Shown here piece by piece: positions 1-64,000 of a DNA stretch of 64,000 nucleotides (positions are counted from its first letter, which is position 1; each line of letters opens with the position of its first letter). The DNA is taken from contig JANLPR010000118.1 of assembly GCA_031367345.1 (NCBI GenBank), forward strand, positions 121,591 through 185,590. Direction: 5' to 3'. The translations under genes and the position numbers were made by a program. This stretch comes from Bacteroidota bacterium. GTDB lineage: Bacteria > Bacteroidota > Bacteroidia > AKYH767-A > 2013-40CM-41-45. The notes beneath the pieces are model-generated. The model was given only the letters and a program-made list of their open reading frames with translations, was not told the DNA's origin and made no database searches.

Positions 1-349
1 ATAATTCAATTTTATTTCCACACGGATCCATCGTCCATCCAAATCGTCCATAGTCATAATCATCAACTTTTTCATCGCAGTATTGAGATTGATCAAGCAA
101 CATTTTGCGGGTAGTATCTAGATTATCAACTCTCAAATTTAACATGACATTGCTGGCAGAAGGATAAAAATATTCTGAATCTGAATTAAAAAAACTTAGA
201 ACTGTCTGGCCAATTTCTTCTGTCTTTATAATATCTCTCCATTTAAAACTAAAATAAACATTAATTCCAAATCCTATTCCTAAATGGTCTTCGTACCATC
301 TTGATAAAAATTTCGGATTCTCTGCTTTTAAAAAAACACCACCAATCAT
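1..349 (-). CDS. VOC/glyoxalase-family protein, partial (N-terminal ~116 codons; gene continues past the window start)
   Basis: Reverse-strand ATG at 349..347 opens a frame that reads to position 1 without a stop. Translation: MIGGVFLKAENPKFLSRWYEDHLGIGF...FGWTMDPCGNKIEL. It ends in the typical glyoxalase/bleomycin-resistance DPxGNxIEL motif. Absent from the supplied ORF track because no stop codon falls inside the window. Confidence 0.45.
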   Translation of the reverse strand, partial: MIGGVFLKAENPKFLSRWYEDHLGIGFGINVYFSFKWRDIIKTEEIGQTVLSFFNSDSEYFYPSASNVMLNLRVDNLDTTRKMLLDQSQYCDEKVDDYDYGRFGWTMDPCGNKIEL

Positions 350-423
350 AATTATATTTACTTTTTTCTAATTAATTTTTCAAAAATAAAGAAAGACAAT
401 ATTTAATTATTTTCTAAAAAAAA

Positions 424-1827
424 TTAATATCCAAGAATTTTCATCATACTCTTTGCACTCTGTTCTTTTGCAAAGAGTCGAGTAGTGATCTCTCCATCTT
501 CATCTCTATCAATAATTACCATTTTAGGTGCAGGAACCAAACAATGTTGTATTCCACCATACCCACCAATACTTTCTTGATAAGCTCCGGTATGAAAAAA
601 ACCAATATACAATGGTTCATCTTCTTCCTTCTCATCAGAAGGCAAGTAAACTTGATTTACGTGCGATTCAGTATTATAGTAATCGTCACTATCGCAAGTA
701 AGTCCTCCTATATTTACATTCCGATATTCTTTATCCCATCTGTTTATCGCAAGCAAAATAAATTTTTGTTTTATTCCCCAAGTATCAGGCAAAGTAGTAA
801 TGAAAGAGCTATCGATCATATACCAAAGTTCATTATCATTTTGTTGCTTTTGATCAACAATTGACAAAAGCGTTGCACCACTTTCTGCAACAGTGAAACT
901 TCCAAATTCAGTAAAAATATTTGGTTCCTCTACGCCTTGAGCACGACAAGTAGACTGTATTTGTTTAATGATTTGTTCAGCCATGTATTCGTAATCATAT
1001 TCAAATCCGAGCGACTTACGAATTGGCCAGCCACCGCCAATGTCGAGCGAGTCTAAGGTTGGGCAAATCTTTTTAAGCTCGCAATAAACGTTCACACATT
1101 TAGCTAATTCTGACCAATAATAAGCAGTATCCTTTATACCAGTATTGATAAAGAAATGCAGCATTTTCAATTCAAATCGTTTGTTCTTCTTTAAATTCTT
1201 GATGTAAAAATCCTTTATTTCATCATAACGAATGCCCAATCGAGAGGTATAGAATTCAAAATTAGGCTCTTCACCGGCTGCAATACGAATTCCAACTTTT
1301 ACTTTTCTTCGCGTTTTAATTTTTTTCTCGTAGTGATGCAACTCGTTCATGCTATCTAAAACGGGTATTACATTTTCAAACCCTTCATTTATTAACCCAA
1401 CGATATTTTCTATGTATTGTGGACGTTTGTAGCCATTGCAAACAATAAATATGCTCTTATCAATCTTTTTTTCAGCATATAATGCCTTAATCAACGGAAT
1501 ATCAAAGGCAGAGGACGTCTCCAAATGGATTTCATGCTTCAAAGCCTCATGTAGTACATAAGAAAAATGAGAACTTTTAGTGCAATAGCAGTAGGTATAA
1601 GTACCTTTGTAATCTGCCTTTGCAATAGCAACATTGAATATTCGCTTAGCTTTCTTAATTTGCGAGCCAATCTTAGGTAGGTAGGTGATTTTTAGTGGAG
1701 TACCATATTGTTTGATTATCTCCATCAGATCAATACCATAGAAGTGAAGTTGATTGTCAATTACTTCAAATCCTTCTTGAGGAAAATAGAAGGTTTGTTC
1801 AATTAGATCGCGGTAAGTATTCTTCAT
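424..1827 (-). CDS. speA: biosynthetic arginine decarboxylase (PLP-dependent, Orn/Lys/Arg decarboxylase fold type III)
   Basis: 467-aa ORF with N-terminal YGTPL.ITYLPKIG... and global similarity to bacterial SpeA. Sits next to an arginase/agmatinase-family gene. Confidence 0.75.
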   Translation of the reverse strand: MKNTYRDLIEQTFYFPQEGFEVIDNQLHFYGIDLMEIIKQYGTPLKITYLPKIGSQIKKAKRIFNVAIAKADYKGTYTYCYCTKSSHFSYVLHEALKHEIHLETSSAFDIPLIKALYAEKKIDKSIFIVCNGYKRPQYIENIVGLINEGFENVIPVLDSMNELHHYEKKIKTRRKVKVGIRIAAGEEPNFEFYTSRLGIRYDEIKDFYIKNLKKNKRFELKMLHFFINTGIKDTAYYWSELAKCVNVYCELKKICPTLDSLDIGGGWPIRKSLGFEYDYEYMAEQIIKQIQSTCRAQGVEEPNIFTEFGSFTVAESGATLLSIVDQKQQNDNELWYMIDSSFITTLPDTWGIKQKFILLAINRWDKEYRNVNIGGLTCDSDDYYNTESHVNQVYLPSDEKEEDEPLYIGFFHTGAYQESIGGYGGIQHCLVPAPKMVIIDRDEDGEITTRLFAKEQSAKSMMKILGY

Positions 1828-1962
1828 TCAGTACTTGTTTAATGATCAGGATAAGAAAGTTGAGAAAATGCAAGTGAGTTGGATTCCAACTTTTTTGCTA
1901 AAGTAAGTAACTTACTTTTATTAGTTACGTTAGGTAAAAGATTTTTTAGTAAAAAAACATAT

Positions 1963-2907
1963 ATGAAAAAGATAAGATTCGTAGAAGTAAAGTCGGAGAT
2001 TGGGGCAGGGACGAGAGGCGCTAGTATGGGACCGGATGCGATAAAAATTGCCGCACTCGACTACGGAAGTAATCTATTTAAAAAAATTGATTCGGTAGAA
2101 GTACAAACAGAGAATCAATTGCTATTTGAATCAACAGGTAGTCCATATGCTAAACGTATAAAAGGGTTATTAGCTGTTTTAGAAAGAACAGCAAACGCTG
2201 TTAAAAATTCGTTGAAGAACAATGAATTTCCTATTGTGCTTGCAGGTGACCATAGTACTTCTGCAGGAACTATTTCCGGCATTCGTATGGCATATCCAAA
2301 ACAACGGTTAGGAGTTATATGGGTAGATGCTCACGCAGATTTACATTCACCTTGGACAACTCCATCAGGAAATATGCATGGTATGCCTTTGTCGGCTGTG
2401 TTGAACGAAGATAACTCTCAAAACAAAATGAACAAGCCAGACAAGGACACACTTGACAATTGGGCTAAAATAAAAAAACTGGGAGGCATCGCACCGAAAA
2501 TTGACTATAGCGATATTGTTTACATTGGCTTAAGAGATGTTGAACCTGAAGAGTCGTACTTACTCAAAAAACATAAGGTGAAAATTTTTAGTACCAATGA
2601 AGTTAAGCGAAATGGAGTAGAAAAGATTGCACGTGATACGTTAGCACATTTAAGTCGTTGCCACATGATTTATATTTCATTCGATGTAGATTCAATGGAC
2701 TCTTCTATTTCAAAAGGAACAGGAACGCCGGTAAGAAATGGTATCACTGAAAAGGAAGCAGGAAGTTTATTGGTTCGGTTAATACAAAACGAAAAAGTGT
2801 GTTGCTTTGAAATATCGGAAGTCAATCCAACACTTGATAAAGAAAATTTAATGGCTGAGAATACATTTGAAATTCTTCAGCGTGTGGTGAGCCAATTAAC
2901 AAATTAA
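1963..2907 (+). CDS. arginase/agmatinase-family ureohydrolase (agmatinase or arginase; binuclear Mn enzyme)
   Basis: Motifs GDHS (LAGDHSTSAG), DAHAD (WVDAHADLH) and SFDVD are the three metal-binding signatures of the arginase family. Start moved to the internal ATG at 1963 (MKKIRFVEVK); the track start at 1879 adds an implausible 28-aa leader. Divergent from speA. Confidence 0.75.
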   Translation: MKKIRFVEVKSEIGAGTRGASMGPDAIKIAALDYGSNLFKKIDSVEVQTENQLLFESTGSPYAKRIKGLLAVLERTANAVKNSLKNNEFPIVLAGDHSTSAGTISGIRMAYPKQRLGVIWVDAHADLHSPWTTPSGNMHGMPLSAVLNEDNSQNKMNKPDKDTLDNWAKIKKLGGIAPKIDYSDIVYIGLRDVEPEESYLLKKHKVKIFSTNEVKRNGVEKIARDTLAHLSRCHMIYISFDVDSMDSSISKGTGTPVRNGITEKEAGSLLVRLIQNEKVCCFEISEVNPTLDKENLMAENTFEILQRVVSQLTN

Positions 2908-2932
2908 TTTTTTACAATAGTTAGTTTAAAGT

Positions 2933-4744
2933 ATGGAACTTAGATTTGAAACATTCTTAAAGAATATTATTTCCCAAGGAATTAAAAGCTTGTATGATTT
3001 TAGTATTAAGCCTGAAGAAATAGTACTTCAAGAAACTAAAAAGGAATTTGAAGGCGATGTAACACTAGTGGTTTTTCCTTTTACAAAAGCATCAAACAAA
3101 AGCCCCGAACAAACTGCGAACGAAATAGGAACGTACGTTAAGAACTCTGATTTTCAACTTGAAAATTTTAATGTTGTTAAAGGATTTTTAAATTTGAGTA
3201 TCAATATTAATTTTTGGAAAAATTTTTACACGACTATCAATTCAAATATTGAAATACTTTACAGCATCAGAACTAATTTTGAAGGCACGTTTATACCTTC
3301 AAAACTGATGGTAGAATATTCTTCACCAAATACAAATAAACCACTTCACTTAGGTCATATCAGAAACAATCTTTTAGGGTTTGCTGTTGCAAATATTCTG
3401 AAAGCTGCCGGACATGATGTAACAATGGTTAATTTAGTAAACGACCGAGGAATCCATATTTGCAAGTCGATGCTTGCATGGACAAAGTATGGAAACGGCG
3501 AAACACCAACTTCGTCAGGAATGAAAGGTGACCATTTTGTAGGAAAATATTATGTGCTATTCGATAAAAAATACAAAGAACAAGTAGCAGATCTAGAATC
3601 AGACGGTCTTACAAAAGAGGAAGCTGAAAGAAAAGCACCATTGCAACTTGAGATTCAAGAAATGCTTCTGCTTTGGGAAGCAGGTGATAAAAAAACAAGA
3701 GAACTTTGGGAAAAAATGAATGGTTGGGTCTATCTAGGATTTGATGAAACCTACAAAAAGTTAGGAGTTACCTTCGACAAAATCTATTATGAAAGCCAAA
3801 CTTATCTACTCGGAAAAAAAGTAATCGAAGAAGGACTTGCCAATGGAGCTTTTTTTAGAAAGGACGATGGTTCTGTTTGGATCGATCTTACTTCAGCAGG
3901 ATTAGATACAAAGGTTTTGTTGAGAAGTGATGGCACAAGTGTTTATATAACTCAAGACATAGGAACAGCTCAACTTCGATTTGATGAATACCCGGGGTTG
4001 GAAAAATTAATTTATGTTGTAGGAAATGAACAAGATTATCATTTTAAAGTGCTAAAGGAAATATTCATCAAACTTAAACGTACATGGGCCGAAGGATTGT
4101 TTCACTTGTCGTATGGAATGGTAGATCTTCCAACCGGAAAAATGAAGTCAAGAGAAGGTACTGTAGTTGATGCTGACGATCTAATTGATGAAATAGTAGA
4201 AGAGGCTGAAATGGCTACTAAAGCACAAGGTAAACTTGACGACTTCGATTCACCGGAAGCTAAAAAACTATATCATGATTTAGGAATGTCAGCTTTGAAA
4301 TATTTCATCTTAAAAGTTGACCCCAAGAAAAAAATGCTGTTTAATCCAACTGAGAGCATCGATTTAAATGGCAATACGGGACCATTTATTAGCTATACTT
4401 ACGCAAGAATTCGTTCAGTGCTAAGAAAAGGTTCAGTTATAAAAAGAGATTTGAGTAAGATCGATGAACATATTATTTCGCCGGCTGAGAAATTACTTAT
4501 CAAATTAATTTATCAGTATCCAAATATCATTCAAGCAGCAGGAGACTCTTATAGTCCAGCTTTAGTTGCTGCATATTCATACGATTTGGCAAAAGCTTAC
4601 AATCATTTTTACCACGATCATATTGTTGTAGACAATGAAAATTTGGTTTCAACATCCTTCAGATTGGGATTAAGTGAAACAACATCTTTAGTAATAAAAA
4701 AATGTATGGGTTTATTAGGAATAAATGTACCTGAAAGGATGTAA
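2933..4744 (+). CDS. argS: arginine--tRNA ligase
   Basis: 603 aa. Class I HIGH motif (PLHLGHIRN) and KMSKS-like KMKSREG. Anticodon-binding C-terminal region is typical of ArgRS. Confidence 0.9.
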   Translation: MELRFETFLKNIISQGIKSLYDFSIKPEEIVLQETKKEFEGDVTLVVFPFTKASNKSPEQTANEIGTYVKNSDFQLENFNVVKGFLNLSININFWKNFYTTINSNIEILYSIRTNFEGTFIPSKLMVEYSSPNTNKPLHLGHIRNNLLGFAVANILKAAGHDVTMVNLVNDRGIHICKSMLAWTKYGNGETPTSSGMKGDHFVGKYYVLFDKKYKEQVADLESDGLTKEEAERKAPLQLEIQEMLLLWEAGDKKTRELWEKMNGWVYLGFDETYKKLGVTFDKIYYESQTYLLGKKVIEEGLANGAFFRKDDGSVWIDLTSAGLDTKVLLRSDGTSVYITQDIGTAQLRFDEYPGLEKLIYVVGNEQDYHFKVLKEIFIKLKRTWAEGLFHLSYGMVDLPTGKMKSREGTVVDADDLIDEIVEEAEMATKAQGKLDDFDSPEAKKLYHDLGMSALKYFILKVDPKKKMLFNPTESIDLNGNTGPFISYTYARIRSVLRKGSVIKRDLSKIDEHIISPAEKLLIKLIYQYPNIIQAAGDSYSPALVAAYSYDLAKAYNHFYHDHIVVDNENLVSTSFRLGLSETTSLVIKKCMGLLGINVPERM

Positions 4745-4745
4745 G

Positions 4746-5378
4746 ATGAGTAAATTTGGAAATCTAATATTAATTGGACTAGTATCTATCACACTTCTTT
4801 TGTGTTCACTTTCGCAATTTAAGGTGTTCAGCTTTGAACGAAGTAATCACCTAAGTGCTGTTCTTCCAAATAAAATTATTGGTAAACTTCATAGTGGAGA
4901 TATAATCCTTAGAGAAGGAAATAGTTTTGTTTCACAGGTTTTTAGGAATTTCTCCCAAACTGAAAAGCATTATTCACATTCAGGTTTAATTTATCTTCTT
5001 AATGGAAACTATTACGTGTGTCACATACTTGCAGCTGAAGGAAAAAGAAGCGATAAAATTCGACTCGAGCCATTATCTTCGTTTTGTAATACAGAAGACA
5101 ATTTGTCGTGGGCTATTTACAGAACAGAAATAGATACCAATGAAATTAAAAAAGAGATCACTGAATTATTGAATGCTAAAATTGCTTTCGACAAAGAGTT
5201 TAAACTGGCAACTGACGACAAAATGTATTGTACAGAATTGGTTTATAAAATACTTACAAAAGCAAATGACAATAAAAAATTCATAAATTTGACACACTCA
5301 AATGGATTAGATTATGTTGCATGCGACAATTTATATTTGAATCCAAAAACGAATTTAATTTATTCAAACACCAATTAA
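4746..5378 (+). CDS. hypothetical protein, possibly YiiX-like permuted papain-fold (NlpC/P60 superfamily) enzyme
   Basis: N-terminal TM/signal segment. Conserved-looking H-S-G (HSGLIYLL) and C-T-E (MYCTELVYK) motifs resemble DUF830/YiiX permuted cysteine peptidase-like proteins. Start placed at MSKFGN (4746) to avoid overlapping the argS stop. Confidence 0.35.
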   Translation: MSKFGNLILIGLVSITLLLCSLSQFKVFSFERSNHLSAVLPNKIIGKLHSGDIILREGNSFVSQVFRNFSQTEKHYSHSGLIYLLNGNYYVCHILAAEGKRSDKIRLEPLSSFCNTEDNLSWAIYRTEIDTNEIKKEITELLNAKIAFDKEFKLATDDKMYCTELVYKILTKANDNKKFINLTHSNGLDYVACDNLYLNPKTNLIYSNTN

Positions 5379-5379
5379 T

Positions 5380-5814
5380 ATGTCAAAAATAAAAAAACTT
5401 ACATTCATCATAGGAATAACTTTCCTGCTTATTTCTTGTGGTAAGAATGACTCGCCGAGTTCAATTACTGACAAATTTCTTTCAGCCTTGACGAAACAAG
5501 AATTTGAAATAGCGAAAACTTATGGTACGGACGATACAGATCGCTTACTCGATATGATGATAGGCTATAAGAAAATGGGAGCAGAGCCTTTTTTACAGGA
5601 TGCAGTATTCGACATTATCGACGAGAAAATTAACGGAGATGAAGCAAAAGTAAGAGTGAAAGTAGAAGGTCGTAATAAAGAACTTGTTTTTAATCTTGAA
5701 AAGGAAGACGGCAAGTGGAAAGTTGCTATGAACAAAGAAACAATTAATGAATCAGATGCTAACATTTTCGATTTAGGTGCTACAAATACTGATACAGCAC
5801 AGGTGAATCCGTAA
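5380..5814 (+). CDS. small lipoprotein of unknown function (DUF4878-like)
   Basis: Lipoprotein signal LLISCGKN with lipobox Cys; 144 aa; 2 bp downstream of the previous gene. Confidence 0.45.
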   Translation: MSKIKKLTFIIGITFLLISCGKNDSPSSITDKFLSALTKQEFEIAKTYGTDDTDRLLDMMIGYKKMGAEPFLQDAVFDIIDEKINGDEAKVRVKVEGRNKELVFNLEKEDGKWKVAMNKETINESDANIFDLGATNTDTAQVNP

Positions 5815-5818
5815 CAGT

Positions 5819-6430
5819 TTATAGAACTTTTACTTCCAACAGTTTCTTCTCTTCTAAAAAGCATTCAAGCAGATCATTTTCTTTCACGGCAGCTACACCG
5901 CTGGGCGTTCCCGTATAAATCAAATCTCCTTTACGTAAAGTAATGAATTTCGAAACGTAACTAATAACCTTTGCAAAATTGAAGATCATCAAATTGCTAT
6001 TACCAACTTGAACAACGTTTCCATTCACCTTTAATTTGAAATTGATATTTTCTGAATCATCTAATGAAGCGAGTGACACAAATTCACCACAAGGTGCAGA
6101 ATAATCAAAAGCCTTAGCCGGCTCCCATGGTAATCCATTTTCCTTTTGATATTGTTGAATATCTCTGGCAGTAAAATCGATCCCCACCGATATTTTATCG
6201 AAATATCTATTTGCAAATTCCTCTGAAATATTTTTTCCTTCTTTATTGATCTTTAACACAAGCTCAATTTCATGATGAATATCCTTCGAAAAATCGGGAA
6301 GATAGAATGCCTTGTCTTTTGGTAACACTGCTGTATCCGGCTTCAAAAAAAACACCGGGACTCCTGGGATTACATTATTAAGTTCCTTAGCGTGTTCTGC
6401 ATAATTTCGCCCAATGCAAATAATTTTCAT
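5819..6430 (-). CDS. fumarylacetoacetate hydrolase (FAH) family protein
   Basis: 203 aa. N-terminal MKIICIGRNYAEHAKE and overall FAH-domain similarity (2-keto-4-pentenoate hydratase / FAHD1-like). Confidence 0.7.
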   Translation of the reverse strand: MKIICIGRNYAEHAKELNNVIPGVPVFFLKPDTAVLPKDKAFYLPDFSKDIHHEIELVLKINKEGKNISEEFANRYFDKISVGIDFTARDIQQYQKENGLPWEPAKAFDYSAPCGEFVSLASLDDSENINFKLKVNGNVVQVGNSNLMIFNFAKVISYVSKFITLRKGDLIYTGTPSGVAAVKENDLLECFLEEKKLLEVKVL

Positions 6431-6435
6431 AGCAA

Positions 6436-7206
6436 TTACTTATTATACAATTTCAATCGTAAAGCAGTAATAACATTTTTTGTATTGGTAGCAAAATCAC
6501 CTTTCATCATCCAATCGTAATATGAAGTATCCGATTTAAATACATCAACTACTGCACGACCTTTATACTTACCAAAATTAAAAACTTCCTCATTTTTTTC
6601 ATTGTACACAATACGACCGGCTAAATCTACATTTTTCGTAATAGAGCTAAACTCAGAAAGAAAATCAATATCATTTTTTAACGTATCATATTTTTCAAGT
6701 TGAGCAAGCATTACTTCATAAGTTGCTATAGTATCCGCTTCAGCCGAATGAGCATTGGTGAGATCTTTATTGCAATAAAACTTATAGGCCGCAGAGAGTG
6801 TACGCTGCTCCATTTTATGAAAAATATTTTGCACGTCAACTAATTTTCTGGTAGTTATGTCAAATATTATTTCACAACGATTAAATTCCTCTATCAATAA
6901 TGGAATATCAAACTTATTTGAATTATACCCTGCTAAATCGCAACCACCTAAAAATGTATTTATATCTTTTGCTAAATCTTTGAAAGTAGGGCAGTCGACT
7001 ACATCCTTATCATATATATTATGAATTTTCGAAGTCTCAAGTGGTATTGGAATCGTAGGGTTGACTTTATAAGTACGAATATCTTGTGTTCCACTTGGAT
7101 TAATTTTAACCATTGAAATTTCAACTATTCTATCAGCTCCAACATTTACTCCGGTTGTTTCCAAGTCTATAAAAACAATCGGACGCTTCAAATTCAAATT
7201 CATCAA
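6436..7206 (-). CDS. DEDDh 3'-5' exonuclease (DnaQ/epsilon-like) with C-terminal accessory domain
   Basis: Exo I motif FIDLETTG, Exo III H-x4-D (HSAEADT). This is the conserved Bacteroidetes 'exonuclease' architecture. Confidence 0.7.
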   Translation of the reverse strand: MMNLNLKRPIVFIDLETTGVNVGADRIVEISMVKINPSGTQDIRTYKVNPTIPIPLETSKIHNIYDKDVVDCPTFKDLAKDINTFLGGCDLAGYNSNKFDIPLLIEEFNRCEIIFDITTRKLVDVQNIFHKMEQRTLSAAYKFYCNKDLTNAHSAEADTIATYEVMLAQLEKYDTLKNDIDFLSEFSSITKNVDLAGRIVYNEKNEEVFNFGKYKGRAVVDVFKSDTSYYDWMMKGDFATNTKNVITALRLKLYNK

Positions 7207-7209
7207 TAT

Positions 7210-8811
7210 TTATTTAGTGTTCTTTACTTGAATATTATGTACTATTTCATGGGCAGCAGCACTTTCTTCAACAACAAACTCTTCTGAATAACTTTCAAAA
7301 TTGTATCCTTCAACATGCAAAACATATTCACCTGGAATTGCCGGTAATACAAAGTCATTGAATGCTGCGGTGGGAGCAAAAACAATTTGCTTTCCGCTTT
7401 TTTTATTTTCCAAATACACTCGAGTTATTTCAATTTTTCCACCTGATGTCGAACTTACGATCCCTGAAATAAACGAAGAAAATTTATGATTGGATTCATC
7501 TTCAAAATCTACTTTATAAATGTCCTTGTCTCCTAAACCTTCCGGTCTCACTGCAGAAATATATGCAATCTTTCCATCACCTGTAAATGAAATTACCGTA
7601 TTATCATCAGCATCATTTAGTGGATATCCAATATTAACGGGGTTGCTCCATTTCCCTGTAGATTCATCCCATTCGGAACGAAAAATATCAAAACCTCCCA
7701 TGCTATTCCACCCTTTAGATGCAAAATAAAGACTTCGACCATCGAGTGATAAATAGGGGTAGTCTTCCGCATATTTGGTATTAATTGTATTTCCTAAATT
7801 GACAGCAGGCGCCCACTCGCCATTTTTACCTTTTGTAATTGAATAGAGATCACTTTCACCGGATCCACCTTTAATATCTGACGAAAAAATAATAGTTGAT
7901 CCATCTAGAGAAACAGTAGCACCACTTTCAAGCGATTTTGTATTTAATGTAGTTGGAAACAAAATCGGTTTCTGCCACATTTTTCCTTTTAACTGTGCTA
8001 CACCTACATCACCAAAAAACTCTGCATTGTCAAAATATAAAATCATCATATTTCCATCTGCAGAAAAGCCAACAGTTTCTTCATCCCATTCGGTGTTTAC
8101 TAAACCACCTGCACCTTTTGATTTAGCCCAAATAGTATCTCGCCAAACAGATGAATAAACATCTGCGGTGTAAATACCCAGATCGGCAATAAACCCACCA
8201 ATATTTCCCTTGCGTCGTGAAGTGAAAATTAAATTTTTACCATCAGCGCTGATGAATGGGTTGTATTCCTCATAAGTGGTGTTGATTGTTTTTCCCAGAT
8301 TTGTATACTTAACTTTAACAGGGCTATTGATGAGAACTTTCCCATTATTACACATTTCAATCATTCGCTCTGGCAAAGGGTAGTCTTTAAATGGCTTTTG
8401 CTTTGCATCTTTAAATTCAGTGAATGCTGTAATCGCTTCATCGAAATTATTGTTGTATAAATAAGCGACTCCCAAATGGAACGACCATTCTTTCTTCGCT
8501 TCTTTTGATTTGTATGCCTTTTCTAAATAGGGCAGTGCAGCTTTTTTATTCGCTGAAGTTTGTAAATAACAATAACCCAAACGAAAATTATATTCAGCAT
8601 TATTAGCATCAACTTTTACTAAATTCTGATAAGCAGAAAGAGCTCCATTGTAGTCACCGGTGTTGTACAATGTGGCAGCGTCTTTTTTAACCAACTTTGC
8701 TTCATCAGCTGTTAATACATGTGTCTTCGCTTTTTGACAATACGAAGTAGCGGGAAAAATAAAAATGCTTGCAAATAGAGACAAGAGTAATCTGATCGTA
8801 TTCCTTTTCAT
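7210..8811 (-). CDS. periplasmic TPR + PD40/TolB-like beta-propeller protein
   Basis: Signal peptide, N-terminal TPR-like repeats, repeated PD40-like beta-propeller blades, C-terminal carboxypeptidase-regulatory-like beta-sandwich. No OmpA domain. Confidence 0.55.
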   Translation of the reverse strand: MKRNTIRLLLSLFASIFIFPATSYCQKAKTHVLTADEAKLVKKDAATLYNTGDYNGALSAYQNLVKVDANNAEYNFRLGYCYLQTSANKKAALPYLEKAYKSKEAKKEWSFHLGVAYLYNNNFDEAITAFTEFKDAKQKPFKDYPLPERMIEMCNNGKVLINSPVKVKYTNLGKTINTTYEEYNPFISADGKNLIFTSRRKGNIGGFIADLGIYTADVYSSVWRDTIWAKSKGAGGLVNTEWDEETVGFSADGNMMILYFDNAEFFGDVGVAQLKGKMWQKPILFPTTLNTKSLESGATVSLDGSTIIFSSDIKGGSGESDLYSITKGKNGEWAPAVNLGNTINTKYAEDYPYLSLDGRSLYFASKGWNSMGGFDIFRSEWDESTGKWSNPVNIGYPLNDADDNTVISFTGDGKIAYISAVRPEGLGDKDIYKVDFEDESNHKFSSFISGIVSSTSGGKIEITRVYLENKKSGKQIVFAPTAAFNDFVLPAIPGEYVLHVEGYNFESYSEEFVVEESAAAHEIVHNIQVKNTK

Positions 8812-8837
8812 TTCCGGGAGAACTTAATGTAACGAAA

Positions 8838-10154
8838 TTAGATTGAACGATTAATATCAAATTGTTCCAAGTAATCAGCAATACGACGAAGGAAACTTCC
8901 TCCCAATCCACCATCAACTACACGGTGATCGTAAGAAAGCGATAAGAACATCATGTGTCTGATGCCTATAGAATCACCTTCCGGCGTTTCTATTACTGCC
9001 GGTTTTTTTCTGATTGCACCAACAGCTAATATAGCAACTTGCGGTTGATTAATAATAGGCGTACCCATCACATTCCCGAAAGTTCCAACGTTTGTAATAG
9101 TAAACGTTCCATCTTGAATTTCATCAGGCTTCAACTTATTATTTCTTGCTCGAGTGGCCAAATCATTTACACTCTTAGTGATTCCTATTAAGTTCAGTTG
9201 ATCTGTATTTTTAATAACCGGAACGATAAGATTTCCTGATGGAAGAGCAGTAGCCATTCCAATATTAATATATTTTTTAACAATTATTTTTGTACCGTCA
9301 ACCGAAACATTTACCATTGGAAAATCTCTGATGGCCTTGCATACCGCTTCAATAAAAAGAGGAGTAAAAGTGATCTTTTCTTTTTCTCGTTTCTCAAACG
9401 AACTTTTTACTTTCTCTCTCCATCTTACAAGATTGGTAACATCTGCTTCTACGTAAGAAGTAACGTGAGGCGATACGTGCTTCGACATTACCATATGGTC
9501 GGCAATAAGCTTACGCATCCGATCCATTTCAATGATTTCTACATCTCCAGAAATGGAAACCGCAGGAGGAGTATATGTTTTTGGTGCAATAGCTTGAAAG
9601 GAAACATTACTTTGCGATTGTAGTGCAATAGGCTTTTCTGTTCTTGATGAAATGTGATCTATCAAATCCTGCTTAGTGAGGCGATTATTAGACCCTGAAC
9701 CTTTGATCGTTTCCAACTCATTCATCGGCACACCTTCTTTCTGTGCAATATTTCTAACCAACGGAGAATAAAAACGACCACTGGCAGAAGTCTTTTCCAC
9801 CGAAATTGTCTCGGCACTTACTACACCATTTGAAGAAACAGGTTCAACAACTTTACTAGATTCAACAAGCTTAGGAGTATTCAATTTTTCAGTACCAGAA
9901 TTTACTTCTGCTTTTTCTCCCGCGCCGGAAATCAGTGCAATGACTTCACCAACTTTAACAACCTGGCCTTCTTCAAATAATCGCTTAGAAATAATCCCTG
10001 CCGATGGTGATGGAACTTCTGAGTCTACTTTATCTGTGGCAATCTCTAAAATTGACTCATCAGCTTCAACTGAATCACCTTCTTTTTTTAACCATTTTAA
10101 TATGGTTGCTTCTGCAACGCTTTCGCCCATTTTGGGCATGATCAATTGGATCAT
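8838..10154 (-). CDS. 2-oxoacid dehydrogenase E2 component (dihydrolipoamide acyltransferase)
   Basis: Lipoyl-attachment motif (ATDKVDSEVPSP), Ala/Pro-rich linker, peripheral subunit-binding domain, catalytic DHRVVDG motif. Start trimmed to the internal MIQLIMPKMGES. Confidence 0.8.
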   Translation of the reverse strand: MIQLIMPKMGESVAEATILKWLKKEGDSVEADESILEIATDKVDSEVPSPSAGIISKRLFEEGQVVKVGEVIALISGAGEKAEVNSGTEKLNTPKLVESSKVVEPVSSNGVVSAETISVEKTSASGRFYSPLVRNIAQKEGVPMNELETIKGSGSNNRLTKQDLIDHISSRTEKPIALQSQSNVSFQAIAPKTYTPPAVSISGDVEIIEMDRMRKLIADHMVMSKHVSPHVTSYVEADVTNLVRWREKVKSSFEKREKEKITFTPLFIEAVCKAIRDFPMVNVSVDGTKIIVKKYINIGMATALPSGNLIVPVIKNTDQLNLIGITKSVNDLATRARNNKLKPDEIQDGTFTITNVGTFGNVMGTPIINQPQVAILAVGAIRKKPAVIETPEGDSIGIRHMMFLSLSYDHRVVDGGLGGSFLRRIADYLEQFDINRSI

Positions 10155-10222
10155 GGAATAGATTGATATGAATGTGTACTTTCTGAACTTATTGCTCCCG
10201 TAGAGCGAATACAAATTTATTA

Positions 10223-12214
10223 TTATTTACTTCCTAAAGGAGATTTTCGACCTAATTTTCTCCACCCTTTTCGAATAATATGTAAGTCGGTATAAACCTT
10301 GTAATCTTTTGCATATAAAGAATTTAGCCTATTAGTGGTAAGTTCATCTGTTGGTATATTTTCTAAGGCGTCAACAGGACTCAATATTCCTGGGCGAATT
10401 GAAGGTAAATTGAGAAGTCCGTTCCTCGAAAATGAATAACTAACCCACGATGTTTTACCAATCATTACATTAAAAATATTCGCCAAAAAACCACCGGGGT
10501 CTTGTTGAAATAAAATAATCAATGGCGAGAATAGTAGAAACACAATTGAACATATAATATCAATTAATCTCTTGTTTCTCTTATTTACAATTTTGTTGAT
10601 GCTATTGATGTCAATCACATATAATTCACCGGGGTCTTCTACAGAATTACTGCCGATAATAAATAAACTTTCAGGAGGTGCAATCTTAAACTCAAGATCA
10701 GCACGTTTCACTTTTGACATAACATCAATAATCTGATGAGATGAAATATCTTTCCCACAGAAAATTATCTCATCAACAGCATAGACATCTGTAATTTCAG
10801 CAATCCTATTAAATTCACCCAAGTAGTACTTTTCATATTCCTGAAATGCACGATCTTTTTCATGTACACTTTCAGGCTGTACAAAACCAATAAAGTTATG
10901 AGACGTATCAGACAATTTCAAAAGAGAAAGCACACGATTACTTTCTTCTTCCTTTCCCACAATAATCAATTTCTTTCGGTAATCGCCCGAAAGATTAAAA
11001 TTCTGCTTTCGAATTACATTTATTAAAAATCGAAAACCAACAATTGAAAGAGTAGCCCAAACACTTCCAAGTAAAATAATTGCTCTTGAGAAACGATAAC
11101 TTTCAGGAAGCAATGCATAAACTACCAGGATCAATAATGTACCCAAAAAAACTCCTCTAATAATGCGACTCAATTTTATTGGTTTATCATATCCGCCACT
11201 AAAAAATATAGAAGTGATCCAGATGAGCCCATACAATGGCACCGCAAATTTCATAAATTCATCCGGGTAATTAATCATAAAGTTTGTTCCCCAATAATTC
11301 TTTAGCAGAAAAACACCAATAATTATTAATGCAAGATCCGAAATAGGGAAAAAGAAATTATCAATAAATCTCGATAAAATTGCAACTCCTGCTCGCAAAT
11401 AAACAGCGATATTGATAAAGAATGAAAACAACGAGGCATTTGATTTTGAGAAATGCTTTTTCGCAAAAATGATCATTGCATTATAAAAAACGAAAACATA
11501 ATTTACACTTGTACGCTTTGTACTTTCGCCTTTATAATGAATAATCCTTGTCTCTGGAAAATAATAGTTTTTATATCCTGCTTTTGTTATTCGATATGAA
11601 AGATCAATATCTTCTCCGTACATAAAGAAATCTTCGTCTAAAAGACCAATCTCATTCAGCACTTTGCGACGCAACAACATAAAGGCTCCTGCCAAAATAT
11701 CAACTGTATTGATTTCATTTTCGTCCAAATATCCAAGATGATATTTACCAAATTTTTTACTCTTTGGAAATAGTTTTGATAACCCAAAGATTTTATAAAA
11801 AGCAACATCATAGGTTGGCAATCCTCGCTTAGATTCAGGCAAAAATTTACCACTTCCATCAATCATTTTTACACCTAAGCCACCAGCATCAGGATGTACA
11901 TCCATAAATTCAATTATCTTTTCAAATGTATCTTCTTCTACAACCGTATCAGGGTTTAAGAGTAACACATATTCTCCGCTAGACTCACGAATAGCTTGAT
12001 TGTTTGCCTTGGAAAAACCTCTGTTATCTTTATTTGCTATTACTTTTACTGTCGGAAATTTCTTCAGAACCATTTCTACACTTCCGTCAACAGAATTATT
12101 ATCCACAACCCAAATTTCAACTGAACACTTTTCAGCAGCCTTGAGAGTAGAGTGGAGGCACTGTTCGAGAAAGTACTTCACATTATAATTAACAATTACG
12201 ACAGATAGTTTCAC
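10223..12214 (-). CDS. family-2 glycosyltransferase fused via TM segments to a degenerate polyprenyl-phosphate sugar-transferase-like C-terminal region
   Basis: N-terminus MKLSVVIVNYN...DNNSVDGS...NRGFSKANN (GT2 DxD region). Central multi-TM segment. C-terminus RLIDIICSIVFLLFSPLIIL then DPGGF..NIFNVMIGKTSWV aligns to the flanks of the bacterial sugar-transferase domain but lacks the KFRSM/DEIPQ core present in the 16474..17889 paralog. Confidence 0.65.
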   Translation of the reverse strand: MKLSVVIVNYNVKYFLEQCLHSTLKAAEKCSVEIWVVDNNSVDGSVEMVLKKFPTVKVIANKDNRGFSKANNQAIRESSGEYVLLLNPDTVVEEDTFEKIIEFMDVHPDAGGLGVKMIDGSGKFLPESKRGLPTYDVAFYKIFGLSKLFPKSKKFGKYHLGYLDENEINTVDILAGAFMLLRRKVLNEIGLLDEDFFMYGEDIDLSYRITKAGYKNYYFPETRIIHYKGESTKRTSVNYVFVFYNAMIIFAKKHFSKSNASLFSFFINIAVYLRAGVAILSRFIDNFFFPISDLALIIIGVFLLKNYWGTNFMINYPDEFMKFAVPLYGLIWITSIFFSGGYDKPIKLSRIIRGVFLGTLLILVVYALLPESYRFSRAIILLGSVWATLSIVGFRFLINVIRKQNFNLSGDYRKKLIIVGKEEESNRVLSLLKLSDTSHNFIGFVQPESVHEKDRAFQEYEKYYLGEFNRIAEITDVYAVDEIIFCGKDISSHQIIDVMSKVKRADLEFKIAPPESLFIIGSNSVEDPGELYVIDINSINKIVNKRNKRLIDIICSIVFLLFSPLIILFQQDPGGFLANIFNVMIGKTSWVSYSFSRNGLLNLPSIRPGILSPVDALENIPTDELTTNRLNSLYAKDYKVYTDLHIIRKGWRKLGRKSPLGSK

Positions 12215-12273
12215 AGCTATTGTTCAGAGATTTTCAAAAGTAAAAAAGGAAACGTGGTCTTTGATGTCATAAA

Positions 12274-12903
12274 TTATTTGATCAAAGAATTTTCGTAAGG
12301 AACACGTTGAATAATTGAACGACCTAAAGTTACCTCATCAGCGAATTCTAAATCACTGCCAACAGAAATTCCTCTAGCAATAGAAGTAAATTTCAAATCC
12401 TTTCGTTCGCTCTGATTTATTTTTTTATAAATAAAATACGATGTTGTTTCACCTTCCATAGTAGCAGGTAAAGCAATAATAATTTCCTTGAATCTATTAT
12501 CTTTTAATCGATCTAGCATAGAAGGTAGGTTAAGGTCGTTCGGGCCTATACCATCCATTGGAGAAATAATTCCTCCTAAAATATGATAGTATCCTCTGTA
12601 TTGTTGTGTGTTCTCAATGGCAATTACATCTCTAAGATCTTCAACAATACATAGACATTGAGTGTCTCTGCTTTGATCAGCGCAGATATCACAAACATCT
12701 GACTCCGAAATATTATGACAAGTTGCACAATATTTTACTTCATTGTGTAATCGAGTAAGAGCATTCCCCAAACGGTAAGAACTTTCTTTATCAGATTTCA
12801 ATAAGTGCAAAACTAATCGTAGTGCAGTCCGCTTTCCAATACCGGGTAAGCGACTAAACTCAGCGACAGATTCTTCTACTATTTTTGATGAAAGTGGACT
12901 CAA
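12274..12903 (-). CDS. recR: recombination protein RecR
   Basis: HhH motif (FSRLPGIGKRTALRL), C4 zinc finger (CATCHNISESDVCDIC), Toprim domain. The ATG at 12978 gives a 30-aa non-RecR leader; the likely true start is a TTG near 12903 (LSPLSSKIVEESVAEF). Confidence 0.8.
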   Translation of the reverse strand: MSPLSSKIVEESVAEFSRLPGIGKRTALRLVLHLLKSDKESSYRLGNALTRLHNEVKYCATCHNISESDVCDICADQSRDTQCLCIVEDLRDVIAIENTQQYRGYYHILGGIISPMDGIGPNDLNLPSMLDRLKDNRFKEIIIALPATMEGETTSYFIYKKINQSERKDLKFTSIARGISVGSDLEFADEVTLGRSIIQRVPYENSLIK

Positions 12904-13084
12904 AGTAGTGTTGATAATTAAAGGCCTATATAACGGTAATGAGCTTGCTAAATTACTTATTTTGGGACTTGAAGCCAAGAATATTTATTGTTTTATTAAC
13001 GCAATAAAGTGCATGAATGAATCTTGCTTTTCATTCTTATCCTTGAATATTCAACTACGTCAAATTACTTAAACCAACTCATCA

Positions 13085-14548
13085 ATGTCTCCAAGTCTCA
13101 TCCTATCCTGCGTTATTGCCTATTCCGCCCTTTTGTTTTTTGTGGTCTGGAGAACGAGTAGAAATGCAGATAACGACACTTTTTTCATAGGCAATAAATC
13201 ATCTAAATGGTATTTAGTAGCTTACGGAATGATAGGCGCAAGCTTGTCCGGCGTCACTTTTATGTCTGTGCCTGGTATAGTCGGTGCAACAAACTTCTCT
13301 TATCTAATCTTAGTATTTGGTTACTTTTTTGGTTATGCCGCTATTTCATTGATTCTTCTTCCTATTTATTACAAAATGAATTTAACTTCCATTTATTCAT
13401 ATTTAGAATCGAGGTTGGGATTTTGGAGCTATAAAACAGGGGCTTTTTATTTCATTCTAAGTAGAACTATTGGCGCCGCCTTCCGATTATATATTGTAGT
13501 AAATGTTCTTCAACTTTTTATTTTCGATGCATGGGGTGTTCCATTTTGGATAACTGTAGCTTCCTTTATAATTCTCATTTTACTTTATACGTATAAAGGA
13601 GGAGTAAAAACTATTGTATGGACAGATACGCTTCAAACAACTTTTATGTTGTTAGCTGTCGTGATTTCTGTAATATCCATATCATCATCTTTACACATGG
13701 GAATTAGCGATCTTTTTTCAGCAATACATAGAAAAGGATACGATAGTATGATCAATTCTGATTGGCGATCAAAGACCTTTTTCTTAAAACAATTTTTTGG
13801 GGGTATGTTCATCAGTATAGCAATGACCGGTCTAGATCAAGAAATGATGCAAAAAAATATAAGCGTTAAGACCTTAGCAAACTCGCAAAAAAACATGTTT
13901 ACTTTTAGTGTTGTCTTAGTATTTATAAATTTTCTCTTTCTATGTTTAGGCGCACTTCTTTATATATATAGTTCGGCAAACGGCATCACGTTACCGGCAA
14001 AATCTGATGATCTTTTTCCTATTATAGCTATTAATCATATTGGCGGATTCGTAGCCATTGTTTTCATCATTGGATTAATTTCAGCTGCATATCCAAGCGC
14101 TGATGGTGCATTAACAGCACTAACATCCTCGTTTTGTATCGACTTTTTAAATTTCAACAAATCAACTATGCCTGAAAAACAAAAAACGAGAAGAAGATAC
14201 TTAGTACACATCTCGTTTGCAATAATTCTATTGATGGTTATCCTAATTTTTAAAGTGATTAACGATGACGCAGTAATAAGCAAATTATTTACTGTAGCCG
14301 GTTACACATACGGACCTTTACTGGGCCTTTTCACTTTTGGAATTTTTTCCAAGAAATCACCAATAGACAAATTCGTACCTATTGTATGTCTTGCTTCCCC
14401 TTTAATCTGCTATATTATCAACGAACACTCAACAACATGGTTCAATAATTACAAATTCGGCTTTGAATTATTGATCTTAAATGGACTTATCACCTTCATC
14501 GGACTTCACTTTATTTCGACAAAAAAAGAGAGTATACCACAAAAATGA
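13085..14548 (+). CDS. sodium:solute symporter (SSF) family transporter
   Basis: 487 aa, ~13 TM segments, SSF-type N-terminal region. Substrate not inferable. Confidence 0.7.
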   Translation: MSPSLILSCVIAYSALLFFVVWRTSRNADNDTFFIGNKSSKWYLVAYGMIGASLSGVTFMSVPGIVGATNFSYLILVFGYFFGYAAISLILLPIYYKMNLTSIYSYLESRLGFWSYKTGAFYFILSRTIGAAFRLYIVVNVLQLFIFDAWGVPFWITVASFIILILLYTYKGGVKTIVWTDTLQTTFMLLAVVISVISISSSLHMGISDLFSAIHRKGYDSMINSDWRSKTFFLKQFFGGMFISIAMTGLDQEMMQKNISVKTLANSQKNMFTFSVVLVFINFLFLCLGALLYIYSSANGITLPAKSDDLFPIIAINHIGGFVAIVFIIGLISAAYPSADGALTALTSSFCIDFLNFNKSTMPEKQKTRRRYLVHISFAIILLMVILIFKVINDDAVISKLFTVAGYTYGPLLGLFTFGIFSKKSPIDKFVPIVCLASPLICYIINEHSTTWFNNYKFGFELLILNGLITFIGLHFISTKKESIPQK

Positions 14549-14618
14549 TGTTGATAAGAGTGTTGAGATTATGGCACGATTATGATAGCATCCAAGATCA
14601 TATTCCTAAATTTACACA

Positions 14619-15557
14619 ATGAAAATTACTAGTATTATTCTATTGTTATTGCTCACAGAAATTGTGTTCGGAATTCAGACAGAAAAATTACCAAAACATA
14701 AAATTTCCGGAAAGGAATATTATATTTATTCAGTCAACCAAGGTGATAGCTGGTATTCAATCGCAAGAAAATTTAAATTGAGTTATTCAGAAATCCGTCT
14801 TTCCAACAAAGAGTCGGATAAATTGATTCCGGGAAAAAAAATAAATATTCCTGCTGCGAAACTAAAACTCAACGATCCTTTTTTCGAGAAAAATCATTTA
14901 GATACCAAGAGTAACGCCCCTGAAAAATCAGCTGCAAAAACGCACAAAGTAAAGGCGGGTGAAAACTTATTTTCCATTTCGAAAAAATACAATCTTTCAG
15001 TAGAAGAAGTAAAATCACTAAATAACTTGAATTCAAATACAATTCATAAAGATCAAATTTTAATTGTGAGCGAGCCCAAAAAGGAAGTAAAGGAAATCAT
15101 AGCACGTTCTAAAAAAGAAAGTACAGAATTAGTCAAGCCTGTGGTTGATTCAGAGAAAAGTGAAATAAAGTCTCCCAATTCGAAAGAAGATAAGAGAGAA
15201 GTTGAAAGTATAGCACCGGCTGTAACAACTAATAAAAAAGAAGAAGCAAAAATTATTTTCTCAAACAGCCGACAAGAATTTAATGAGACAGGTGTTGCCG
15301 GTTGGCTGGAAGATCAAAATTCTAAATCAACAAAATATTATGCTCTTCATCGCACAGCTCCAATAGGTACGATCATAAAAATTACCAATAGAATGAATTC
15401 AAGTTCTATATATGTAAAAGTTGTAGGAAAATTACCTGACACAGGAGACAATTCCGGTTTGATCATTAAATTGTCAAAAGCAGGAGCAGAAAAGCTGGGA
15501 GTAATTGATGAACGTTTTCAAGCAGAATTAGTATATGGACTAAACAAATCAAAGTAA
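14619..15557 (+). CDS. secreted LysM-repeat protein with C-terminal RlpA-like double-psi beta-barrel domain
   Basis: Signal peptide. Two LysM motifs (YYIYSVNQGDSWYSIARKF..., HKVKAGENLFSISKKYNL...). C-terminal YALHRTAPIGTIIKITN...VKVV resembles the RlpA/DPBB fold. Confidence 0.6.
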   Translation: MKITSIILLLLLTEIVFGIQTEKLPKHKISGKEYYIYSVNQGDSWYSIARKFKLSYSEIRLSNKESDKLIPGKKINIPAAKLKLNDPFFEKNHLDTKSNAPEKSAAKTHKVKAGENLFSISKKYNLSVEEVKSLNNLNSNTIHKDQILIVSEPKKEVKEIIARSKKESTELVKPVVDSEKSEIKSPNSKEDKREVESIAPAVTTNKKEEAKIIFSNSRQEFNETGVAGWLEDQNSKSTKYYALHRTAPIGTIIKITNRMNSSSIYVKVVGKLPDTGDNSGLIIKLSKAGAEKLGVIDERFQAELVYGLNKSK

Positions 15558-15558
15558 G

Positions 15559-16446
15559 TTAACGAACAAATTTGTCTGCTACTTTTATTTCTTTTGACCC
15601 ATCCTGGTAATTATAAAATCCGATTTTATTTTTCACACCTAAGTTACCTGCTGCAACCATATTTACCAGCAAAGGACATGGAGCATATTTGGGATTACCA
15701 AAGCCTTCGTGGAGAACCCGGAGAATAGAAAGACATACATCCAAACCAATAAAATCAGCGAGTTGCAAAGGACCCATAGGATGAGCCATTCCTAATTTCA
15801 TTACTGTATCTATTTCTTCAACACCGGCAACTCCTTCGTAGAGTGAATAGATTGCTTCATTGATCATTGGCATTAATATTCGGTTTGCAATAAATCCGGG
15901 ATAATCATTAACCTCAACCGGTATTTTTTCCAACTTCTTTGAAAGCTCAACGATTGTATTAGTCACTTCATCACTTGTTGCGTATCCACGAATAATCTCC
16001 ACCAGTTTCATAAGAGGAACAGGATTCATGAAATGCATTCCAATTACTTTATCTGCACGTTTAGTTTGCGCTGCTATTTGTGTGATCGAAATAGAAGAAG
16101 TATTGGTAGCTAAAATGGCTTCAGAATCACAAAATTTATCGAGATCTCTAAAGATCTTACATTTCAAATCAATATTTTCAGTAGCCGCTTCTACAACTAA
16201 TCCGCAGCCTTTAACTCCTTCTTCAAGTGAAGTAAATGTAACAAGATTAGAAAGGGCTGCACTTTTATCCTGTTCAGTCAACTTGCCTTTTATAATCATA
16301 CGATCTAAATTTTTTCCGATTACATCTTTTGCACGTTGAAGTGCATCCGACGAAACATCGATCATATTTACTTTAAATCCATATTGTGCAAACACATGCG
16401 AAATACCATTCCCCATTGTTCCTGCTCCTATAACTGCAACTTTCAT
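15559..16446 (-). CDS. hbd: 3-hydroxybutyryl-CoA / 3-hydroxyacyl-CoA dehydrogenase
   Basis: Rossmann N-terminus MKVAVIGAGTMGNGI and C-terminal 3HCDH dimerisation domain; 295 aa. Confidence 0.8.
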   Translation of the reverse strand: MKVAVIGAGTMGNGISHVFAQYGFKVNMIDVSSDALQRAKDVIGKNLDRMIIKGKLTEQDKSAALSNLVTFTSLEEGVKGCGLVVEAATENIDLKCKIFRDLDKFCDSEAILATNTSSISITQIAAQTKRADKVIGMHFMNPVPLMKLVEIIRGYATSDEVTNTIVELSKKLEKIPVEVNDYPGFIANRILMPMINEAIYSLYEGVAGVEEIDTVMKLGMAHPMGPLQLADFIGLDVCLSILRVLHEGFGNPKYAPCPLLVNMVAAGNLGVKNKIGFYNYQDGSKEIKVADKFVR

Positions 16447-16473
16447 AGCGTACTTTTAAAAATTAAACAACTA

Positions 16474-17889
16474 TTATTTTCCTTTATGCTTAATGATAAT
16501 CATAGCCGTATAGATCATAATTTTAAAATCAACAGCTAACGACATATTTTCAATGTATATCAAATCGTATTTCAAACGCTCAATCATTTGATCTACATTT
16601 TCTGCATAACCAAATTTCACTTGACCCCATGAAGTAATTCCCGGCCTTACCTTGTGAAGATGTCGATAATGAGGTGCTTTCTCCATAATGAGATCAATGA
16701 AGTATTGTCTTTCCGGTCGTGGACCAACAATACTCATATCTCCTTTCAACACATTATAAAATTGTGGTATTTCATCCAAACGAATCTTCCGCATCCATCT
16801 GCCAAATTTGGTAATTCGTGAATCGTACGAACTTGAAAGTTGAGGTCCTGCTCGTTCGGCATTTTTCATCATCGAACGAAATTTATAGATCTTGAACGGT
16901 TTACCATGTAATCCAATACGCTCATGACTATAAAATAATCCGCCGGGTGATGAAATCATTACACCAATTGAAGTAAAAAGATAAAGAGGAGAAAAAATAA
17001 CCATTACAAAAATCGAAAGGAGAATGTCAAGAATCCTTTTCAATGATTGTTGCCAAACCGGCATAAGATTAGGAGATATTTCAATTAGTGGCGCACCAAA
17101 AATCGAATTCATTTTTACTGAACCTGAAAGTATATCGTACATATCAGGAATAATTTTTACGATTACAGATGTTTCTTCCAACTCGTTAATGATATTTCCT
17201 ATGCTTTCGTGTTCTGAAGATTCAAGTGCAATGATTGCTTCTTCAATTTTCAATCGCTCAATAATATCTTTAAGGTTTTTAATACCTCCCAAATTATCCA
17301 TTTGGCCGGAAAGTAAATGATCATTGTTTCCATCTACGTGAACAAATCCTACAAACTTATTTCCTGCAGACCGAAATTCATTCTTCATGGAATGAAGCAA
17401 ATTGACGGCATTCAAATTACTACCAATCATTATCGTATTAAACCCAAGCTTTCCTTTGTGAATACGATTGACTACTTGAGTTGACAATGTAAATCGGAGC
17501 GAAGCCGTAATAATAAAATGGAGGCTGAGTAAGGTGAAAAAACTTTGATAATATGACTTATAAGAAATAACTGTATCATCAAGTAACAATGAAAAGAAGA
17601 TGATCAATACGCCTAACAAAGAAAGGAATAAAGTTTGTCCCAATTCTTTCAAACGACTTTTTCGAAAAACATCTTGATAATTACCTACCAATGCATATGT
17701 AATTACCCAAGCAATTGGTATAAAAAAAATTCCGTAAAAAAATTTTTTATCTTGTAAAAAGATGGCTTTTGAAAAAAGTTGCGACTCAATAATTAATTTT
17801 CTATAAATGAAAAATAAGGCCCATGCCAAAGTTGCCGAAAACCAATCGGCGACAATAAACTTAGCAGTTTGGAATTTATTATTCATCAA
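16474..17889 (-). CDS. undecaprenyl-phosphate sugar phosphotransferase (WbaP/WcaJ-type initiating transferase)
   Basis: N-terminal TM bundle. C-terminal catalytic domain ...GKPFKIYKFRSMM...DEIPQFYNVLKGDMSIVGPRPE... with full motif set. Confidence 0.85.
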   Translation of the reverse strand: MMNNKFQTAKFIVADWFSATLAWALFFIYRKLIIESQLFSKAIFLQDKKFFYGIFFIPIAWVITYALVGNYQDVFRKSRLKELGQTLFLSLLGVLIIFFSLLLDDTVISYKSYYQSFFTLLSLHFIITASLRFTLSTQVVNRIHKGKLGFNTIMIGSNLNAVNLLHSMKNEFRSAGNKFVGFVHVDGNNDHLLSGQMDNLGGIKNLKDIIERLKIEEAIIALESSEHESIGNIINELEETSVIVKIIPDMYDILSGSVKMNSIFGAPLIEISPNLMPVWQQSLKRILDILLSIFVMVIFSPLYLFTSIGVMISSPGGLFYSHERIGLHGKPFKIYKFRSMMKNAERAGPQLSSSYDSRITKFGRWMRKIRLDEIPQFYNVLKGDMSIVGPRPERQYFIDLIMEKAPHYRHLHKVRPGITSWGQVKFGYAENVDQMIERLKYDLIYIENMSLAVDFKIMIYTAMIIIKHKGK

Positions 17890-18767
17890 TACACAACTTT
17901 AAAATTATCGAAATAGAGATTGGCTGTTGTTAGGTTAGCCGGTTTCTCTGCTCTCAAATAAATATTATATGCAAGGCCATTACTAATAACCCCTCCCAAA
18001 TCATTTAAATTTATATAAATTTTCTTCCAAGAGTTTGATGCCCGTACACTAAGCAATTCCCATTTTGTAACAGACGAAGTAGTAATATATGTTCCTACTA
18101 CAAAATCGATATCACTCTTATAGTTTAGTTCTACGTACGATAAAGTAGTTACCGGTAAATAGTAGGGCAAATTACCGGCAACTTCAAAAACTGTATTAGT
18201 ATCTACCAAAGTTACTTTCCCTGAATTGCCTTCAAACACATTTGGATCAGGAGGTGTTATAATTGTAATCGGAGTATTTCCTTGTGTAGTTTTAACCAAA
18301 TTCAAACTTGCATCATCAAAATCTTCCATGATTGGAAAAGTAACATATGTCTCATATCTTATTATAGGATGAATAGAATACGTTTTTGCAGCAATCATAT
18401 CAGTAATTGTCGTATCAAAATTTGCATACTTAGGGAATGCAGCTCTCATTCCTGAAATTCCGTCTATTACGATTCCTGCTTTCACTGTAATTTTATGAGT
18501 GCCGGTTCCTGAAATTGGAAACTTACATGGTAATGGAAATGTGCCTAGATAAACTCCATCAATTAATATCCATGCATCGGTAATTTTATTTGCATTACTT
18601 CCTTGTGATGCATAATCTGTCGTTAACTGAATACTTTCAATGGACACATAGGTTGGAATAGGAGATGGAGGTTCAACAATAGAACAAGCATTGAGCACAA
18701 AACTGATGAGTAAAAAAAATACTCCATTAAAAAAAGTAGTACGAAGATTGGTTTTCATTTTAGGCAA
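17886..18767 (-). CDS. lipoprotein of unknown function
   Basis: Lipobox LNACS. 293 aa with no recognisable catalytic motif. Start overlaps the downstream gene by 4 nt and the stop region overlaps the upstream gene, so it is translationally coupled between the oxidoreductase and the sugar transferase. Confidence 0.5.
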   Translation of the reverse strand: MPKMKTNLRTTFFNGVFFLLISFVLNACSIVEPPSPIPTYVSIESIQLTTDYASQGSNANKITDAWILIDGVYLGTFPLPCKFPISGTGTHKITVKAGIVIDGISGMRAAFPKYANFDTTITDMIAAKTYSIHPIIRYETYVTFPIMEDFDDASLNLVKTTQGNTPITIITPPDPNVFEGNSGKVTLVDTNTVFEVAGNLPYYLPVTTLSYVELNYKSDIDFVVGTYITTSSVTKWELLSVRASNSWKKIYINLNDLGGVISNGLAYNIYLRAEKPANLTTANLYFDNFKVVY

Positions 18768-19761
18768 TGACGTTCAAGGATACATTAATCTTATCCATTA
18801 TTTGATGAGCTACTACTAGTGCTTGATAACCCTCCTCTATGGTTACAGGTGTTTCTTCGTCTTCCAAAATAGCATGTATCCATTGTTCCAGTTCCATTTT
18901 GATTGCATTACTTTCTTCAACTTTCGGTTGATCAAAATAAATAATCTTTGAACCTTTATTATTACCAAGATCAATTGTAATGTCGAGAGGACCCGGATCA
19001 CCTACTAAGTTTTTTAAACGTACTACTTCGGTTTTTCTTTTGAAAAAGTCGACAGATATATAAGCATCTCGTTGAAAAAATCTGCTCTTCCTCATATTCT
19101 TTAACGAAATTCTACTTGCAGTTAAATTAGCAACGCATCCATTATCAAATTCCAAACGTGCATTCGCTATATCGGCAGTATCGCTTACAACTGCAACGCC
19201 ACTTGCATTTATTTTTTTTATTGGCGACTTCACCACACTTAGAATAATATCGATATCATGAATCATCAGATCGTGAACAACTGATACATCTGTGCCGCGA
19301 GGATTAAATTCAGCGAGACGATGTGTTTCAATAAACAAAGGAGAATTCAAATAACTTTTAGCGGCTAAAAAGGCTGGGTTAAATCGTTCCACATGTCCCA
19401 CTTGAGCTTTCACAGCAGCTTCAGTTACCAATGAAACTAATTGTTTTCCTTCATTTACTGTATGCGTAATTGGCTTTTCAATAAAAACAGCTTTGGAAGC
19501 ACGCAAGGCCTTAACGGCATATTCGAAATGTGATATTGTTGGAGTTACAATATCGATGGCATCAGCCTCCGCAATAAGTTGATCCACATCTTCGTAAAAG
19601 GGAATTCCTGATTCGTTACTAAATACTTTTGCATATTCAACATTGTTATCGTAAAATCCAATCAGTTGAGCATTCCCGATCTCTTTTAAGAGTCGAATAT
19701 GTATTTTCCCGAGGTGCCCGGCACCAATGACTCCTACTTTCAACATCTTCCTGAAAATCAA
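18760..19761 (-). CDS. Gfo/Idh/MocA-family NAD(P)-dependent oxidoreductase (UDP-sugar dehydrogenase-like)
   Basis: N-terminal Rossmann KVGVIGAGHLGKIH...; C-terminal GFO_IDH_MocA alpha/beta domain. Confidence 0.75.
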   Translation of the reverse strand: MIFRKMLKVGVIGAGHLGKIHIRLLKEIGNAQLIGFYDNNVEYAKVFSNESGIPFYEDVDQLIAEADAIDIVTPTISHFEYAVKALRASKAVFIEKPITHTVNEGKQLVSLVTEAAVKAQVGHVERFNPAFLAAKSYLNSPLFIETHRLAEFNPRGTDVSVVHDLMIHDIDIILSVVKSPIKKINASGVAVVSDTADIANARLEFDNGCVANLTASRISLKNMRKSRFFQRDAYISVDFFKRKTEVVRLKNLVGDPGPLDITIDLGNNKGSKIIYFDQPKVEESNAIKMELEQWIHAILEDEETPVTIEEGYQALVVAHQIMDKINVSLNVIA

Positions 19762-19889
19762 TTTTATTTAGTGCCGCGAAATTAAGAATAAATACCACCT
19801 CTTCACAATAATGAAAGAAGGTTTTAGAACTTATCGTTGTTAATATTTAGCTAAAAAAACCGAAATTTGCATCAGATAGTCCTGTTTCT

Positions 19890-20573
19890 TTGCAACCTAT
19901 GATTAATTTACCGGAAGACAATTTCAAGCATCAAGGAATGCGGAAAAAGCTAATTGAACAAGTTAGGGCGAAAGGCATTGAGAGTGAGGACGTTTTGAGC
20001 GCAATGATGAAGATTCCGCGTCATTTTTTCCTTGAATTAGCCTTTTTAAATCAAGCTTATTCTGACCATGCTTTTCAAATTGGCGCCGGTCAAACAATCT
20101 CACAACCCTACACGGTTGCTTTTCAAACTGCATTATTAGAAATCAAAAAAGGAGATAAAGTTTTAGAAATTGGAACCGGTAGTGGGTATCAAACGTGTGT
20201 TCTTTTGGAAATGGGAGCAAAGGTGTTTTCAATTGAACGTCAAAAAGAATTGTTCGACAAAACAAAAGTTCTCTTGAGTGCAATGAATTATTCTCCTAAA
20301 TTGTTTTATGGTGATGGATATAAAGGTTTACCATCATTTGCACCATTCGATAAAATATTAATTACCTGCGGCGCTCCATACATTCCGGAAGAGCTGGTGA
20401 AACAATTGAAGGTGGGAGGTAGGATGGTTGTTCCTGTGGGTGCAGGAGAAGTACAAATGATGACATTGATAGAAAAAGCATCAGAGGATACGATTGTAAA
20501 AACTGAACTCAAAAACTTCCGATTTGTACCTATGTTAGAAAATAAAGAAAGTGGTGGAAGTTTGAATAAATAA
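19890..20573 (+). CDS. pcm: protein-L-isoaspartate O-methyltransferase
   Basis: SAM-binding motif VLEIGTGSGYQT and typical PCMT N-terminal region (RVLSAMMKIPRHFF). Confidence 0.8.
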   Translation: MQPMINLPEDNFKHQGMRKKLIEQVRAKGIESEDVLSAMMKIPRHFFLELAFLNQAYSDHAFQIGAGQTISQPYTVAFQTALLEIKKGDKVLEIGTGSGYQTCVLLEMGAKVFSIERQKELFDKTKVLLSAMNYSPKLFYGDGYKGLPSFAPFDKILITCGAPYIPEELVKQLKVGGRMVVPVGAGEVQMMTLIEKASEDTIVKTELKNFRFVPMLENKESGGSLNK

Positions 20574-20599
20574 AAATATTTTTTTTTCTATCAATATCA

Positions 20600-20645
20600 T
20601 AAAATAAAATAGGCTGCCTTTACAAGCAGCCTATTTTATTTGGTG
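20600..20645. terminator. bidirectional rho-independent terminator between convergent pcm and susD
   Basis: Hairpin AATAGGCTGC-CTTTACA-AGCAGCCTATT flanked by A/T runs on both sides. Confidence 0.6.
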
Positions 20646-20687
20646 TAGTTCCATCAATACATGACAGAACAATAAACAATACAGTGA

Positions 20688-22085
20688 TTAATTATCCCAA
20701 TACAATTTAGGATTCTGCATTGTAGAATTTTGATTGTAAGAATTTGGATTGTACAATCTTTCATTCGTTGGATAAATCAATCTTCTTGGAATTGGACCTA
20801 CAGCACCTGCATTTGGTTGAAGATTTGGTTGACCTGTTCTTCTCCAGTCAGTGAATGATTCCGGTTGTAAATAATTTGCAAAATACTTTTGTAATAAGAT
20901 TAAATTCAATTTGTCAGTTGAAGTACCAACCCAAATTACATTTGCAGCTTGATAAGTAGCATCATCAATTGCAGTTACTCCAAGCTTAGCCATATTTGCA
21001 CTTACCGCTTCATGAAGCGCAGTTTCTGCACCTGCATCATCACCTAAACGCATTTTAGCTTCAGCTTCGATAAATTTTTGCTCAAAATAAGTGAAGAAAT
21101 AAACCGGAGCTGTTTGGCCTATATAGTATTCTGTAGGTAAACCAAAATCGTAATAAGCTCCACTCACATCAATCATAGCTGCAAAACGAGGATCATTGTT
21201 TGCTTCCATTGCATTTGTCAGGTAATTACCAACATGAAAATTTGTATCAATCGATGAGTAGGAGATGTCTGCTCGTTGATCGATATACTGGTACCATGGG
21301 TTTGCATTAGAAGCATCAGGGAAACTTAACTGAGCATCATCACTTGTACCTGTTAAAGCCCCGGCATTGATTGCATCTAATGCAGCCTGAGCAGCTGTAG
21401 TTGACCCAAGCTTTGTTAGGTGAATCGCCATGCGAGCTTTTAATGCATTCGCAAGCTGACCCCATTTAGCAAGATCTCCACCATAGATAATATCATCACT
21501 TCCCGGAGTTTTAAAGTCGTCAGAAGTATTAGCAAAATCAGCGATTGCTCCATTCAATAATCCTGGAAGTATAGCAGTATAAATCTCCTGCTGTGTGTCA
21601 TAAGGAGGATTGATCTTTGTATTTCCTTGGAACGCACTTGTGTAAGGAACATTACCGAAAAGATCAGTCATCGTCATTAGAGAATAAGCCATCATGACCT
21701 TAGCTACTCCGTTATAGGCGTCGTACTTACCTGGAGTTTCTTCGGCTTTGAGCATGATTTGATGAAAATCTTCCATGTTATTAGCATACATATTATTCCA
21801 AAGATTATTAAAATCTTCTTCGGTAAAAATGTAGCTATTGTATGCACCAAATTGACGATTAGCGCCTGTAGCATTTTGTGCGAAGATTGCATTGTATCGT
21901 GCAATATCTCCTCCAAATGTAAATGCCAAAGAAACTTGTCCAGCAGGAAGAATCATATTTACCGGAACGTCTTTCGGCAAATTAGGGTTGTCGTTTACGT
22001 CTAGAAAATTCTTTTCGCAACTCGACAACGAGAATACAACAACAATTGCTGCAGCAACTCGAGTGACTATATTAATTTTTTTCAT
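20688..22085 (-). CDS. SusD/RagB-family nutrient-binding outer-membrane lipoprotein
   Basis: Lipoprotein signal (SLSSCEKNFLDVNDNPN). 465 aa with TPR-like helical SusD fold. Immediately downstream of a SusC-like gene. Confidence 0.8.
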   Translation of the reverse strand: MKKINIVTRVAAAIVVVFSLSSCEKNFLDVNDNPNLPKDVPVNMILPAGQVSLAFTFGGDIARYNAIFAQNATGANRQFGAYNSYIFTEEDFNNLWNNMYANNMEDFHQIMLKAEETPGKYDAYNGVAKVMMAYSLMTMTDLFGNVPYTSAFQGNTKINPPYDTQQEIYTAILPGLLNGAIADFANTSDDFKTPGSDDIIYGGDLAKWGQLANALKARMAIHLTKLGSTTAAQAALDAINAGALTGTSDDAQLSFPDASNANPWYQYIDQRADISYSSIDTNFHVGNYLTNAMEANNDPRFAAMIDVSGAYYDFGLPTEYYIGQTAPVYFFTYFEQKFIEAEAKMRLGDDAGAETALHEAVSANMAKLGVTAIDDATYQAANVIWVGTSTDKLNLILLQKYFANYLQPESFTDWRRTGQPNLQPNAGAVGPIPRRLIYPTNERLYNPNSYNQNSTMQNPKLYWDN

Positions 22086-22116
22086 TTAGTTTTTTTTAAA
22101 AATTAGACATTAACGA

Positions 22117-25100
22117 TTAAAGTGTAACTCTAACACTGAAGCCATAACTACGAGTTGAAGGCATGTTAAAATAATCCATACCCAAACTATTTCCTGCACC
22201 TGTTAAGCTGGTCTCAGGATCAATTCCCTGGTAGTCAGTTTTTATCCAAAGATTTCTTCCTATCAAAGAAATATCAATACTCCCAAATGGAGTTTTCTTT
22301 AACCATTTTTTGTTAACTGAATAACTTAATGAAAGTTCACGAAGCTTAACATAAGAACCATCTTCTATATATTGCTCCGCTGGTCCTGTAAAACCGGAAA
22401 GAACTCCAAATTGTCTGCTGGTCTCATCTAATGTAGCTATGGCAGTATTTGCATCACCTGTAATAACCAAATTGTTGTTTGAATCATAGTATCCTCTTAC
22501 CCCATCAAATACTTTTGTTTCGCCACGAGTCTCTGTTCCTTTAGATGTACCAAAATAGTCAAGTACTCCTCGCGTTCCATTCCAAATATCGCCACCTTTT
22601 TTAATGTCAATTAAGAAGCCCAATGAAAAACCTTTATAGGTAAAAGAGTTTGAAATACCGCCTGTCCAATTTGGATTTGGATCTCCGATTACACCAACAG
22701 TTGGATCTTGAATTGGAAGTCCGTCAGCTTCATTAACAACTACACGACCATTTCCATCTCTTAACCAACGGCCACCATAAATTTGTCCATAAGGTTGACC
22801 AACCACTGCATAAATAGCAGATCCTTCAAATCCACCTAAGAATAGATCATTGATACCATCTGCAAGAGCAGTAACTTTATTACGATTTCTAGCCCAGTTC
22901 AATGTGATATTCCATTCAAAGTTTTTTGTTTTAACAGGTGAAGCATAGACTAACAATTCAACACCTTTGTTTTCCATACTACCTGCATTTTTTATTTGAT
23001 ATTGATAACCTGACGATCCAGCAATTGGAACCGGAAGTATTTGATCAACTGAGTTATTGGAATAGTATGTTAAATCGACTCCTAAACGGTTATCAAGGAA
23101 TTTTAAGTCAGCACCAATCTCAAAACTTTTTGTTTTCTCAGGTTTCAAGTTTGGATTTCCAAGTGTATTATCAGCTGTATAACCTGCAAGACCACCAAAT
23201 GGGAAAGTAACACCGGATGTCCAACCATCTGCAAAAACTCCGGTTGTAAAATAATTATATAAACCAAATACAGGGGCATCATTTCCTACGATCGCATAAG
23301 AAACACGCAGCTTTCCATAAGGAAGTGTTTTGCTATTCATCTTCAATGCATCAGTAAAGATCCATCCCAAACTAGCTGAAGGGTAGAAGAACGTATTGTT
23401 ATCAGTTGGTAATGTAGAAGATGTTGAAGCACGCCCTGTAAGATCTAAATAAAGATAATCTTTGTAGCTAAGTTTTGCCTGAGAATAAAAAGCGTGAGTT
23501 CTATATTTTGTGTATGACTCTCTCGTAATAATAGTAGTAGCAACAGAGATATTCTGAAAATTAGGGAAATTTAATTGATCTCCTTCAACATATAAATTTG
23601 ATTTATACGATCCAAAAACGTTATTACCAATTAATAAACTTCCTTTGAAATCCGGATTAAATGTTTTGTTCAAAGTAACAAATAGATCGCTGTTTACATG
23701 GCGGTAAAAGATATCTTGGTGGAAAATTTTTCCGTCAGGATATGTTCTTGATCCAAGTGCAATTATTTGTTTGCGATTATCGCTATAAAAATCTGTTCCT
23801 ATACGGTAAGTTACATCCATCCATGAATATGCGTTATAAACTGCAGATACAGAACCGAACATTCTATTTACATCATCATTAAAAGGGTTTTGGTTAACAG
23901 TCCAATAAGGATTGTCATATCCTACGCCACCACGATAATTTCTCTGTCCGCCATTGGCTAACAAATAAGCACTAGAAGCTTCGGGGTCTGAATTACCATT
24001 AGAGTTGTCGAACGATATTGGTGTTCTAAGTAGACCTAACATCAAACCGGAAGTATTACTTCCTTGTTGTGTTCTACGTCCGCCAGACTTCGAATAAGTA
24101 ATATTACCAGTTGCAGACATTTTTTTAGAAATCGCACTTGAACCAGCAATTGAAAGAGTGTATCTTTTAAAATTAGAAAGAGGAACTACACCTTCATCAG
24201 ATAAACGAGAAAAAGACATTCTATAAGTAGAAGCATCATTTCCTCCTGACATAGCTACATTATTTTCAGCTGTAAATCCGGTACGGAAAAATTGATCTGA
24301 ATTATTGTATGGCGAAAATTTAATAGCACCTGGAGTAGTGCCAGCAGCAGTAGCGCCAATCAACTGACCATTCTGACTGAATTGAGAAGTTGCTGCGGGA
24401 TTCCAATAAGTCGTATCTCCTGATGGCCCCCAGCTTCCTGAAGTACTACTTTCATAAGAACGATATGCTCCTAGTTTACCTTTCACAAACTTATTTTGAA
24501 GTTCCGGCAATCTGTTAACTTCACTCCAAGTAAAACTTGAACCAACAGATACGTTCACACCACCACCAACTTTTTTAGCACCTTTCTTAGTGGTAATAAT
24601 GATGGCTCCGTTAGATGCATTCAAACCATAAAGGGCTGTTGCTGCAGGCCCTTTTAAAACGTTGATCGACTCAATGTCGTCCGGATTAATATCGACCGCA
24701 CGATTGGAGTTGTTTACACTTTCAAGGAAATTGTTTCCACCGTTGTCAGGATTTCCTGATGCATCATGCGAGTTATCGATAGGCACTCCATCAATAATAA
24801 ATAATGGATCGTTGCTACCGGTAATAGAAGAAACACCACGTAAACGAACATTAACTGATGAACCGGGAGTACCCGATGAATTTGTAACTTGAATACCAGA
24901 AACTTTTCCGGAAAGACCACTTAAAGCATTAGGCTGGCCGGCCTTATTTAAATCAGTTCCGGAAACTACTTGAGTAGAATACCCTACAGATTTTTTCTCT
25001 TGTTTGATTCCGATTGCTGAAACCATTACTTCATTCAATTGAAGCGCATCAACCTCTAGCAAAAAATCAATAGTGTTGGAAGCTCCCAGATCAACCTGTC

Positions 25101-25344
25101 TTGTTTTCATCCCTAATGCCGATACCTTAATTGTTTTGGTAGAAGCAGGGACTGTCAATTTGAAATTACCATCGACATCGGTAGTTGTTCCGATTGTAGT
25201 TCCGACGACAATTACTGTAGCACCTGGAATACCCTGGTTGTCCTGCGCGGAGGTAACCTTACCGGTGATTGATCTGTCTTGTGCAGACACTTGCAAACTA
25301 ATGAATGCAAGCAAAACCGCGATTAGCGTAATTACTTTTCTCAT
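22117..25344 (-). CDS. SusC/RagA-family TonB-dependent outer-membrane transporter
   Basis: 1075 aa. N-terminal carboxypeptidase-regulatory-like domain (ITGKVTSAQDNQGIPGATVIVVGT). TonB plug and 22-strand barrel with C-terminal aromatic residue. Confidence 0.85.
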   Translation of the reverse strand: MRKVITLIAVLLAFISLQVSAQDRSITGKVTSAQDNQGIPGATVIVVGTTIGTTTDVDGNFKLTVPASTKTIKVSALGMKTRQVDLGASNTIDFLLEVDALQLNEVMVSAIGIKQEKKSVGYSTQVVSGTDLNKAGQPNALSGLSGKVSGIQVTNSSGTPGSSVNVRLRGVSSITGSNDPLFIIDGVPIDNSHDASGNPDNGGNNFLESVNNSNRAVDINPDDIESINVLKGPAATALYGLNASNGAIIITTKKGAKKVGGGVNVSVGSSFTWSEVNRLPELQNKFVKGKLGAYRSYESSTSGSWGPSGDTTYWNPAATSQFSQNGQLIGATAAGTTPGAIKFSPYNNSDQFFRTGFTAENNVAMSGGNDASTYRMSFSRLSDEGVVPLSNFKRYTLSIAGSSAISKKMSATGNITYSKSGGRRTQQGSNTSGLMLGLLRTPISFDNSNGNSDPEASSAYLLANGGQRNYRGGVGYDNPYWTVNQNPFNDDVNRMFGSVSAVYNAYSWMDVTYRIGTDFYSDNRKQIIALGSRTYPDGKIFHQDIFYRHVNSDLFVTLNKTFNPDFKGSLLIGNNVFGSYKSNLYVEGDQLNFPNFQNISVATTIITRESYTKYRTHAFYSQAKLSYKDYLYLDLTGRASTSSTLPTDNNTFFYPSASLGWIFTDALKMNSKTLPYGKLRVSYAIVGNDAPVFGLYNYFTTGVFADGWTSGVTFPFGGLAGYTADNTLGNPNLKPEKTKSFEIGADLKFLDNRLGVDLTYYSNNSVDQILPVPIAGSSGYQYQIKNAGSMENKGVELLVYASPVKTKNFEWNITLNWARNRNKVTALADGINDLFLGGFEGSAIYAVVGQPYGQIYGGRWLRDGNGRVVVNEADGLPIQDPTVGVIGDPNPNWTGGISNSFTYKGFSLGFLIDIKKGGDIWNGTRGVLDYFGTSKGTETRGETKVFDGVRGYYDSNNNLVITGDANTAIATLDETSRQFGVLSGFTGPAEQYIEDGSYVKLRELSLSYSVNKKWLKKTPFGSIDISLIGRNLWIKTDYQGIDPETSLTGAGNSLGMDYFNMPSTRSYGFSVRVTL

Positions 25345-25375
25345 AGAAGTTAGTTTTGGTTAAACAAAAATTCTT

Positions 25376-25426
25376 TTAATTAAAGTCCAATTTAGCAATA
25401 ATTTTTTTTAATTAACAATTAATTAA
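25376..25426. promoter_or_regulatory. three copies of palindromic octamer TTAATTAA in the susC upstream region (candidate operator)
   Basis: TTAATTAA at 25376..25383, 25408..25415 and 25419..25426; the last two separated by CAA. Confidence 0.2.
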
Positions 25427-25771
25427 CGTAAAAACTTTATTAACACATATCTAAAAGTTTGATGGTAAAACTGTTCTATTGAAAATTGTTAATCGTTTTT
25501 CTCAAGAAACTCAATGTTTTTTAGCAAAAATTAAGAAACGAGTTAAAGAAATCTGCAAGAATCAGGTTCATTTTGTAACTTTTTAAGTCCAAATTGATAC
25601 ACACCCATCAAAAGCTGAATTTTTACTCTCATAAAGCATCATTTTAATAGACTGATATAAAGGTCAATGAACATTTAATGGTTCAAAACTAAATGAAAGA
25701 CTTGACTGGTGTTGGAAAGCAGGCTTAAATTTGTCTCATTATTTACCAATTAAACCCAAAAAAAACAGAAA

Positions 25772-26452
25772 ATGAAAAAAGTAATTCTTTCTGCAGCATT
25801 AGTAGCTATAACTAGCTTCGCTTTTGCTCAAAAACCAGCTGCTGGTGATGTTACCGGTGACGTTGAATTAAGATTTCAAACTGGAGGTGACTTCGTTCAC
25901 GTATTATCTCCAAATTTGAATGCAAGGTATTTCTTGAAAGATGACATGGCTCTTCGTTTAACTCTTGGAGTAAACACAAGCAGCTCATCTCAGGACTTCA
26001 CAGAAAATGCTGACGGTTCAGGTGGTACTGGTAAGTATGACATGAGCAGCAGCAGCTTCCTAATTGGAGTAGGAATTGAGAAGCATTTTGCGGGAACTGA
26101 AAAACTATCTCCTTATGTTGGAGCTGGTATTAGCTTTAGCACTGGTTCTTCTAGTGCTACTGGTACTAACGCTGATGGTACATCATACATGGCGGCTTAT
26201 ACTGAAAAAGTTGACGGAGCTTCTGTTTCAACTTTCGGAATTGGAGTAAATGCAGGTGCTGATTATTATTTCGTTAACCACGTTTATGTTGGTATCGAAG
26301 TTGGATTAGGCTTCTCGTCTGCTTCAAGCGGTAAATCTACAACTACAATTACTTCTGGTGGTGTTTCTTCAACATCTGTTTCTCAAGGCGGAAGCTCTTC
26401 AGGAATCGGAGTTGGTGCAAATTCAGGAGTTCGTTTAGGATTTTGCTTCTAA
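25772..26452 (+). CDS. outer-membrane beta-barrel protein (porin-like), Gly/Ser-rich
   Basis: Signal peptide. Alternating amphipathic beta-strand pattern. C-terminal aromatic (…LGFCF). Confidence 0.5.
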   Translation: MKKVILSAALVAITSFAFAQKPAAGDVTGDVELRFQTGGDFVHVLSPNLNARYFLKDDMALRLTLGVNTSSSSQDFTENADGSGGTGKYDMSSSSFLIGVGIEKHFAGTEKLSPYVGAGISFSTGSSSATGTNADGTSYMAAYTEKVDGASVSTFGIGVNAGADYYFVNHVYVGIEVGLGFSSASSGKSTTTITSGGVSSTSVSQGGSSSGIGVGANSGVRLGFCF

Positions 26453-26470
26453 TCAAACAAGAATTGATAA

Positions 26471-26500
26471 AAAATCCCGCTTCGGCGGGATTTTTTTTTA
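26471..26500. terminator. rho-independent terminator with UUCG tetraloop
   Basis: AAATCCCGC-TTCG-GCGGGATTT followed by T9. Sits between the convergent OMP gene and smpB. Confidence 0.7.
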
Positions 26501-26959
26501 TCTAATCACTTTTGAAATTTCTCTTTGTTGGTCTTTCTTTTTCAAATCTTCTCTTTTATCGAACGACTTCTTTCCTTTAGCTAAAGCAATTTCTAATTTG
26601 GCAAATCCGCGCTCACTAAAAAATAATTGAATAGGAACAATTGTCACGCCTTTCTCCTTCAGCTTTGAATTGACCTTCTGAAGCTCTTTGCGATTAAGCA
26701 ATAGCTTTCGGAGTCGTTTTGGTTCATGGTTGTTATAAGAGCCTTGCTTGTATTCTGCAATGTGCAAATTCTTCACCCATAATTCGTTGTTTAGTACAAC
26801 ACAAAAGGAATCACTTAACGATGCTTTACCTTCCCGTATCGACTTCACTTCTGTACCTGTTAAAATCATACCGGCAGTGAACGTAGCTATAAAACTATAT
26901 TCAAAACCTGCTTTCTTATTCTTTATTACTATCGACTCTTTTGTCATAAACGAATGCAA
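26498..26959 (-). CDS. smpB: SsrA-binding protein
   Basis: KNKKAGFEY...LTGTEVKSIREGK...LLLNRKE motifs. 153 aa; the true start may be the M at 26947. Confidence 0.85.
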   Translation of the reverse strand: MHSFMTKESIVIKNKKAGFEYSFIATFTAGMILTGTEVKSIREGKASLSDSFCVVLNNELWVKNLHIAEYKQGSYNNHEPKRLRKLLLNRKELQKVNSKLKEKGVTIVPIQLFFSERGFAKLEIALAKGKKSFDKREDLKKKDQQREISKVIR

Positions 26960-27026
26960 AACTACTAAATCCTCAATGCTTACTTCATTTTTGATTAAAC
27001 ATTAATTGGCTTGTTCAATTCGCTAA

Positions 27027-28922
27027 TTATAAGTGATTGGTTACTATTAAAATTGGAATGTCGAGCCTATGACGTACTCCACCCACAGTAGTTCCGAATA
27101 AAAAATCTTTTAGCCCTTTATGACCATGAGCTCCCATTACCAACAACTCAGCTTTGAATTCCTTTACCAAAATAGGAATAGATCTTTTAGGGTTACCATA
27201 GCCGATCTTAATACTTACTTTATACCCATCACTTCGTAACTCTTCTGCATAGGCATTCAAATTATTTACATCTGTCATAAACTCGAAATCACGAATCTCA
27301 TTTTTCATGAATAAAGCTCCTGCTGACTCAACAACGTGAATCAACACATAATCAGCTTGTTTTCCTCCTTGAGCTAATGCATTACTTATGTTCCTATGAT
27401 CACTTTTTGAAAAATCAACAGCAATCGCAATCCTAGAGAAAGGCTGAATCTGATCGGGTTTTATTTGTTCCATTGACCCATGTAAACTAGTATAAATTTT
27501 CGGCTCCTTGAATTTAAACAGTGGCCTAAACGTAATATACAAAAGTAATCCGGCAGAGAAAAGGAGAACTGGTAATAATACCGACGCCAATAACAATGGA
27601 CTATCGGCAGAACTAAACCAATCGTTGATCTGCTCTGCAACAAGCTTTACATTCAATCCAACTATAATCAAAGCCACCAACCATGATAATATTTTGACAT
27701 ATGTAGGAATAACAAACTCTTTCATCTTCGATTTGTCAGAAACAAAATGAATAAGAGGAATAATGGCGAAGCCCAATTGAAGACTTAGAATAACCTGACT
27801 CAAGATGAGTAATTTTCCTGTAGCGGCTTCTCCGAAATAATAGATTGCTATTAATGCCGGAATAATAGCTAGTAGACGAGTAATAAGTCTCCGTATCCAA
27901 GGAGCAATTCTTATTCTCAAATATCCTTCCATTACAATTTGTCCGGCAAGCGTACCTGTGATAGTTGAACTTTGTCCGGCCGCAATCAAAGCAATCGCAA
28001 ATAATTTAGGCGCTAAAGTTGACCCTAAAAGTGGTTCTAAAAAATTATGAGCATCTTGGATCTCACTCACTTCAAACATGCCATTTTTGAAAAAGGTTGA
28101 CGCCGCAAGTATAAGGATAGCAGCATTTACAAAAAATGCCAAATTCAAGGCAATCACTGAATCAAATATATTATACTTAATTGCTTTACGAATTTCAGTA
28201 GAAGTCCTTTTAAATTTTCTAGTCTGAACTAAGGATGAATGTAAGTACAAATTATGAGGCATCACAGTAGCACCAATGATTCCGATTGCGATATACAATG
28301 CTGTTGGTCCCGGCAATGATGGAATAAAACCGGAAGAGATTTCGAGAAGCGATGGTTTCGCAAGGAACATTTCAGTTAAAAATGCAAATCCTATAATTAC
28401 AATAAGGCCTAAAATAAATGCCTCCATTCTTCTGATTCCAAAGTTGAGAAGAAAAAGCAAAAGAAAGGTATCTAAGATTGTTATGCAAACCCCATAAAAT
28501 AATGGAATGCCAAAAAGCAATTGAATGCCAATGGCCATTCCTAAAACTTCTGCTAAATCGCAAGATGCAATAGCGATTTCAGCCAAAATATAAAGTGAAA
28601 AATTGACAGGTTTAGAATACGTTTCTCTTGATGCTTGAGCGAGATCCCTTCCTCTTACAATACCTAAACGAGCTGCTAAACTTTGAAGTAGGATTGCCAT
28701 AAGATTCGACATCAGCAAAACCCAGATCAAAGCATAGCCAAACTTACTACCACCTGCAATATCTGTAGCCCAATTGCCCGGATCCATATAGCCAACACTT
28801 ACCAGATAGGCTGGTCCCAAAAAACTAAATAACTTTTTAAATTTCGATTTGGGTACTGTAGTATCTATCGACTCGTACACTTCAGAAAGTGAATGATCAG
28901 ATGAATTAATATTTTCTTTCAT
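27027..28922 (-). CDS. mntH: Nramp/MntH-family divalent metal (Mn2+/Fe2+) transporter fused to a C-terminal universal stress protein (UspA) domain
   Basis: Nramp signature GPAYLVSVGYMDPGNWATDIAGGS, ~11 TM helices. A ~150-aa C-terminal cytoplasmic domain with a Usp-like ATP-binding motif (VMGAHGHKGLKDFLFGTT). Confidence 0.75.
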   Translation of the reverse strand: MKENINSSDHSLSEVYESIDTTVPKSKFKKLFSFLGPAYLVSVGYMDPGNWATDIAGGSKFGYALIWVLLMSNLMAILLQSLAARLGIVRGRDLAQASRETYSKPVNFSLYILAEIAIASCDLAEVLGMAIGIQLLFGIPLFYGVCITILDTFLLLFLLNFGIRRMEAFILGLIVIIGFAFLTEMFLAKPSLLEISSGFIPSLPGPTALYIAIGIIGATVMPHNLYLHSSLVQTRKFKRTSTEIRKAIKYNIFDSVIALNLAFFVNAAILILAASTFFKNGMFEVSEIQDAHNFLEPLLGSTLAPKLFAIALIAAGQSSTITGTLAGQIVMEGYLRIRIAPWIRRLITRLLAIIPALIAIYYFGEAATGKLLILSQVILSLQLGFAIIPLIHFVSDKSKMKEFVIPTYVKILSWLVALIIVGLNVKLVAEQINDWFSSADSPLLLASVLLPVLLFSAGLLLYITFRPLFKFKEPKIYTSLHGSMEQIKPDQIQPFSRIAIAVDFSKSDHRNISNALAQGGKQADYVLIHVVESAGALFMKNEIRDFEFMTDVNNLNAYAEELRSDGYKVSIKIGYGNPKRSIPILVKEFKAELLVMGAHGHKGLKDFLFGTTVGGVRHRLDIPILIVTNHL

Positions 28923-28926
28923 TCGA

Positions 28927-29589
28927 CTAGATTAAATTAACCATAATATTTTTTGCAGCTTCAGAACTTATATGAATCGAATTCTTTCGTCCATCAATTA
29001 AGATGTCCATTGATTGATCAAAGGTGACAATTGATAAAATGGATAATCTTTTTCCAATGTTCAATCCGATTTTTTGCAAGTACTGCAAGAAATCAGGACG
29101 ATGATCAATAACTCCAACTATTACAGCATCCTTTTTTATTTCTATACGACTTAATTGTACAGTATTCAATATTGGGAAATTTCCCTTCTCATCAGGAATA
29201 GGATCACCATGCGGGTCAGTTTTGGGATTGTCCAAATAAGTGTATAATTTCTGAACCAACTTCTCTGACTGTATATGTTCAAGTTGCTCAGCAATCTCAT
29301 GAACTTCATCCCAATCAAATCCCAATTTTTCATAAAGAAATAATTCCCACAAACGATGCTTCCTAATTACATTGATAGCCCTTTTTTTACCTAAAGGTGT
29401 AAGATTCACACCATAGTATTTTTGATAGTTCAACAATTTTTTATCTGCAAGCTTTTGCAACATATCCGTTACAGTAGCTGGAGTGGTTGTCAACTTCTCA
29501 GAAATTGCATTGGTATTCACTTTGCCTTGTGATAAAGATTCAAGTTGATAGATCGTTTTCAAATAATTCTCTTCAGTATAGGAAAGCAT
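28927..29589 (-). CDS. DtxR/MntR-family metal-dependent transcriptional regulator with C-terminal FeoA/SH3-like domain
   Basis: Winged-helix N-terminus (EENYLKTIYQL...TPATVTDMLQKL), metal-binding/dimerisation helix (HRLWELFL), C-terminal FeoA-like domain. 5 nt upstream of the Nramp gene. Confidence 0.7.
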   Translation of the reverse strand: MLSYTEENYLKTIYQLESLSQGKVNTNAISEKLTTTPATVTDMLQKLADKKLLNYQKYYGVNLTPLGKKRAINVIRKHRLWELFLYEKLGFDWDEVHEIAEQLEHIQSEKLVQKLYTYLDNPKTDPHGDPIPDEKGNFPILNTVQLSRIEIKKDAVIVGVIDHRPDFLQYLQKIGLNIGKRLSILSIVTFDQSMDILIDGRKNSIHISSEAAKNIMVNLI

Positions 29590-29699
29590 AAATTTATTTT
29601 TAGGCAAATCTAAATTATTTTTTCTATTAATAAAAATAATATCCATTTAAATAAGTGATTTCACGCATTAATAACCAAAAAATCCTTTATTTTCGTGCA

Positions 29700-30755
29700 A
29701 TGAATTTTTATAAAGGAATAATCAGAAAATTCCTATTCTTATTTGATCCGGAAAAAGTCCATCATTTTACTTTTTCTTTTTTAAAAACCGTTTTTAAAAT
29801 TCCTTTTGTGGAAGGAATTATTAAAGACATTTATTCAATCAGCGACAAGAAATTACATCGAAACATTCTTGGAATTAATTTCCCAAATCCTATAGGCTTA
29901 GCAGCAGGATTCGACAAAAACGGAATTCTTTTAGATGAGCTTGCCGCTTTTGGTTTTGGATTTATAGAAATTGGAACAGTTACTCCTAAAGCCCAGTCAG
30001 GAAATGAAAAACCTCGGCTTTTTCGATTACCAAAAGATCAAGCAATTATTAATCGAATGGGATTTAATAACGATGGCGTGGAAGCAATGGTCGAGCTCCT
30101 CAAAAAGAAGAATCGAAATATAGTTATTGGAGGAAACATAGGTAAAAACAAACATACCGGCAATGAAAATGCTAACACAGATTACCTTCAGTGCTTTGAA
30201 TCTCTATTTCTGTATGTAAATTATTTCGCTATAAATGTTTCTTCACCAAATACTCCGGGATTACGTGAGCTTCAAGAGAAAGAACCATTACTTGCGTTAT
30301 TAAATCAATTACAAAATCTCAATTCGATATTAGCAGAAAAACATTCAACTAGTCGGAAACCAATAGTATTAAAAATTTCACCGGATCTATCGGAAGAACA
30401 ATTATTAGAAATAATTGAAGTTATTATTGAATCTAAATTGGATGGGGTAATAGCTACAAATACGACAACTTCTAGAGAAGGCTTAAAAACAGATCCAGAT
30501 ACAATTCAATCAATCGGTCCAGGAGGATTGAGTGGAAAAGTATTGACAAATCGAAGTAATGAAGTGATTAGATTTATAGCTAATCATTCAAATAAAAAGT
30601 TTGTAATTATTGGAGTAGGAGGAATTCATTCAGTAGAAGATGCACTTGAAAAACTCGATGCAGGAGCAGACTTAATCCAACTTTACACAGGATTTATCTA
30701 TGAAGGGCCTAAACTTATTAAAGATATTAAGAAGAAGTTATTGACACTCAGCTGA
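29700..30755 (+). CDS. pyrD: dihydroorotate dehydrogenase (quinone), class 2
   Basis: N-terminal membrane-association helix, FMN-binding motifs (GFDKNG, GIGGI). 352 aa from the ATG at 29700. Confidence 0.85.
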
Positions 30756-30764
30756 ACCAATTCG

Positions 30765-31433
30765 TTATTCCTTTTCAGTCGGGAGATGCTTAAGAACTTT
30801 TGCTTCTAAATAAAATATTATCTCTTCTGCTACATTTTTTATCTGATCGCCAGTTCTCTCAAGCTTTCTAATAGCAGAAATAATATGCAACGATTGCCTA
30901 ATGTTATTTTGATTTCCAAGAATATACTCTTCGATTACATGATTCGCTTTGCCATTTATTTCATCCAGGTAATCATCCTTTTTAAAAACACCACGAGCTA
31001 ATTTCGAATCTTCTTTATCAAAAGCTGAAACAACATCGTTTAACATAACAACTGCCATTTCAAACATTTCATTGATCTGTGAAACCTCCAATAAACTCTT
31101 GTCGAACGTATTCCCTGAATCAATAACGTATCTACTTATACCATCTGCGATATCACCAATTCGTTCTAGATTACTATTAATTTTAAGTACGGCAAGAACA
31201 AATCTCAAATCAACTGCAACCGGATTGAAAAGTGCAAAAATATTTTCGCAGTCTTTATCAATCTTTAACTCCAAGGCATTAACTCTCTTTTCGTTAAAGT
31301 TAACTTCTCTGGCTATTTCTTTATCTAAACCAATGAAAGCAATTTGCGATTTTTTCATTTGACTGGTAACCAGTTCAAACATTTCAACTGTTTCGTCCTT
31401 TAATCTTTTTAATTCAACATCTAAATGAGACAT
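30765..31433 (-). CDS. phoU: phosphate signaling complex protein PhoU
   Basis: Two PhoU repeats with E(D)xxxD metal-binding motifs; 222 aa; last gene of the pst operon. Confidence 0.85.
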   Translation of the reverse strand: MSHLDVELKRLKDETVEMFELVTSQMKKSQIAFIGLDKEIAREVNFNEKRVNALELKIDKDCENIFALFNPVAVDLRFVLAVLKINSNLERIGDIADGISRYVIDSGNTFDKSLLEVSQINEMFEMAVVMLNDVVSAFDKEDSKLARGVFKKDDYLDEINGKANHVIEEYILGNQNNIRQSLHIISAIRKLERTGDQIKNVAEEIIFYLEAKVLKHLPTEKE

Positions 31434-31465
31434 GTTTTTCGAATTTAATATTTATTTTTAAAAAA

Positions 31466-32221
31466 TCAACCAAATCTTCCTGTTACATAACTTTGCGTTT
31501 TCGTATCCTTCGGATTTGTAAATATAACATTGGTATTGTCAAATTCTATCAGTTCGCCCAAATAGAAAAAAGCAGTTTTATCGCTTACACGACCTGCTTG
31601 TTGCATATTATGAGTTACAATAATGATAGTATATTTATTTTTCAGTTCATAAATTAATTCCTCAATTTTAGAAGTTGAAATTGGATCGAGAGCAGACGCA
31701 GGTTCATCCATCAATAAGACCGATGGTTCTATGGCTAAAGCACGGGCAATACAAAGTCGCTGCTGCTGTCCACCTGACAAGGCGAAAGCAGATTTTTTCA
31801 ATTTATCTTTTACCTCTTCCCACAATGCAGCTTGCCGCAATGATGTTTCTACTCGTTCTTCAACAAATGCAGAATGATTCATCCCATTAACTCTTAATCC
31901 GTATGCTACATTTTCAAAAATGGTTTTTGGAAAAGGATTGGGCTTTTGAAAAACCATACCTACTTTTTTCCTAAGCTCATCAATTCGCATTCCTTTCTTG
32001 CTATAAATGTCTTTGCCATCCAAGAGCACCTCGCCCTCAATTTTAACACCTGGAATTAAATCATTCATTCTATTGAAGAGACGAAGGTAAGTTGACTTAC
32101 CACATCCTGAAGGGCCTATGAGAGCAGTAACAGTATTTGCTTGCACCGACATAGAAATTCCCTTCAGCGCATGAAATGCACCATAATATAACTGAACATT
32201 TTTTGATTCAATTTTATTCAT
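31466..32221 (-). CDS. pstB: phosphate ABC transporter ATP-binding protein
   Basis: Walker [10 protein letters not shown], signature LSGGQQQRL, Walker B LLMDEP. PstB-specific N-terminal region. Confidence 0.9.
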
Positions 32222-32226
32222 ATCAT

Positions 32227-33081
32227 TTAATTCATTTTAACTTTATTGCCCAAAAATCTACGGAGTGCATTTGCTAATAAATTTAATATTAATACAAAAA
32301 GTACAAGTACGAGCGCAGTACCATAGGCCATATCTCTTGAGGCTACGATATCTGTTCCACTAGTTGAGATTACATAAAGGTGATAAGGCAGCGCCATTAC
32401 TTGATCAAAAATACTTGTGGGCAACTTCGGTAAAAAATATGCCGCAACTGTAAAGAGAATAGGAGCAGTTTCACCGCTTACACGACCAATTGATAATATC
32501 AAACCTGTCAATATATTTGGCATAGCCATAGGAAGGATAACTCGTCTGATCGTTTGCAATTTTGTTGCACCTAGGGCAAAACTTCCATGTCTAAATGAAT
32601 CGTCAATTGCTATTAATGATTCCTCTGTCACTCTTATTATTACCGGCAAGGCAAGTAGTCCCAACGTAAGCGAACCTGCAATAATACTATCACCAAAATT
32701 CAACGTATTAACGAAAAGAGCCATTCCAAACAATCCAAAAACGATCGAAGGAATACCTGCTAAATTATTCGTCATCATTTTTATAAAACGCTTGAAGAAA
32801 GAATCCGGTGTATATTCATGAATATAAATTCCCGCCATAACACCTAAGGGAAAGGCAACGATCATTGATCCCAAAACAAGGTAAGCTGTACCAACGATAG
32901 CAGGGAAAATTCCTCCTTTAGTCATACCATCTTCAGGCATTTTAGTTAGAAAATCCCAACTAAGAACATGCCATCCTCTTACAAAAATAAATTCTAATAT
33001 CCAGAATAGAATAAGGAGTACCCCCAAACTCAATAATCTGAATACCAAAAATGCAATTTTCTCTTTAATATTTTTCGACAT
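32227..33081 (-). CDS. pstA: phosphate ABC transporter permease PstA
   Basis: 6-TM permease with EAA-like loop. Position between pstC and pstB. Confidence 0.85.
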
Positions 33082-34296
33082 CTACTTTTTAAATTTACGA
33101 CGCGATGAAACTGATTCAACCCAAAGATTAATAATAAACGTAAGAATAAATAATATACATCCTAATGCGAATAACGCTTTATAATGTACGCCACCGCTCG
33201 AAGCCTCGCCTAGTTCTGCAGCAATCGTTGCAGGAATTGTTCTTACAGGTTGTAGCAAAGAATGAGGCATAACTGCAGCGTTTCCCGTTACCATTAAAAC
33301 AGCCATAGTTTCTCCTATTGCTCTACCAATCCCTAAGATAGCTGCAGCAGAAATACCGGAAATAGAATAGGGGATAACTACCCTATGAATGGTTTGCCAC
33401 TTATTCGCTCCAAGAGCAAGAGAGGCCTCTCTCATACTTCTCGGAGTATTACGCAGAGCATCTTCAGAAACTGTTATGATTGTTGGCAAGGCCATAATAG
33501 CAAGAACTATACTACCTGCAAGTGCGGTTTCTCCAACAGGCAAATCAAAGAGGTCATGGATAAGAGGTACAATTACGATCAGGCCAAAGAAGCCATAAAC
33601 AACCGAAGGAATACCGGCCAACAATTCGATTATTGGCTTGAGAATTTTTCGAACTCTTTCAGGTGCAACTTCTGCCATATAAATAGCAGTTGCAAGTCCA
33701 ACCGGCAATGCAAACAAAATGGCAAAGAAAGAAACAAGCAAGGTGCCAAGAATCAATGGTAATACACCAAGCAATACAACGGGCTCTGCAGTTGGAAACC
33801 ATTGTTGCCCAGATAAAAAATCAGGAATATTATTTTTATCTACATCAATTTTTACACCTTTAAAATCTTTAGCTAGATATTTTTCAGGAAACACCGCAAG
33901 AATTGAAGGAATACTGTCGACAAGTAAATTCAATTTCTCAGGCAAATATTCAAAATTTTCACCAATCTCTTCATCCGAAAAATAATTAGAAAGATCATTG
34001 AATCTAAATAGTATGATCGTATCATTCTTACCGGATACTTCTTTCCAATTCGTGATTTTTTGATCGAAAATATCTTTGATGTGTACAGCATTCAAATGCT
34101 TTACCGGATTATTTTTATTTACAACTATCACATTGTGATTTTCCAATGGAGAAGTTGTAAATAATGAAAAGCCTTCTCGAAATAAAAAAATAACTATAAG
34201 CAAAACTATCAGTGATGAAAAGCCACTGCTAATCATCAATAATCCTTCAACTAATTTTTCTAATAACCGCTTTAACTTCATAAAATAAATAATCAC
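33082..34296 (-). CDS. pstC: phosphate ABC transporter permease PstC (with extended N-terminal periplasmic region)
   Basis: Permease core with EAA motif region (AIGETMAVLMVTGN); ~100-aa N-terminal extension. Confidence 0.85.
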   Translation of the reverse strand: MIIYFMKLKRLLEKLVEGLLMISSGFSSLIVLLIVIFLFREGFSLFTTSPLENHNVIVVNKNNPVKHLNAVHIKDIFDQKITNWKEVSGKNDTIILFRFNDLSNYFSDEEIGENFEYLPEKLNLLVDSIPSILAVFPEKYLAKDFKGVKIDVDKNNIPDFLSGQQWFPTAEPVVLLGVLPLILGTLLVSFFAILFALPVGLATAIYMAEVAPERVRKILKPIIELLAGIPSVVYGFFGLIVIVPLIHDLFDLPVGETALAGSIVLAIMALPTIITVSEDALRNTPRSMREASLALGANKWQTIHRVVIPYSISGISAAAILGIGRAIGETMAVLMVTGNAAVMPHSLLQPVRTIPATIAAELGEASSGGVHYKALFALGCILFILTFIINLWVESVSSRRKFKK

Positions 34297-34387
34297 AAGT
34301 TAATAAACTAAAAGAAGGAATCATTGCATTAAAACTCATGCAATGATTCCATCAAATACTTCATTTCACAAAAATAAAAATATTTCC

Positions 34388-35203
34388 TTATTTAAGGCTG
34401 ATATATCCAATCTGATCAACAATTTTTTGTCCTTCCGGCGAAAGTACATAATCTAAAAACGGTTTAACCAATGATTCTTTAGCAGTTGGGTAATAAAAGA
34501 ATAATGGACGAACGATAGGATATGATTTATTCTTTGCATTTTCAATCGTTGCTTTAACAAACGTTTTCCCGTCATAACTTACAGCAATATCTTTTACTTC
34601 TTTCGAAACATAGGCTAATCCTACATACCCGATAGCGCCCTTTGTTTGGCTTACCGATTGAATGATTGCACCGGTTGCAGGCATATTTAAAACTGAAGAA
34701 GCATAATTTTTTCTGTTCATAACATGTTCCTTAAAGAATTCATAGGTACCTGAACTGGTTTCACGACTATAAACTACTATTTTCATATCATCTCCACCAA
34801 CTTCTTTCCAATTTTTTATTTTTCCGGTGAAGATTCCTTCTAATTGTTCGCGTGTCAAATTGTTGACTTTGTTTGAAGGATTCACGACCACGGACAGTGC
34901 ATCGTTTGCAATAATAACTTCTTTATAAGCTCTTCCGGCATCCTGCATTTTCATACGTTCATCCATCTTTATTTTTCTAGATGCCATCGCAATATCGGTT
35001 GAGTTTTCTAGCAATGCTGATATTCCAACTCCGCTTCCTCCACCAATAATTGTTACCGATTTACCTGAATTTTTCTTCATAAAAACTTCTGCTTCCTTTT
35101 GAGCTAATGGAAGTACTGTATCGCTACCTTTTATGACAATCTTTTGAGCATTTGAAATAAAGCCTGCGCAAATAATTGTTATACTTAAAATTATTTTTTT
35201 CAT
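34388..35203 (-). CDS. pstS: phosphate ABC transporter substrate-binding protein
   Basis: Signal peptide. PBP type-2 fold with SGSG anion-binding loop (IIGGGSGVG); 271 aa. Confidence 0.85.
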   Translation of the reverse strand: MKKIILSITIICAGFISNAQKIVIKGSDTVLPLAQKEAEVFMKKNSGKSVTIIGGGSGVGISALLENSTDIAMASRKIKMDERMKMQDAGRAYKEVIIANDALSVVVNPSNKVNNLTREQLEGIFTGKIKNWKEVGGDDMKIVVYSRETSSGTYEFFKEHVMNRKNYASSVLNMPATGAIIQSVSQTKGAIGYVGLAYVSKEVKDIAVSYDGKTFVKATIENAKNKSYPIVRPLFFYYPTAKESLVKPFLDYVLSPEGQKIVDQIGYISLK

Positions 35204-35230
35204 GTTTTCGATTTTTTTTATTGTTTCTAA

Positions 35231-36604
35231 TTAAAATTTCATTTGCATTCTTATTGTAACTACATTATCCTTTACATCGTGAGTGTAATAAGACAAATTT
35301 TTCGATGTTTCGTTTGTAACCATATCATAATATGCCGTCAGTTTTACATTTGCATCCCAACGGAAGGCTATTCCCAAACCAAGAGTAGAATATTTTAGAT
35401 CGCCTGAATTAGTTGCTTTAAAATTTGAAGAGACAATCGTCTTTCCGATCTCATCGCCTTTTACATCTGTGTTTGGATCGTACCAATCATATTTAGCAAT
35501 TACAGACCAAGGTGATTGCATGATTGACTGAATAAAATAAAAGTATGCTCCGTTAAAATTTCGGTTATAAATATCTGCCACAATTGGGTCCTTACTATTT
35601 GGACTTTTAGATGCAGAACTTGCGCCCGGTTGCTTTCCCATTATGTATTCAGCACGAATAATTGTTAATCCTGCTTTTGTATCGATATTGAACGCACCAT
35701 CAAAACCAACATATTCTCGCTTCGAATAATCTCTGCTACCATAGTCGATATTTTTTACATCGTTTTTATTTGTTGTTAAAATAAATCCGGAGTTTCCATT
35801 AATATCGACACCTTTTCCATACACATTTACAGTATCAATTCTAAATCCACCACTGTAATAAGAAGCTCCTAAAGTGTATTTTATGGTTTCATCTTTGTTA
35901 GTCCGATTTGCTGTTAGATGGCCAATGAAATCTTTTTGCTTATCAAAATCACTAACATCACCTCCAGGTCCAGGTGCACCATTTCCATTAAACAATCCTG
36001 CTTCTAATTTAAGCCAATTCCAATTTGTTGTTTTAGGTCCTTGGATTGTTAGCATTGCACCCATGTCTCTTTCACCTGGAAAAAGTATTTGCGACATTCT
36101 ACCTCTTTCCGGTGATTCTCTTTGACTAGATGAAAATGGAACTTCAAATCCGAATGGTCTATTTTGAACTCCTGCTGTTATAGCAAACCATCCAGTCCAA
36201 GGATCTATAAATTTACCATAAGCATCTTTTATAGTCATTCCTCTTTCTGTTACATCAAACTGAAGAACATATTGAGAAGTAGAAATACCTTTTTCATTAA
36301 CAGGAGCATCGTATTGAATTTTGATCCTACCTCGACGAACATTAAATCTCTTATCTATTCCTTGCGCAAAACTACCTCCTGCATACGTACCAGCTCCGGT
36401 AGAGTCACCGTATTGAAATTGAGTTTGGATATAACCTCCGATTTTTATTCTTTTCAGTACGTCAAGTTCTGAACGCATTCCAGAAACGGTACTTGTCAAT
36501 GTATCTGCCGATTCTGTTGGTGCTACAGTTGTTACTTCCTGTGCATATAAATTTTGAAATTGAACTAATAAAATTGTGAGAATTGTGTAGAGGATTTTTT
36601 TCAT
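35231..36604 (-). CDS. outer-membrane porin, likely phosphate-selective (OprO/OprP-like), first gene of the pst cluster
   Basis: Signal peptide, ~440-aa beta-barrel with C-terminal F. Directly upstream of pstS in the same orientation. Confidence 0.55.
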   Translation of the reverse strand: MKKILYTILTILLVQFQNLYAQEVTTVAPTESADTLTSTVSGMRSELDVLKRIKIGGYIQTQFQYGDSTGAGTYAGGSFAQGIDKRFNVRRGRIKIQYDAPVNEKGISTSQYVLQFDVTERGMTIKDAYGKFIDPWTGWFAITAGVQNRPFGFEVPFSSSQRESPERGRMSQILFPGERDMGAMLTIQGPKTTNWNWLKLEAGLFNGNGAPGPGGDVSDFDKQKDFIGHLTANRTNKDETIKYTLGASYYSGGFRIDTVNVYGKGVDINGNSGFILTTNKNDVKNIDYGSRDYSKREYVGFDGAFNIDTKAGLTIIRAEYIMGKQPGASSASKSPNSKDPIVADIYNRNFNGAYFYFIQSIMQSPWSVIAKYDWYDPNTDVKGDEIGKTIVSSNFKATNSGDLKYSTLGLGIAFRWDANVKLTAYYDMVTNETSKNLSYYTHDVKDNVVTIRMQMKF

Positions 36605-36653
36605 GTGAAGTTTCAATTTTAGTTTCGCAAAAAAAACAATTTAGTATTAAACC

Positions 36654-36687
36654 ACTGTAAGGTCAATGTTACCTTAATGTTAACACT
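36654..36687. promoter_or_regulatory. Pho-box-like triple direct repeat (CTGTAAG-N4-ATGTTAC-N4-ATGTTAA) upstream of the porin-pst operon
   Basis: Three 7-bp xTGTxAx half-sites at exact 11-bp periodicity, 50-80 bp upstream of the porin start codon. Confidence 0.35.
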
Positions 36688-36756
36688 CAGGTCATCAAAA
36701 TAATTATTTGTAGATCAGACAGTTGAGAAGGTACAAGTCAAGTTACAAGCTCGAGA

Positions 36757-37128
36757 TTACTGTAATAACTCTTTTATCATACTCACTAACACCGATGGTT
36801 TAATCGGTTTTGTCACGAAATGACTACCTCCGGCATCAAAAGCTTTAAGGGAAGTAAACTCATCGGAATCGGCAGTTAAGAATAGAACAGGTATTTTTTT
36901 TAGCGAATCAATCAGTTGTAAATTTCTACATGTCTCAATTCCATCCATTCCCGGCATCCGCACATCCATGATGATTAGATCTGGATGAATAGCGTTTGCT
37001 TGCTCTATACACTCGTTTCCGTTATAAGCCTTGGACACTATAAAATTTTCTTTTTCAAGGTTATAGGTTAAAATTTCTACAATATCAGGTTCGTCATCTA
37101 CGACAAGAATTTTAAAGGCATTGTTCAT
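36757..37128 (-). CDS. stand-alone response-regulator receiver (CheY-like) domain protein
   Basis: ILVVDDEPDIVE...DLIIMDVRMPGMDG...K motif set; no output domain; ~123 aa. Confidence 0.75.
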   Translation of the reverse strand: MNNAFKILVVDDEPDIVEILTYNLEKENFIVSKAYNGNECIEQANAIHPDLIIMDVRMPGMDGIETCRNLQLIDSLKKIPVLFLTADSDEFTSLKAFDAGGSHFVTKPIKPSVLVSMIKELLQ

Positions 37129-37319
37129 TTTCTTTTTTTTCGAAATTAACATTATTACCTAGATATAATGTTAACTCAATATGAACATTGATCATAGGCA
37201 CTGCTAAAAATTGGAAATCATACTACTTAATTTGATTCAAAACATACAACTTTTTCAGAAAAGAACGTCGATAAGCAAACTATGATCAAAAACATGTTAT
37301 TTTTGTCGAACAATTATTT

Positions 37320-38369
37320 ATGGCAAAAAAGAACAAAATTTTAAAAGCAGCATGGGCAATTGTTTTTGCATTGATCCTCTTAGTTGCAGTGTTTGGCGTA
37401 CTTATTTATAAGCAAATATATACCCCCAATTTTTTTACAGGAAATAAATCTTCTGAATATCTTCTAATTCCGACCGGCTCAAATTTCGATGATGTTATTC
37501 GGATTATGGATCAAAATAAAATGTTGCTGAATGAGAAGAGTTTTAGATGGACAGCTCATCAGATGAAATATGATTTGCATATTAAACCGGGAAGGTACCT
37601 GGTTAAGAAAGGAATGAATAATAAGGATGTCGTGGCACTATTAAAATCAGGTCGACAAACACCAGTAAATATAACTTTTAATAACATCAGAACAAAACAG
37701 CAACTTGCACAAATCATTAGTGAACAAATTGAGGCACCTAAACAAAATATTTTAAATCTTCTAGATGACGTAGATTATACCAAGAAACTTGGATTTACTC
37801 CTGAAAATATACTAGCGATGTTTATCCCCAATACCTATGAATTATATTGGAATACGAGTGCTGATAAATTTATTATTCGGATGAATAAAGAATATATGAA
37901 GTTTTGGACACCATTAAGAATGTTAAAGAGTAAAAATATTGAACTTACGCCTGTACAAATTTCAGTTATTGCTTCTATCGTACAATTAGAATCAAATAAA
38001 GAAGATGAAAAACCAATTATTGCGGGTGTTTACATTAACCGATACAGAAAAAACTGGAAGCTAGAAGCCGATCCAACCTTAGTTTATGCATTAGGTGACT
38101 TTACGATTAACCGAGTTTTAAACGTCTACAAAGAAATTGATTCACCATATAACACCTATATGTATACCGGTCTTCCTCCCGGTCCAATTTGTTTACCAAC
38201 TATCAACTCCTTAAACGCCGTATTAAATTTCGTGACTCACAACTACATGTTTTTTTGTGCGAGAGAAGACTTTTCAGGATATCACTCATTTGCATCAACC
38301 TACAATCAGCATCTAGAAAATGCAAGACGTTTTCAAAAAGCATTGGATAGAAGAGGCATTCGCTCCTAA
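37320..38369 (+). CDS. mltG: endolytic murein transglycosylase MltG (YceG family)
   Basis: N-terminal TM anchor, YceG-like domain with catalytic E region (LESNKEDEKPIIAGVYINR). Confidence 0.8.
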   Translation: MAKKNKILKAAWAIVFALILLVAVFGVLIYKQIYTPNFFTGNKSSEYLLIPTGSNFDDVIRIMDQNKMLLNEKSFRWTAHQMKYDLHIKPGRYLVKKGMNNKDVVALLKSGRQTPVNITFNNIRTKQQLAQIISEQIEAPKQNILNLLDDVDYTKKLGFTPENILAMFIPNTYELYWNTSADKFIIRMNKEYMKFWTPLRMLKSKNIELTPVQISVIASIVQLESNKEDEKPIIAGVYINRYRKNWKLEADPTLVYALGDFTINRVLNVYKEIDSPYNTYMYTGLPPGPICLPTINSLNAVLNFVTHNYMFFCAREDFSGYHSFASTYNQHLENARRFQKALDRRGIRS

Positions 38370-38491
38370 TCAGAAAACCCGAACAAAGAAGATAATTTTC
38401 ATTTTTTCTTTCCGGATATTCCCTTTCTTTCAGAAAACATCTTATTTTCGCAAGTCAATTGTAAATATATTTAGCATAAATAAAATAGATT

Positions 38492-39904
38492 ATGACAAAA
38501 ATTAAATTTGGAACCGATGGATGGCGAGCAATAATTGCTGAAGAATTTACAGTTGAAAATGTAGCAAGAGTCGCAGAAGCTACTGCACTATGGTTGAAAA
38601 AAAACTACAAGGAGCCAAGTGTATGCTTGGGACATGATTGCCGTTTTGCCGGGGAGCTTTTTACTGATACAGTAGCTAAAGTATTATGTGCACATGGCAT
38701 CAAGACATTTTTAGCAAAAGGTTTTGTTTCGACACCAATGATTTCATTAGGAACATTAGAACTTAAATCAAGTGCCGGAATAATAATAACAGCATCTCAT
38801 AATCCACCATCATACAATGGGTTCAAATTAAAAGGCAGTTTTGGAGGCCCTATGTCACCTTCGAATGTGCAAGAAATTGAAGATATCATTCCTCAGAAGA
38901 GTTCAACAGACTTAAAGGGCATAACGATTGATGAGCTCATAAAAAATGGAAAAATAATCATCGTTGATCTAGAAGGGGAATATATCAAAAAGGTGGAAGC
39001 GAATTTTGATTTGGATGCAATTAAAAAGTCAGGGCTAAATCTCGCTTATGATGCAATGTATGGTTCAGGACAAAATGTAATAAAAAAATTATTTCCGGAA
39101 ATTACTATGTTGCATTGCGACTATAATCCGGGATTTCATGGGCAAGCTCCGGAGCCTATCCATAAAAACCTCATCGAATTTTCCAACCTAATTAAAGATA
39201 AAGGAAACATCGATTGCGGATTAGTGACTGATGGTGATGCGGATCGAATTGGAATGTATGACAACAAAGGAAATTTTATTGATTCACATCATATCATTCT
39301 TCTACTAATCCATTACATGGTAAAGTATAAAGGAATAAAAGGAAAAGTGTGTACTGCATTTAGTACAACACCTAAAGTTGAAAAACTTTGTAAACATTAT
39401 GGTCTTCCAATAGAAACTGTGAAAATCGGTTTCAAATATATTTGTGAGATCATGTTAAAAGAAGATGTTTTAGTTGGAGGAGAAGAAAGCGGAGGGATAG
39501 CAATTAAAGGACATATACCTGAGAGAGACGGAATTTGGATAGGTCTTATCATTTGGGAATTTATGGCCAAGAGTGGTAAAAAAATTCCGGAACTTTTTGA
39601 AGAGATTTATGAAATAGTTGGTGCTTTTGCATTTGAGCGAAGTGATTTACATTTAAAGGAAGAAGTTAAACTTAAGGTTGTAAAAAATACCGCAGATAAT
39701 TTCTACAAAAGTTTTGGAAAATATAAAGTAAAACGTATTGAAGATCTGGATGGTTATAAATATTTCTTCGACGACAATAACGATGAATGGCTATTAATAC
39801 GAGCTTCGGGTACAGAACCTGTTTTGAGAACCTATGCAGAATCATTTACAAAACAAGGAGCATTTGAAATTTTGAAAGCAGCAGAAGACACATTGTTAAG
39901 TTAA
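38492..39904 (+). CDS. phosphohexose mutase (phosphoglucomutase/phosphomannomutase/GlmM family)
   Basis: Active-site phosphoserine motif TASHNPPSYNGFK, metal-binding DGDADR, sugar-binding GEESGG. Confidence 0.75.
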   Translation: MTKIKFGTDGWRAIIAEEFTVENVARVAEATALWLKKNYKEPSVCLGHDCRFAGELFTDTVAKVLCAHGIKTFLAKGFVSTPMISLGTLELKSSAGIIITASHNPPSYNGFKLKGSFGGPMSPSNVQEIEDIIPQKSSTDLKGITIDELIKNGKIIIVDLEGEYIKKVEANFDLDAIKKSGLNLAYDAMYGSGQNVIKKLFPEITMLHCDYNPGFHGQAPEPIHKNLIEFSNLIKDKGNIDCGLVTDGDADRIGMYDNKGNFIDSHHIILLLIHYMVKYKGIKGKVCTAFSTTPKVEKLCKHYGLPIETVKIGFKYICEIMLKEDVLVGGEESGGIAIKGHIPERDGIWIGLIIWEFMAKSGKKIPELFEEIYEIVGAFAFERSDLHLKEEVKLKVVKNTADNFYKSFGKYKVKRIEDLDGYKYFFDDNNDEWLLIRASGTEPVLRTYAESFTKQGAFEILKAAEDTLLS

Positions 39905-39914
39905 AATAAATGCG

Positions 39915-40676
39915 ATGGCACACGCCATAGATTACACAATAATTGGCGACGACATGCAAGCCGTCGAAATTGAACTCGACCCAAACGAGGCTGTGAGAGC
40001 CGAAGTAGGGGCTATGCTTTTCATGGAAGATGATATTGAAATGCAAACAGGAACAGGCGGTGGAATTTTCTCTGGCTTGAAAAGAGTAATTGCCGGCGAG
40101 AATTTTTTTATCACAAGTTTTCTCAGTACAGCTACTTCCGGTAAACGTAAAGTGACCTTTGCAGCTCCTTATCCAGGTAAGATAATACCAATTAATTTGG
40201 TTGAAGTCGGAGGTAGTTTCCTTTGCCAACGCGATGGCTTTTTATGCGCTGCCCAAGGAATAGACATTTCAGTTGAATTCACAAAACGAATTGGCGCAGG
40301 ATTATTTGGTGGAGAAGGATTTATTCTTCAGCGACTCAGTGGCGATGGAAAAGTTTTTATTCATGCCGGCGGTACAGTTATAAAAAAAGAATTAAAACCG
40401 AACGAACGATTAAGAGTAGATACCGGATGTTTAGTTGCACTTCAGCCAACTGTTGATTATGACATCCAGTTTATCGGTGGTTTCAAAAATGTTTTATTCG
40501 GTGGGGAAGGTTTATTTTATGCTACATTAAAAGGACCGGGAATCGTTTATTTACAAACATTACCATTTTCACGATTAGCTGATCGGATAATTACGGCTTC
40601 TAAATGGGGTAATCGAAAAGAAGAATCACGAGGAATTGGAGGATTACTTGAAGGATTGATAAGTGGAAATGAATAA
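39915..40676 (+). CDS. TIGR00266/AIM24-family (DUF124) protein
   Basis: 253 aa with characteristic N-terminus (IDYTIIGDDMQAVEIELDP...AVRAEVGAML). Confidence 0.6.
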   Translation: MAHAIDYTIIGDDMQAVEIELDPNEAVRAEVGAMLFMEDDIEMQTGTGGGIFSGLKRVIAGENFFITSFLSTATSGKRKVTFAAPYPGKIIPINLVEVGGSFLCQRDGFLCAAQGIDISVEFTKRIGAGLFGGEGFILQRLSGDGKVFIHAGGTVIKKELKPNERLRVDTGCLVALQPTVDYDIQFIGGFKNVLFGGEGLFYATLKGPGIVYLQTLPFSRLADRIITASKWGNRKEESRGIGGLLEGLISGNE

Positions 40677-40678
40677 AA

Positions 40679-42928
40679 TCATTGCTTAATAAATGGAAAA
40701 CTTTTTCGAGTACCATCATCGAAAATTGTTTCAAGAATCAAGTATGAAGGCGAAACTCCTGTGAGATCAATTGTAGTTAGCAATTGTGCGCCTATTTCTT
40801 TAATAATTTTTTCGCCAATTGAATTATAAACAGTTATTGAATTTATTTTTCTTTTTCCATTATTATAGACTCTCACTTGGTCTTTTGCAGGATTTGGAAA
40901 AAGATAAATTCCTTCAATTGCATGATCTAATGAAATGACTTCATCTACTGTTAAATAAATTGAATCGGAAGTAGAACTACAGTTAAATTGATTGGTAACA
41001 TCTACAGAATAGAATCCATCGTTTAAAGCAGTAAAAATTTGCAAGTTATTTCCAGGCAATGCAACTGAATTAAAATTCCATTGATAAGAATTCGCGTAAC
41101 TTGATGTTAGAGTATTTCCGTTAACAGTAATTATTGGTGCAGAAGGATTAGGATGAACTACTATACAGTTAACGCGCATCAAAGTTTGAGTACCATGAGA
41201 GTTGATAGCTGTTAATAGAACGGAATATGTACCTGCAGTTGAATAAGTGACAATGGGATTTTGATCTGAAGAAGTAGCAGGAAAACCTCCCGGAAATGTC
41301 CACGACCATGATGTTGCATTCGTAGAATGATCATTGAATTGTACCGAAGAGTTTGCACACACTTGCGAATTGCTAAAGTTGAAACTTACGTTTGGAATAT
41401 AACAATCGTTGACAACCAACGTCACAGAAGTTGTACTTATACTGGTACACGTTTGTGCTGTTAATTGAATTGTATTTGAACCAATAGTTGCGGGAATAAA
41501 TTGGAAAATTGAATCATGCGAAGATGTGCTTTGAATATTCCAAATCTGATCAGAATTGTTGGTCGCTAAGCTTACCAATGAAATTGTATCGCCCAAACAA
41601 AATGAATTTCCAATTGGAGCAATCACTGCGTGAGGAGCTCTGCAATTTAATTCAGCCATCCAAATATCACTATTCCCATGATTGTTAGATACCATGAAAT
41701 TATTACTGTATGAATAGCCAACAAACAAATACTGTCCTGTATTTAATTCTATGATACTTGCAGGTCTATCATTAATTCCACCACCATAACTTTTCTTCCA
41801 TTCAATATTGAAACTACCATCAGTCTTCAAGATCCAAATATCTTCACCCCCAAAATTTGATGCAACATCAAAGTCATTCGATGTTGAACCGCATGCAAGC
41901 AAATACCCTCCGTCAGTCGATTGTTTAATATCGAATACATTTTCCGATTGTGTGCCTCCAAATTGTTTTGAGCGTAGAATTGCACCTAAGCTGTCAACTT
42001 CCAGTATCCAGCAATCTGTACCACCAATGTTCATTGATAGGTCATGATTATTTGATCTGGAATATCCACCAATAATTATATTCTGACTATTATTAATAAT
42101 CATCGTTGTTGATGCATCATAAGATGAACCGCCAAATGTTCGGCTGAAAATCAAATTCCCGGATGAATTAAATTTTAAAAGCAGCCAATCATAGTTCCCA
42201 TAATTAGTAGTGATGTCTCCATCGGTAGAATTAGTTGTTCCACTGCAATAAATATTCCCTTGACTATCTTCCGCAATAGAATACAAGACATCAAGGTCTG
42301 TACCACCAAAGCTGTAACTCCAAACTAAATTCCCCGATACATCAATTTTAAATACCCAAGCATCTTCGTTTCCTTTATTTAATGGTAGATCATTATCAAA
42401 CGAAAAAGATCCACCAGAGACAAGAAATCCTCCGTTAGCTGAATTGCAAATTGAATATGCTAAATCACTTCGAGAACCTCCAAAAGTTCTTTGCCATTGT
42501 ATAGTTCCTAAAGTATCAACACAAACTACCCATGCATCAAAGCCACCTCTGTTGTAAGTTACATCACCATTAGAAGAGCTGGTATATCCTGCAATTATAA
42601 ATTTACCATTACATTCAACAATAGCAGTTGCATCATCAATTCCCGATCCGCCAAAAGAAAATTGGCAGATCAATCTTCCTGAAATATCGTATTTGGCTAA
42701 CCATATATCTGTTGAACCATGATTCGTAGAAATATCTCCATTATTAGAATCAGTATTTCCTAACAACCAGACTTGACCTGTAGACGATTTAATAATCTGT
42801 GAACCAAAATCAGAATTAGTGCCTCCAATACTTTTTGTCCATTCAATAATTGGTGGTGTTGCTGCAATAAGTATCGGATTAGTGATCAGAATGGTTAGAA
42901 AAAGTAATAAAATTGATTTTTTTTGCAT
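40679..42928 (-). CDS. secreted beta-propeller (SBBP-repeat) + PKD-domain protein with T9SS C-terminal sorting domain
   Basis: Signal peptide. ~7 repeats of the F/YGG.. D/S...I SBBP-like blade motif. PKD-like domain (VSFNFSNSQVCANSSVQFND...GTYSVLLTAINSHG). C-terminal FPNPAKDQVRV...ITVYNSIGEKI type-A T9SS CTD. Confidence 0.7.
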   Translation of the reverse strand: MQKKSILLLFLTILITNPILIAATPPIIEWTKSIGGTNSDFGSQIIKSSTGQVWLLGNTDSNNGDISTNHGSTDIWLAKYDISGRLICQFSFGGSGIDDATAIVECNGKFIIAGYTSSSNGDVTYNRGGFDAWVVCVDTLGTIQWQRTFGGSRSDLAYSICNSANGGFLVSGGSFSFDNDLPLNKGNEDAWVFKIDVSGNLVWSYSFGGTDLDVLYSIAEDSQGNIYCSGTTNSTDGDITTNYGNYDWLLLKFNSSGNLIFSRTFGGSSYDASTTMIINNSQNIIIGGYSRSNNHDLSMNIGGTDCWILEVDSLGAILRSKQFGGTQSENVFDIKQSTDGGYLLACGSTSNDFDVASNFGGEDIWILKTDGSFNIEWKKSYGGGINDRPASIIELNTGQYLFVGYSYSNNFMVSNNHGNSDIWMAELNCRAPHAVIAPIGNSFCLGDTISLVSLATNNSDQIWNIQSTSSHDSIFQFIPATIGSNTIQLTAQTCTSISTTSVTLVVNDCYIPNVSFNFSNSQVCANSSVQFNDHSTNATSWSWTFPGGFPATSSDQNPIVTYSTAGTYSVLLTAINSHGTQTLMRVNCIVVHPNPSAPIITVNGNTLTSSYANSYQWNFNSVALPGNNLQIFTALNDGFYSVDVTNQFNCSSTSDSIYLTVDEVISLDHAIEGIYLFPNPAKDQVRVYNNGKRKINSITVYNSIGEKIIKEIGAQLLTTIDLTGVSPSYLILETIFDDGTRKSFPFIKQ

Positions 42929-43218
42929 TTGCTTTCAATTCCGGGGGAGGCACAAATGCAAGATGGCTTCGTTTCTAAAAAGGAACAATTTTATTGGGTA
43001 AACTGCTTAGAAACAAGGGCTAAATGGGTTATAAATGTTATCAGTGAATCGTCATAAAAAAGCACTCTTTTATGGTTAAAAACCAGATTTTAGCGACAAC
43101 TGATTCGTTTTCTTACACAAGCAAGAAAGCAGTCAAAAGATAGTGATCTAAAATAAGAATAGGGGCGTAATAGGACTCAGTTATCGCATTTGAATTTATT
43201 CACCTGATAACAAGATTA

Positions 43219-43308
43219 TCAATCCCGTAAGATTGAAATATCAAAGAAGTCAACCCCGTAAGGTTGAAAAAAATACCCAGCCCCGTAAGGCTGGGTTTCT
43301 TTTTTTTA
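43219..43308. repeat. array of three tandem stem-loops with identical CCGTAA loop and co-varying stems; the last is followed by a T-run (terminator for the 43325..43849 gene)
   Basis: TCAATC-CCGTAA-GATTGA (43219..43236), TCAACC-CCGTAA-GGTTGA (43250..43267), ACCCAGCC-CCGTAA-GGCTGGGT (43275..43296), then TTTCTTTTTTTT. Confidence 0.6.
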
Positions 43309-43324
43309 GGCTTAATCTATCTTT

Positions 43325-43849
43325 TTATGCTATACTCTTTAATCGAACCGAAATAAACAATCTGTATACTCCAAAAATTAATGCAGTATAGAACAAGTCA
43401 CCGGCAATTTGATTCCCAAAAAACGGTATGGCCATGGTATAGCTTTGTAATGTACCTTCCAAATTCATTGGGTATAATTGGATATCATAATACCAAAAAG
43501 GAAGATTCGTGATAAGGAAAAAAACCAGAGAACTAATTAGAGAACTAGCAGCTAATCTAAGTATGTTCTGGTCAGAAGAGGATTTCATTCCAAGCCAAAC
43601 AGTAAATCCGATACAAGCATAAACAGCAGCCATTGAAAAATGAAAACCAAGTACTATATCGGTTAAGAACATTGCAATAAACGGCAATAGAAGAGCAAAC
43701 GTTTTATTCTTAAAATTGGCTCCGGAAAATAATGCCATAGCACCGATTGCTGTAAAATTAAATGGGTGCGGAAATAATCGGGTACTTGCTGCAATGAAAA
43801 TTAAAAAAGCTGCAGGTAACAGCATTGGCTTAATTGACGAGTTCTTCAT
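43325..43849 (-). CDS. small polytopic membrane protein (5 TM), unknown function; possibly an ECF-transporter S-component-like/DUF6580-like fold
   Basis: 174 aa, five hydrophobic helices, no soluble domain. Confidence 0.45.
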   Translation of the reverse strand: MKNSSIKPMLLPAAFLIFIAASTRLFPHPFNFTAIGAMALFSGANFKNKTFALLLPFIAMFLTDIVLGFHFSMAAVYACIGFTVWLGMKSSSDQNILRLAASSLISSLVFFLITNLPFWYYDIQLYPMNLEGTLQSYTMAIPFFGNQIAGDLFYTALIFGVYRLFISVRLKSIA

Positions 43850-43901
43850 TTATTGTTCTTTATATGGCAAAAATAAATAATTTCCCCTCATTAGGAAACT
43901 A

Positions 43902-45056
43902 TTAAGAAACTTTACTTTTGAAAGGATTCCTTTTTTGCCAAATTTCACCCATGCTTCTCTGAAATTTATTCCCCAACCAATCAAATGCAAAATTTGCTAG
44001 TTTGCTTTTTAATTTATAATAATCGTTAAAATAGACCGGCTTACAGCCCAAATTGGCTTTTGCTTCTCGAGCAGTTCTTCCTAGCTCTAATTCACTTTTA
44101 CGATTGAGGATGGCTAACTCCAAAGCATCAAAAAGTATATTGAAATATAAATTGTATTTTTTATTCATTTCATAATTAATACCAATATAGTGAACTTCTA
44201 ATTGTTCTCCATGATCTATATAAGTACTAAAGGCTATCATTTTAGAATTTAAATAATAAGCCACAAATTTAAATTCTTCTGGAAATGTTTTTTTGAACTC
44301 AGAGAAATAATTAGCATCAATCAATCCTAAACAAATAGTTTGTTTTTTACTCACGTTTTCAAATAAATCATAAATGAAATCCTTTGACTGTAAAATTTCT
44401 TCAAGCTTGAGAACTTTTCGCTCAATTTTTTCGGCACCAAACTTTATTTTTTCAGCACGGCGTCGATATTTTTTTGTCAATGAATTTAAATAATCATCCA
44501 TTGAATTCCAATCGCTAGGAAGCGATAAAGACATAGTGAGATCTTTTGAATAATTATGATAATTTATTTTTCTCAAATAACTTCCATGAATATCTTCTTG
44601 AACATCCTTAATCATAATTGCATCCACTTTTCTGAGATTAGCAATTACATCAATTAACGCAAGAATATCATCTGAATTCATCAAAAGTGGATCAAATGAA
44701 AAAGGAGGGAAGCTAACTGCAAATACATTCCCACACATTAAAAGTTTGAGTGGCCTGAAAAATAAAAATGTATCGACAAAAAGAGAAAGGAAAAAATTAT
44801 CAGGTAGGTGAATATTTTTACCGGTTATTGTCACTAATTGAAAATAAATAATTCCGCAAACCTTTCCATCCGAATTGCTGATAATAGCATAACGAAAACT
44901 GATATCTTTTGGATGAGCCTTTTCTAATAATCTTAAATAATCCTTTTCTAAAAAATAATCGCTAAAACCTACCCATCGATTAATACAATTTTCATCATAA
45001 ATTGAATCAAAAAGATCGACTGAAAAATTGTTATGTACAAAATGGTTTATTAGCAC
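43902..45056 (-). CDS. FemAB/CelD-like (Acetyltransf_6-type) GNAT-fold acyltransferase family protein, tentative
   Basis: 384 aa, two-lobed. C-terminal region HYIGINYEMNKKYNLYFNILFDALELAI...GRT resembles the BioF2/FemAB-like GNAT core. No signal peptide. Confidence 0.35.
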   Translation of the reverse strand: MLINHFVHNNFSVDLFDSIYDENCINRWVGFSDYFLEKDYLRLLEKAHPKDISFRYAIISNSDGKVCGIIYFQLVTITGKNIHLPDNFFLSLFVDTFLFFRPLKLLMCGNVFAVSFPPFSFDPLLMNSDDILALIDVIANLRKVDAIMIKDVQEDIHGSYLRKINYHNYSKDLTMSLSLPSDWNSMDDYLNSLTKKYRRRAEKIKFGAEKIERKVLKLEEILQSKDFIYDLFENVSKKQTICLGLIDANYFSEFKKTFPEEFKFVAYYLNSKMIAFSTYIDHGEQLEVHYIGINYEMNKKYNLYFNILFDALELAILNRKSELELGRTAREAKANLGCKPVYFNDYYKLKSKLANFAFDWLGNKFQRSMGEIWQKRNPFKSKVS

Positions 45057-45097
45057 TTCAAGTAATTATAAGTTAAATTGAAGTGCAAAGGAACAAA

Positions 45098-48000
45098 TTA
45101 ATTAATAAAAAAACGTTTCGAAATTGATTTACCAAATATGTCAATTTTTAACAAATATATTCCACTTGAAAGACCTACCAATCTAGTTTGAATATTATTT
45201 TCACCTTTTTCTAAAACGAATTCATCACTAAGTATCTCCTTACCTTCAATGGTATAGATGACGATTCTGGCATTTATATATCCTAAAGAGTTCAAAATAA
45301 TTTTAGGAGCTAAGCCATCATTCGTTGAATTTATTTGAATAATTTCGGAACGACAAGAATGAACAGCAATCACCGGATAAACTTTGAAGTTTCCATCAAA
45401 ATCAAATTGAGTCAATCTGTAATAGTTGATTTGACTCATACTTTCTTTGTCAACAAATGAATAATTATTAAATGAAGATGCAGTACCGTGACCCTTTATA
45501 GAAGCTATGGTTGAAAATTCGAAACCATTAGTACTACTTTCTAAAAGAAAATAATCATTATTAGTTTCAGAAGCTGTTGTCCAATCAAGCGAAATTTCAT
45601 TCTCTTTACAAGCACCTTCAAAACGGATTAAGTCTATTGGCAGAGGTGTATTATTACCTGACAATGTCCACCAATTAGAAATGTCTGTGATACCTGAAGT
45701 TGAATTACCGCTAGCATTTGGAGTTTGAGTTCCGGGCGGAGGATTGGTCCATGATGTTACTTGAAGTATCCAACGTTGCGCTGTAAGTGAAGTAATGGTT
45801 CCAATTTCTGTTGGCGTTGCTTTAAAATTAAGACTTGCATTATAAATAGAACTACCAGTAACTTTCATCGACCAAAATCGATCAACTGTATTGGCGTTAT
45901 TATCCACGCCCGAATTATTTCGAATATGAGTAACAGAAGGAGGCAATGGCAAATTGCTGGCACCTGTATGATATGAACCAACATAGAAACCGGGAGCACT
46001 CCCTGAATTCAAAGTAAAAGTAAAAGGAATATATTCAGTAGAACTAAATCCAAAAGGAATAACATGTGCTCCTAGATTACTTCCAATATTCCACTTTAGA
46101 AGAGCGCTATTATCTTCTGTTTCGGATCTGATATAGCCTGATGATCGTTGAATGGAACTTGTTAGTCCGCTTTCAATTATTAATTTTCGACCACCTCCGT
46201 TTGAAGGATTATGATCATCATCTAAATTTAATTCACCATTGGTAAGAATCAACGCTGTTCTAATAGCTACCGATGAGTCATTCGGCAGATTGGTTAGAAA
46301 AGCAAAATTGATATTTGGAATGCCTTGAAAATTAATATCAAGATTCCCATACTTGTGATATGAAAATTGTGCTTTACCAATTCCAATACCGGTAACAATT
46401 TGATTTGACGTTCCATTGTACTCGATTGTTGAAGTAGATGCTAAATAATAATCGAGATTATCAGATATGTTTGTAGAAAAAGTTGCGTTTGTTGTACCAT
46501 TATACAAACCAAAAGTGTTAGCAGTTTTTATTCGACCAAGGACAGTTATTCCACTATTAGGTTTAAGTGCATTACTAAAAATTTTATTACTTCTAACATT
46601 CAATACACCGCCTGCGTTGACCCATAAAAACTCAGGAGGCGTAGATATACTATTGTTAGAGGCAATTTGCATATCGCCATTCACGATATCCAAAATACAA
46701 CCACTATTTATTGTTTGCTTAACTTGTTGAATAAGATGCGACCCGGACCGATCAAAATTAGTTGTTCCATTTCTTGCAAAATTTAAATAAGCATAAACAG
46801 TACTTATTCCGGGTTTAGTCATAGTGATCACACCTGTTCCGCCAAGAGTGTAGGTTGGCGACTTAACATTCATTATCAAATTCAATGCCGCCGGAGTAGT
46901 AAGGCAATTATCAAAAGTGAATATTCCACCTGTATGAATAAAATTCCCAACATTATCATCATTCGAATTAATGTTCAACGTAATGGTGGCAGATGGTGGC
47001 AGCTCATCGGTTAAAGTATTGTGCAAATAAAATTCACCATTGGTCAAACTAAAGCCCCCTAAAACATTCACGGTACTAGTAGTACAATCACCACCTTTTA
47101 AACTTAGACTTCCATTTGTGATTGTTATGCCACCGTTAATTGTGGCAAAAAGTGTCTGTGAATATGCCGAAAGATAGGTCGTACCACCATCGATATTAAT
47201 ATTACCTGAAACAAACAAAGAGATATTGTGTCCATTTGAGGTAAGAGAATTAACTTCACAATTAAAGCTGTTTGTACCGCCGGAAACTTGCATCGATCCA
47301 AGTGAAATGGATTCAGAACCCAATGATCTACTACTAATAAATGTACCATTAGCACCTGAAATATTCAAACTTCCTGTTATTGATAAGTTGAGCAGTAAAT
47401 TATTAATATCAAAACCGGTGCCTGTTAAACCGATAATATAAAATTCATCAGTTGCTGAAGTAAAATTAATAGAACAGTTTCCATTTACTGTCATAATCCC
47501 TGTACCTCCAGAGTTGTTCGTATTGTGGTATGCCGAAAAATATCCGCCTGAAAAGTCAATACTACCCAATGTAAAATTAAATATCCCGGGATTAGAATAA
47601 ACAGTATTCGAACAACCTTTAAAAACACCAGCCGATTTGGTTAATGCACCAGAGCAATTAAACGTAAAATTTCCTGAACCGGAAAGGATACCTGTAAATT
47701 GCCCACCGGATTGATTGAAAGCAGAAGTAATTAAAGTCAGATTTGATGAACCACTATCTACCAATGCAACACCTTGTCCGTATAGAAGCCCACTATTTAA
47801 GATATTAAAGTTAGGTGAGCTAACAATAGTAGTACCTCCGGCTTTGCTTGCTTTAAAAAAATCAGTCGACACCGACGAATTAAAAGTGAAAGCTGTTCCA
47901 ACTATTATTGAATCTATGCTTGCATTTGAAGAATATATTTGACCTGAAAATTTTCCACCTAAAAAAGAAATATTGCGACCAGTTTTAAGTGTGAAAGACC

Positions 48001-49357
48001 CCGATGTATAAGCCCCATTGATATTAGAATTTCCTATGCAATTAAAATCGCGAGTAATTGCAATTCGAATTTTGTTAATACTTGAATCGGCATATGCAAA
48101 ATACAAGGAAGACGTACCTGAAACATTAATATCATTATTGATTGTAAAAGTTCCAATACCTTTTGCTTGCAAGCCGGAGGAAGGTTGACCCAGCAAATAG
48201 TTGTTTAGTCCATTCAATATATTAAAATCGTTTGTGGTAAAATTACACGCTCCATTTCCGCCTTCTAAAAAACAGAATGATCCTGAACCTGTAGTATTAT
48301 TTAGTGTAGTATTACCGCTAACAATTATTTTGCAAGGCGCATCAGCTCTATTAACAAGAAATACCTTTCCACCTGTATAATCTATATTTCCAGTCACAGC
48401 AAGTCGAAAATCTCCTCCAAGAATGTAGTTGTTTCCATTAATACCATAGAAATCATTTGAAAAGGTCAGGTTCCCATTCACGTTCCATGTTAGGATTCCA
48501 ACACTCGTATCCATTACTACGGAAGCATTTCCATTGGCTTGGTTTGCTACACTGCAAGATCCCGTTGTTAAATTAAGATTTCGATTAGCACCACGCTGAA
48601 AAATTATCTTACCTGAATTATTAATAATTACATCTTGAAGAACAAGAGATGTAGTGTTTCCGGTACCATCATCCATTATGACAGTACCGGAACTAACAGT
48701 TAAGTTCCCTTTAATTCTTGCTGAAGTTGGCAAGGAGAAGTAACCATCTTGGTCCCAAATTCCTCCCGGAACACTTGCATCAAAAACAATATTTCCAAAA
48801 TTACTTGTGGCAACTCTTGAAGGATCACCTAAAGCAATAGATCCATTATACCATTTCTTTAATATCAATGTTGAAGTAGGAGAAAAATTTTCTAAACTGT
48901 TATAAAAAATGCTTTCATCAGCTAAAATATTTCGAATAGGATTATGAAAGTAAGAACCATTTCCAGCAAGAGTGAACGTTTTATTTGCAACATTGAAATG
49001 AATAATTCCCTTATTCACTAATTGACCGTTAGCATTGACTAATATATTTCCGGCAATCTGAAGATCAGAAATTAGATTTGAATTAATTTGCACAACACCA
49101 TTAATTGTTAGATCACTAATTTGTGGGGTGACCACATCTACGGTTAAAGTGCATCCTGCAGCCACAATAACAGTTTGGCCTGCAGTTGGAGGTGCGGGTG
49201 ACCAGATAATTGGTGAGGACCAATTTCCTGAAGAAATACAACTTACCTGTGCTTTTGATCCTAATGAAAAAAATAAAGTAAAGCAAAGACAGAGTAAATA
49301 ATTTTCTCGACCACGAAGAATATGAATTAATAGCTGTTTCAAATTGTAAATTATCAA
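45098..49357 (-). CDS. giant (1419 aa) secreted Asn/Gly/Ser/Thr-rich beta-helix-like surface protein with T9SS C-terminal sorting domain
   Basis: Signal peptide. ~1200 aa of low-complexity N/G/S/T-rich repeats typical of parallel beta-helix adhesins. C-terminal GIYLLKIDIFGKSISKRFFIN type-A CTD. Confidence 0.65.
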   Translation of the reverse strand: MIIYNLKQLLIHILRGRENYLLCLCFTLFFSLGSKAQVSCISSGNWSSPIIWSPAPPTAGQTVIVAAGCTLTVDVVTPQISDLTINGVVQINSNLISDLQIAGNILVNANGQLVNKGIIHFNVANKTFTLAGNGSYFHNPIRNILADESIFYNSLENFSPTSTLILKKWYNGSIALGDPSRVATSNFGNIVFDASVPGGIWDQDGYFSLPTSARIKGNLTVSSGTVIMDDGTGNTTSLVLQDVIINNSGKIIFQRGANRNLNLTTGSCSVANQANGNASVVMDTSVGILTWNVNGNLTFSNDFYGINGNNYILGGDFRLAVTGNIDYTGGKVFLVNRADAPCKIIVSGNTTLNNTTGSGSFCFLEGGNGACNFTTNDFNILNGLNNYLLGQPSSGLQAKGIGTFTINNDINVSGTSSLYFAYADSSINKIRIAITRDFNCIGNSNINGAYTSGSFTLKTGRNISFLGGKFSGQIYSSNASIDSIIVGTAFTFNSSVSTDFFKASKAGGTTIVSSPNFNILNSGLLYGQGVALVDSGSSNLTLITSAFNQSGGQFTGILSGSGNFTFNCSGALTKSAGVFKGCSNTVYSNPGIFNFTLGSIDFSGGYFSAYHNTNNSGGTGIMTVNGNCSINFTSATDEFYIIGLTGTGFDINNLLLNLSITGSLNISGANGTFISSRSLGSESISLGSMQVSGGTNSFNCEVNSLTSNGHNISLFVSGNINIDGGTTYLSAYSQTLFATINGGITITNGSLSLKGGDCTTSTVNVLGGFSLTNGEFYLHNTLTDELPPSATITLNINSNDDNVGNFIHTGGIFTFDNCLTTPAALNLIMNVKSPTYTLGGTGVITMTKPGISTVYAYLNFARNGTTNFDRSGSHLIQQVKQTINSGCILDIVNGDMQIASNNSISTPPEFLWVNAGGVLNVRSNKIFSNALKPNSGITVLGRIKTANTFGLYNGTTNATFSTNISDNLDYYLASTSTIEYNGTSNQIVTGIGIGKAQFSYHKYGNLDINFQGIPNINFAFLTNLPNDSSVAIRTALILTNGELNLDDDHNPSNGGGRKLIIESGLTSSIQRSSGYIRSETEDNSALLKWNIGSNLGAHVIPFGFSSTEYIPFTFTLNSGSAPGFYVGSYHTGASNLPLPPSVTHIRNNSGVDNNANTVDRFWSMKVTGSSIYNASLNFKATPTEIGTITSLTAQRWILQVTSWTNPPPGTQTPNASGNSTSGITDISNWWTLSGNNTPLPIDLIRFEGACKENEISLDWTTASETNNDYFLLESSTNGFEFSTIASIKGHGTASSFNNYSFVDKESMSQINYYRLTQFDFDGNFKVYPVIAVHSCRSEIIQINSTNDGLAPKIILNSLGYINARIVIYTIEGKEILSDEFVLEKGENNIQTRLVGLSSGIYLLKIDIFGKSISKRFFIN

Positions 49358-49385
49358 AGGTCACAAATATACTTTATTTCCTGAA

Positions 49386-49403
49386 CCCCTTACTGGCAAG
49401 GGG
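49386..49403 (-). terminator. possible weak terminator hairpin between the two giant genes
   Basis: CCCCTT-ACTGGC-AAGGGG stem-loop; poor T-run on the minus strand. Confidence 0.25.
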
Positions 49404-49543
49404 CTACAGAAGACAATATGTTTATCAACAACCTAAAAATAAAGTTTATAACAGCCTAGTTCAAGTATAAATCGTCAAAACCCACAAAAAAATTGGCTAA
49501 CAGCAGTGTTCGCTTGGTTAAAATCCTATTGCTATTCCCAAAA

Positions 49544-52500
49544 CTATGGGTTGGCCTTCGTAAAAGTAGTTTTTGTTTTATTTTCAATCCAAGAATAATC
49601 GGTCGACTCGATAATACCATCGCCATTAATATCACCTGGATAATAACCAACATAGTACCCGCTGCTTAAAGATGAATTTTCAACGTTAAAATCATTGAAA
49701 TTGATTGCTCCATCTTGATTTAGGTCACCAGTATGCAAAGCATAAACACCAGGTTCTACTAATATTTGATTACTTCCATACGCTTTAGTAGCACCAATTG
49801 TAAAATCGTAGAGTGTGTCAGGAGTATTAAAACCAAAAATTACCGAACTCCATACCTCAAGGCTGTTCCTATTTTTAATAGCTATATAGTAATTTTGACC
49901 TAATGCGGGTTGAGGAAACAAGATATTGGAATTACCGAATACACTTACCACTCCTTTAGAAGAATAATCAACTAGTTTTGTTACCGGATTAATCAAATTC
50001 ACAGTGATTGAATCAGCTAAAGTATCTGCGGGATTAAGCAATGCAACCATTTTATGAGTGCTGGCTAAATAAAGACCTTCTAAAAACACTTTTAGTTTCA
50101 GACTGTAATCCAAAGGTTCAGTGGCGAATGCATTGATATTACAGGTTTGTGAAATTCCTGCCACATTTACTCCAACCACAGACCAGTAATAGTTAGCACC
50201 TTGTTGCATGGTACCTGTAAGAGCAAAAGTATCGGTAGTATTTATTAGTACTTGTGTAGGAGGATTTACAAAATCCAAGTAAACACGATAGGTACTTATG
50301 TTAGGAATCTTTGACCATTTTAAAGTTGAACCTGTGTGAGGAATAAAAGAAGTTGCATTTTGGGGAATCATAGTGCTTGCACAAGTAGGAATAGATGTGG
50401 TGACGTTAATAGAAAAAAGCCCTGTACCACCACCAACTCCTGCATGATAAACACGAATGAAATATGTCTGCCCTACTGTAAGAGTTGATGCAGTCAATAC
50501 TTCTTGTTGACCATTTCCATAAGTATTTACACATTGAAGTGAATTCAACGAGCCACAGCTATTGGAGAATAGCTGTATAACCGCATTAAATCCATTTCCT
50601 GAATTGACAGTTATAATTTCAATTGGATATGTTGCCACGAAAGAATACCAAACATCATCGTCAGGAGTAGTGCCGCTAAGCGAACAAAGTGGAATCGAAG
50701 CTGAAGTAGTAGCAGCGATTGTTTGACTTCCCGTTGTAAATGCATTTGCGGTAGTTACAGGAAGTGAAATTGCACTAGAGCAATTGTCATTTATAGGAGG
50801 AACCGGTGTAGCACTAACACAAATAGCAAATTGACCGCTACCTGTCCCTGCGCCAACCTGATTATGGTAAATTCTCAGAAAATATTGCTGACCTAAAATT
50901 AAATTAGTGGAGTTTATATATTCCGTTAATCCACTACCTGATGAATCTTTGCATGCAACCAATACATTTGAAGAATTATATAATTCTACTGCAGGATCAT
51001 AGTTCCCACTGCCCATTACTTTTATAGTAGTATTCGAATTGGTGGCAGTAAATTCAAACCAGACATCATCGTCGGCATTTCCACCGGCACATGCCACAAG
51101 AGAAGGTGTAGCGGTAGCATTGACCGAAGAAAAATAAGATCCACAAAGATCTGTGCATGGAGAGCTCCCCACGTCAAGATGTTGTGGTGATGACCGAAGG
51201 TCGTTGCTAGGTATTATGGTCGTTGCAACATATGATAGGTATGAACCTGGAGATAATTTTAAAGACGTAGCACAAGTAGGAGGATCAGTTAGATTAGAAA
51301 TTCCCGGTGTACCAAAGTTTCTCGTGTTGGCGGTTAATTGATTAAAATATTCTCCAGCTAATGGAGTAGCGCTTACATTTACTCCATTTATACCAATCGT
51401 ATACGAATACACATAATTAATGGTGCCATTAAATGGTTCCATACTTCCATAAACGTTTTCTATTTCAGAAGTAGCTTCATACAATTTTAGCTGAAAATTA
51501 AAATTGGGACCAGCATTATTATAAATTTCCATTCCCAACCATTCTATAATAAAAATTCTACTCCCTGTAACACCAGAAACTGTATATCTGATTGATGCAT
51601 CCAAATTTGATTGCAGTCCTGCATTTCCTTGACAAACTAAGTCTTCATAGAACGGTGCAATGATTAATGGCCCGGCGTTCATAGTAAGTGAATTAGTATA
51701 ACTATAAGCACCACTTCCATTTCCAGTAAGAGCAGTTGTTGTATTAAAAGTTATAAACCCATTAGTAGAAACTAAAAAAGAAGAATATGTTTTACCTTGA
51801 TAATTAAAATTAAATCCAATTGGTTGTGAAACACTTAAATTATCATCTGTGTTTGTTCCATTCTTCCAACCAGTAACAACTGTTCCGGTTGACAAAATAG
51901 AAGAATAGCTGATACCAGTATTCCTAACAACATTATAGTTGATGCTAGGAGCAGTCGTAAATGAATTTATTGAACACCCACTTGCCGATCCTGTAGCGTT
52001 CTTAGGTACCACTTTGTAATAATATACTGTATTAAAACCAAGAGTAGAAGTAGGGGTATAGGTTGTACTAACTTGCGATGTAGATACCAACGGCGGGTTT
52101 GAAGAGGTTCCAAAATATACATCATAAGATGTTGGGTTTCCTGTTCCTGCAGTCCAGCTTAGCGCAGTTGCACTTGAAATTCCGGTTGAACCAGCAACAG
52201 GAATTGACGCGCTTACACATGATGGAGGAAGCAATGGAGGAGTAAATGTATAAGACACGCCACTAGTGATAGCAGCAGTATTACTATTGTTTGAAGTAGC
52301 ACTCGAAAACGAAGCAGTAGATGCAGATGGTGTCACACTCCAAAAATCAGTTGTAGATGTAGCCAAACCGACTGAATATGCTCCAGCATTAACTATCAAT
52401 CCTGAATTGTAAACGAACTGAATTACATTTGTCGTTTCAAATAACCAAACTTGAAATTTTCCTGCGTTAGTTGTACTACTTTTAGGAACGTTTAAAATAA

Positions 52501-52939
52501 ATTCAACTGCTAATTTACGATTAGGTGATGTTCCAATTAATTTATAACCACAATAACCGGTAGTACCTGTTGTGAGATCATCCCAATAAGGTGCTATTTT
52601 AGGAAAGTCTGAATTGACAATTAAATTATTGACAGCATTGTTTGAAATTACTGTTGCTCCAAGTCTCATCAATCCATTTGAGTTAGTTGAGAATTGACTA
52701 TAGATAATATTATTGAAAGTAAAATTGAAACCAATATTTTGAACAGTACTTGCTACATCATCTTGACCGGTTAAAAACAAAGGAGTAAACCCGTTCATAT
52801 TTTCTAATACAGCACCAGTACTCACCGAAGTTGTATATAGATTAACTTGAGCTGAAGTACCAATAGAATTGAGTAAAAGAATTATACTATTCAAAAATAA
52901 AATTTTGAATAATTTAGATTCAAGTAATATTTTTTTCAT
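49544..52939 (-). CDS. large (1131 aa) secreted multi-domain surface protein: duplicated N-terminal beta-sandwich units, FN3-like domain, two PPC-like repeats, and a C-terminal dockerin-like double Ca-loop motif instead of a T9SS CTD
   Basis: Signal peptide. Repeated IGFNF...STNG units. FN3-like YDVYFGTSSNPP...YYYKVVPKN. Duplicated ~130-aa units containing DDDVW(F/Y)(E/S)F...Y(F)(L/I)R(I/V)YH. C-terminal GDLNQDGAINFNDF and GDINGDGIIESTDY. Confidence 0.6.
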   Translation of the reverse strand: MKKILLESKLFKILFLNSIILLLNSIGTSAQVNLYTTSVSTGAVLENMNGFTPLFLTGQDDVASTVQNIGFNFTFNNIIYSQFSTNSNGLMRLGATVISNNAVNNLIVNSDFPKIAPYWDDLTTGTTGYCGYKLIGTSPNRKLAVEFILNVPKSSTTNAGKFQVWLFETTNVIQFVYNSGLIVNAGAYSVGLATSTTDFWSVTPSASTASFSSATSNNSNTAAITSGVSYTFTPPLLPPSCVSASIPVAGSTGISSATALSWTAGTGNPTSYDVYFGTSSNPPLVSTSQVSTTYTPTSTLGFNTVYYYKVVPKNATGSASGCSINSFTTAPSINYNVVRNTGISYSSILSTGTVVTGWKNGTNTDDNLSVSQPIGFNFNYQGKTYSSFLVSTNGFITFNTTTALTGNGSGAYSYTNSLTMNAGPLIIAPFYEDLVCQGNAGLQSNLDASIRYTVSGVTGSRIFIIEWLGMEIYNNAGPNFNFQLKLYEATSEIENVYGSMEPFNGTINYVYSYTIGINGVNVSATPLAGEYFNQLTANTRNFGTPGISNLTDPPTCATSLKLSPGSYLSYVATTIIPSNDLRSSPQHLDVGSSPCTDLCGSYFSSVNATATPSLVACAGGNADDDVWFEFTATNSNTTIKVMGSGNYDPAVELYNSSNVLVACKDSSGSGLTEYINSTNLILGQQYFLRIYHNQVGAGTGSGQFAICVSATPVPPINDNCSSAISLPVTTANAFTTGSQTIAATTSASIPLCSLSGTTPDDDVWYSFVATYPIEIITVNSGNGFNAVIQLFSNSCGSLNSLQCVNTYGNGQQEVLTASTLTVGQTYFIRVYHAGVGGGTGLFSINVTTSIPTCASTMIPQNATSFIPHTGSTLKWSKIPNISTYRVYLDFVNPPTQVLINTTDTFALTGTMQQGANYYWSVVGVNVAGISQTCNINAFATEPLDYSLKLKVFLEGLYLASTHKMVALLNPADTLADSITVNLINPVTKLVDYSSKGVVSVFGNSNILFPQPALGQNYYIAIKNRNSLEVWSSVIFGFNTPDTLYDFTIGATKAYGSNQILVEPGVYALHTGDLNQDGAINFNDFNVENSSLSSGYYVGYYPGDINGDGIIESTDYSWIENKTKTTFTKANP

Positions 52940-53165
52940 TTTTGTTATTCGATGTAGTATTAGTTCTTACCTACTTTTATTATTTACTTTGCATTCGACA
53001 ACCATAATTTGGGAGAGTTGTTGATGCCTTTAAAAAAATCACGCAGCTTGTTAAACTAACAAAATCAGAAGTTTACCAACCAAAGATAAGTTCTGAAAGA
53101 TGATTTTCCAATAGGTATCAAAGGTTTATTTATTAACTAATATTGCAGTTCTATTCACATCATTT

Positions 53166-54782
53166 ATGTCTTACTTTACCCTAGAAAAGCTTCCATTCGC
53201 AGAAACTGGCGTCCTTTCTCCAACAGTACTTGAATATATCAGAAAAGGGTCCCAATTGAGCGCTTTAATTGAATTCGAGGACACGATTGAAGGTTTTAAT
53301 CAGATTATAAAGAAGAACCCCACTTTCAGAGGTAACAGAGAAAAGCTCAGAAACGTATTGATCGATCAATATAAAGCTTCAAAAATAGGCTTAAATGACA
53401 AGGTTTCTGAAAATATCAAATCGTTAACATCCTTAAATACATTTACAGTAACTACGGGTCACCAACTGAATATTCTTTCCGGACCACTGTATGTTTTTTA
53501 TAAGTTAGTTTCGACAATCAATTTGGCAGAGCAACTTCGATTGAAATTCCCATCCCACAATTTCATTCCGATTTATTGGATGGCAAGTGAGGATCATGAT
53601 ATTGAAGAAATCAACCATATCAATTTGTTTGGGAAGAGACCGGCATTTGAAACTCTTTATGCAGGACCAACAGGAAGATTACCTATCAGTGAAACTACAA
53701 AAGCGATAAATGAAATAATAGAACTTTTAGGCCAAAGTACACACGCAGATGAACTGAAGAAAGTTATTCAAGAAAGTTATCTTGGTACTACAAACTTATC
53801 GGATGCAACGCGTAAATGGGTAAATTATTTTTTTGAAAAATATGGCCTAGTAATTCTAGATGCGAACGAGCGAACTTTTAAAGAATCCTTTGCTCCAATT
53901 ATTAAGAAAGAATTATTACAAAGCTTTATTAAGCAAGAGACAGAGAAAGCAATTAAAATATTAAAAAATAATTTTCACATTCAAGTAAATCCAAGAGAAA
54001 TAAATCTCTTTTATTTGCATAATAATTTAAGAAATCGAATCGTAAAAGTCGGAAATCATTTTGAAGTTTTAAATTCTACAATCCGATTTACAGAAGAAGA
54101 AATTGAAGCAGAAGTAGTTTCTTATCCTGAAAAATTTAGTCCGAATGTATTACTTCGTCCTCTTTATCAACAATGGATACTACCAAATATTGCAAACATT
54201 GGTGGTCCGGCAGAACTAGAATATTGGCTGGAGTTGAAACCTGCGTTTGATGCAACACATATACAAATGCCAATCTTAATGTTACGCAACAGCGCTTTAA
54301 TAATCGATAAAACCATCAACACCAAATGGAATAAATTTGGCTTTACTACAAACGATTTTTTTCTTGATGAAAATGAATTAGTAAAAAAACATCTTTCATC
54401 CGGCAAATTGAAAGATTTTGACACCTTATTTTTTCAGAATAAAATAATATCAGAGTTTGACAAGCTCATTGAACAAGTGTCTAACATTGATATTACACTT
54501 AAAGCAAGTTTTGAGTCAGAAAAACACAAATTATTGAATTCTTTAAAATCATTAGAGGAGAAAGTTATTAGGACTGTCAAGAAAAAAGAGGAAACAGAAT
54601 TAAATCAAATTTATAAAATTAAAGAAAAATTGTTTCCTCAAAAAAAATTGCAAGAAAGAATTGACTCCGTTCTGCCATATTACTTAAAGGATGGAATGGA
54701 GTTTATTGAATTATTAAAAAAATCATTTGACCCATTCGATCCAAGTTTCTTAGTATTTAAAGAAGATGAAAGTAACTCTTAA
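53166..54782 (+). CDS. bshC: putative bacillithiol biosynthesis cysteine-adding enzyme BshC
   Basis: 538 aa (BshC is ~540 aa). N-terminal region with TTGHQLNILSGPLYVFYKL and YWMASEDHD motifs recalled as BshC/YllA-specific. C-terminal coiled-coil. Confidence 0.5.
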   Translation: MSYFTLEKLPFAETGVLSPTVLEYIRKGSQLSALIEFEDTIEGFNQIIKKNPTFRGNREKLRNVLIDQYKASKIGLNDKVSENIKSLTSLNTFTVTTGHQLNILSGPLYVFYKLVSTINLAEQLRLKFPSHNFIPIYWMASEDHDIEEINHINLFGKRPAFETLYAGPTGRLPISETTKAINEIIELLGQSTHADELKKVIQESYLGTTNLSDATRKWVNYFFEKYGLVILDANERTFKESFAPIIKKELLQSFIKQETEKAIKILKNNFHIQVNPREINLFYLHNNLRNRIVKVGNHFEVLNSTIRFTEEEIEAEVVSYPEKFSPNVLLRPLYQQWILPNIANIGGPAELEYWLELKPAFDATHIQMPILMLRNSALIIDKTINTKWNKFGFTTNDFFLDENELVKKHLSSGKLKDFDTLFFQNKIISEFDKLIEQVSNIDITLKASFESEKHKLLNSLKSLEEKVIRTVKKKEETELNQIYKIKEKLFPQKKLQERIDSVLPYYLKDGMEFIELLKKSFDPFDPSFLVFKEDESNS

Positions 54783-55936
54783 TCAATTATAAACTTTCCG
54801 GTTGTAATTTCTTTTTTATCGCTTAAAATTCTATAAAAATAAATTCCTGATGATAATCCATCACGTTTGAAAGGAATTGACTTGGTATTACCAAAAGAAA
54901 CAATTTCTTCTTTCTTTTTAGTTCCCAAATTGTCATAGACTTCAAGATACGTTTTAGTTGTGCTCTCTTCAATATTCTCCAAATTAATTACACCTTGATC
55001 AATAATAGGATTCGGATAAATGAATGAAGTTTGAAGTGATCTTGTTATATCTTGAACTTTATTGGTCAAAAATATTTCTTCTACCGGCCTAGCATTGGCA
55101 CTATTGCCAGCATATGGGAGACCATACATATCTTCAATTGTTCGTAACAAATTATAATGATTATATCCATTAGTTGAATATTGTCCGGATTGAATCATTG
55201 GACCAACAAATATACATGGAATATGGTTTGAGCTAAGATTATCATCTTCATCAAAAAGTACTACTAATAAACTATTATTCATCATAGCCCAATTTACATA
55301 GGCTGATAGATTTGTATTTACCCAAGCATCGCCTGAAATTATTCTAGCCGGATCCACACCATTGTGCATATCATTATCCATATTAGGAATCACAAAACTT
55401 ACCGTAGGCAAATTTGTAAAATCAGAAGGAAAATGATCCATTGTTAAATTGATAGACGTTGGTATTTGATTTGTACCGTTTCCCTGCCAATTAATCCAAG
55501 GGCTATGTTTCCGGCCATAACTTCCTGATGCACCTACAAGAGATCCAATTGCAGGAAGGTCTTCTGAATATCCTGTAAAAGTAAAACCCGAATTAATAAG
55601 TGACGCACCTAAGTTAGGAGTTGACCATGGAGTTCCTACTGGTAAATTATCATTAGTAACACCTTGATTTGATCCTGAGAATAGCATTATGTAATTCGGT
55701 TGGCTTGGATGACTTAGTGCATAATATTCTACCATATTAGCACCAATGGAAGAAAGGTGATTAATATAAGGAGCGGAGGGACATCCAATAACCTGGCTAT
55801 AGCCATGATTTTCCAAAACACATATTACTATATGATCAGGCCTAGGAATACTTGCATTTGACTTTTGGATACCAGAGATGATGGTCAATACAAATACTAA
55901 TAGGCAAGAAATTTTCAGAGATTGATATTTTGTCAT
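54779..55936 (-). CDS. secreted phosphoesterase-family (AcpA/PLC-like acid phosphatase) protein with T9SS C-terminal sorting domain
   Basis: Signal peptide. Phosphoesterase-family N-terminus (IVICVLENHGYSQVIG...HPSQPNY). C-terminal FIYPNPIIDQGVIN...GIYFYRI T9SS CTD. ATG start at 55936; the track start is a TTG. Confidence 0.6.
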   Translation of the reverse strand: MTKYQSLKISCLLVFVLTIISGIQKSNASIPRPDHIVICVLENHGYSQVIGCPSAPYINHLSSIGANMVEYYALSHPSQPNYIMLFSGSNQGVTNDNLPVGTPWSTPNLGASLINSGFTFTGYSEDLPAIGSLVGASGSYGRKHSPWINWQGNGTNQIPTSINLTMDHFPSDFTNLPTVSFVIPNMDNDMHNGVDPARIISGDAWVNTNLSAYVNWAMMNNSLLVVLFDEDDNLSSNHIPCIFVGPMIQSGQYSTNGYNHYNLLRTIEDMYGLPYAGNSANARPVEEIFLTNKVQDITRSLQTSFIYPNPIIDQGVINLENIEESTTKTYLEVYDNLGTKKKEEIVSFGNTKSIPFKRDGLSSGIYFYRILSDKKEITTGKFIID

Positions 55937-56233
55937 GTTATTATGTAGCTTGTATTTTTTGATACGGTGCAAAAAAACAATCGATACTGTTTCAATTATG
56001 AAGTGACTGAATCATAAGTGGTTAATAATGTCGTTTTCACACAGAACATGAATTAAAAGCAATGTTTTAACGAATAAATAGCTAAAACTTACTGTTGGAT
56101 ATGTTAATAAAAAAGAAAAACAATTCTCAAATGTTCTTATAAGATTCAATTTAGAAGATGAGAAAATCAAAAAAAAGAAAATGTTGCATTTGTATTGAAT
56201 AAGATTCTTTAATCACAAAAAATAACAATATTT

Positions 56234-57763
56234 TTGCGCATGCATCAGAAAATTCTCATTGCCGACTTCGGATCACAATACACACAACTTATTGCCCGTC
56301 GAATTAGAGAACTGAATGTTTATTGCGAAATCCACCCGTTTCAACATTTTCCCGAGATCAGCTCAGATGTATTGGGAGTGATTCTTTCCGGAAGCCCTTC
56401 TTCTGTTCACGAAAACGGACATCCCGAACTTCATCTCCCTTTTAGGGGTCAAATTCCAATCTTGGGAATTTGTTATGGTGCTCAATTACTTTCGTTTCAA
56501 AACGGAGGGGAGATTTTGCCTTCCAAAATAAGAGAATATGGTCGCGCACATTTGGTCTCGATTAGTGAGAATCCTCTTTTAAAAAACATCGCTCGCAAAT
56601 CAATAGTTTGGATGTCGCATGGTGATACGATTTCAAGCATTCCTCAAAATTTTGAAATACTTGCAAGCACAGAAGAAGTGAAAATTGCTGCCTTCAAAAT
56701 TAAGAATGAAAATACATTTGGAATTCAATTCCATCCTGAAGTCACGCATTCAGTTGATGGAAAACAATTATTAAAAAATTTTTTAGTTGACATTTGTGGA
56801 TGTACTCAAGATTGGACACCTAAATCGTTTGCGCAAGAAACGATTGAAAATTTGAAAAAACAATTGCAGAATGATATCGTCGTTCTTGGGTTATCAGGAG
56901 GAGTCGATAGTTCAGTTGCTGCAGTTCTCCTTCATAAAGCAATTGGTACAAATCTTCATTGTATTTTTGTTGATAATGGTCTATTGAGAAAAGATGAGTT
57001 CGAGCAAGTATTGGATTCATATAAAAGCATGGGATTAAATATAACCGGGGTAGATTCAAAGGAAAAGTTTTACTTAGCCTTAGAAGGTCTTACTGATCCT
57101 GAAGAAAAGCGGAAAGCAATAGGAAAAACTTTTATCGAAGTTTTCGATGAGGAAGCACATAGAATAAAAAACGTAACATGGTTAGCTCAAGGCACAATTT
57201 ATCCGGATATTATAGAGAGTGTGAGTATTAATGGACCTAGTGCAACAATTAAAAGTCACCATAATGTTGGAGGACTTCCTGAAACGATGAAACTTAAAGT
57301 AGTTGAACCGCTAAATACACTTTTCAAAGATGAAGTACGTTCTGTTGGGAGAGAACTAAAGATCGATAACGTTATTTTAAACAGACATCCATTCCCTGGC
57401 CCGGGTTTAGCAATTCGAATACTAGGGAATATTACCCGTGAAAAGGTTGCTATTGTTCAACAGGCTGATGAAATTTTTATTTCACAACTAAAGAAAGAAG
57501 GTTTATATGATTCAGTTTGGCAAGCAGGCGCAATTTTATTACCAGTTCAATCGGTTGGAGTAATGGGCGATGAACGAACGTATGAGAACGCGATCTGTTT
57601 ACGTGCGGTTCAATCGGTCGATGGAATGACAGCTGACTGGGTTCATTTACCTTATAACTTTCTAGCCAATGTTTCTAACGAAATAATAAATAAGGTGAAA
57701 GGAATAAACAGAGTAGTTTATGACATTAGTTCAAAACCACCAGCAACAATAGAATGGGAATAA
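56234..57763 (+). CDS. guaA: GMP synthase (glutamine-hydrolysing)
   Basis: Class I GATase (ILGICYGAQ), ATP-PPase SGGVDSSV motif, C-terminal dimerisation domain; 509 aa. Confidence 0.9.
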
Positions 57764-57781
57764 TCTATTAATTAAACCACC

Positions 57782-59197
57782 GTGAAATACATTCAAATCC
57801 TTATTTTCTTTTTCCTTTCTAGTTTTGGGAATACGATTTTTGCTCAAACAAATTTGACTTCAAAAGATACATCAGAAGTTCGATTTATTAATGCTCGTAA
57901 ATTTTATATTTATAAAGTTGATAAGGGAGAAACGCTCTTTAGTATTTCTCAAAAATTCAATATTCCGCAGCAAGAAATAATTGAATTTAACAAAAACATA
58001 AATAAGCAAGGCTTAAAATATAAATCTAAAATTTGGATACCGGCTTTTTCATGGTTAAATAAGGAAGCTCACAATGAAATAATAATAGAAGAAGAATATG
58101 ATAAGCATCCTGAAAAGAATGTTTATAAAATCGCTATCGTAGGATTACTAAATTTACCAAAATTTTATTCTTTAGACTCTACAGTTGAAGACTCAAGTAT
58201 TATTGAAGATAATATGGAAAGAGACATCGTCAACAATTTAACTTTTGTAGAAGGAGCTATTTATAGTGCAGAGCAACTAACCAAAGAAGGATTTAAGTCT
58301 CATCTTTTTATTCTAGATAGCGAACAAGATACTGTTAAATTATCGTCAAAACTTAGACAAGAATTACCTGACCTTATTATTTCAAATGAATCAGGAAGTA
58401 CATTAAAATATTTGTCTCATTATGCAGAGATTAAAAATATTAAACTAATTAGTTGTGGAATAAATACCACTGAATGTATTAAGGAATCCAATAATTCATA
58501 TTCACTCTATCCAAGTTCACTTACACAATGTGAAAGAATGGGATTTTTTAATTCTAAATATTTTCCTGGAGCAGTAGCTATAACAATTCACTCAAAGCAG
58601 GCGAAAGAAAATGATAGAGCTGCGTCTTTTCGAAGTGGATGGAAAAGTGGTGGAGGCGGAAGAAATATTATCGTTGATTATACTAAAGGTGGAGCAAAAG
58701 CTATTTTAGATAGTCTTAGCAGCTCTAAAAAAAATATTATATTTCTTTCTTTTTCGAATGAAGATATTATTACCACTATTTTAGCAGGATTGAAAAACCA
58801 AACACCAGAAAAAAATATTACCGTTGCCGGACTTCCAACATGGCAATATTTTGAAACGATAGATCAGAAATTATTAGACAAATGCAATGCAATTATCTTC
58901 AGTTCCGGTTTTATCGATTATAAAAGCACTGAAGTGGAGAATTTCAGAAAATATTTTAGAGAGAAATACAATAGTGAACCAACAGAAGCTTCATTTCAAG
59001 GAGTTGATGCAATGAAATACATTGCTAAGAATTTTTTAAAATTCGGGAAGAAATTTATTACCAACAGTAAATCGATTTATGTTGATGGATTATTTTCCGA
59101 ATATGATATGGAAGAAAACGAAAACAAAACAATTCATGTTTTTCAACCAACAAAGGATGAAGATGTTAATTTGTTTTTAAAAATTAAGAAGAAATAA
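57782..59197 (+). CDS. secreted LysM-domain protein with periplasmic-binding-protein-like (type I PBP/ANF-receptor-like) region
   Basis: Signal peptide, one LysM motif (YIYKVDKGETLFSISQKF). Remainder has alternating beta-alpha PBP-like pattern. Stop overlaps the hemF start. Confidence 0.45.
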   Translation: MKYIQILIFFFLSSFGNTIFAQTNLTSKDTSEVRFINARKFYIYKVDKGETLFSISQKFNIPQQEIIEFNKNINKQGLKYKSKIWIPAFSWLNKEAHNEIIIEEEYDKHPEKNVYKIAIVGLLNLPKFYSLDSTVEDSSIIEDNMERDIVNNLTFVEGAIYSAEQLTKEGFKSHLFILDSEQDTVKLSSKLRQELPDLIISNESGSTLKYLSHYAEIKNIKLISCGINTTECIKESNNSYSLYPSSLTQCERMGFFNSKYFPGAVAITIHSKQAKENDRAASFRSGWKSGGGGRNIIVDYTKGGAKAILDSLSSSKKNIIFLSFSNEDIITTILAGLKNQTPEKNITVAGLPTWQYFETIDQKLLDKCNAIIFSSGFIDYKSTEVENFRKYFREKYNSEPTEASFQGVDAMKYIAKNFLKFGKKFITNSKSIYVDGLFSEYDMEENENKTIHVFQPTKDEDVNLFLKIKKK

Positions 59198-60099
59198 TGG
59201 CCATAAACAAAATCGATATTTCAAATTGGTTTATGGACCTTCAAGACCGTATATGCCAAGGACTAGAAGAAATTGAAGGAAAAACTAAATTTATAGAAGA
59301 TATCTGGGTTAGAGAATCAGGTGGGGGAGGACGGACAAGAGTACTGAAAGAGGGGGTGATTATTGAAAAAGGCGGAGTTAATTACTCGGCCGTTTTTGGC
59401 AAGGCACCTTCGTTCTTAATTGAACAATTAGGTGTTGATTCTTCATCAGAATTTTATGCCACAGGAGTAAGTATTGTAATTCATCCAGTAAATCCTTTTG
59501 TTCCGATTATTCATATGAATGTTAGGTATTTTGAAATGAATGGTGGAATTTCTTGGTTTGGAGGAGGAATTGATTTAACTCCACATTATGTTAAATGGGA
59601 CGATGGCGTTTTCTTTCACACGCAATTAAAAGATGTTTGCGATAAGCATAGTGAACATTATTATACGGAGTTTAAAAAGTGGGCCGATAATTATTTCTTT
59701 ATAAAGCATCGAAATGAAACACGAGGAATCGGCGGAATATTCTTCGATCAATTGAAAGGTGATCAAAGTTTATCGCTCGAGAGTGTTTGGGAATTTGTGA
59801 AAGGTGTTGGAAATTGTTTTTTACCAACATACTCTGAACTTATTTCTAGAAATAAAGATACGAGTTTTACCATTGAAAATCAAAACTGGCAAAGTTTACG
59901 ACGTGGTCGTTATGTTGAGTTTAATTTAGTTTACGATCGAGGAACAAAATTCGGTTTGAATACAGAAGGAAGAACAGAAAGTATTTTAATGAGCTTGCCA
60001 AAAACAGCTTCATGGGAATACAACAATATGCCAAAAAAGGGAAGTCAAGAAGAGTTCACGTTATCACAATTGAAAAAAGGAATTGACTGGGTAAAATGA
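59197..60099 (+). CDS. hemF: oxygen-dependent coproporphyrinogen III oxidase
   Basis: 300 aa with HemF motifs (RESGGGGRTRVL, GGGIDLTPHY, RRGRYVEFNLVYDRGT). Confidence 0.85.
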   Translation: MAINKIDISNWFMDLQDRICQGLEEIEGKTKFIEDIWVRESGGGGRTRVLKEGVIIEKGGVNYSAVFGKAPSFLIEQLGVDSSSEFYATGVSIVIHPVNPFVPIIHMNVRYFEMNGGISWFGGGIDLTPHYVKWDDGVFFHTQLKDVCDKHSEHYYTEFKKWADNYFFIKHRNETRGIGGIFFDQLKGDQSLSLESVWEFVKGVGNCFLPTYSELISRNKDTSFTIENQNWQSLRRGRYVEFNLVYDRGTKFGLNTEGRTESILMSLPKTASWEYNNMPKKGSQEEFTLSQLKKGIDWVK

Positions 60100-60770
60100 A
60101 AACATTTGGCGATCAGGCCTACCATTTTTTTAACCAGCTCCGAATCAAAGAAGCTTTGCCAAAAGGAATAAAATGTCTGTTGCCATTTAAAGACACTGAA
60201 GTTCAAAAAGTAAATCAACTATTTTTTAAAAAATATTACAACGATCATCAAGTACGAAAAATGATCATTGGAATAAATCCGGGAAGATTTGGAGCGGGAG
60301 TTACCGGTATCAATTTCACAGATCCGGTTAATTGTGCGAGAGTTCTTAAAATTGAAAACACTTTTGAAAAACGTTCTGAGTTATCGAGCAATTTTATTTA
60401 TAAAGTGATTGATTCTCTTGGAGGTCCGGAAGTATTTTTTTCTACTTTTTTTATAACCTCGGTTAGTCCAATTGGATTCACGTTAGATAATAAAAACCTA
60501 AACTATTACGATAACAAAACTCTTCAAAGCCAGCTGAATGAATTTATAGTGCAATCGTTGAAAACACAACTGAAATTTGGGATCGATCGGAAAGCTGTTT
60601 ATTGTTTAGGCGAAGGGAAAAACTACAAGTTTATTTCAGAGCTGAATAACAGATATTCCTTTTTTGAAAAAATTGTGCCATTGGCACATCCTCGATATAT
60701 TATGCAATACAAGCGAAAGGAATTGGAAAGCTACATAGAGTATTATTTGACGGTTTTGCAAGAAAATTGA
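60096..60770 (+). CDS. uracil-DNA glycosylase superfamily protein (DUF4918/SMUG2-like)
   Basis: GINPGRFG motif resembling the UDG family-4/SMUG motif-1 (GE/INPG) and a C-terminal HPRY-like motif. Overlaps the hemF stop by 4 nt. Confidence 0.45.
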   Translation: MKTFGDQAYHFFNQLRIKEALPKGIKCLLPFKDTEVQKVNQLFFKKYYNDHQVRKMIIGINPGRFGAGVTGINFTDPVNCARVLKIENTFEKRSELSSNFIYKVIDSLGGPEVFFSTFFITSVSPIGFTLDNKNLNYYDNKTLQSQLNEFIVQSLKTQLKFGIDRKAVYCLGEGKNYKFISELNNRYSFFEKIVPLAHPRYIMQYKRKELESYIEYYLTVLQEN

Positions 60771-60866
60771 CTCGAGCCTTTGTTAAAAAACGGAATATTT
60801 ATTAGTTAATCTTCCAAAAATTCAACAATAATTTAGATATTTGCGTTGTATAAAATCGTTATTCAT

Positions 60867-61010
60867 ATGTCAAGTAATCATCACTCAGGTACACAAGAAA
60901 AGAAAAGTCTTTGGTTTACTTATTTTGGTAAAGGAGGAGCAGCAGTTTTTGCTCTATTATGGTTAATCATTACCATAGGCTGGATCTTTGGTGTAGTAAA
61001 TTGGGGATAA
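60867..61010 (+). CDS. possible small (47 aa) single-TM membrane protein
   Basis: ATG..TAA ORF MSSNHHSGTQEKKSLWFTYFGKGGAAVFALLWLIITIGWIFGVVNWG. Hydrophobic helix flanked by Trp. Followed 15 nt later by a strong terminator. Too short for the ORF track. Confidence 0.3.
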   Translation: MSSNHHSGTQEKKSLWFTYFGKGGAAVFALLWLIITIGWIFGVVNWG

Positions 61011-61024
61011 CAACCTTAAAAATA

Positions 61025-61060
61025 AAAAGTGCAGCCTAAAAAATGCTGCACTTTTTTTAT
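61025..61060. terminator. bidirectional rho-independent terminator
   Basis: AAAAGTGCAGC-CTAAAAAAT-GCTGCACTTTTTTT, between convergent genes. Confidence 0.65.
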
Positions 61061-61063
61061 GAA

Positions 61064-61714
61064 TTATTTTGAAAGCTTTTTGATCTTTTGAACATACAAA
61101 GTGTCTTCGGCATAATAAGTACCTAAAAAAATTAGATATTTTTCAGTGAGTTTAAATGAATGATCCTGCCACATTTTGTAGTCTTTAATACAAGCTTGCC
61201 AGTTATCATAAACGGCATAATTATTCTGACTTCTATATTTTTTTAATTCTTGTTGAGACCCTTTAATGATCGTGTTTGATTCAGGCAAATACAAACCGCT
61301 AGCACAAGTTTTACGCTTAAACGGATACCTCATTCCCAAAAGATTATTTGCTCTTTTTAAAAGGTAAGAAGTTAAATATCCGGACTCAATCATAATTTGG
61401 GCATAAACCTCATCCTGACAGATTAGTTTATTAGCTTGAATTTCTTCTTGCAAACTTGTAGTAGACAAAGGTAAACTAGCAGCCGAATAATTTTTCAGAA
61501 ACCCTTCTTTCGCAACATTAGCATTAAACGAAAAATCGTTGAATGTTAGAATGAAAAAGAAAATGAAAAAGCAGAAAGAAAATATTATGTTTCGAGTCTT
61601 TGAGTAATCAAAGGCTTTAGTCTGAAGCATAAAGTTGCTACAATTTTCATTACGGCAAATGCAATAATCTTTTTCTACGTGTATTTTTTTTGAATGACAA
61701 CAGCTCGTTTTCAT
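61064..61714 (-). CDS. glucosaminidase-domain (FlgJ-like mannosyl-glycoprotein endo-beta-N-acetylglucosaminidase family) protein with Cys-rich N-terminus and TM segment
   Basis: AQIMIESGYLTS...NNLLGM matches the glucosaminidase (PF01832-type) motif. N-terminal CCHSKK..CICRNENC and a hydrophobic segment. Confidence 0.5.
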   Translation of the reverse strand: MKTSCCHSKKIHVEKDYCICRNENCSNFMLQTKAFDYSKTRNIIFSFCFFIFFFILTFNDFSFNANVAKEGFLKNYSAASLPLSTTSLQEEIQANKLICQDEVYAQIMIESGYLTSYLLKRANNLLGMRYPFKRKTCASGLYLPESNTIIKGSQQELKKYRSQNNYAVYDNWQACIKDYKMWQDHSFKLTEKYLIFLGTYYAEDTLYVQKIKKLSK

Positions 61715-62443
61715 ACCATTTGTTTTTAGATAATCGATTGTGCGTGATCATTCTTTGTGTGCTTTACAAATTCAAAAGTAAACGAAGCGTTAGAGGAATG
61801 CATTGTTTATTATCTTAACAGCCGAGAATCATTGGTAAAAAAAGGAGATTCCTCCGCGAATGAAATACAGGTCAAATTAGCTTAAAAACCAACAAAAACG
61901 AATGAAATCGTTAAAATAGCGCCAAAAATAGCCTTTTGGGGGTAGGTTTGATGATAAGTGAAATCTGGAAACCAAAGTTCACTAGAGCGGAAATGGAGAA
62001 GGCCTGAAAAGGAATTAACGCTCAATTTTTTAACAATTGAAAGTAGGGAGAATAAATTTAATCAAAGAATAAATTGAGCGAAGTAAGATGAATAAAAAGT
62101 TGGATCGCTAATTTAGACGAAAGAAAAAAGGTCGAACGACCAAGCCGGCTAAATTGAATTGATTCGAATTCGGGCCAAAACATAGATTTGCATCTCCTTT
62201 TGTCCTATAATTAATATTATGTTAAGTAGCAAAATGCGCACTTTATCCTATCTTAAAAAAAACGGTTATTTCTTTGTATTAGATTTGGGGTGGCTTCGAT
62301 TCAATGTCTTTAATATTTTCTGGAAACGATACCATGCTTACTCATTTAACTCCACTCATTTCTCAATAAAACATCTCCCTATTCTAAAAAAAAACGGCCC
62401 GAATACCTGGAGCCATTTTTTAAAATCGTTATCTAACCTATTC

Positions 62444-63646
62444 TTACTTTAACAAGTCATCTACTTTTTTGAACTTGTCATTTTCCCCTGTTCTTAAATA
62501 CAATTGTTTCAAACTTACTAAGGTTGATTTATAGGTCTCCTTATCTTCCGGTGTTTTGTTTGGATTAGTTTCAAGTGCTTTCTCTAAATAAGGTTCGGAA
62601 TCTTTAAACTTCAAGTCAAATTTAATTTTCGCTTTTTCATAATCAGCATTCGATTTTAGAGAATTAGCTTTCCCAAACATATCAACAGCTTGATTAAAAT
62701 ACATAGCACCTAAGAAATAATTCAAATTAAAATCATTAGGTTCAACTTGAAGTCCATTCTTATAGGTCGATTCAGCTTTCGAGGTATAATCTGCAACTTG
62801 CTCAGGTTTTATTGTTGCTTTAATAGTGGAGTCTGATGGATGAGCAAGATTATCATACGTTGAACCAAGTGCTAAATAGAGACTTGTATTTGTTGGGTCT
62901 TTTGAAATAGCTTCATCCATTGCACCTACCGCATCTTTACTTCTTCCTTCAGCTAATAAAATGTTTATTTCAGTCAACATCAATACCAAGTTTCCAGGGG
63001 AAATATTTCTACCGGCACGAATAGTTGCTAAAGCTTTTTCACTTTGCTTATTTGTTTTATAAATATCTGCAAGTGATAAATAAATATTAGTGTCATCAAA
63101 CTTGTACGAAACCAACTGTTCATAAAATTTAATCGCTTTTTCTTTCTCACCGGCTCTTTCAGCAGAATATGCCGAATTTAATACCACAGCTGTATCTGAA
63201 GGCGACATTACCATCACCTTCTCAAAACTGTTCAGTGCAGATTTATAATCTTTCGCCTGATAGCTCTTTACCCCCTCATCGAAAATCGCTTTGATAATGA
63301 ATGGAATTCTAATACTGTTAATGTCATCAATCCATTCATTCTGCGGATCTAATTGAATAGCCTTAGAAAAAGCTTCATAAGCAACAAATAAACAATTATT
63401 GCACAAGCTTTTATACTTTTCACTTCCATAAAGCTCAGTGTAAATTAACCCTTTGTAGTACCACGTTTTAGCCATAGTTGCTGTTTGCTCATTTACAACA
63501 GCTTCATCAATAGCTTCTTTAGCTTTATCATACTGATTGTATGGATCCTTATAAAAATTCCAGGCAGTTTGAACTTTTGCTTTCTGTGAGTAGATTGAAC
63601 TAACACTTAAACAAATAGTTATAATGACTAAAACAACTTTTTTCAT
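62444..63646 (-). CDS. secreted tetratricopeptide-repeat protein
   Basis: Signal peptide plus ~8 TPR-like helical repeats; 400 aa. Confidence 0.6.
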   Translation of the reverse strand: MKKVVLVIITICLSVSSIYSQKAKVQTAWNFYKDPYNQYDKAKEAIDEAVVNEQTATMAKTWYYKGLIYTELYGSEKYKSLCNNCLFVAYEAFSKAIQLDPQNEWIDDINSIRIPFIIKAIFDEGVKSYQAKDYKSALNSFEKVMVMSPSDTAVVLNSAYSAERAGEKEKAIKFYEQLVSYKFDDTNIYLSLADIYKTNKQSEKALATIRAGRNISPGNLVLMLTEINILLAEGRSKDAVGAMDEAISKDPTNTSLYLALGSTYDNLAHPSDSTIKATIKPEQVADYTSKAESTYKNGLQVEPNDFNLNYFLGAMYFNQAVDMFGKANSLKSNADYEKAKIKFDLKFKDSEPYLEKALETNPNKTPEDKETYKSTLVSLKQLYLRTGENDKFKKVDDLLK

Positions 63647-63680
63647 AGTTTCAATTGCGATTTATTATGTTAAATAGGTT

Positions 63681-64000
63681 TTATTCTTTGGGTGAAGAAT
63701 CTTCTTCGGGTGTGCTCGAATCTTGCGCTTCGTTTGATGGTTCAATTGAATCGGGATTTTCTGCTAATGCTTTAGCTGCCTTTTTTTCCTCTTCATCAAT
63801 TTCAACTTTAGCAACAGAAGCAATTGCATCATCATCATCAAGTCTAATCAATCGAACACCTTGTGTGGCTCTTCCCATAACCCTTAACTCATCGATACAC
63901 ATTCTGATTGTAACGCCGGACTTATTAATGATCATTAAGTCATCACTTTCTTCAACCACTTTGATAGCAATTAGGTCGCCTGTTTTTTCTGTAATGTTGA
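63681..64000 (-). CDS. gyrA: DNA gyrase subunit A, 3' end (acidic C-terminal tail); gene continues beyond the window end
   Basis: GyrA C-terminal beta-pinwheel blade (GRATQGVRLIRLDDDD) followed by an acidic Glu/Asp/Ser-rich tail. The reading frame is open to position 64000. Confidence 0.7.
   Translation of the reverse strand, partial: NITEKTGDLIAIKVVEESDDLMIINKSGVTIRMCIDELRVMGRATQGVRLIRLDDDDAIASVAKVEIDEEEKKAAKALAENPDSIEPSNEAQDSSTPEEDSSPKE

Follow-up and report, generated by a model that had tools for sequence, protein, structure and literature searches.

A gene on the minus strand of the window (the whole stretch of 64,000 nucleotides that we analyzed) encodes a GT2 glycosyltransferase domain fused to the body of an Lg-PGT (large monotopic phosphoglycosyl transferase, an 'initiating' sugar-phosphate transferase of the membrane) whose catalytic center is missing. 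Judging from the sequences compared, the deletion is ancient, clean, of fixed length and family-wide across Bacteroidota. Because the arrangement is kept throughout Bacteroidota, the most likely explanation is reuse of a dead enzyme body as a scaffold for the membrane and the lipid carrier. An earlier sequence-only reading had already proposed a GT2 domain fused to a PGT without its catalytic core, and this is borne out by pairwise and profile alignment, by a Bac_transf scan and by the truncation of orthologs.

Architecture of the fusion protein

The features discussed below are as follows, with residue numbers referring to the fusion protein:

10223..12214, minus strand: GT2-pseudo-Lg-PGT fusion gene; 663 aa, GTG start, stop codon at 10223-10225 (ORF list)
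11450..12214, minus strand: GT2 (GT-A fold) domain, residues 1-255; PF00535, invariant motifs, Foldseek/PDB GT-A matches
11351..11449, minus strand: hydrophobic/amphipathic linker helix, residues 256-288; AF2 and Kyte-Doolittle
11000..11350, minus strand: four-TM-helix bundle, homologous to the Lg-PGT N-terminal 4TMH, residues 289-405; TIGR03025, hhalign, WbaP structure match
10670..10999, minus strand: Rossmann-like DUF (CoA_binding_3-like), the cytoplasmic domain of Lg-PGTs, residues 406-515
10592..10669, minus strand: beta-hairpin-equivalent segment (IIGSNSVEDPGELYVIDINSI), residues 516-541; aligns to the Lg-PGT hairpin region (hhalign)
10505..10591, minus strand: monoPGT re-entrant membrane helix, residues 542-570; hhalign and hmmsearch alignments
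10481..10504, minus strand: junction or deletion scar (QDPGGFLA), residues 571-578; gap in hhalign
10226..10480, minus strand: retained C-terminal half of the monoPGT catalytic domain, residues 579-663
16474..17889, minus strand: intact Lg-PGT, our comparator and candidate partner; 471 aa as listed, homologs 470 aa

The fusion ORF is uninterrupted in the ORF list, and a homolog search recovered full-length homologs of 650-665 aa at 60-100% identity. After the GT2 domain, the modules are collinear with those of an Lg-PGT: the 4TMH bundle and Rossmann-like DUF of the N-terminal Lg-PGT architecture are both present, followed by the beta-hairpin, the re-entrant helix and the C-terminal catalytic half. 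The DUF would be the nucleotide-binding domain of this collinear part. The AF2 model of the fusion has a pTM of 0.63. AF2 and Kyte-Doolittle place the TM helices at 283-307, 320-339, 346-374 and 378-399. For the preceding linker (256-288), AF2 gives one long helix spanning 257-312 and Kyte-Doolittle gives a segment at 261-282. Based on the topology inference that the GT2 domain and the DUF are both cytoplasmic, this linker helix is probably interfacial rather than membrane-spanning.

Databases name the family only 'glycosyltransferase', and our homolog and cluster look-ups found no characterized ortholog or experiment. Using a rumen Bacteroidales member as the query, with a cluster look-up, likewise gave generic names only and no model-organism ortholog.

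Homology to Lg-PGTs

Alignment of the fusion family to the Lg-PGT family by hhalign (Prob 95.3, E 2e-8) covers 297 columns with one gap, which corresponds to Lg-PGT residues ~319-373. Searching the WbaP sequences of the PDB with the profile of the fusion family gives matches as well (E ~1e-6); these fall into three collinear pieces, with WbaP 307-374 left out. Foldseek with the whole model returned GT-A matches only, and we therefore modeled the C-terminal half separately; WbaP 8T53 was the sole significant match (E 9e-10).

The sequence-only reading had recognized that the C-terminal 120 aa resemble the intact Lg-PGT, which is correct, but the homology is not limited to those 120 aa. Of the 445 positions of the TIGR03025 model, 2-279 are matched by residues 292-568 (E 8e-21); the whole-protein score of 74.8 bits is below the curated cut-off of 295.55. 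Similarly, the GT2 domain is indeed joined through a TM bundle, but this bundle is not a mere linker: together with the cytoplasmic domain it makes up the N-terminal two thirds of an Lg-PGT.

The similarity between the fusion and Lg-PGTs is well beyond chance and extends outside TM sequence. The non-TM remnant at 571-656 aligns to the Bac_transf domain with P 4e-4, in register right after the dyad, and its score was equalled by none of 200 column shuffles. There is no complete Bac_transf domain. Pfam Bac_transf (PF02397) does not match the full fusion protein, and the C-terminal fragment scores 15.1 bits against a cut-off of 27, covering profile positions 94-173 only.

The catalytic-center deletion and the retained remnant

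The matching strings previously quoted from both flanks of the deletion lie at residues 549-568 and 579-593 of the fusion and at 285-304 and 376-390 of the Lg-PGT. Between these flanks, as had been claimed, a core of about 60 aa carrying KFRSM and DEIPQ is missing. From the re-entrant-helix proline to the post-dyad helix there are 15 residues in the fusion versus 75 in the Lg-PGT of the window, and the KFRSM (336-340) and DEIPQ (372-376) of the latter have no counterpart in the fusion. Where the fusion has the scar at 571-578, a normal PGT has ~55-60 residues, KFRSM and the Asp-Glu dyad among them, so that about one third of the PGT catalytic domain is removed. The scar is also the least conserved segment of the protein, with an identity of 0.33 in the close set and 0.18 in the distant set. 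In the alignments, 'SLDELPQLF' is matched by 'pagllknif' of the family profile and by 'PGGFLANIF' of the fusion; no acidic pair was found at the dyad position in 47 diverse members. We also weighed whether the dyad had moved to a DE dipeptide at 623-624 but dismissed this, as position 624 is variable across homologs. In the C-terminal half, GPRP has become SYSF in the fusion, and Y634, Y638 and D643 are conserved.

The Asp-Glu dyad (D93-E94 in PglC) is the site of the covalent phosphosugar intermediate (PMC10186338). Since KFRSM and the dyad are deleted and GPRP is lost, the pseudo-PGT module is predicted from its sequence to be incapable of forming the covalent phosphosugar-Asp intermediate that monoPGTs use.

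The re-entrant helix, by comparison with this lost core, is retained, with Lys-Arg (548-549), Asp552 and Ser-Pro (563-564). K548, R549, D552 and P564 are each at least 91% conserved, distant members included, and AF2 models a helix at 542-561, a break, and a helix at 563-569. The Lys-Arg and Ser-Pro motifs have roles in PglC topology and lipid contact (PMC6133551), and a re-entrant helix carrying both, as in monoPGTs, is found in the fusion.

Conservation of the family

At E<=1e-30 the family comprises 409 clusters (50% identity), and each top match is one stretch extending to the C-terminus of the protein itself. Members occur in more than 600 species genomes from Flavobacteriales, Bacteroidales, Chitinophagales and Cytophagales. 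Orthologs share the truncation: the deletion spacing is 13-15 residues in 47 of 47 diverse full-length members, and no family member that we checked has an intact Bac_transf. Per-module identities show the C-terminal piece to be conserved equally with the TM and DUF modules, and K548, D552, Y634 and D643 are near-invariant even in distant members. The remaining PGT piece thus appears to be held by purifying selection as strong as that acting on the rest of the modules.

These data bear on the view that the C-terminal piece is non-functional, either as a decaying PGT leftover or as the product of an assembly or frameshift artifact. The absence of an above-threshold Bac_transf match and the poorly conserved junction are what such a relic would lead us to expect. 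However, the uninterrupted ORF, the constant architecture and spacing among so many species and the conservation of the remnant leave this view with practically no credibility; a pseudogene or assembly artifact in particular is effectively refuted. The earlier description of the module as a 'degenerate remnant' therefore does not hold, as the deletion is ancient and fixed-length and what remains is conserved like the rest of the protein.

SPOR-domain C-terminal extensions were considered as a functional clue and set aside because they occur in few members only and are not a family feature. The extensions open with a segment resembling a signal peptide and are, by their look, lineage-specific fusions with the exported protein encoded downstream.

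The GT2 domain

PF00535 matches residues 4-189 with 92.1 bits (E 5e-26), above the gathering threshold of 23.3. The GT2 motifs are VVDNNSVDGS (36-45), NPD (87-89), YGEDIDLSYR (199-208) and HYKGEST (226-232). Invariant residues in 70 homologs are D38, D43, N87-P88-D89, Y199-G200-E201-D202-I203-D204, H226 and G229-E230-S231. A DxD-type metal/nucleotide motif and acceptor-half acidic residues (E201-D202-x-D204) are both present. AF2 models the domain with a pLDDT of about 90, and Foldseek finds GT-A structural matches at E ~1e-12. With all usual motifs kept, the domain is apparently a working one. None of the GT2 subfamily models reaches its curated cut-off on the fusion; the best partial matches of the acceptor half are to the rhamnosyltransferase, GlfT1, MftF and GalNAc-T type.

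A GT2 domain adjoining TM helices raises the question of a processive synthase-exporter that polymerizes and translocates its product, like hyaluronan or cellulose synthase, PgaC or NodC. There are Pfam Glyco_tranf_2_3 and Glyco_trans_2_3 matches, and the Foldseek alignment with Chlorella virus hyaluronan synthase spans about 470 columns. However, the rmsd to this synthase is about 17 A, the PgaC and NodC models match residues 2-111 only, and the fusion has no QxxRW motif or even any RW dipeptide. Moreover, its TM helices share their ancestry with the Lg-PGT bundle, and that bundle is no channel. We consider a processive enzyme very unlikely.

Another candidate activity is an Und-P-sugar synthesis like that of GtrB, ArnC or Dol-P-Man synthase, in which the dead re-entrant helix would supply Und-P and the product would be flipped for periplasmic glycosylation. 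The ancestral PGT module bound Und-P, not Und-PP-sugar. Having Und-P as the module's original substrate, and the contacts of the re-entrant helix with Pren-P, are in keeping with this idea, as are weak matches to DPMS (PDB 5mlz, E 2e-5, residues 1-110 only) and to the ArnC model (E 0.011, 14.7 bits against a cut-off of 529). However, these matches cover only the generic nucleotide-binding half, and the acceptor half, with its YGED and HxxGxS, is nearer to the rhamnosyltransferase, GlfT1, MftF or GalNAc-T type than to the GtrB/DPMS type. We regard an Und-P-sugar synthase as quite unlikely.

Genomic setting and the intact Lg-PGT

The fusion gene sits in a housekeeping block, between recR and the gene for an E2 acyltransferase, with synteny kept and outside glycan clusters. 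No glycan-pathway gene was a conserved neighbor in the loci compared.

The intact Lg-PGT of the window carries KFRSM, the D372-E373 dyad and GPRP, scores 214.6 bits with PF02397 and 373.9 bits with TIGR03025 (cut-off 295.55), and has homologs with at least 69% identity over 470 aa. The sequence-only reading had compared the fusion with this protein, 4 kb away. The two are homologous, but they are distant paralogs (22-24% identity), and the 4-kb distance is not conserved elsewhere. In other genomes the Lg-PGT lies in its own conserved cassette, unlinked to the fusion. A conserved operon link was ruled out: this Lg-PGT gene occurs within 6 kb of the fusion gene in 0 of 80 loci, and in three loci centered on the Lg-PGT (L081-L083) the fusion gene is absent within 8 kb.

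The two proteins might nevertheless meet. As a sub-case of the scaffold model, the pseudo-PGT could be an adaptor that pairs with the genuine 470-aa Lg-PGT through the DUF and a hairpin swap, giving an initiation complex where the Und-PP-sugar from the active subunit is handed straight on to the GT2 domain of the dead one. In WbaP, which is an obligate dimer, the DUF and the swapped hairpin hold the subunits together, and this hairpin is reported to be low-confidence in monomer prediction (PMC10942596). Likewise, residues 523-536 of the fusion's hairpin have pLDDT <50 in AF2 monomer models, and the hairpin segment (516-541) is the best conserved stretch outside the GT2 domain, with an identity of 0.79 among the close and 0.44 among the distant sequences. 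The Lg-PGT family of the window is also highly conserved and found on the same contigs and genomes as the fusion. On the other hand, the two genes are never neighbors outside the window in the loci compared, and the hairpin sequences differ between the families, each conserved separately, so that homodimers would fit equally well. Such a hetero-complex is possible, but we regard it as unlikely.

Proposed function

Our preferred reading, to which we give somewhat better than an even chance, is that the fusion is a membrane-embedded, cytoplasm-facing GT2 enzyme on the body of an ancient Lg-PGT without its chemistry, the pseudo-PGT serving as an anchor and as a polyprenyl-carrier binding and dimerization module. 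The GT2 active site would be held against the cytoplasmic side of the membrane by the four TM helices and the re-entrant helix. With its Lys-Arg and Ser-Pro motifs kept, the re-entrant helix may, together with the amphipathic C-terminal half, still form a groove that binds polyprenyl phosphate. From this putative groove, a sugar linked to undecaprenyl-(di)phosphate would be offered to the GT2 domain, and the GT2 domain would extend it by the next sugar, with an NDP-sugar as donor. Homo- or hetero-dimerization may be mediated by the DUF and the hairpin, whose sequence is strongly conserved, and the two possibly sense uridine nucleotides. The earlier suggestion that the remnant may bind the lipid carrier or form complexes while the GT2 domain adds the next sugar is still the best hypothesis. 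However, the deleted part holds residues that contact the phosphate in real PGTs, which counts against lipid-carrier binding. Because the gene is core, syntenic and housekeeping in Bacteroidota, it probably serves to make a conserved glycoconjugate of the envelope and not a capsule or O-antigen specific to single strains.

A bolder proposal, which we think rather unlikely to be right, is that the family is the first recognized monotopic PGT pseudoenzyme and that its dead body captures the polyprenyl-diphosphate-sugar from the equally conserved true Lg-PGT, possibly in a hairpin-swapped heterodimer. The two would then form a committed two-enzyme initiation complex for a Bacteroidota-wide glycan, such as the as yet unassigned core of the general O-glycosylation system or another envelope glycoconjugate. 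In the literature searched, whose scope did not take in the monoPGT network paper and the fusion-class review, neither a catalytically dead PGT nor the GT2-pseudo-Lg-PGT architecture was described.

In bacterial glycoconjugate synthesis, the first membrane-committed step is controlled by monotopic PGTs, whose systematic cataloguing is under way. Because the fusion family scores below the PF02397 model, catalogues seeded with PF02397 would probably miss it. If the dead chassis, joined to a live GT2 domain, is kept by selection across the phylum, then the PGT fold would have a separable non-catalytic function, which could be membrane positioning, polyprenyl-carrier binding, dimerization or nucleotide sensing, and the fusion would give a natural system for the coupling of the first and second glycan-assembly steps at the membrane. 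Being core and syntenic and lying outside the variable loci for capsule and O-antigen, the gene also points to a conserved glycan pathway of Bacteroidota that is not yet assigned. In cultured carriers, among them Hymenobacter and Prolixibacter, it is a concrete target for knockout and biochemistry.

Comparison with known systems

The fusion is collinear with Lg-PGTs (WbaP, WcaJ, CpsE; TIGR03025; PDB 8T53), and WbaP is its top structural and profile match. It differs from them in the ~55-60 missing residues with KFRSM and the Asp-Glu dyad, in the lost GPRP, in the extra N-terminal GT2 domain, and in a housekeeping, syntenic gene position instead of a glycan cluster. In the small monoPGT PglC (PDB 8E37/5W7L), Asp93-Glu94 is the active site (PMC10186338); the segment that contains it is absent from the fusion.

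In the BiPGT class, a glycosyltransferase or an acetyltransferase is joined to a PGT core (PMC11257628). The fusion resembles BiPGTs in combining a PGT-derived module with a second catalytic domain of a glycan pathway in one polypeptide. However, the BiPGTs described have two catalytic domains and are defined by their PF02397 core, whereas the PGT core of the fusion is dead and below PF02397 detection. Of an active monoPGT core and a second catalytic domain, which together mark a BiPGT, the fusion has the glycosyltransferase but lacks the dyad.

The membrane-bound NDP-sugar dehydratases of the PglF-like/Cap5D type, unlike the fusion, are without a re-entrant helix or PGT catalytic remnant, and they carry their added domain at the C-terminus, not at the N-terminus. 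WbbL-type rhamnosyltransferases and GlfT1 (TIGR01556, NF050113) share the GT-A fold, NPD, YGED and HxxGxS with the fusion and their models match it in part, but it scores far below the curated cut-offs, and these enzymes, in contrast to the fusion, are not fused to a PGT chassis.

Architecture of the fusion protein

The gene at 10223..12214 (-) had been read from sequence as encoding a GT2 glycosyltransferase fused to a phosphoglycosyl transferase (PGT) without its catalytic core. This reading is supported by the alignments, the Bac_transf result and the orthologs, with three amendments. The ORF is real: in the ORF list it has a GTG start and 663 codons, and its product begins with MKLSVVIVNYN, matching its homologs. 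The fusion protein is a GT2 domain ahead of an entire large monotopic PGT (Lg-PGT, WbaP type). Published Lg-PGTs comprise a four-transmembrane-helix bundle (4TMH), a Rossmann-like cytoplasmic domain (DUF), a hairpin that undergoes domain swapping, and a monoPGT core (PMC10942596), and the residues after GT2 have this same layout. A TM bundle had been proposed to join the domains; TM helices are indeed present, but they belong to a whole Lg-PGT chassis and are no neutral linker.

Modules of the fusion protein (residues; module; evidence; identity to this protein in 70 close homologs / 46 distant full-length representatives)
1-255; GT2 domain; Pfam; 0.81 / 0.65
256-288; hydrophobic linker helix; structure model and hydropathy
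289-405; four TM helices; TIGR03025 alignment, structure model, hydropathy; 0.56 / 0.38
406-515; Rossmann-like DUF; TIGR03025 alignment and WbaP comparison; 0.54 / 0.29
516-541; hairpin-equivalent segment; hhalign and module conservation; 0.79 / 0.44
542-570; re-entrant membrane helix; hhalign, PDB-sequence profile search, conservation; 0.52 / 0.38
571-578; short junction (deletion scar); hhalign and conservation; 0.33 / 0.18
579-663; C-terminal half of catalytic domain (remnant); Pfam fragment, remnant alignment, WbaP comparison; 0.56 / 0.34

The flank matches first noticed between this protein and the WbaP-like neighbour, the Lg-PGT at 16474..17889 (-), were located at fusion residues 549-568 and 579-593, with counterparts at 285-304 and 376-390. 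Pfam finds only GT2 (PF00535, 92 bits) in the full-length fusion protein; in the neighbour it detects CoA_binding_3 and a complete Bac_transf domain (214.6 bits). In NCBIfam, the Lg-PGT model TIGR03025 (445 positions) aligns through its positions 2-279 to fusion residues 292-568 (E 8e-21). When 20 fusion-family members (residues 291-663) were compared with 22 neighbour-family members using hhalign, the families aligned over 297 columns (Prob 95.3%, E 2e-8), with a large gap across Lg-PGT ~319-373 and a smaller one of ~11 residues following GPRP. At E<=0.01, the fusion-family profile matched no PDB sequences other than WbaP proteins; four of these scored E ~1e-6, and 8T53 scored 0.0016. The match falls into three collinear blocks and skips WbaP 307-374, with WbaP 'SLDELPQLF' set against 'pagllknif'.

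The similarity is not confined to TM sequence. Residues 571-656, which include no TM segment, align to Lg-PGT 374-459, directly past the catalytic Asp-Glu dyad of the Bac_transf domain (P 4e-4); the score of 25.6 was reached in 0 of 200 column shuffles (12.0 +/- 2.3, maximum 22). Nor is there a complete Bac_transf match, as the C-terminal fragment covers only profile positions 94-173 at 15.1 bits, under the 27-bit cut-off. By several independent routes, the similarity exceeds both chance and generic TM likeness. With 22-24% identity, the fusion protein and the neighbouring Lg-PGT are distant paralogs.

Loss of the PGT active site

The suspected loss of the catalytic core is confirmed: in the alignment, neither KFRSM (336-340) nor DEIPQ (372-376) of the neighbour has a counterpart in the fusion protein, and the helix-breaking proline is separated from the NIFNV helix by 15 residues, versus 75 in the intact enzyme. 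The absent segment links the re-entrant helix to the post-dyad helix, and in real PGT enzymes it carries both KFRSM and the dyad, which biochemistry has defined as the active site of PglC (PMC10186338). GPRP is also changed, to SYSF. As its sequence stands, the PGT module is incapable of covalent Asp chemistry.

Other features are retained. The re-entrant topology of PglC was experimentally shown to be set by Lys7-Arg8 and Ser23-Pro24 (PMC6133551), and both pairs persist in the fusion protein, as K548-R549 and S563-P564. The conserved C-terminal D643 is also kept, and may be the counterpart of the PglC Asp that forms a salt bridge with Lys7.

Conservation and distribution

The truncation is common to the orthologs. 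The best 120 homologs are all about 625-705 aa (59-100% identity) and none carries PF02397; Bac_transf is also absent from members as distant as 32% identity. Residues 291-663 were searched exhaustively against 1.84 billion representatives with HMMER, which gave 409 clusters at E<=1e-30; among the matches listed there, the match is, with few exceptions, one stretch ending at the matching protein's own C-terminus. More than 600 species genomes contain a match, and the best 80 of these, all essentially full-length, come from Flavobacteriales, Bacteroidales (Prolixibacteraceae, Lentimicrobiaceae, rumen lineages), Saprospiraceae and Hymenobacter.

Because the P564-to-N579 spacing is 13-15 residues in 47/47 sequences, none of which has an acidic pair at the dyad position, the deletion was a single ancient event, with the retained parts under purifying selection since. 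The PGT half had been called degenerate. Its catalytic core is gone, but the module identities, fixed spacing and wide spread indicate selection, not decay. We give almost no credence to residual PGT activity or to a functionless relic.

A few family members have long C-terminal extensions: P0141 (963 aa), P0140 (678 aa) and P0158 (1359 aa). These open with a signal-peptide-like hydrophobic stretch, followed in P0141 and P0140 by CarboxypepD_reg and SPOR domains, the latter septal peptidoglycan-binding. Several contigs carry the 963-aa form, so in that lineage the gene is genuinely fused to one for a downstream exported protein.

Genomic context

The fusion gene is flanked by:
12274..12978, recR
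8838..10214 (-), 2-oxoacid dehydrogenase E2 acyltransferase

Beyond the E2 gene lie genes for a TPR/PD40 protein, an RNase T-like exonuclease and an FAA hydrolase. Among 80 loci around fusion-gene homologs, 35 have recR upstream and 23 have the E2 gene downstream; further recurrent neighbours are again housekeeping genes, none of them belonging to a glycan pathway. The block 5819..12978 (-), from recR to the FAA hydrolase, shows partial synteny in several Bacteroidota orders, its neighbour clusters recurring in 13-35 of the 80 loci. The mechanical E2 ORF has a TTG start ~20 residues ahead of the conserved 'MPKMGESVAEATI' lipoyl-domain start of its homologs; the true start is probably an internal Met, which would leave about 60-70 nt to the fusion-gene stop. 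Between the fusion and Lg-PGT genes, 14619..15557 (+) encodes a 312-aa LysM-repeat protein (two LysM domains, a long low-complexity Lys/Glu-rich linker), also found near the fusion gene in the closest relatives (7/80 loci).

The Lg-PGT belongs to a separate cassette, 15559..19761 (-):
18760..19761 (-), GFO/IDH/MocA oxidoreductase
17886..18767 (-), protein of ~293-294 aa without a Pfam match, its ends overlapping the neighbours by 4 and 8 nt
16474..17889 (-), Lg-PGT
15559..16446 (-), 3-hydroxyacyl-CoA dehydrogenase

The Lg-PGT had been noted 4 kb from the fusion gene. It is intact and very conserved (470 aa, at least 69% identity in the best 120 matches), but it is no conserved syntenic partner: this Lg-PGT is near the fusion gene in 0/80 loci, and the cassette recurs in three loci around Lg-PGT homologs (L081, L082, L083) with no fusion gene nearby. 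The distance in the window is incidental, and the cassette looks like a core glycan-initiation module that is not strain-specific. That the fusion protein forms a heterodimer with the true Lg-PGT seems unlikely to us, at roughly one chance in five.

A SusD-like gene, 20688..22085 (-) (SusD-like_2, E 3e-63), is preceded by a 1075-aa ORF, 22117..25344 (-); at that position L081/L082 have a TonB-dependent (SusC-like) receptor. A PCMT methyltransferase gene (19890..20573) lies beside these two, and the gene order matches that of L081-L083. The region 45098..52939 (-) contains two adjacent, very large ORFs of 1419 and 1131 aa.

Possible function

The GT2 domain looks intact, and the re-entrant helix, hairpin and C-terminal half are conserved. 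Because of homology to WbaP and the K/R distribution, GT2, DUF and remnant are all predicted to be cytoplasmic. GT2 would add a sugar onto a lipid-linked acceptor, while the pseudo-PGT would serve as membrane anchor and polyprenyl-carrier holder, and as a dimerisation or nucleotide-sensing unit; we infer this general model with slightly better than even confidence. A GtrB/DPMS-like Und-P-sugar synthase is an improbable reading. A processive synthase is very improbable, as the protein has no QxxRW and its TM helices are homologous to a non-channel bundle.

Comparison with known systems

Database names of the homologs are only "glycosyltransferase" or "GT2 family glycosyltransferase". We found no description of a catalytically dead monoPGT in the literature searched, although an earlier mention in the key network analysis is possible. 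The fusion is a clear, well-supported pseudoenzyme architecture of wide distribution that is apparently undescribed. It descends from an Lg-PGT and appears to work like one, yet it lacks the family's defining catalytic feature and falls under every curated threshold for that family; classing it as a PGT would be wrong. There is a resemblance to the BiPGT class, in which a PGT is fused to a GT or acetyltransferase (PMC11257628), but in this protein the PGT half is dead. PglF-like dehydratases offer a parallel, as they also reuse the 4TMH and DUF module.

Follow-up and report, generated by a model that had tools for sequence, protein, structure and literature searches.

The DNA analysed here is a stretch of 64,000 nucleotides (the window) from an uncultured member of the Bacteroidota. 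It has a G+C content of 34.5% and encodes type IX secretion sorting domains. A block of three hairpins lies in it between two minus-strand genes. The gene at 43325–43849 encodes a DUF6580 membrane protein (Pfam PF20221, E = 6.5e-47) and is convergent to a plus-strand RNA carrying the hairpins, while the gene at 40679–42928 encodes a PKD/T9SS protein of 749 residues and is divergent from it. On the plus strand, the order of elements is hairpin 1, an A-rich linker, hairpin 2, an A-run, hairpin 3 and a U-run. Hairpin 1 (43219–43236; stem TCAATC/GATTGA) and hairpin 2 (43250–43267; stem TCAACC/GGTTGA) have stems of 6 bp each and carry the loop CCGTAA at 43225–43230 and 43256–43261, respectively. 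Hairpin 3 (43275–43296), the long terminal hairpin of the array, presents the same loop at 43283–43288 on the stem ACCCAGCC/GGCTGGGT, which has 8–9 pairs including six G-C pairs. Direct reading of the sequence shows perfect pairing in all three hairpins. Hairpin 3 is preceded by the A-run AAAAAAT (43268–43274, with AAAAAA at 43268–43273) and directly followed on its 3' side by the U-run TTCTTTTTTTT (43297–43307). The two runs can pair with each other and thereby lengthen the stem of hairpin 3, as revealed by the minimum-free-energy folds of both strands.

The sequence thus confirms the three hairpins with identical loop which a first-pass annotation of this DNA had placed at 43219–43308. The window contains one such triple with a common loop within 100 nt, and none was obtained in 200 dinucleotide shuffles of the window, which served as background for hairpin frequency. 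The number of hairpins as such is at chance level: 30 hairpins in the window combine a 6-nt loop with a stem of 6 bp or more, as compared with 31.5 ± 5.7 in the shuffles. The window contains nine CCGTAA/TTACGG hexamers, of which the three in the hairpins alone are flanked by stems. CCGTAAG heptamers number four in the 64 kb, and three of them fall within the hairpin block. On either strand, the fold of the 141-nt region is better than that of its shuffles (z = −3.6 and −3.5), with energies of −37.6 kcal/mol for the minus strand and −33.8 kcal/mol for the plus strand. At pair 2, counted from the loop, hairpin 1 has T-A and hairpin 2 has C-G. This compensatory change, which had also been pointed out previously, is real and corresponds to the C-G/U-A alternation at pair 2, the main covarying position of the family described below.

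Hairpin 3 has the G+C-rich stem of at least 5 bp, the short loop and the immediate U-run of a predicted intrinsic (Rho-independent) terminator. In line with the earlier description of a hairpin with U-run, terminator prediction called it terminator-like, and did so on both strands, with TTCTTTTTTT following on the plus strand and ATTTTTTT on the minus strand. We infer that the U-run at 43297–43307 represents the 3' end of the plus-strand RNA. As hairpin 3 is terminator-like in both directions, it would also end the DUF6580 mRNA, the A-run at 43268–43274 being, on the minus strand, the U-run that would terminate this transcript. The DUF6580 stop codon is located 17 nt from the U-run, so that hairpin 3 would double as the terminator of this gene. 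Judged by its sequence, hairpin 3 would be a bidirectional intrinsic terminator for the plus-strand RNA and the convergent DUF6580 mRNA.

Directly upstream of hairpin 1 there is an inverted repeat on the plus strand, GTTATC-N20-GATAAC (43180–43211), with arms at 43180–43185 and 43206–43211. It encloses the sole TTTG of the upstream spacer (43187–43190, in the context cgcaTTTG). The arms are kept at five related loci (L011, L014, L015, L017 and L131), and the interval between them varies from 20 to 35 nt. The role of the repeat is uncertain, candidates being a fourth stem, an operator or a promoter region. The canonical TAnnTTTG sequence, the −7 promoter box of Bacteroidota (PMC7366714), was not found on the plus strand of the 290-nt spacer between hairpin 1 and the gene for the 749-residue protein. 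Of the elements expected for a stand-alone small RNA of Bacteroidota, the window locus thus has the terminator, and the canonical −7 box was not found. Because the gene upstream of hairpin 1 is divergent and no promoter for the plus-strand RNA was identified at this locus, its transcription from the plus strand is assumed by analogy with its relatives.

To collect syntenic loci we used homologues of the neighbouring FemAB-like protein (81%, ~53%, 43% and 38% identity). At all these loci, hairpins 2 and 3 are conserved almost to the base and hairpin 1 only slightly less; the remaining spacer has diverged. Invariant columns among ten orthologs amount to 57 of 81 in the hairpin block versus 10 of 286 just downstream; the FemAB-like neighbour is 38–54% identical across the ortholog set. 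In most orthologs hairpin 1 retains the form CAATC-loop-GATTG; its loop is mutated in L018 and L044. Hairpin 2 is near-invariant, with a compensatory change from A-U to G-C at one pair in 3 of 12 orthologs. The stem of hairpin 3 covaries in the more distant orthologs, where it reads CCCAGCC/GGCTGGG, CCTAGCC/GGCTAGG, ACCTGCC/GGCAGGT, CCCTGCC/GGCAGGG or TCCAGCC/GGCTGGA, and the T-run after it is found in all 12 aligned orthologs. RNAalifold, applied in the plus sense, recovers all three hairpins and reports double changes at five pairs.

The DUF6580 gene is linked to an array at 15 loci. The array is tied to neither neighbour, since it persists where the gene for the 749-residue protein is absent (L015–L017 and L019) and where the DUF6580 gene is replaced by a LolD-like ABC gene (L030 and L083). 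The relatives devoid of the gene for the 749-residue protein keep the hairpins unchanged, which speaks against the idea of an insulator placed upstream of this gene as a cargo gene. Ten near-identical strains were compared over the 140 nt that follow the DUF6580 stop codon. They carry the hairpins unchanged and therefore provide no information on them; a single A-to-T change was found in two of the ten strains, in the A-run just past the stop codon.

When one genome per species was scanned for pairs of CCTTACGGGG spaced 10–35 nt apart, at least 120 loci were returned. About half of these belong to Bacteroidota, including Rhodothermales, and contain arrays of hairpins built on the CCTTACGGGG core. 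Matches of a different type, from Streptomyces, Gemmatimonadota, Bacteroidales and others, were set aside, as they are mostly stemless tandem repeats or have the register CCCC-TTAC-GGGG; Bacteroidales thus appear to lack the motif. A metagenome scan added 63 loci, those numbered L179–L241 coming from freshwater and soil samples. From the genome, metagenome and viral scans, at least 136 tandem arrays of 2–14 hairpins were obtained in ~1 Mb of sequence, and their hosts are Bacteroidota (again including Rhodothermales) and T4-like phages of the Flavobacterium type. Among the carriers available in culture are Adhaeribacter aerolatus NBRC 106133, with two arrays in NZ_BJYS01000002.1, Flavisolibacter longurius BT320 and Chitinophagaceae bacterium IBVUCB1.

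The family consensus is C-A-R-Y-C / CYGUAA / G-R-Y-U-G, with a stem of 5–7 bp per unit. The closing pair (pair 1) is C-G in 207 of 219 cases. Pair 2, counted without conditioning on the pair, is C-G in 187, U-A in 22 and other in 15 of 224 cases. Pair 3 is always purine-pyrimidine (112 A-U, 102 G-C), pair 4 is mostly A-U, and the pairs from position 5 onwards covary freely. At a stem pair that had not been used for sequence selection, 125 of 150 hairpins are paired, with four pair types, and the covariation score is 0.574 as compared with 0.227 in shuffles. Among the 150 unique hairpins having the CCGTAA loop or one of two variants, the loop is CCGTAA in 139, CTGTAA in 10 and CTGCAA in one. 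In 530 kb of Bacteroidota loci, a covariance model of a single unit (R1) detected 244 units, and each array has its units in one orientation only. This model scores the window hairpins with 27.5, 29.6 and 32.4 bits for hairpins 1, 2 and 3, respectively. With filters switched off it revealed no match in the 64 kb beyond these three and no single-copy hairpins.

The first-pass annotation had proposed to look for other copies, for conservation of the loop at orthologous loci and for covariation in related genomes. Further copies and loop conservation were both found, which clearly favours a functional element, and the stems covary around a conserved loop in the orthologs as well as in the family arrays. 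The suspected selection on structure and loop is thus borne out by covariation across the orthologs and at least 136 arrays. The unit is a strongly selected, structured, strand-asymmetric repeat, and the window trio is not a one-off but the local copy of a widespread RNA family that also occurs in phages.

Arrays occupy a number of independent conserved positions: after the genes for DUF6580, a LolD-like protein, TatD and PanB, and in the gap that separates TamB from RibBA. Further conserved positions are downstream of the rplT operon and that of a Chitinophagales array. Like the array of the window, other members of the family end in a long hairpin with a U-run; of 21 long hairpins, 15 are flanked by an A-run on one side and 14 by a T-run on the other. 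One sub-family is made of hairpin pairs, and the copies, up to 14 in an array, are often arranged as alternating pairs. Some metagenome-assembled genomes (MAGs) contain several arrays (L043/L083, L103/L131, and two copies in L025). Clustering of the flanking ORFs did not reveal any recurrent neighbouring protein gene beyond the orthologous neighbours DUF6580, PKD/T9SS, FemAB-like, AIM24, PGM and RibBA. No match to Rfam 15 (4227 models) was obtained at the gathering threshold for the window or for 18 array loci. When gathering and E-value thresholds were applied to the window and 24 array loci, there were only weak, unrelated sub-threshold matches, none of them hairpin-specific. Literature searches by sequence (UUACGG, CCGUAA, CCTTACGGGG and variants) and by topic found nothing relevant. 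The family is uncatalogued and apparently undescribed; in kind it is best classed as a tandem-hairpin RNA with a repeated loop motif.

Among the viral contigs with the pattern, 16 A+T-rich ones share one arrangement, with all genes and hairpins on one strand. The major head gene (phrog_138) is followed by a short hairpin 13–18 nt past its stop codon and by a long hairpin with U9; a PhoH-like gene is located ~30 nt beyond the long hairpin. The phage stems covary while the loop is fixed, and it reads CCGUAA on the sense strand of the genes. Among cultured phages, the closest relative is Flavobacterium phage immuto, from which the motif is absent; the same position is taken by a GAGAGC-UUCG-GCUCUC-U7 terminator.

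Array polarity, spacing to gene starts, promoter boxes, loop variants and wobble pairs favour the CCGUAA strand as the RNA. The polarity is mostly fixed, the long hairpin with its A-run and T-run flanks being at the 3' end in the CCGUAA sense; the main exception are the Adhaeribacter copies, which have it at the opposite end of the array. Beyond the end with the long hairpin, 27 arrays have a gene start within 100 nt, as compared with one array beyond the end with the short hairpin. About 20 arrays have only 2–39 nt between the long hairpin and the start codon, too little for the promoter of a transcript in the UUACGG sense. Phages are not the only example of this order: at L056, panB is followed by five short hairpins, a long hairpin with U6 and the next gene, and L066 is similar. 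The TAnnTTTG box is found 18–75 nt upstream of 11 of 134 arrays in the CCGTAA sense and of 2 of 125 in the other sense (Fisher p = 0.02; background rate 3.3%). The strict box had been uninformative on the first 56 arrays (3 versus 2), and the relaxed box T[AT]nnTTTG gives a non-significant difference (25/134 versus 15/125). The pattern TAn(n)TTTGnA occurs 16 times versus 0, which is not a test as the pattern was picked post hoc. Several arrays have a recurrent TTTACTTTGYATCA box 26–28 nt upstream, and complete units at four loci (L210, L190, L138 and L197) consist of a box, 3–9 hairpins, purine-rich linkers and a long hairpin that repeats the loop of the others and is followed by a U-run. In all data there are 38 wobble pairs in the CCGTAA sense versus 22 in the other, which is borderline, and an earlier count of 20 versus 18 was uninformative. 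Orientation relative to the flanking genes, taken alone, is mixed. In the TTACGG orientation the flanks are T-rich on both sides, which reflects the A-rich linkers of the other strand. The plus strand is thus probably the transcribed one. The alternative proposed before, a minus-strand transcript with a UACG tetraloop of the UNCG class, is probably not correct. UNCG tetraloops are normally closed by C-G, and their loop G is essential for the fold; here the closing pair would be U.G, and UUACAG (10 unique cases), the sole variant that recurs, loses the G. Gene spacing, promoter boxes and the position of the terminator also favour the plus strand.

The occurrence of one loop across Bacteroidota and their phages suggests that a factor reads it. 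From the phylum-wide invariant hexaloop, the fixed purine/pyrimidine pattern of the top four pairs and the presence of up to 14 copies, we infer a specific binding partner that recognises the loop together with the upper part of the stem. The loop, the top-stem pattern and the copy number are not jointly explained by folding stability or by a six-base seed. Our main interpretation, to which we assign a probability of about 50%, is that the window hairpins are the local member of a Bacteroidota-wide family of tandem-hairpin RNAs which present copies of their loop to a loop-specific partner. The element is most likely a small RNA or an RNA 3' module; among the three options offered by the first-pass annotation, a small structured RNA fits best. 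The RNA would display several copies of one loop, the candidate partner would most likely be an RNA-binding protein, possibly a dimer on hairpin pairs, and the RNA might act as a decoy or scaffold, like CsrB/RsmZ for CsrA or EutX for EutV. In phages and for some host genes, the same module would be placed in the 3' end of an mRNA. The support for the strand is fairly good, while the proposed function is a reasoned guess. Two observations stand against a sponge: no candidate gene for a binding protein recurs beside the arrays, and single hairpins would be expected if the regulator also bound mRNAs, so that their absence elsewhere in the 64 kb counts against this reading.

The main rival is a role exclusively in cis, as a 3'-end module in which the long hairpin terminates transcription, the stack of hairpins blocks 3' exonucleases and the neighbouring genes are insulated, with no trans-acting RNA involved. 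The loop would then be kept for fast or stable folding or because it is contacted by a factor with a general role in termination or decay. In favour of this reading, terminator prediction picked out hairpin 3 on both strands, 48 arrays begin within 100 nt after the stop codon of a co-directional gene in the CCGTAA sense, and in phages the module comes after the major head gene, where phage immuto has its UUCG terminator. A role in cis alone would cover the phage and panB cases without a partner, which is an argument against our main interpretation. On the other hand, it does not account for the units of promoter box, hairpins and terminator that in several lineages have no upstream gene to serve. 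Stability alone is also insufficient to explain an invariant hexaloop and a purine/pyrimidine pattern in the top four pairs throughout the phylum, and hairpins 1 and 2 are conserved as well as hairpin 3 although they lie beyond the DUF6580 terminator. We consider a role in cis only as possible but rather unlikely. Should the hairpins be only terminators or stabilisers, the dependence of 3'-end formation on a lineage-specific loop would be a new finding and could be used in genome annotation and in expression tools for Flavobacteriia, Cytophagia and Chitinophagia. Another possibility, with a lower probability, is that the hairpins belong to the 3' UTR of the DUF6580 gene on the minus strand, with UUACGG loops (U.G-closed UACG), a primary terminator and two fail-safe terminators. 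This would agree with 31 arrays which begin within 100 nt after a co-directional gene in the UUACGG sense, including the DUF6580, TamB and LolD-like loci, with the T-rich tract that follows 78 of 214 hairpins in this sense and with the slightly more stable fold of the minus strand. The T-rich tracts, however, flank the hairpins on both sides and not just after them, the recurrent variant UUACAG lacks the G required by the UNCG fold, and the phage genes are all in the CCGUAA sense. The bias of promoter boxes and the missing promoter space in the arrays with a nearby start codon, both described above, also speak against it.

Even less probable is a base-pairing small RNA, in which the loops and the adjoining C-rich 5' arm would be seeds for targets containing UUACRG. 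C-rich loops of this kind are found in Staphylococcus RNAIII and RsaE. Identical exposed loops on an RNA extending from promoter to terminator would suit such a function, and Bacteroides has been described as being without obvious Hfq or ProQ homologues (PMC7366714), which makes structured seeds conceivable. But a seed of six bases is short, and the purine/pyrimidine constraint on the top four stem pairs is not needed for pairing of the loop. Moreover, no TTACGG is found in the leaders of the neighbouring genes, and the window contains three TTACGG and three other CCGTAA hexamers. We regard it as very improbable that the hairpins are a REP/BIME-like or other mobile palindrome, the first of which had been raised in the first-pass annotation, or a protein-binding or cruciform site at the DNA level. 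The arrays are intergenic clusters of palindromic units, and some MAGs have more than one of them, as listed above. However, the 64 kb contain a single array, and none in addition was found in ~140 kb of long orthologous loci (20-kb loci). The asymmetric centre is conserved while the arms covary, which is the opposite of what a dimeric DNA-binding protein or a RAYT-type enzyme predicts; it is the loop and not the stem that is conserved phylum-wide, and the core is common to different orders and phages. Neither a transposase-like nor a RAYT-type gene recurs in the flanking ORF clusters, the units of an array share their orientation and have strand-asymmetric flanks, and there is no unit insertion polymorphism among the ten near-identical strains.

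If the family does present its loop to a specific partner, as in our main interpretation, a more far-reaching and tentative proposal can be made, which we think is rather less than likely to be correct. Bacteroidota may have their own Csr/Rsm-like circuit, in which an abundant RNA-binding protein reads the CYGUAA hairpin and small RNAs with 2–14 sites titrate or scaffold it. The T4-like phages of the Flavobacterium type may have copied the hairpin onto the mRNA of the major capsid protein in order to make use of this factor or to sequester it. The representative of the phylum investigated to date, Bacteroides, has been described as having no obvious homologues of Hfq and ProQ, and its RNA chaperone has been called elusive (PMC7366714). 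Post-transcriptional control in Bacteroidota is poorly understood, and a hairpin with an invariant loop would provide a handle on the missing RNA-binding factor and could be used as bait.

The architecture was compared with that of known systems. RNAs of the CsrB/RsmZ type sequester CsrA/RsmE, and their loop motif is A(N)GGA(N). The family is similar to them in having repeated short hairpins with the same loop, single-stranded linkers, an intrinsic terminator and a variable copy number (2–14 here). It differs in its CYGUAA loop, its constrained top stem, a terminator that often bears the motif itself, and its occurrence also in mRNA 3' ends and phages. Membership in the CsrB/Rsm-type sponges was rejected, as there is no GGA in the loops and the resemblance is architectural only. 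In ANTAR systems, a dimeric protein reads tandem six-base loops near a terminator, and a small RNA bearing the motif can sequester the protein; position 1 of these loops is A and position 4 is G, and formation of the second hairpin excludes that of the terminator stem (PMC8934654). Tandem hexaloop hairpins close to a terminator are common to ANTAR/EutX/Rli55 and the family, which also includes a sub-group built of hairpin pairs. The family is nevertheless not an ANTAR target. Its loop has C1 and U4 (U1 and C4 on the other strand), and 139 of 150 unique hairpins read CCGUAA. The three window hairpins are separate, can form together in the consensus fold and do not overlap with the terminator, and there is no match to Rfam.

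REP families are species-specific, occur in hundreds of copies, are conserved in their stems and are tied to RAYT transposases; REP/BIME elements can stop exonucleases and act as weak terminators. They share with the family the clustering of intergenic palindromes, often just after genes. This assignment was also rejected: the family is low-copy, loop-conserved with varying stems and phylum-wide, and has no recurrent enzyme gene in the flanking ORF clusters. A conserved GTAG is not present in the profile of the array flanks. The bioinformatic orphan motifs MAEB, uup and Flavo-1 likewise consist of one hairpin type in tandem and are of unknown function; going by their descriptions, they differ from the family in sequence and host groups. 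The C(UUCG)G intercistronic hairpins of phage T4 follow highly expressed genes. Both these and the phage copies of the family are fixed-loop hairpins located after phage genes, but the family has the hexaloop CCGUAA and additional short hairpins with the same loop. A GNRA tetraloop on the plus strand was considered for the GUAA part of the loop. It was rejected, as GUAA is preceded by two extra pyrimidines and closure by C-G breaks the register of the stem, so that the fold is a hexaloop; the position corresponding to N in GUAA is almost invariantly U.

The gene for the 749-residue PKD protein sorted by T9SS (window 40679–42928, minus strand) is a gene-sized insertion/deletion polymorphism adjoining the array of CCGUAA-loop hairpins. 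It is present in some relatives and missing from others (loci L015–L017 and L019), where the hairpins and the flanking AIM24 gene are retained. Upstream of this gene, a conserved block on the minus strand (43112–43121, CTTGTGTAAG; CATTTGTAAG in most orthologs) looks like a −7-type promoter box serving that strand. In this window it is located about 185 nt from the start codon of the 749-residue protein; the block is also found in relatives lacking the gene, and in TamB-RibBA loci.

Immediately upstream of hairpin 1, in the plus sense, there is an inverted repeat, GTTATC/GATAAC (43180–43185 and 43206–43211). Its arms are conserved among the orthologs, while the distance between them varies from 20 to 35 nt. 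The repeat could serve as an operator bound by a regulator; alternatively, it could form a fourth stem in the hairpin RNA.

The largest of the arrays found in the Bacteroidota family has 14 hairpins (L116, 6080–6750). It consists of seven tandem units of approximately 105 nt, each containing two motif hairpins and a diverged 65 nt spacer, and possibly represents a small RNA gene that was duplicated in tandem. In a sub-family that includes L190, L197, L210 and L234, two hairpin types, RUGCC/GGCAY and CYAACC/GGUURG, alternate regularly and are joined by conserved purine-rich linkers, which hints at the hairpin pair as the functional unit. The infC-rpmI-rplT ribosomal operon is located upstream of the array in L190, L228 and L234.

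Two paralogous arrays, 4.4 kb apart (L025, 575–760 and 5003–5114), were identified in a cultured strain, Adhaeribacter aerolatus NBRC 106133. Each adjoins a small minus-strand gene, and these two genes are paralogous as well. In the first copy, a long hairpin with the motif loop is located at the end opposite to that usually seen. In a cultured phage relative, Flavobacterium phage vB_FspM_immuto_2-6A, the major capsid gene is followed by a plain terminator (GAGAGC-UUCG-GCUCUC-U7; L242, 1430–1455), at the place where the uncultured motif-bearing phages have a short and a long CCGUAA hairpin.

A repeat, GCAGTTCCCCGCGCCCCTTACGGGGCG, frequently in tandem, was observed in Streptomyces (L023, L046, L063, L099, L105 and other loci). 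It folds as CCCC-TTAC-GGGG hairpins, in a register other than that of the Bacteroidota hairpins. This sequence has no relation to the Bacteroidota family; it is a dispersed repeat in its own right.

Follow-up and report, generated by a model that had tools for sequence, protein, structure and literature searches.

Two adjacent genes in the window, the 64,000-nucleotide stretch of Bacteroidota DNA analysed here, encode a Fem-like enzyme and a membrane protein of the family DUF6580. The two genes are independent of each other and have become neighbours through lineage-specific synteny; the DUF6580 protein is likely a solitary importer of vitamin B12, and the Fem-like protein a cytoplasmic transferase. 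We put the probability of this reading as a whole at about 0.8. An earlier, sequence-only reading had tentatively taken the same genes for a functional pair, a FemAB-like enzyme with a membrane partner, acting together on the secreted proteins encoded next to them. Its interpretation is partly supported by our results.

Gene order at the locus

Both genes lie on the reverse strand, and their open reading frames are present exactly as originally described. The DUF6580 gene (43325-43849, ATG start) encodes a 174-aa membrane protein with an S-component fold, the candidate solitary importer of B12 or other cobamides. The Fem-like gene (43902-45056, GTG start) encodes a 384-aa cytoplasmic tandem-GNAT protein, a borderline member of Pfam FemAB_like (PF04339)/COG3146, and a reverse-strand spacer of 52 nt (43850-43901) separates the two. 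Compared with the closest locus (L001), the 174-aa gene has a dN/dS of 0.03 and the 384-aa gene one of 0.08, at a dS of about 1.3-1.4 that is close to saturation. These low ratios indicate that both genes are real and constrained by purifying selection.

The claim that the two genes are inserted between T9SS cargo genes is right as a description of gene order, since both flanking proteins have sorting domains; they serve here as context only. The upstream neighbour (45098-49357, reverse strand) encodes a 1419-aa cargo protein with a TIGR04183 Por_Secre_tail domain (24.9 bits against a cut-off of 23) and a weak G8 domain. The downstream neighbour (40679-42928, reverse strand) encodes a 749-aa cargo protein combining a CylK-like beta-propeller (CylK matches at E 3e-30), a PKD match and a C-terminal sorting domain (PF18962 Por_Secre_tail, 29.1 bits against a cut-off of 27). 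In a further 1131-aa protein (49544-52939), Pfam and NCBIfam profiles detected the GBD_T9SS_assoc domain only and no sorting domain.

Between the DUF6580 gene and the 749-aa gene there are about 400 nt and a triple-hairpin array (43219-43296, reverse strand) that starts 28 nt past the DUF6580 stop codon. Each of its three hairpins has a CTTACGGG core (3 matches observed versus 0.47 expected), with a T-run after the first, as in an intrinsic terminator. RNAalifold recovers three hairpins with 20 pairs, six of them showing compensatory changes, and at least 24 loci retain the array behind DUF6580. It ends the transcription unit ahead of the 749-aa gene. That gene is missing from three loci (L002, L004 and L013), in which DUF6580 and the hairpins are retained. 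We also considered the 749-aa protein as a surface B12 binder resembling BtuG or BtuH, and rejected this on account of its CylK beta-propeller and PKD domains, the intervening terminator and its dispensability in some loci.

Gene order is also the main attraction of a two-component model in which the membrane protein and the Fem-like enzyme jointly acylate, aminoacylate or anchor the T9SS cargo encoded beside them. The five genes share a strand, gaps of only 41 and 52 nt flank the Fem-like gene, and the gene just upstream of it codes for a giant cargo protein in every one of about 30 loci from the window's lineage. However, a strong terminator stands ahead of the downstream cargo gene, and the lineage is syntenic throughout, including the PGM, MltG and AIM24 genes, so that the association with cargo genes is not independent evidence. 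Together with the genomic contexts described below, this leads us to regard such a system as very improbable.

The DUF6580 protein and its B12 context

The 174-aa protein is a clear member of PF20221 (DUF6580), scoring 160.2 bits against a threshold of 27 (E 6.5e-47), with residues 8-165 aligned to profile positions 5-155 of 162. Its AF2 model (pLDDT 90) consists entirely of membrane helices in an S-component fold. Thus, the earlier description of a membrane protein lacking a soluble domain stands, but the model has six to seven helices rather than the five proposed. We found no papers on DUF6580/PF20221.

The first structural match of the model is BtuM, the solitary B12 transporter of Thiobacillus denitrificans (PDB 6FFV/8OVV), followed by ECF S-components. 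BtuM and DUF6580 share the S-component fold of about 20 kDa, but the likeness is confined to the fold: neither the single sequence nor two profiles, searched against PDB chains, produced a BtuM match at E<=10. The sole PDB sequence match of a broad DUF6580 profile, at E 0.17 and not significant alone, is a chain of the ECF-CbrT entry; the alignment is full-length, and R..PN and LGF motifs are common to both. The chain in question is 182 aa long and labelled 'Membrane protein'; we took it to be CbrT because of that length and the title of the entry. CbrT of Lactobacillus delbrueckii (PDB 6FNP) is the B12-specific S-component of ECF-CbrT, and so has the same fold and the same substrate as we propose for DUF6580. 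It requires the EcfAA'T module, whereas none was seen near DUF6580. Residues R24, N31, D64, Y77, N115, W119 and Y126 are invariant in the family and H28 is nearly so, but no cysteine is invariant. C79 occurs in 30 of 36 close relatives but in only 10 of 69 sequences of a broader set, in which Ser is the commonest residue. Judged by sequence position, the cobalt-ligating Cys80 in loop 3 of BtuM consequently has no conserved counterpart in DUF6580.

The genomic context of DUF6580 homologues points consistently to B12. In all seven sister loci scanned (L014, L015, L019, L020, L023, L024 and L026), a BtuB-like TonB-dependent receptor, whose top NCBIfam model is TonB-B12/BtuB, stands between the Fem-like gene and DUF6580, and a cobalamin riboswitch (RF00174, 103-114 bits) stands between the Fem-like gene and that receptor. 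The resulting unit of riboswitch, receptor, DUF6580 and triple-hairpin terminator begins directly behind the Fem-like stop codon. Independent metagenome loci show the same association: 22 of 60 carry a B12-class riboswitch, in 18 cases upstream of DUF6580 on the same strand. The commonest neighbours in 80 metagenome DUF6580 loci are TonB receptors (22), PduO adenosyltransferase (15), DUF4430 (11), class II ribonucleotide reductase (9) and BtuF-like proteins (8). A Fem homologue is encoded in just four of the 80, and ABC_tran, CbiQ, FemAB_like and Por_Secre_tail are all outside the top 25 families of 150 genes flanking DUF6580. The common neighbours of DUF6580 are therefore B12 genes and not Fem genes or ECF modules, and what had been proposed as the membrane partner of the Fem-like enzyme has instead the fold and the context of a B12 transporter.

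Two known types of B12 locus invite comparison. The first is that of BtuM, whose co-localisation with btuB and B12 regulation recurs in DUF6580 homologues but not in the window. BtuM homologues are mostly proteobacterial (PMC6072759), unlike the DUF6580 proteins studied here, which come from Bacteroidota MAGs. The second is found in gut Bacteroides, in which BtuB is encoded with BtuG/BtuH and BtuFCD. As in the loci of DUF6580 homologues, a cobalamin riboswitch is followed there by a BtuB-like receptor, and accessory DUF4430, DUF5074 and BtuF-like proteins accompany some DUF6580 loci as well. The difference lies in the inner-membrane step, carried out by the BtuCD ABC transporter in gut Bacteroides, for which a single DUF6580 protein of 175 aa is the candidate here. 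Unlike the gut Bacteroides loci, the window copy has apparently lost both riboswitch and receptor.

We suggest that DUF6580 would act much as BtuM does, namely as a solitary inner-membrane importer taking up the B12 or other cobamides that a BtuB-type outer-membrane receptor delivers. It might instead belong to the B12 regulon without being an importer in this sense, as a corrinoid-processing or decyanating protein, an S-component dependent on a distant ECF module, or a transporter of cobinamide or lower-ligand precursors. Decyanation of B12 is a second activity of BtuM (PMC6072759), CbrT depends on an ECF module (PMC5997447) while our search for ECF genes covered local neighbourhoods, and some DUF6580 loci encode a BtuF-like binding protein. 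However, the gene comes directly after BtuB-like receptors (22 and 13 loci) and before PduO (15 loci), which is the slot of inner-membrane uptake, and ABC or EcfT genes are not among its common neighbours. These roles thus appear unlikely, although they deserve more weight than a cargo-modifying one.

For the window itself, the connection to B12 is indirect. Rfam searches, at E<=1 within 36-54 kb and at gathering score over the full 64 kb, revealed no riboswitch or other RNA, and no riboswitch was found by Rfam in seven close loci either; therefore, the DUF6580 copy in the window is without B12 regulation. A tblastn search of the window with TerC, BtuB-like, PduO, NrdJ, BtuF-like, DUF5074 and DUF4430 queries returned nothing relevant. 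With neither a riboswitch nor a nearby BtuB gene in the window, the link to B12 is carried over from homologues that are 37-68% identical.

The Fem-like protein

The sequence-only reading had assigned the 384-aa protein a two-lobed FemAB-like GNAT fold, and this assignment proved correct. The protein passes PF04339 (FemAB_like) with 32.5 bits against a gathering threshold of 27 (E 6.7e-8), and its AF2 model (pLDDT 92) is a two-lobed tandem GNAT. Since only the C-terminal lobe (residues 182-379) aligns, the score is marginal and 24 of 43 relatives match PF04339 at E<=0.01, we consider it a divergent Bacteroidota branch of the family. COG3146/PF04339 proteins (DUF482; Arabidopsis At2g23390 and Xanthomonas homologues) are likewise single-domain proteins of about 370-400 aa, annotated as 'predicted N-acyltransferase'. 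The literature on PF04339, DUF482 and COG3146 that we found comprises incidental mentions and a single functional prediction, related to pterins, that was invalidated (PMC3223725). The closest structural match of the model is FemX of Weissella viridescens (PDB 4II9), which belongs to the aminoacyl-tRNA-dependent FemX/FemABX transferases. The fold is shared, but identity is 12% and neither the protein nor any of its 43 relatives matches Pfam FemAB (PF02388); PDB chains searched with the single query and a profile gave no significant sequence match. The protein lacks the CoA-binding GNAT motif A (Q/RxxGxG/A), which just 2 of 43 sequences contain, and there at positions that are not conserved. 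The protein has no transmembrane segment or signal-like N-terminus and is a soluble, cytoplasmic enzyme. Most likely, it transfers an aminoacyl (or acyl) group, the type of donor being suggested by the features above, to the amine of a cytoplasmic small molecule or envelope precursor. Its location is at odds with cargo modification, which takes place at the cell surface.

The neighbourhoods of Fem-like genes lead in the same direction. DUF6580 is present in 28 of 80 Fem loci, all belonging to the window's lineage, which is syntenic across the whole region. In 49 other, more distant Fem loci the commonest immediate neighbours are TerC (21) and HSDR_N (14), followed by OmpA/TPR, redoxin, DivIC and others; DUF6580 is absent, and the families commonly matched by the neighbours do not include the T9SS tail domain. 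Outside the window's lineage, then, neither of the supposed partners of the Fem-like enzyme is a common neighbour of it. No B12 riboswitch was found in 142 kb of Fem loci devoid of DUF6580. A manganese riboswitch upstream of TerC-Fem operons was considered and rejected, as none was present in nine loci. No peptidoglycan-synthesis genes were found near the Fem-like gene, and no Spt-like gene, which would bear on the idea of a ceramide synthase, was seen beside Fem-like genes.

The notion that no activity of this kind had been described for T9SS cargo was mistaken. VimA of Porphyromonas gingivalis and Tannerella forsythia is a published precedent of aminoacyl transfer serving cargo anchoring: this GNAT, which matches TIGR03019, decides between Ser and Gly as the residue joined to the linking sugar by which T9SS cargo is anchored (PMC7468200). 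One may consider the Fem-like enzyme alone as a lineage-specific replacement of VimA, aminoacylating a cytoplasmic sugar-nucleotide or LPS precursor of the linking sugar onto which cargo is loaded by the T9SS sortase. Both are GNAT-superfamily enzymes of T9SS-bearing Bacteroidota, the Fem-like protein has a Fem-type fold, its carriers are Bacteroidota and many of the loci contain T9SS cargo genes, and TIGR03019 is its sole, if weak, NCBIfam match. However, the score is 16.6 bits against a cut-off of 260.35, so that VimA is not an orthologue of the 384-aa protein, and 2 of 43 relatives match the model (best E 0.003). VimA is encoded together with vimE/vimF and wbp genes, whereas no VimE-type CE4 deacetylase, glycosyltransferase or Wbp gene was seen beside the Fem-like gene in 80 loci. 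In addition, PF04339/COG3146, the nearest Pfam family, includes plant and proteobacterial members that have no T9SS (PMC3223725). We therefore consider a VimA-like role improbable.

Origin of the adjacency and implications for B12 uptake

In sister lineages, the place of the 52-nt spacer is occupied by about 2.6 kb of cobalamin riboswitch and TonB-dependent receptor, which keep the Fem-like gene and DUF6580 apart. In the window's clade, riboswitch and receptor would have been deleted, so that a mere 52 nt now separate DUF6580 from the end of the Fem-like gene. Elsewhere the pairing of receptor and DUF6580 is widespread, which makes deletion likelier than another history. With both elements absent from the clade, the Fem-like gene and DUF6580 are adjacent only as an accident of synteny. 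Co-occurrence counts agree, since either gene persists in loci that lack the other and in loci without secreted-protein genes, an outcome that the sequence-only reading had itself named as one that would refute it.

The spacer itself contains no Rfam match at E<=1, and a terminator scan reported no terminator-like site in it. Given its length and the common strand, the two genes might be co-transcribed in the window's clade. The spacer also has TATTTTTG (43875-43868), 18 nt before the ATG, a weak match to the Bacteroidetes -7 box TAnnTTTG of a kind common by chance in AT-rich DNA. A sigma-70 promoter scan, ill-suited to Bacteroidota promoters, was at chance level (45 found versus 40 expected).

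Going further, we find it somewhat more likely than not that DUF6580 is a third family of small S-component-type inner-membrane B12 importers, without an ECF module and without the Cys ligand of BtuM, that would supply the missing uptake step in many environmental Bacteroidota, with the triple UACG-hairpin array involved in its expression. If so, the cluster of invariant R24, N31 and D64 and near-invariant H28 might perhaps be used in place of the BtuM cysteine.

Since the proposed pair of T9SS cargo modifiers is not borne out, it has no new secretion biology to offer; rather, the locus is an example of how deletion of a riboswitch and a receptor can produce a misleading gene pair. On the other hand, DUF6580, a Pfam family of unknown function, gains a well-supported and testable role. 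Only about half of B12-auxotrophic bacteria are predicted to have BtuCDF; for most of the others, no inner-membrane B12 transporter has been identified (PMC6072759). The riboswitch-linked, BtuB-adjacent DUF6580 proteins of uncultured Bacteroidota, with their BtuM fold, are a concrete candidate for it.

The gene pair and its surroundings

Both open reading frames proposed by the sequence-only reading were confirmed with exactly matching coordinates on the minus strand: a GTG-started gene for a 384-aa Fem-like protein (43902-45056) and, across a 52-nt gap, an ATG-started gene for a 174-aa membrane protein of the DUF6580 family (43325-43849). These are real genes under constraint. In comparisons with the closest related locus (L001), where dS of ~1.3-1.4 is near saturation, dN/dS is 0.08 for the Fem-like gene and 0.03 for both the DUF6580 gene and the neighbouring phosphoglucomutase gene. 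Divergence of the Fem-like protein is much faster than that of the proteins encoded in synteny with it (43902-45056 vs 38492-39904 in the window): across related loci L001-L029 its identity is 35-53%, against 74-86% for phosphoglucomutase and 52-68% for DUF6580. Nonetheless, its dN/dS indicates purifying selection.

The genes flanking the pair encode large secreted proteins. T9SS C-terminal sorting domains, with scores at or just over the threshold, are found in the 1419-aa (45098-49357) and 749-aa (40679-42928, minus strand) products, and a GBD_T9SS_assoc domain in the 1131-aa protein (49544-52939). In the 749-aa cargo, the N-terminal half aligns with the CylK beta-propeller (E 3e-30; CylK is an alkylating enzyme of cyanobacteria), and the PKD domain and T9SS tail come after it; this resemblance to a CylK-type beta-propeller led us to reject it as a B12 binder.

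In the spacer between the two genes, 18 nt ahead of the DUF6580 start codon, TATTTTTG matches the Bacteroidetes -7 box, but this is a weak signal in AT-rich DNA. Since no terminator-like site is reported between the genes, they may be co-transcribed in the window's clade. The transcription unit ends ahead of the 749-aa cargo gene in an array of three hairpins (43219-43296, minus strand), each with a CTTACGGG core (UACG tetraloop; three matches found vs 0.47 expected). The first of the three, a strong hairpin with a T-run (43296-43275, minus strand) 28 nt past the DUF6580 stop codon, looks like a terminator. The array has no Rfam match, is far better conserved, in its loops as well as its stems, than the intergenic DNA around it and shows compensatory changes in 6 of 20 base pairs. 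It is kept 3' of DUF6580 in at least 24 loci, some without the downstream 749-aa gene; it lies at 11756-11861 in L001 and at 14256-14361 in another related locus, L014. The long intergenic stretch that separates DUF6580 from the 749-aa cargo gene (42929-43324, ~400 nt; ~375-400 nt in L014 and others) has no ORF or Rfam match beyond the array and is the probable site of the cargo gene's promoter or leader.

The Fem-like protein and its neighbours

The FemAB/GNAT fold suggested earlier for the 384-aa protein is correct. It passes the Pfam FemAB_like cut-off (PF04339; 32.5 bits, cut-off 27), with the C-terminal half alone matching, and its AlphaFold model, built on 43 relatives, is confident (pLDDT 92, pTM 0.88). 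PF04339 is matched by 24 of 43 relatives and Acetyltransf_6 by six. A full HMMER scan yielded 3187 cluster representatives at E<=1e-3; among the matches listed, homologues are ~370-430 aa long, barring fragments, and nearly all match as one stretch. The protein has no transmembrane segment or signal-like N-terminus, and the GNAT CoA-binding motif Q/RxxGxG/A is missing from it and not conserved across its family. Within COG3146/PF04339, which to our knowledge has no established function, the protein forms a divergent branch from Bacteroidota. One published function prediction for this family failed (PMC3223725). Our preferred reading is that the enzyme works in the cytoplasm as a Fem-type transferase, adding an aminoacyl or, less likely, an acyl group to the amine of a small molecule or envelope precursor; the donor type is a low-confidence choice.

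It had been stated that no modifying activity of this sort was described for T9SS cargo. VimA is such a case: this GNAT, matching TIGR03019, determines whether serine or glycine joins the linking sugar of T9SS cargo (PMC7468200). The Fem-like protein is not a VimA orthologue: it scores 16.6 bits vs a TIGR03019 cut-off of 260, just two of 43 relatives match that model, weakly, and vimE, glycosyltransferase and wbp genes are absent from the neighbourhood in 80 genome loci, each encoding a relative. A VimA-like role of the Fem-like enzyme is improbable.

The DUF6580 gene is present in 28 of these 80 loci, all of the window's own lineage, which is syntenic throughout (cargo genes, Fem, DUF6580, cargo, AIM24, PGM, MltG). 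Outside this lineage, we sorted 89 immediate neighbour genes from 49 loci by family. DUF6580 is absent among them and the T9SS tail is not among the common families, namely TerC (21), HSDR_N_2 (14), OmpA/PD40/TPR (6), redoxin (5), DivIC (5), threonine aldolase (4) and PKD (4). In 21 loci, including L030 (9148-11185), L036, L049, L052-L054, L058 and L072, the Fem-like gene directly follows a same-strand gene for a TerC-family membrane protein (gap -23 to +57 nt), with Fem identity among these loci down to 44%. The pair occurs in at least four different outer contexts, which suggests a possible TerC-Fem operon. No Mn (yybP-ykoY) riboswitch was found upstream in nine loci scanned, and TerC is absent from the window. 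L030 also carries a DUF805 RNA motif (RF03081, 83 bits; 17970-18038, minus strand), unrelated to these findings.

DUF6580 in B12-related loci

The 174-aa protein belongs to Pfam DUF6580 (160 bits), a family not mentioned in the literature searched; in one NCBI record, a homologue is entered as 'DUF6580 family putative transport protein'. In 13 of the 28 loci, a 735-aa TonB-dependent receptor, for which the B12 receptor BtuB is the best-fitting NCBIfam model, stands between the Fem and DUF6580 genes. All seven receptor-bearing loci scanned contain a full-length cobalamin riboswitch (RF00174, 103-114 bits) just past the Fem stop codon, ahead of the receptor. Therefore, DUF6580 in these loci comes second in a B12-regulated uptake operon whose start is downstream of the Fem-like gene. 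Riboswitch and receptor are both missing from the window and from seven of its closest relatives, and the present adjacency is best explained by loss of the ~2.6-kb riboswitch-receptor segment.

As an independent test, we used 80 metagenome loci encoding DUF6580 proteins (37-60% identity), 60 of which were scanned with Rfam. B12-class riboswitches (RF00174, RF01482 or RF01689) occur in 22 of the 60, in 18 cases upstream of DUF6580 on the same strand, with no gene between (L098, L148) or a DUF4430 gene only (L108, L119, L126). As controls, 142 kb from Fem loci that lack DUF6580 yielded none, and neither did the window. A TonB-dependent receptor is directly upstream in 22 metagenome loci and a PduO-type cobalamin adenosyltransferase directly downstream in 15; other neighbour clusters are DUF4430 (11), class II ribonucleotide reductase (9), BtuF-like periplasmic binding protein (8) and DUF5074 (7). 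When Pfam families were counted over 150 genes lying no more than two positions from DUF6580, the 25 commonest did not include ABC ATPase, EcfT/CbiQ, FemAB_like or the T9SS tail. A Fem homologue is found in four of the 80 loci, all four from the window's lineage.

Tandem B12 riboswitches surround the DUF4430/DUF6580/PduO block in L098 (4434-4563 and 6040-6108) and L108 (4490-4562 and 6078-6152). The first precedes DUF6580 (in L108, the preceding DUF4430 gene); the second, an AdoCbl-II aptamer, is just 3' of the PduO gene, ahead of the next gene. Directly upstream is a gene for a class II ribonucleotide reductase. Some contigs with typical Bacteroidota gene content (L037, L040, L043) probably bear taxonomic mislabels in the public records, being deposited for instance as 'uncultured Bifidobacteriaceae' or 'Bifidobacterium breve' or, in several other cases, as 'Chitinophaga pinensis' MAGs.

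Genomic context thus settles the relationship: the Fem-like and DUF6580 genes are an unrelated pair. The proposal that the membrane protein is the enzyme's partner, and that together they modify or anchor T9SS cargo, is not supported: their distributions are separate, T9SS tails are not among the common neighbour families of either gene in the loci beyond this lineage, and a riboswitch and receptor stand between them in sister loci.

A probable cobamide importer

The AlphaFold model of the DUF6580 protein has six to seven helices (pLDDT 90.3). Sequence searches with this protein do not reach BtuM. With the profile broadened to 69 DUF6580 proteins, the only PDB match is a 182-aa chain from the structure of the cobalamin transporter ECF-CbrT (6FNP), in a full-length alignment that is not significant (E 0.17). 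R24, N31, D64, Y77, N115, W119 and Y126 are invariant, and H28 is present in 68 of the 69 sequences. The cobalt ligand of BtuM, Cys80 (PMC6072759), has no conserved equivalent in DUF6580, C79 being found in only 10 of 69 sequences. The binding chemistry probably differs from that of BtuM.

The best-supported reading of this fold and context, from which we infer transport, is that DUF6580 is probably a B12/cobamide importer. A BtuB-type receptor would bring the cobamide into the periplasm, DUF6580, as a solitary S-component-like protein, would bind it and carry it across the inner membrane, and the PduO adenosyltransferase would then adenosylate it in the cytoplasm. What stands in the window is a Fem-type GNAT next to a probable B12 importer whose riboswitch and receptor have been lost. 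For the DUF6580 family, the analysis provides a function that can be tested, since it would be a new addition to the B12 transporters of the solitary S-component class.
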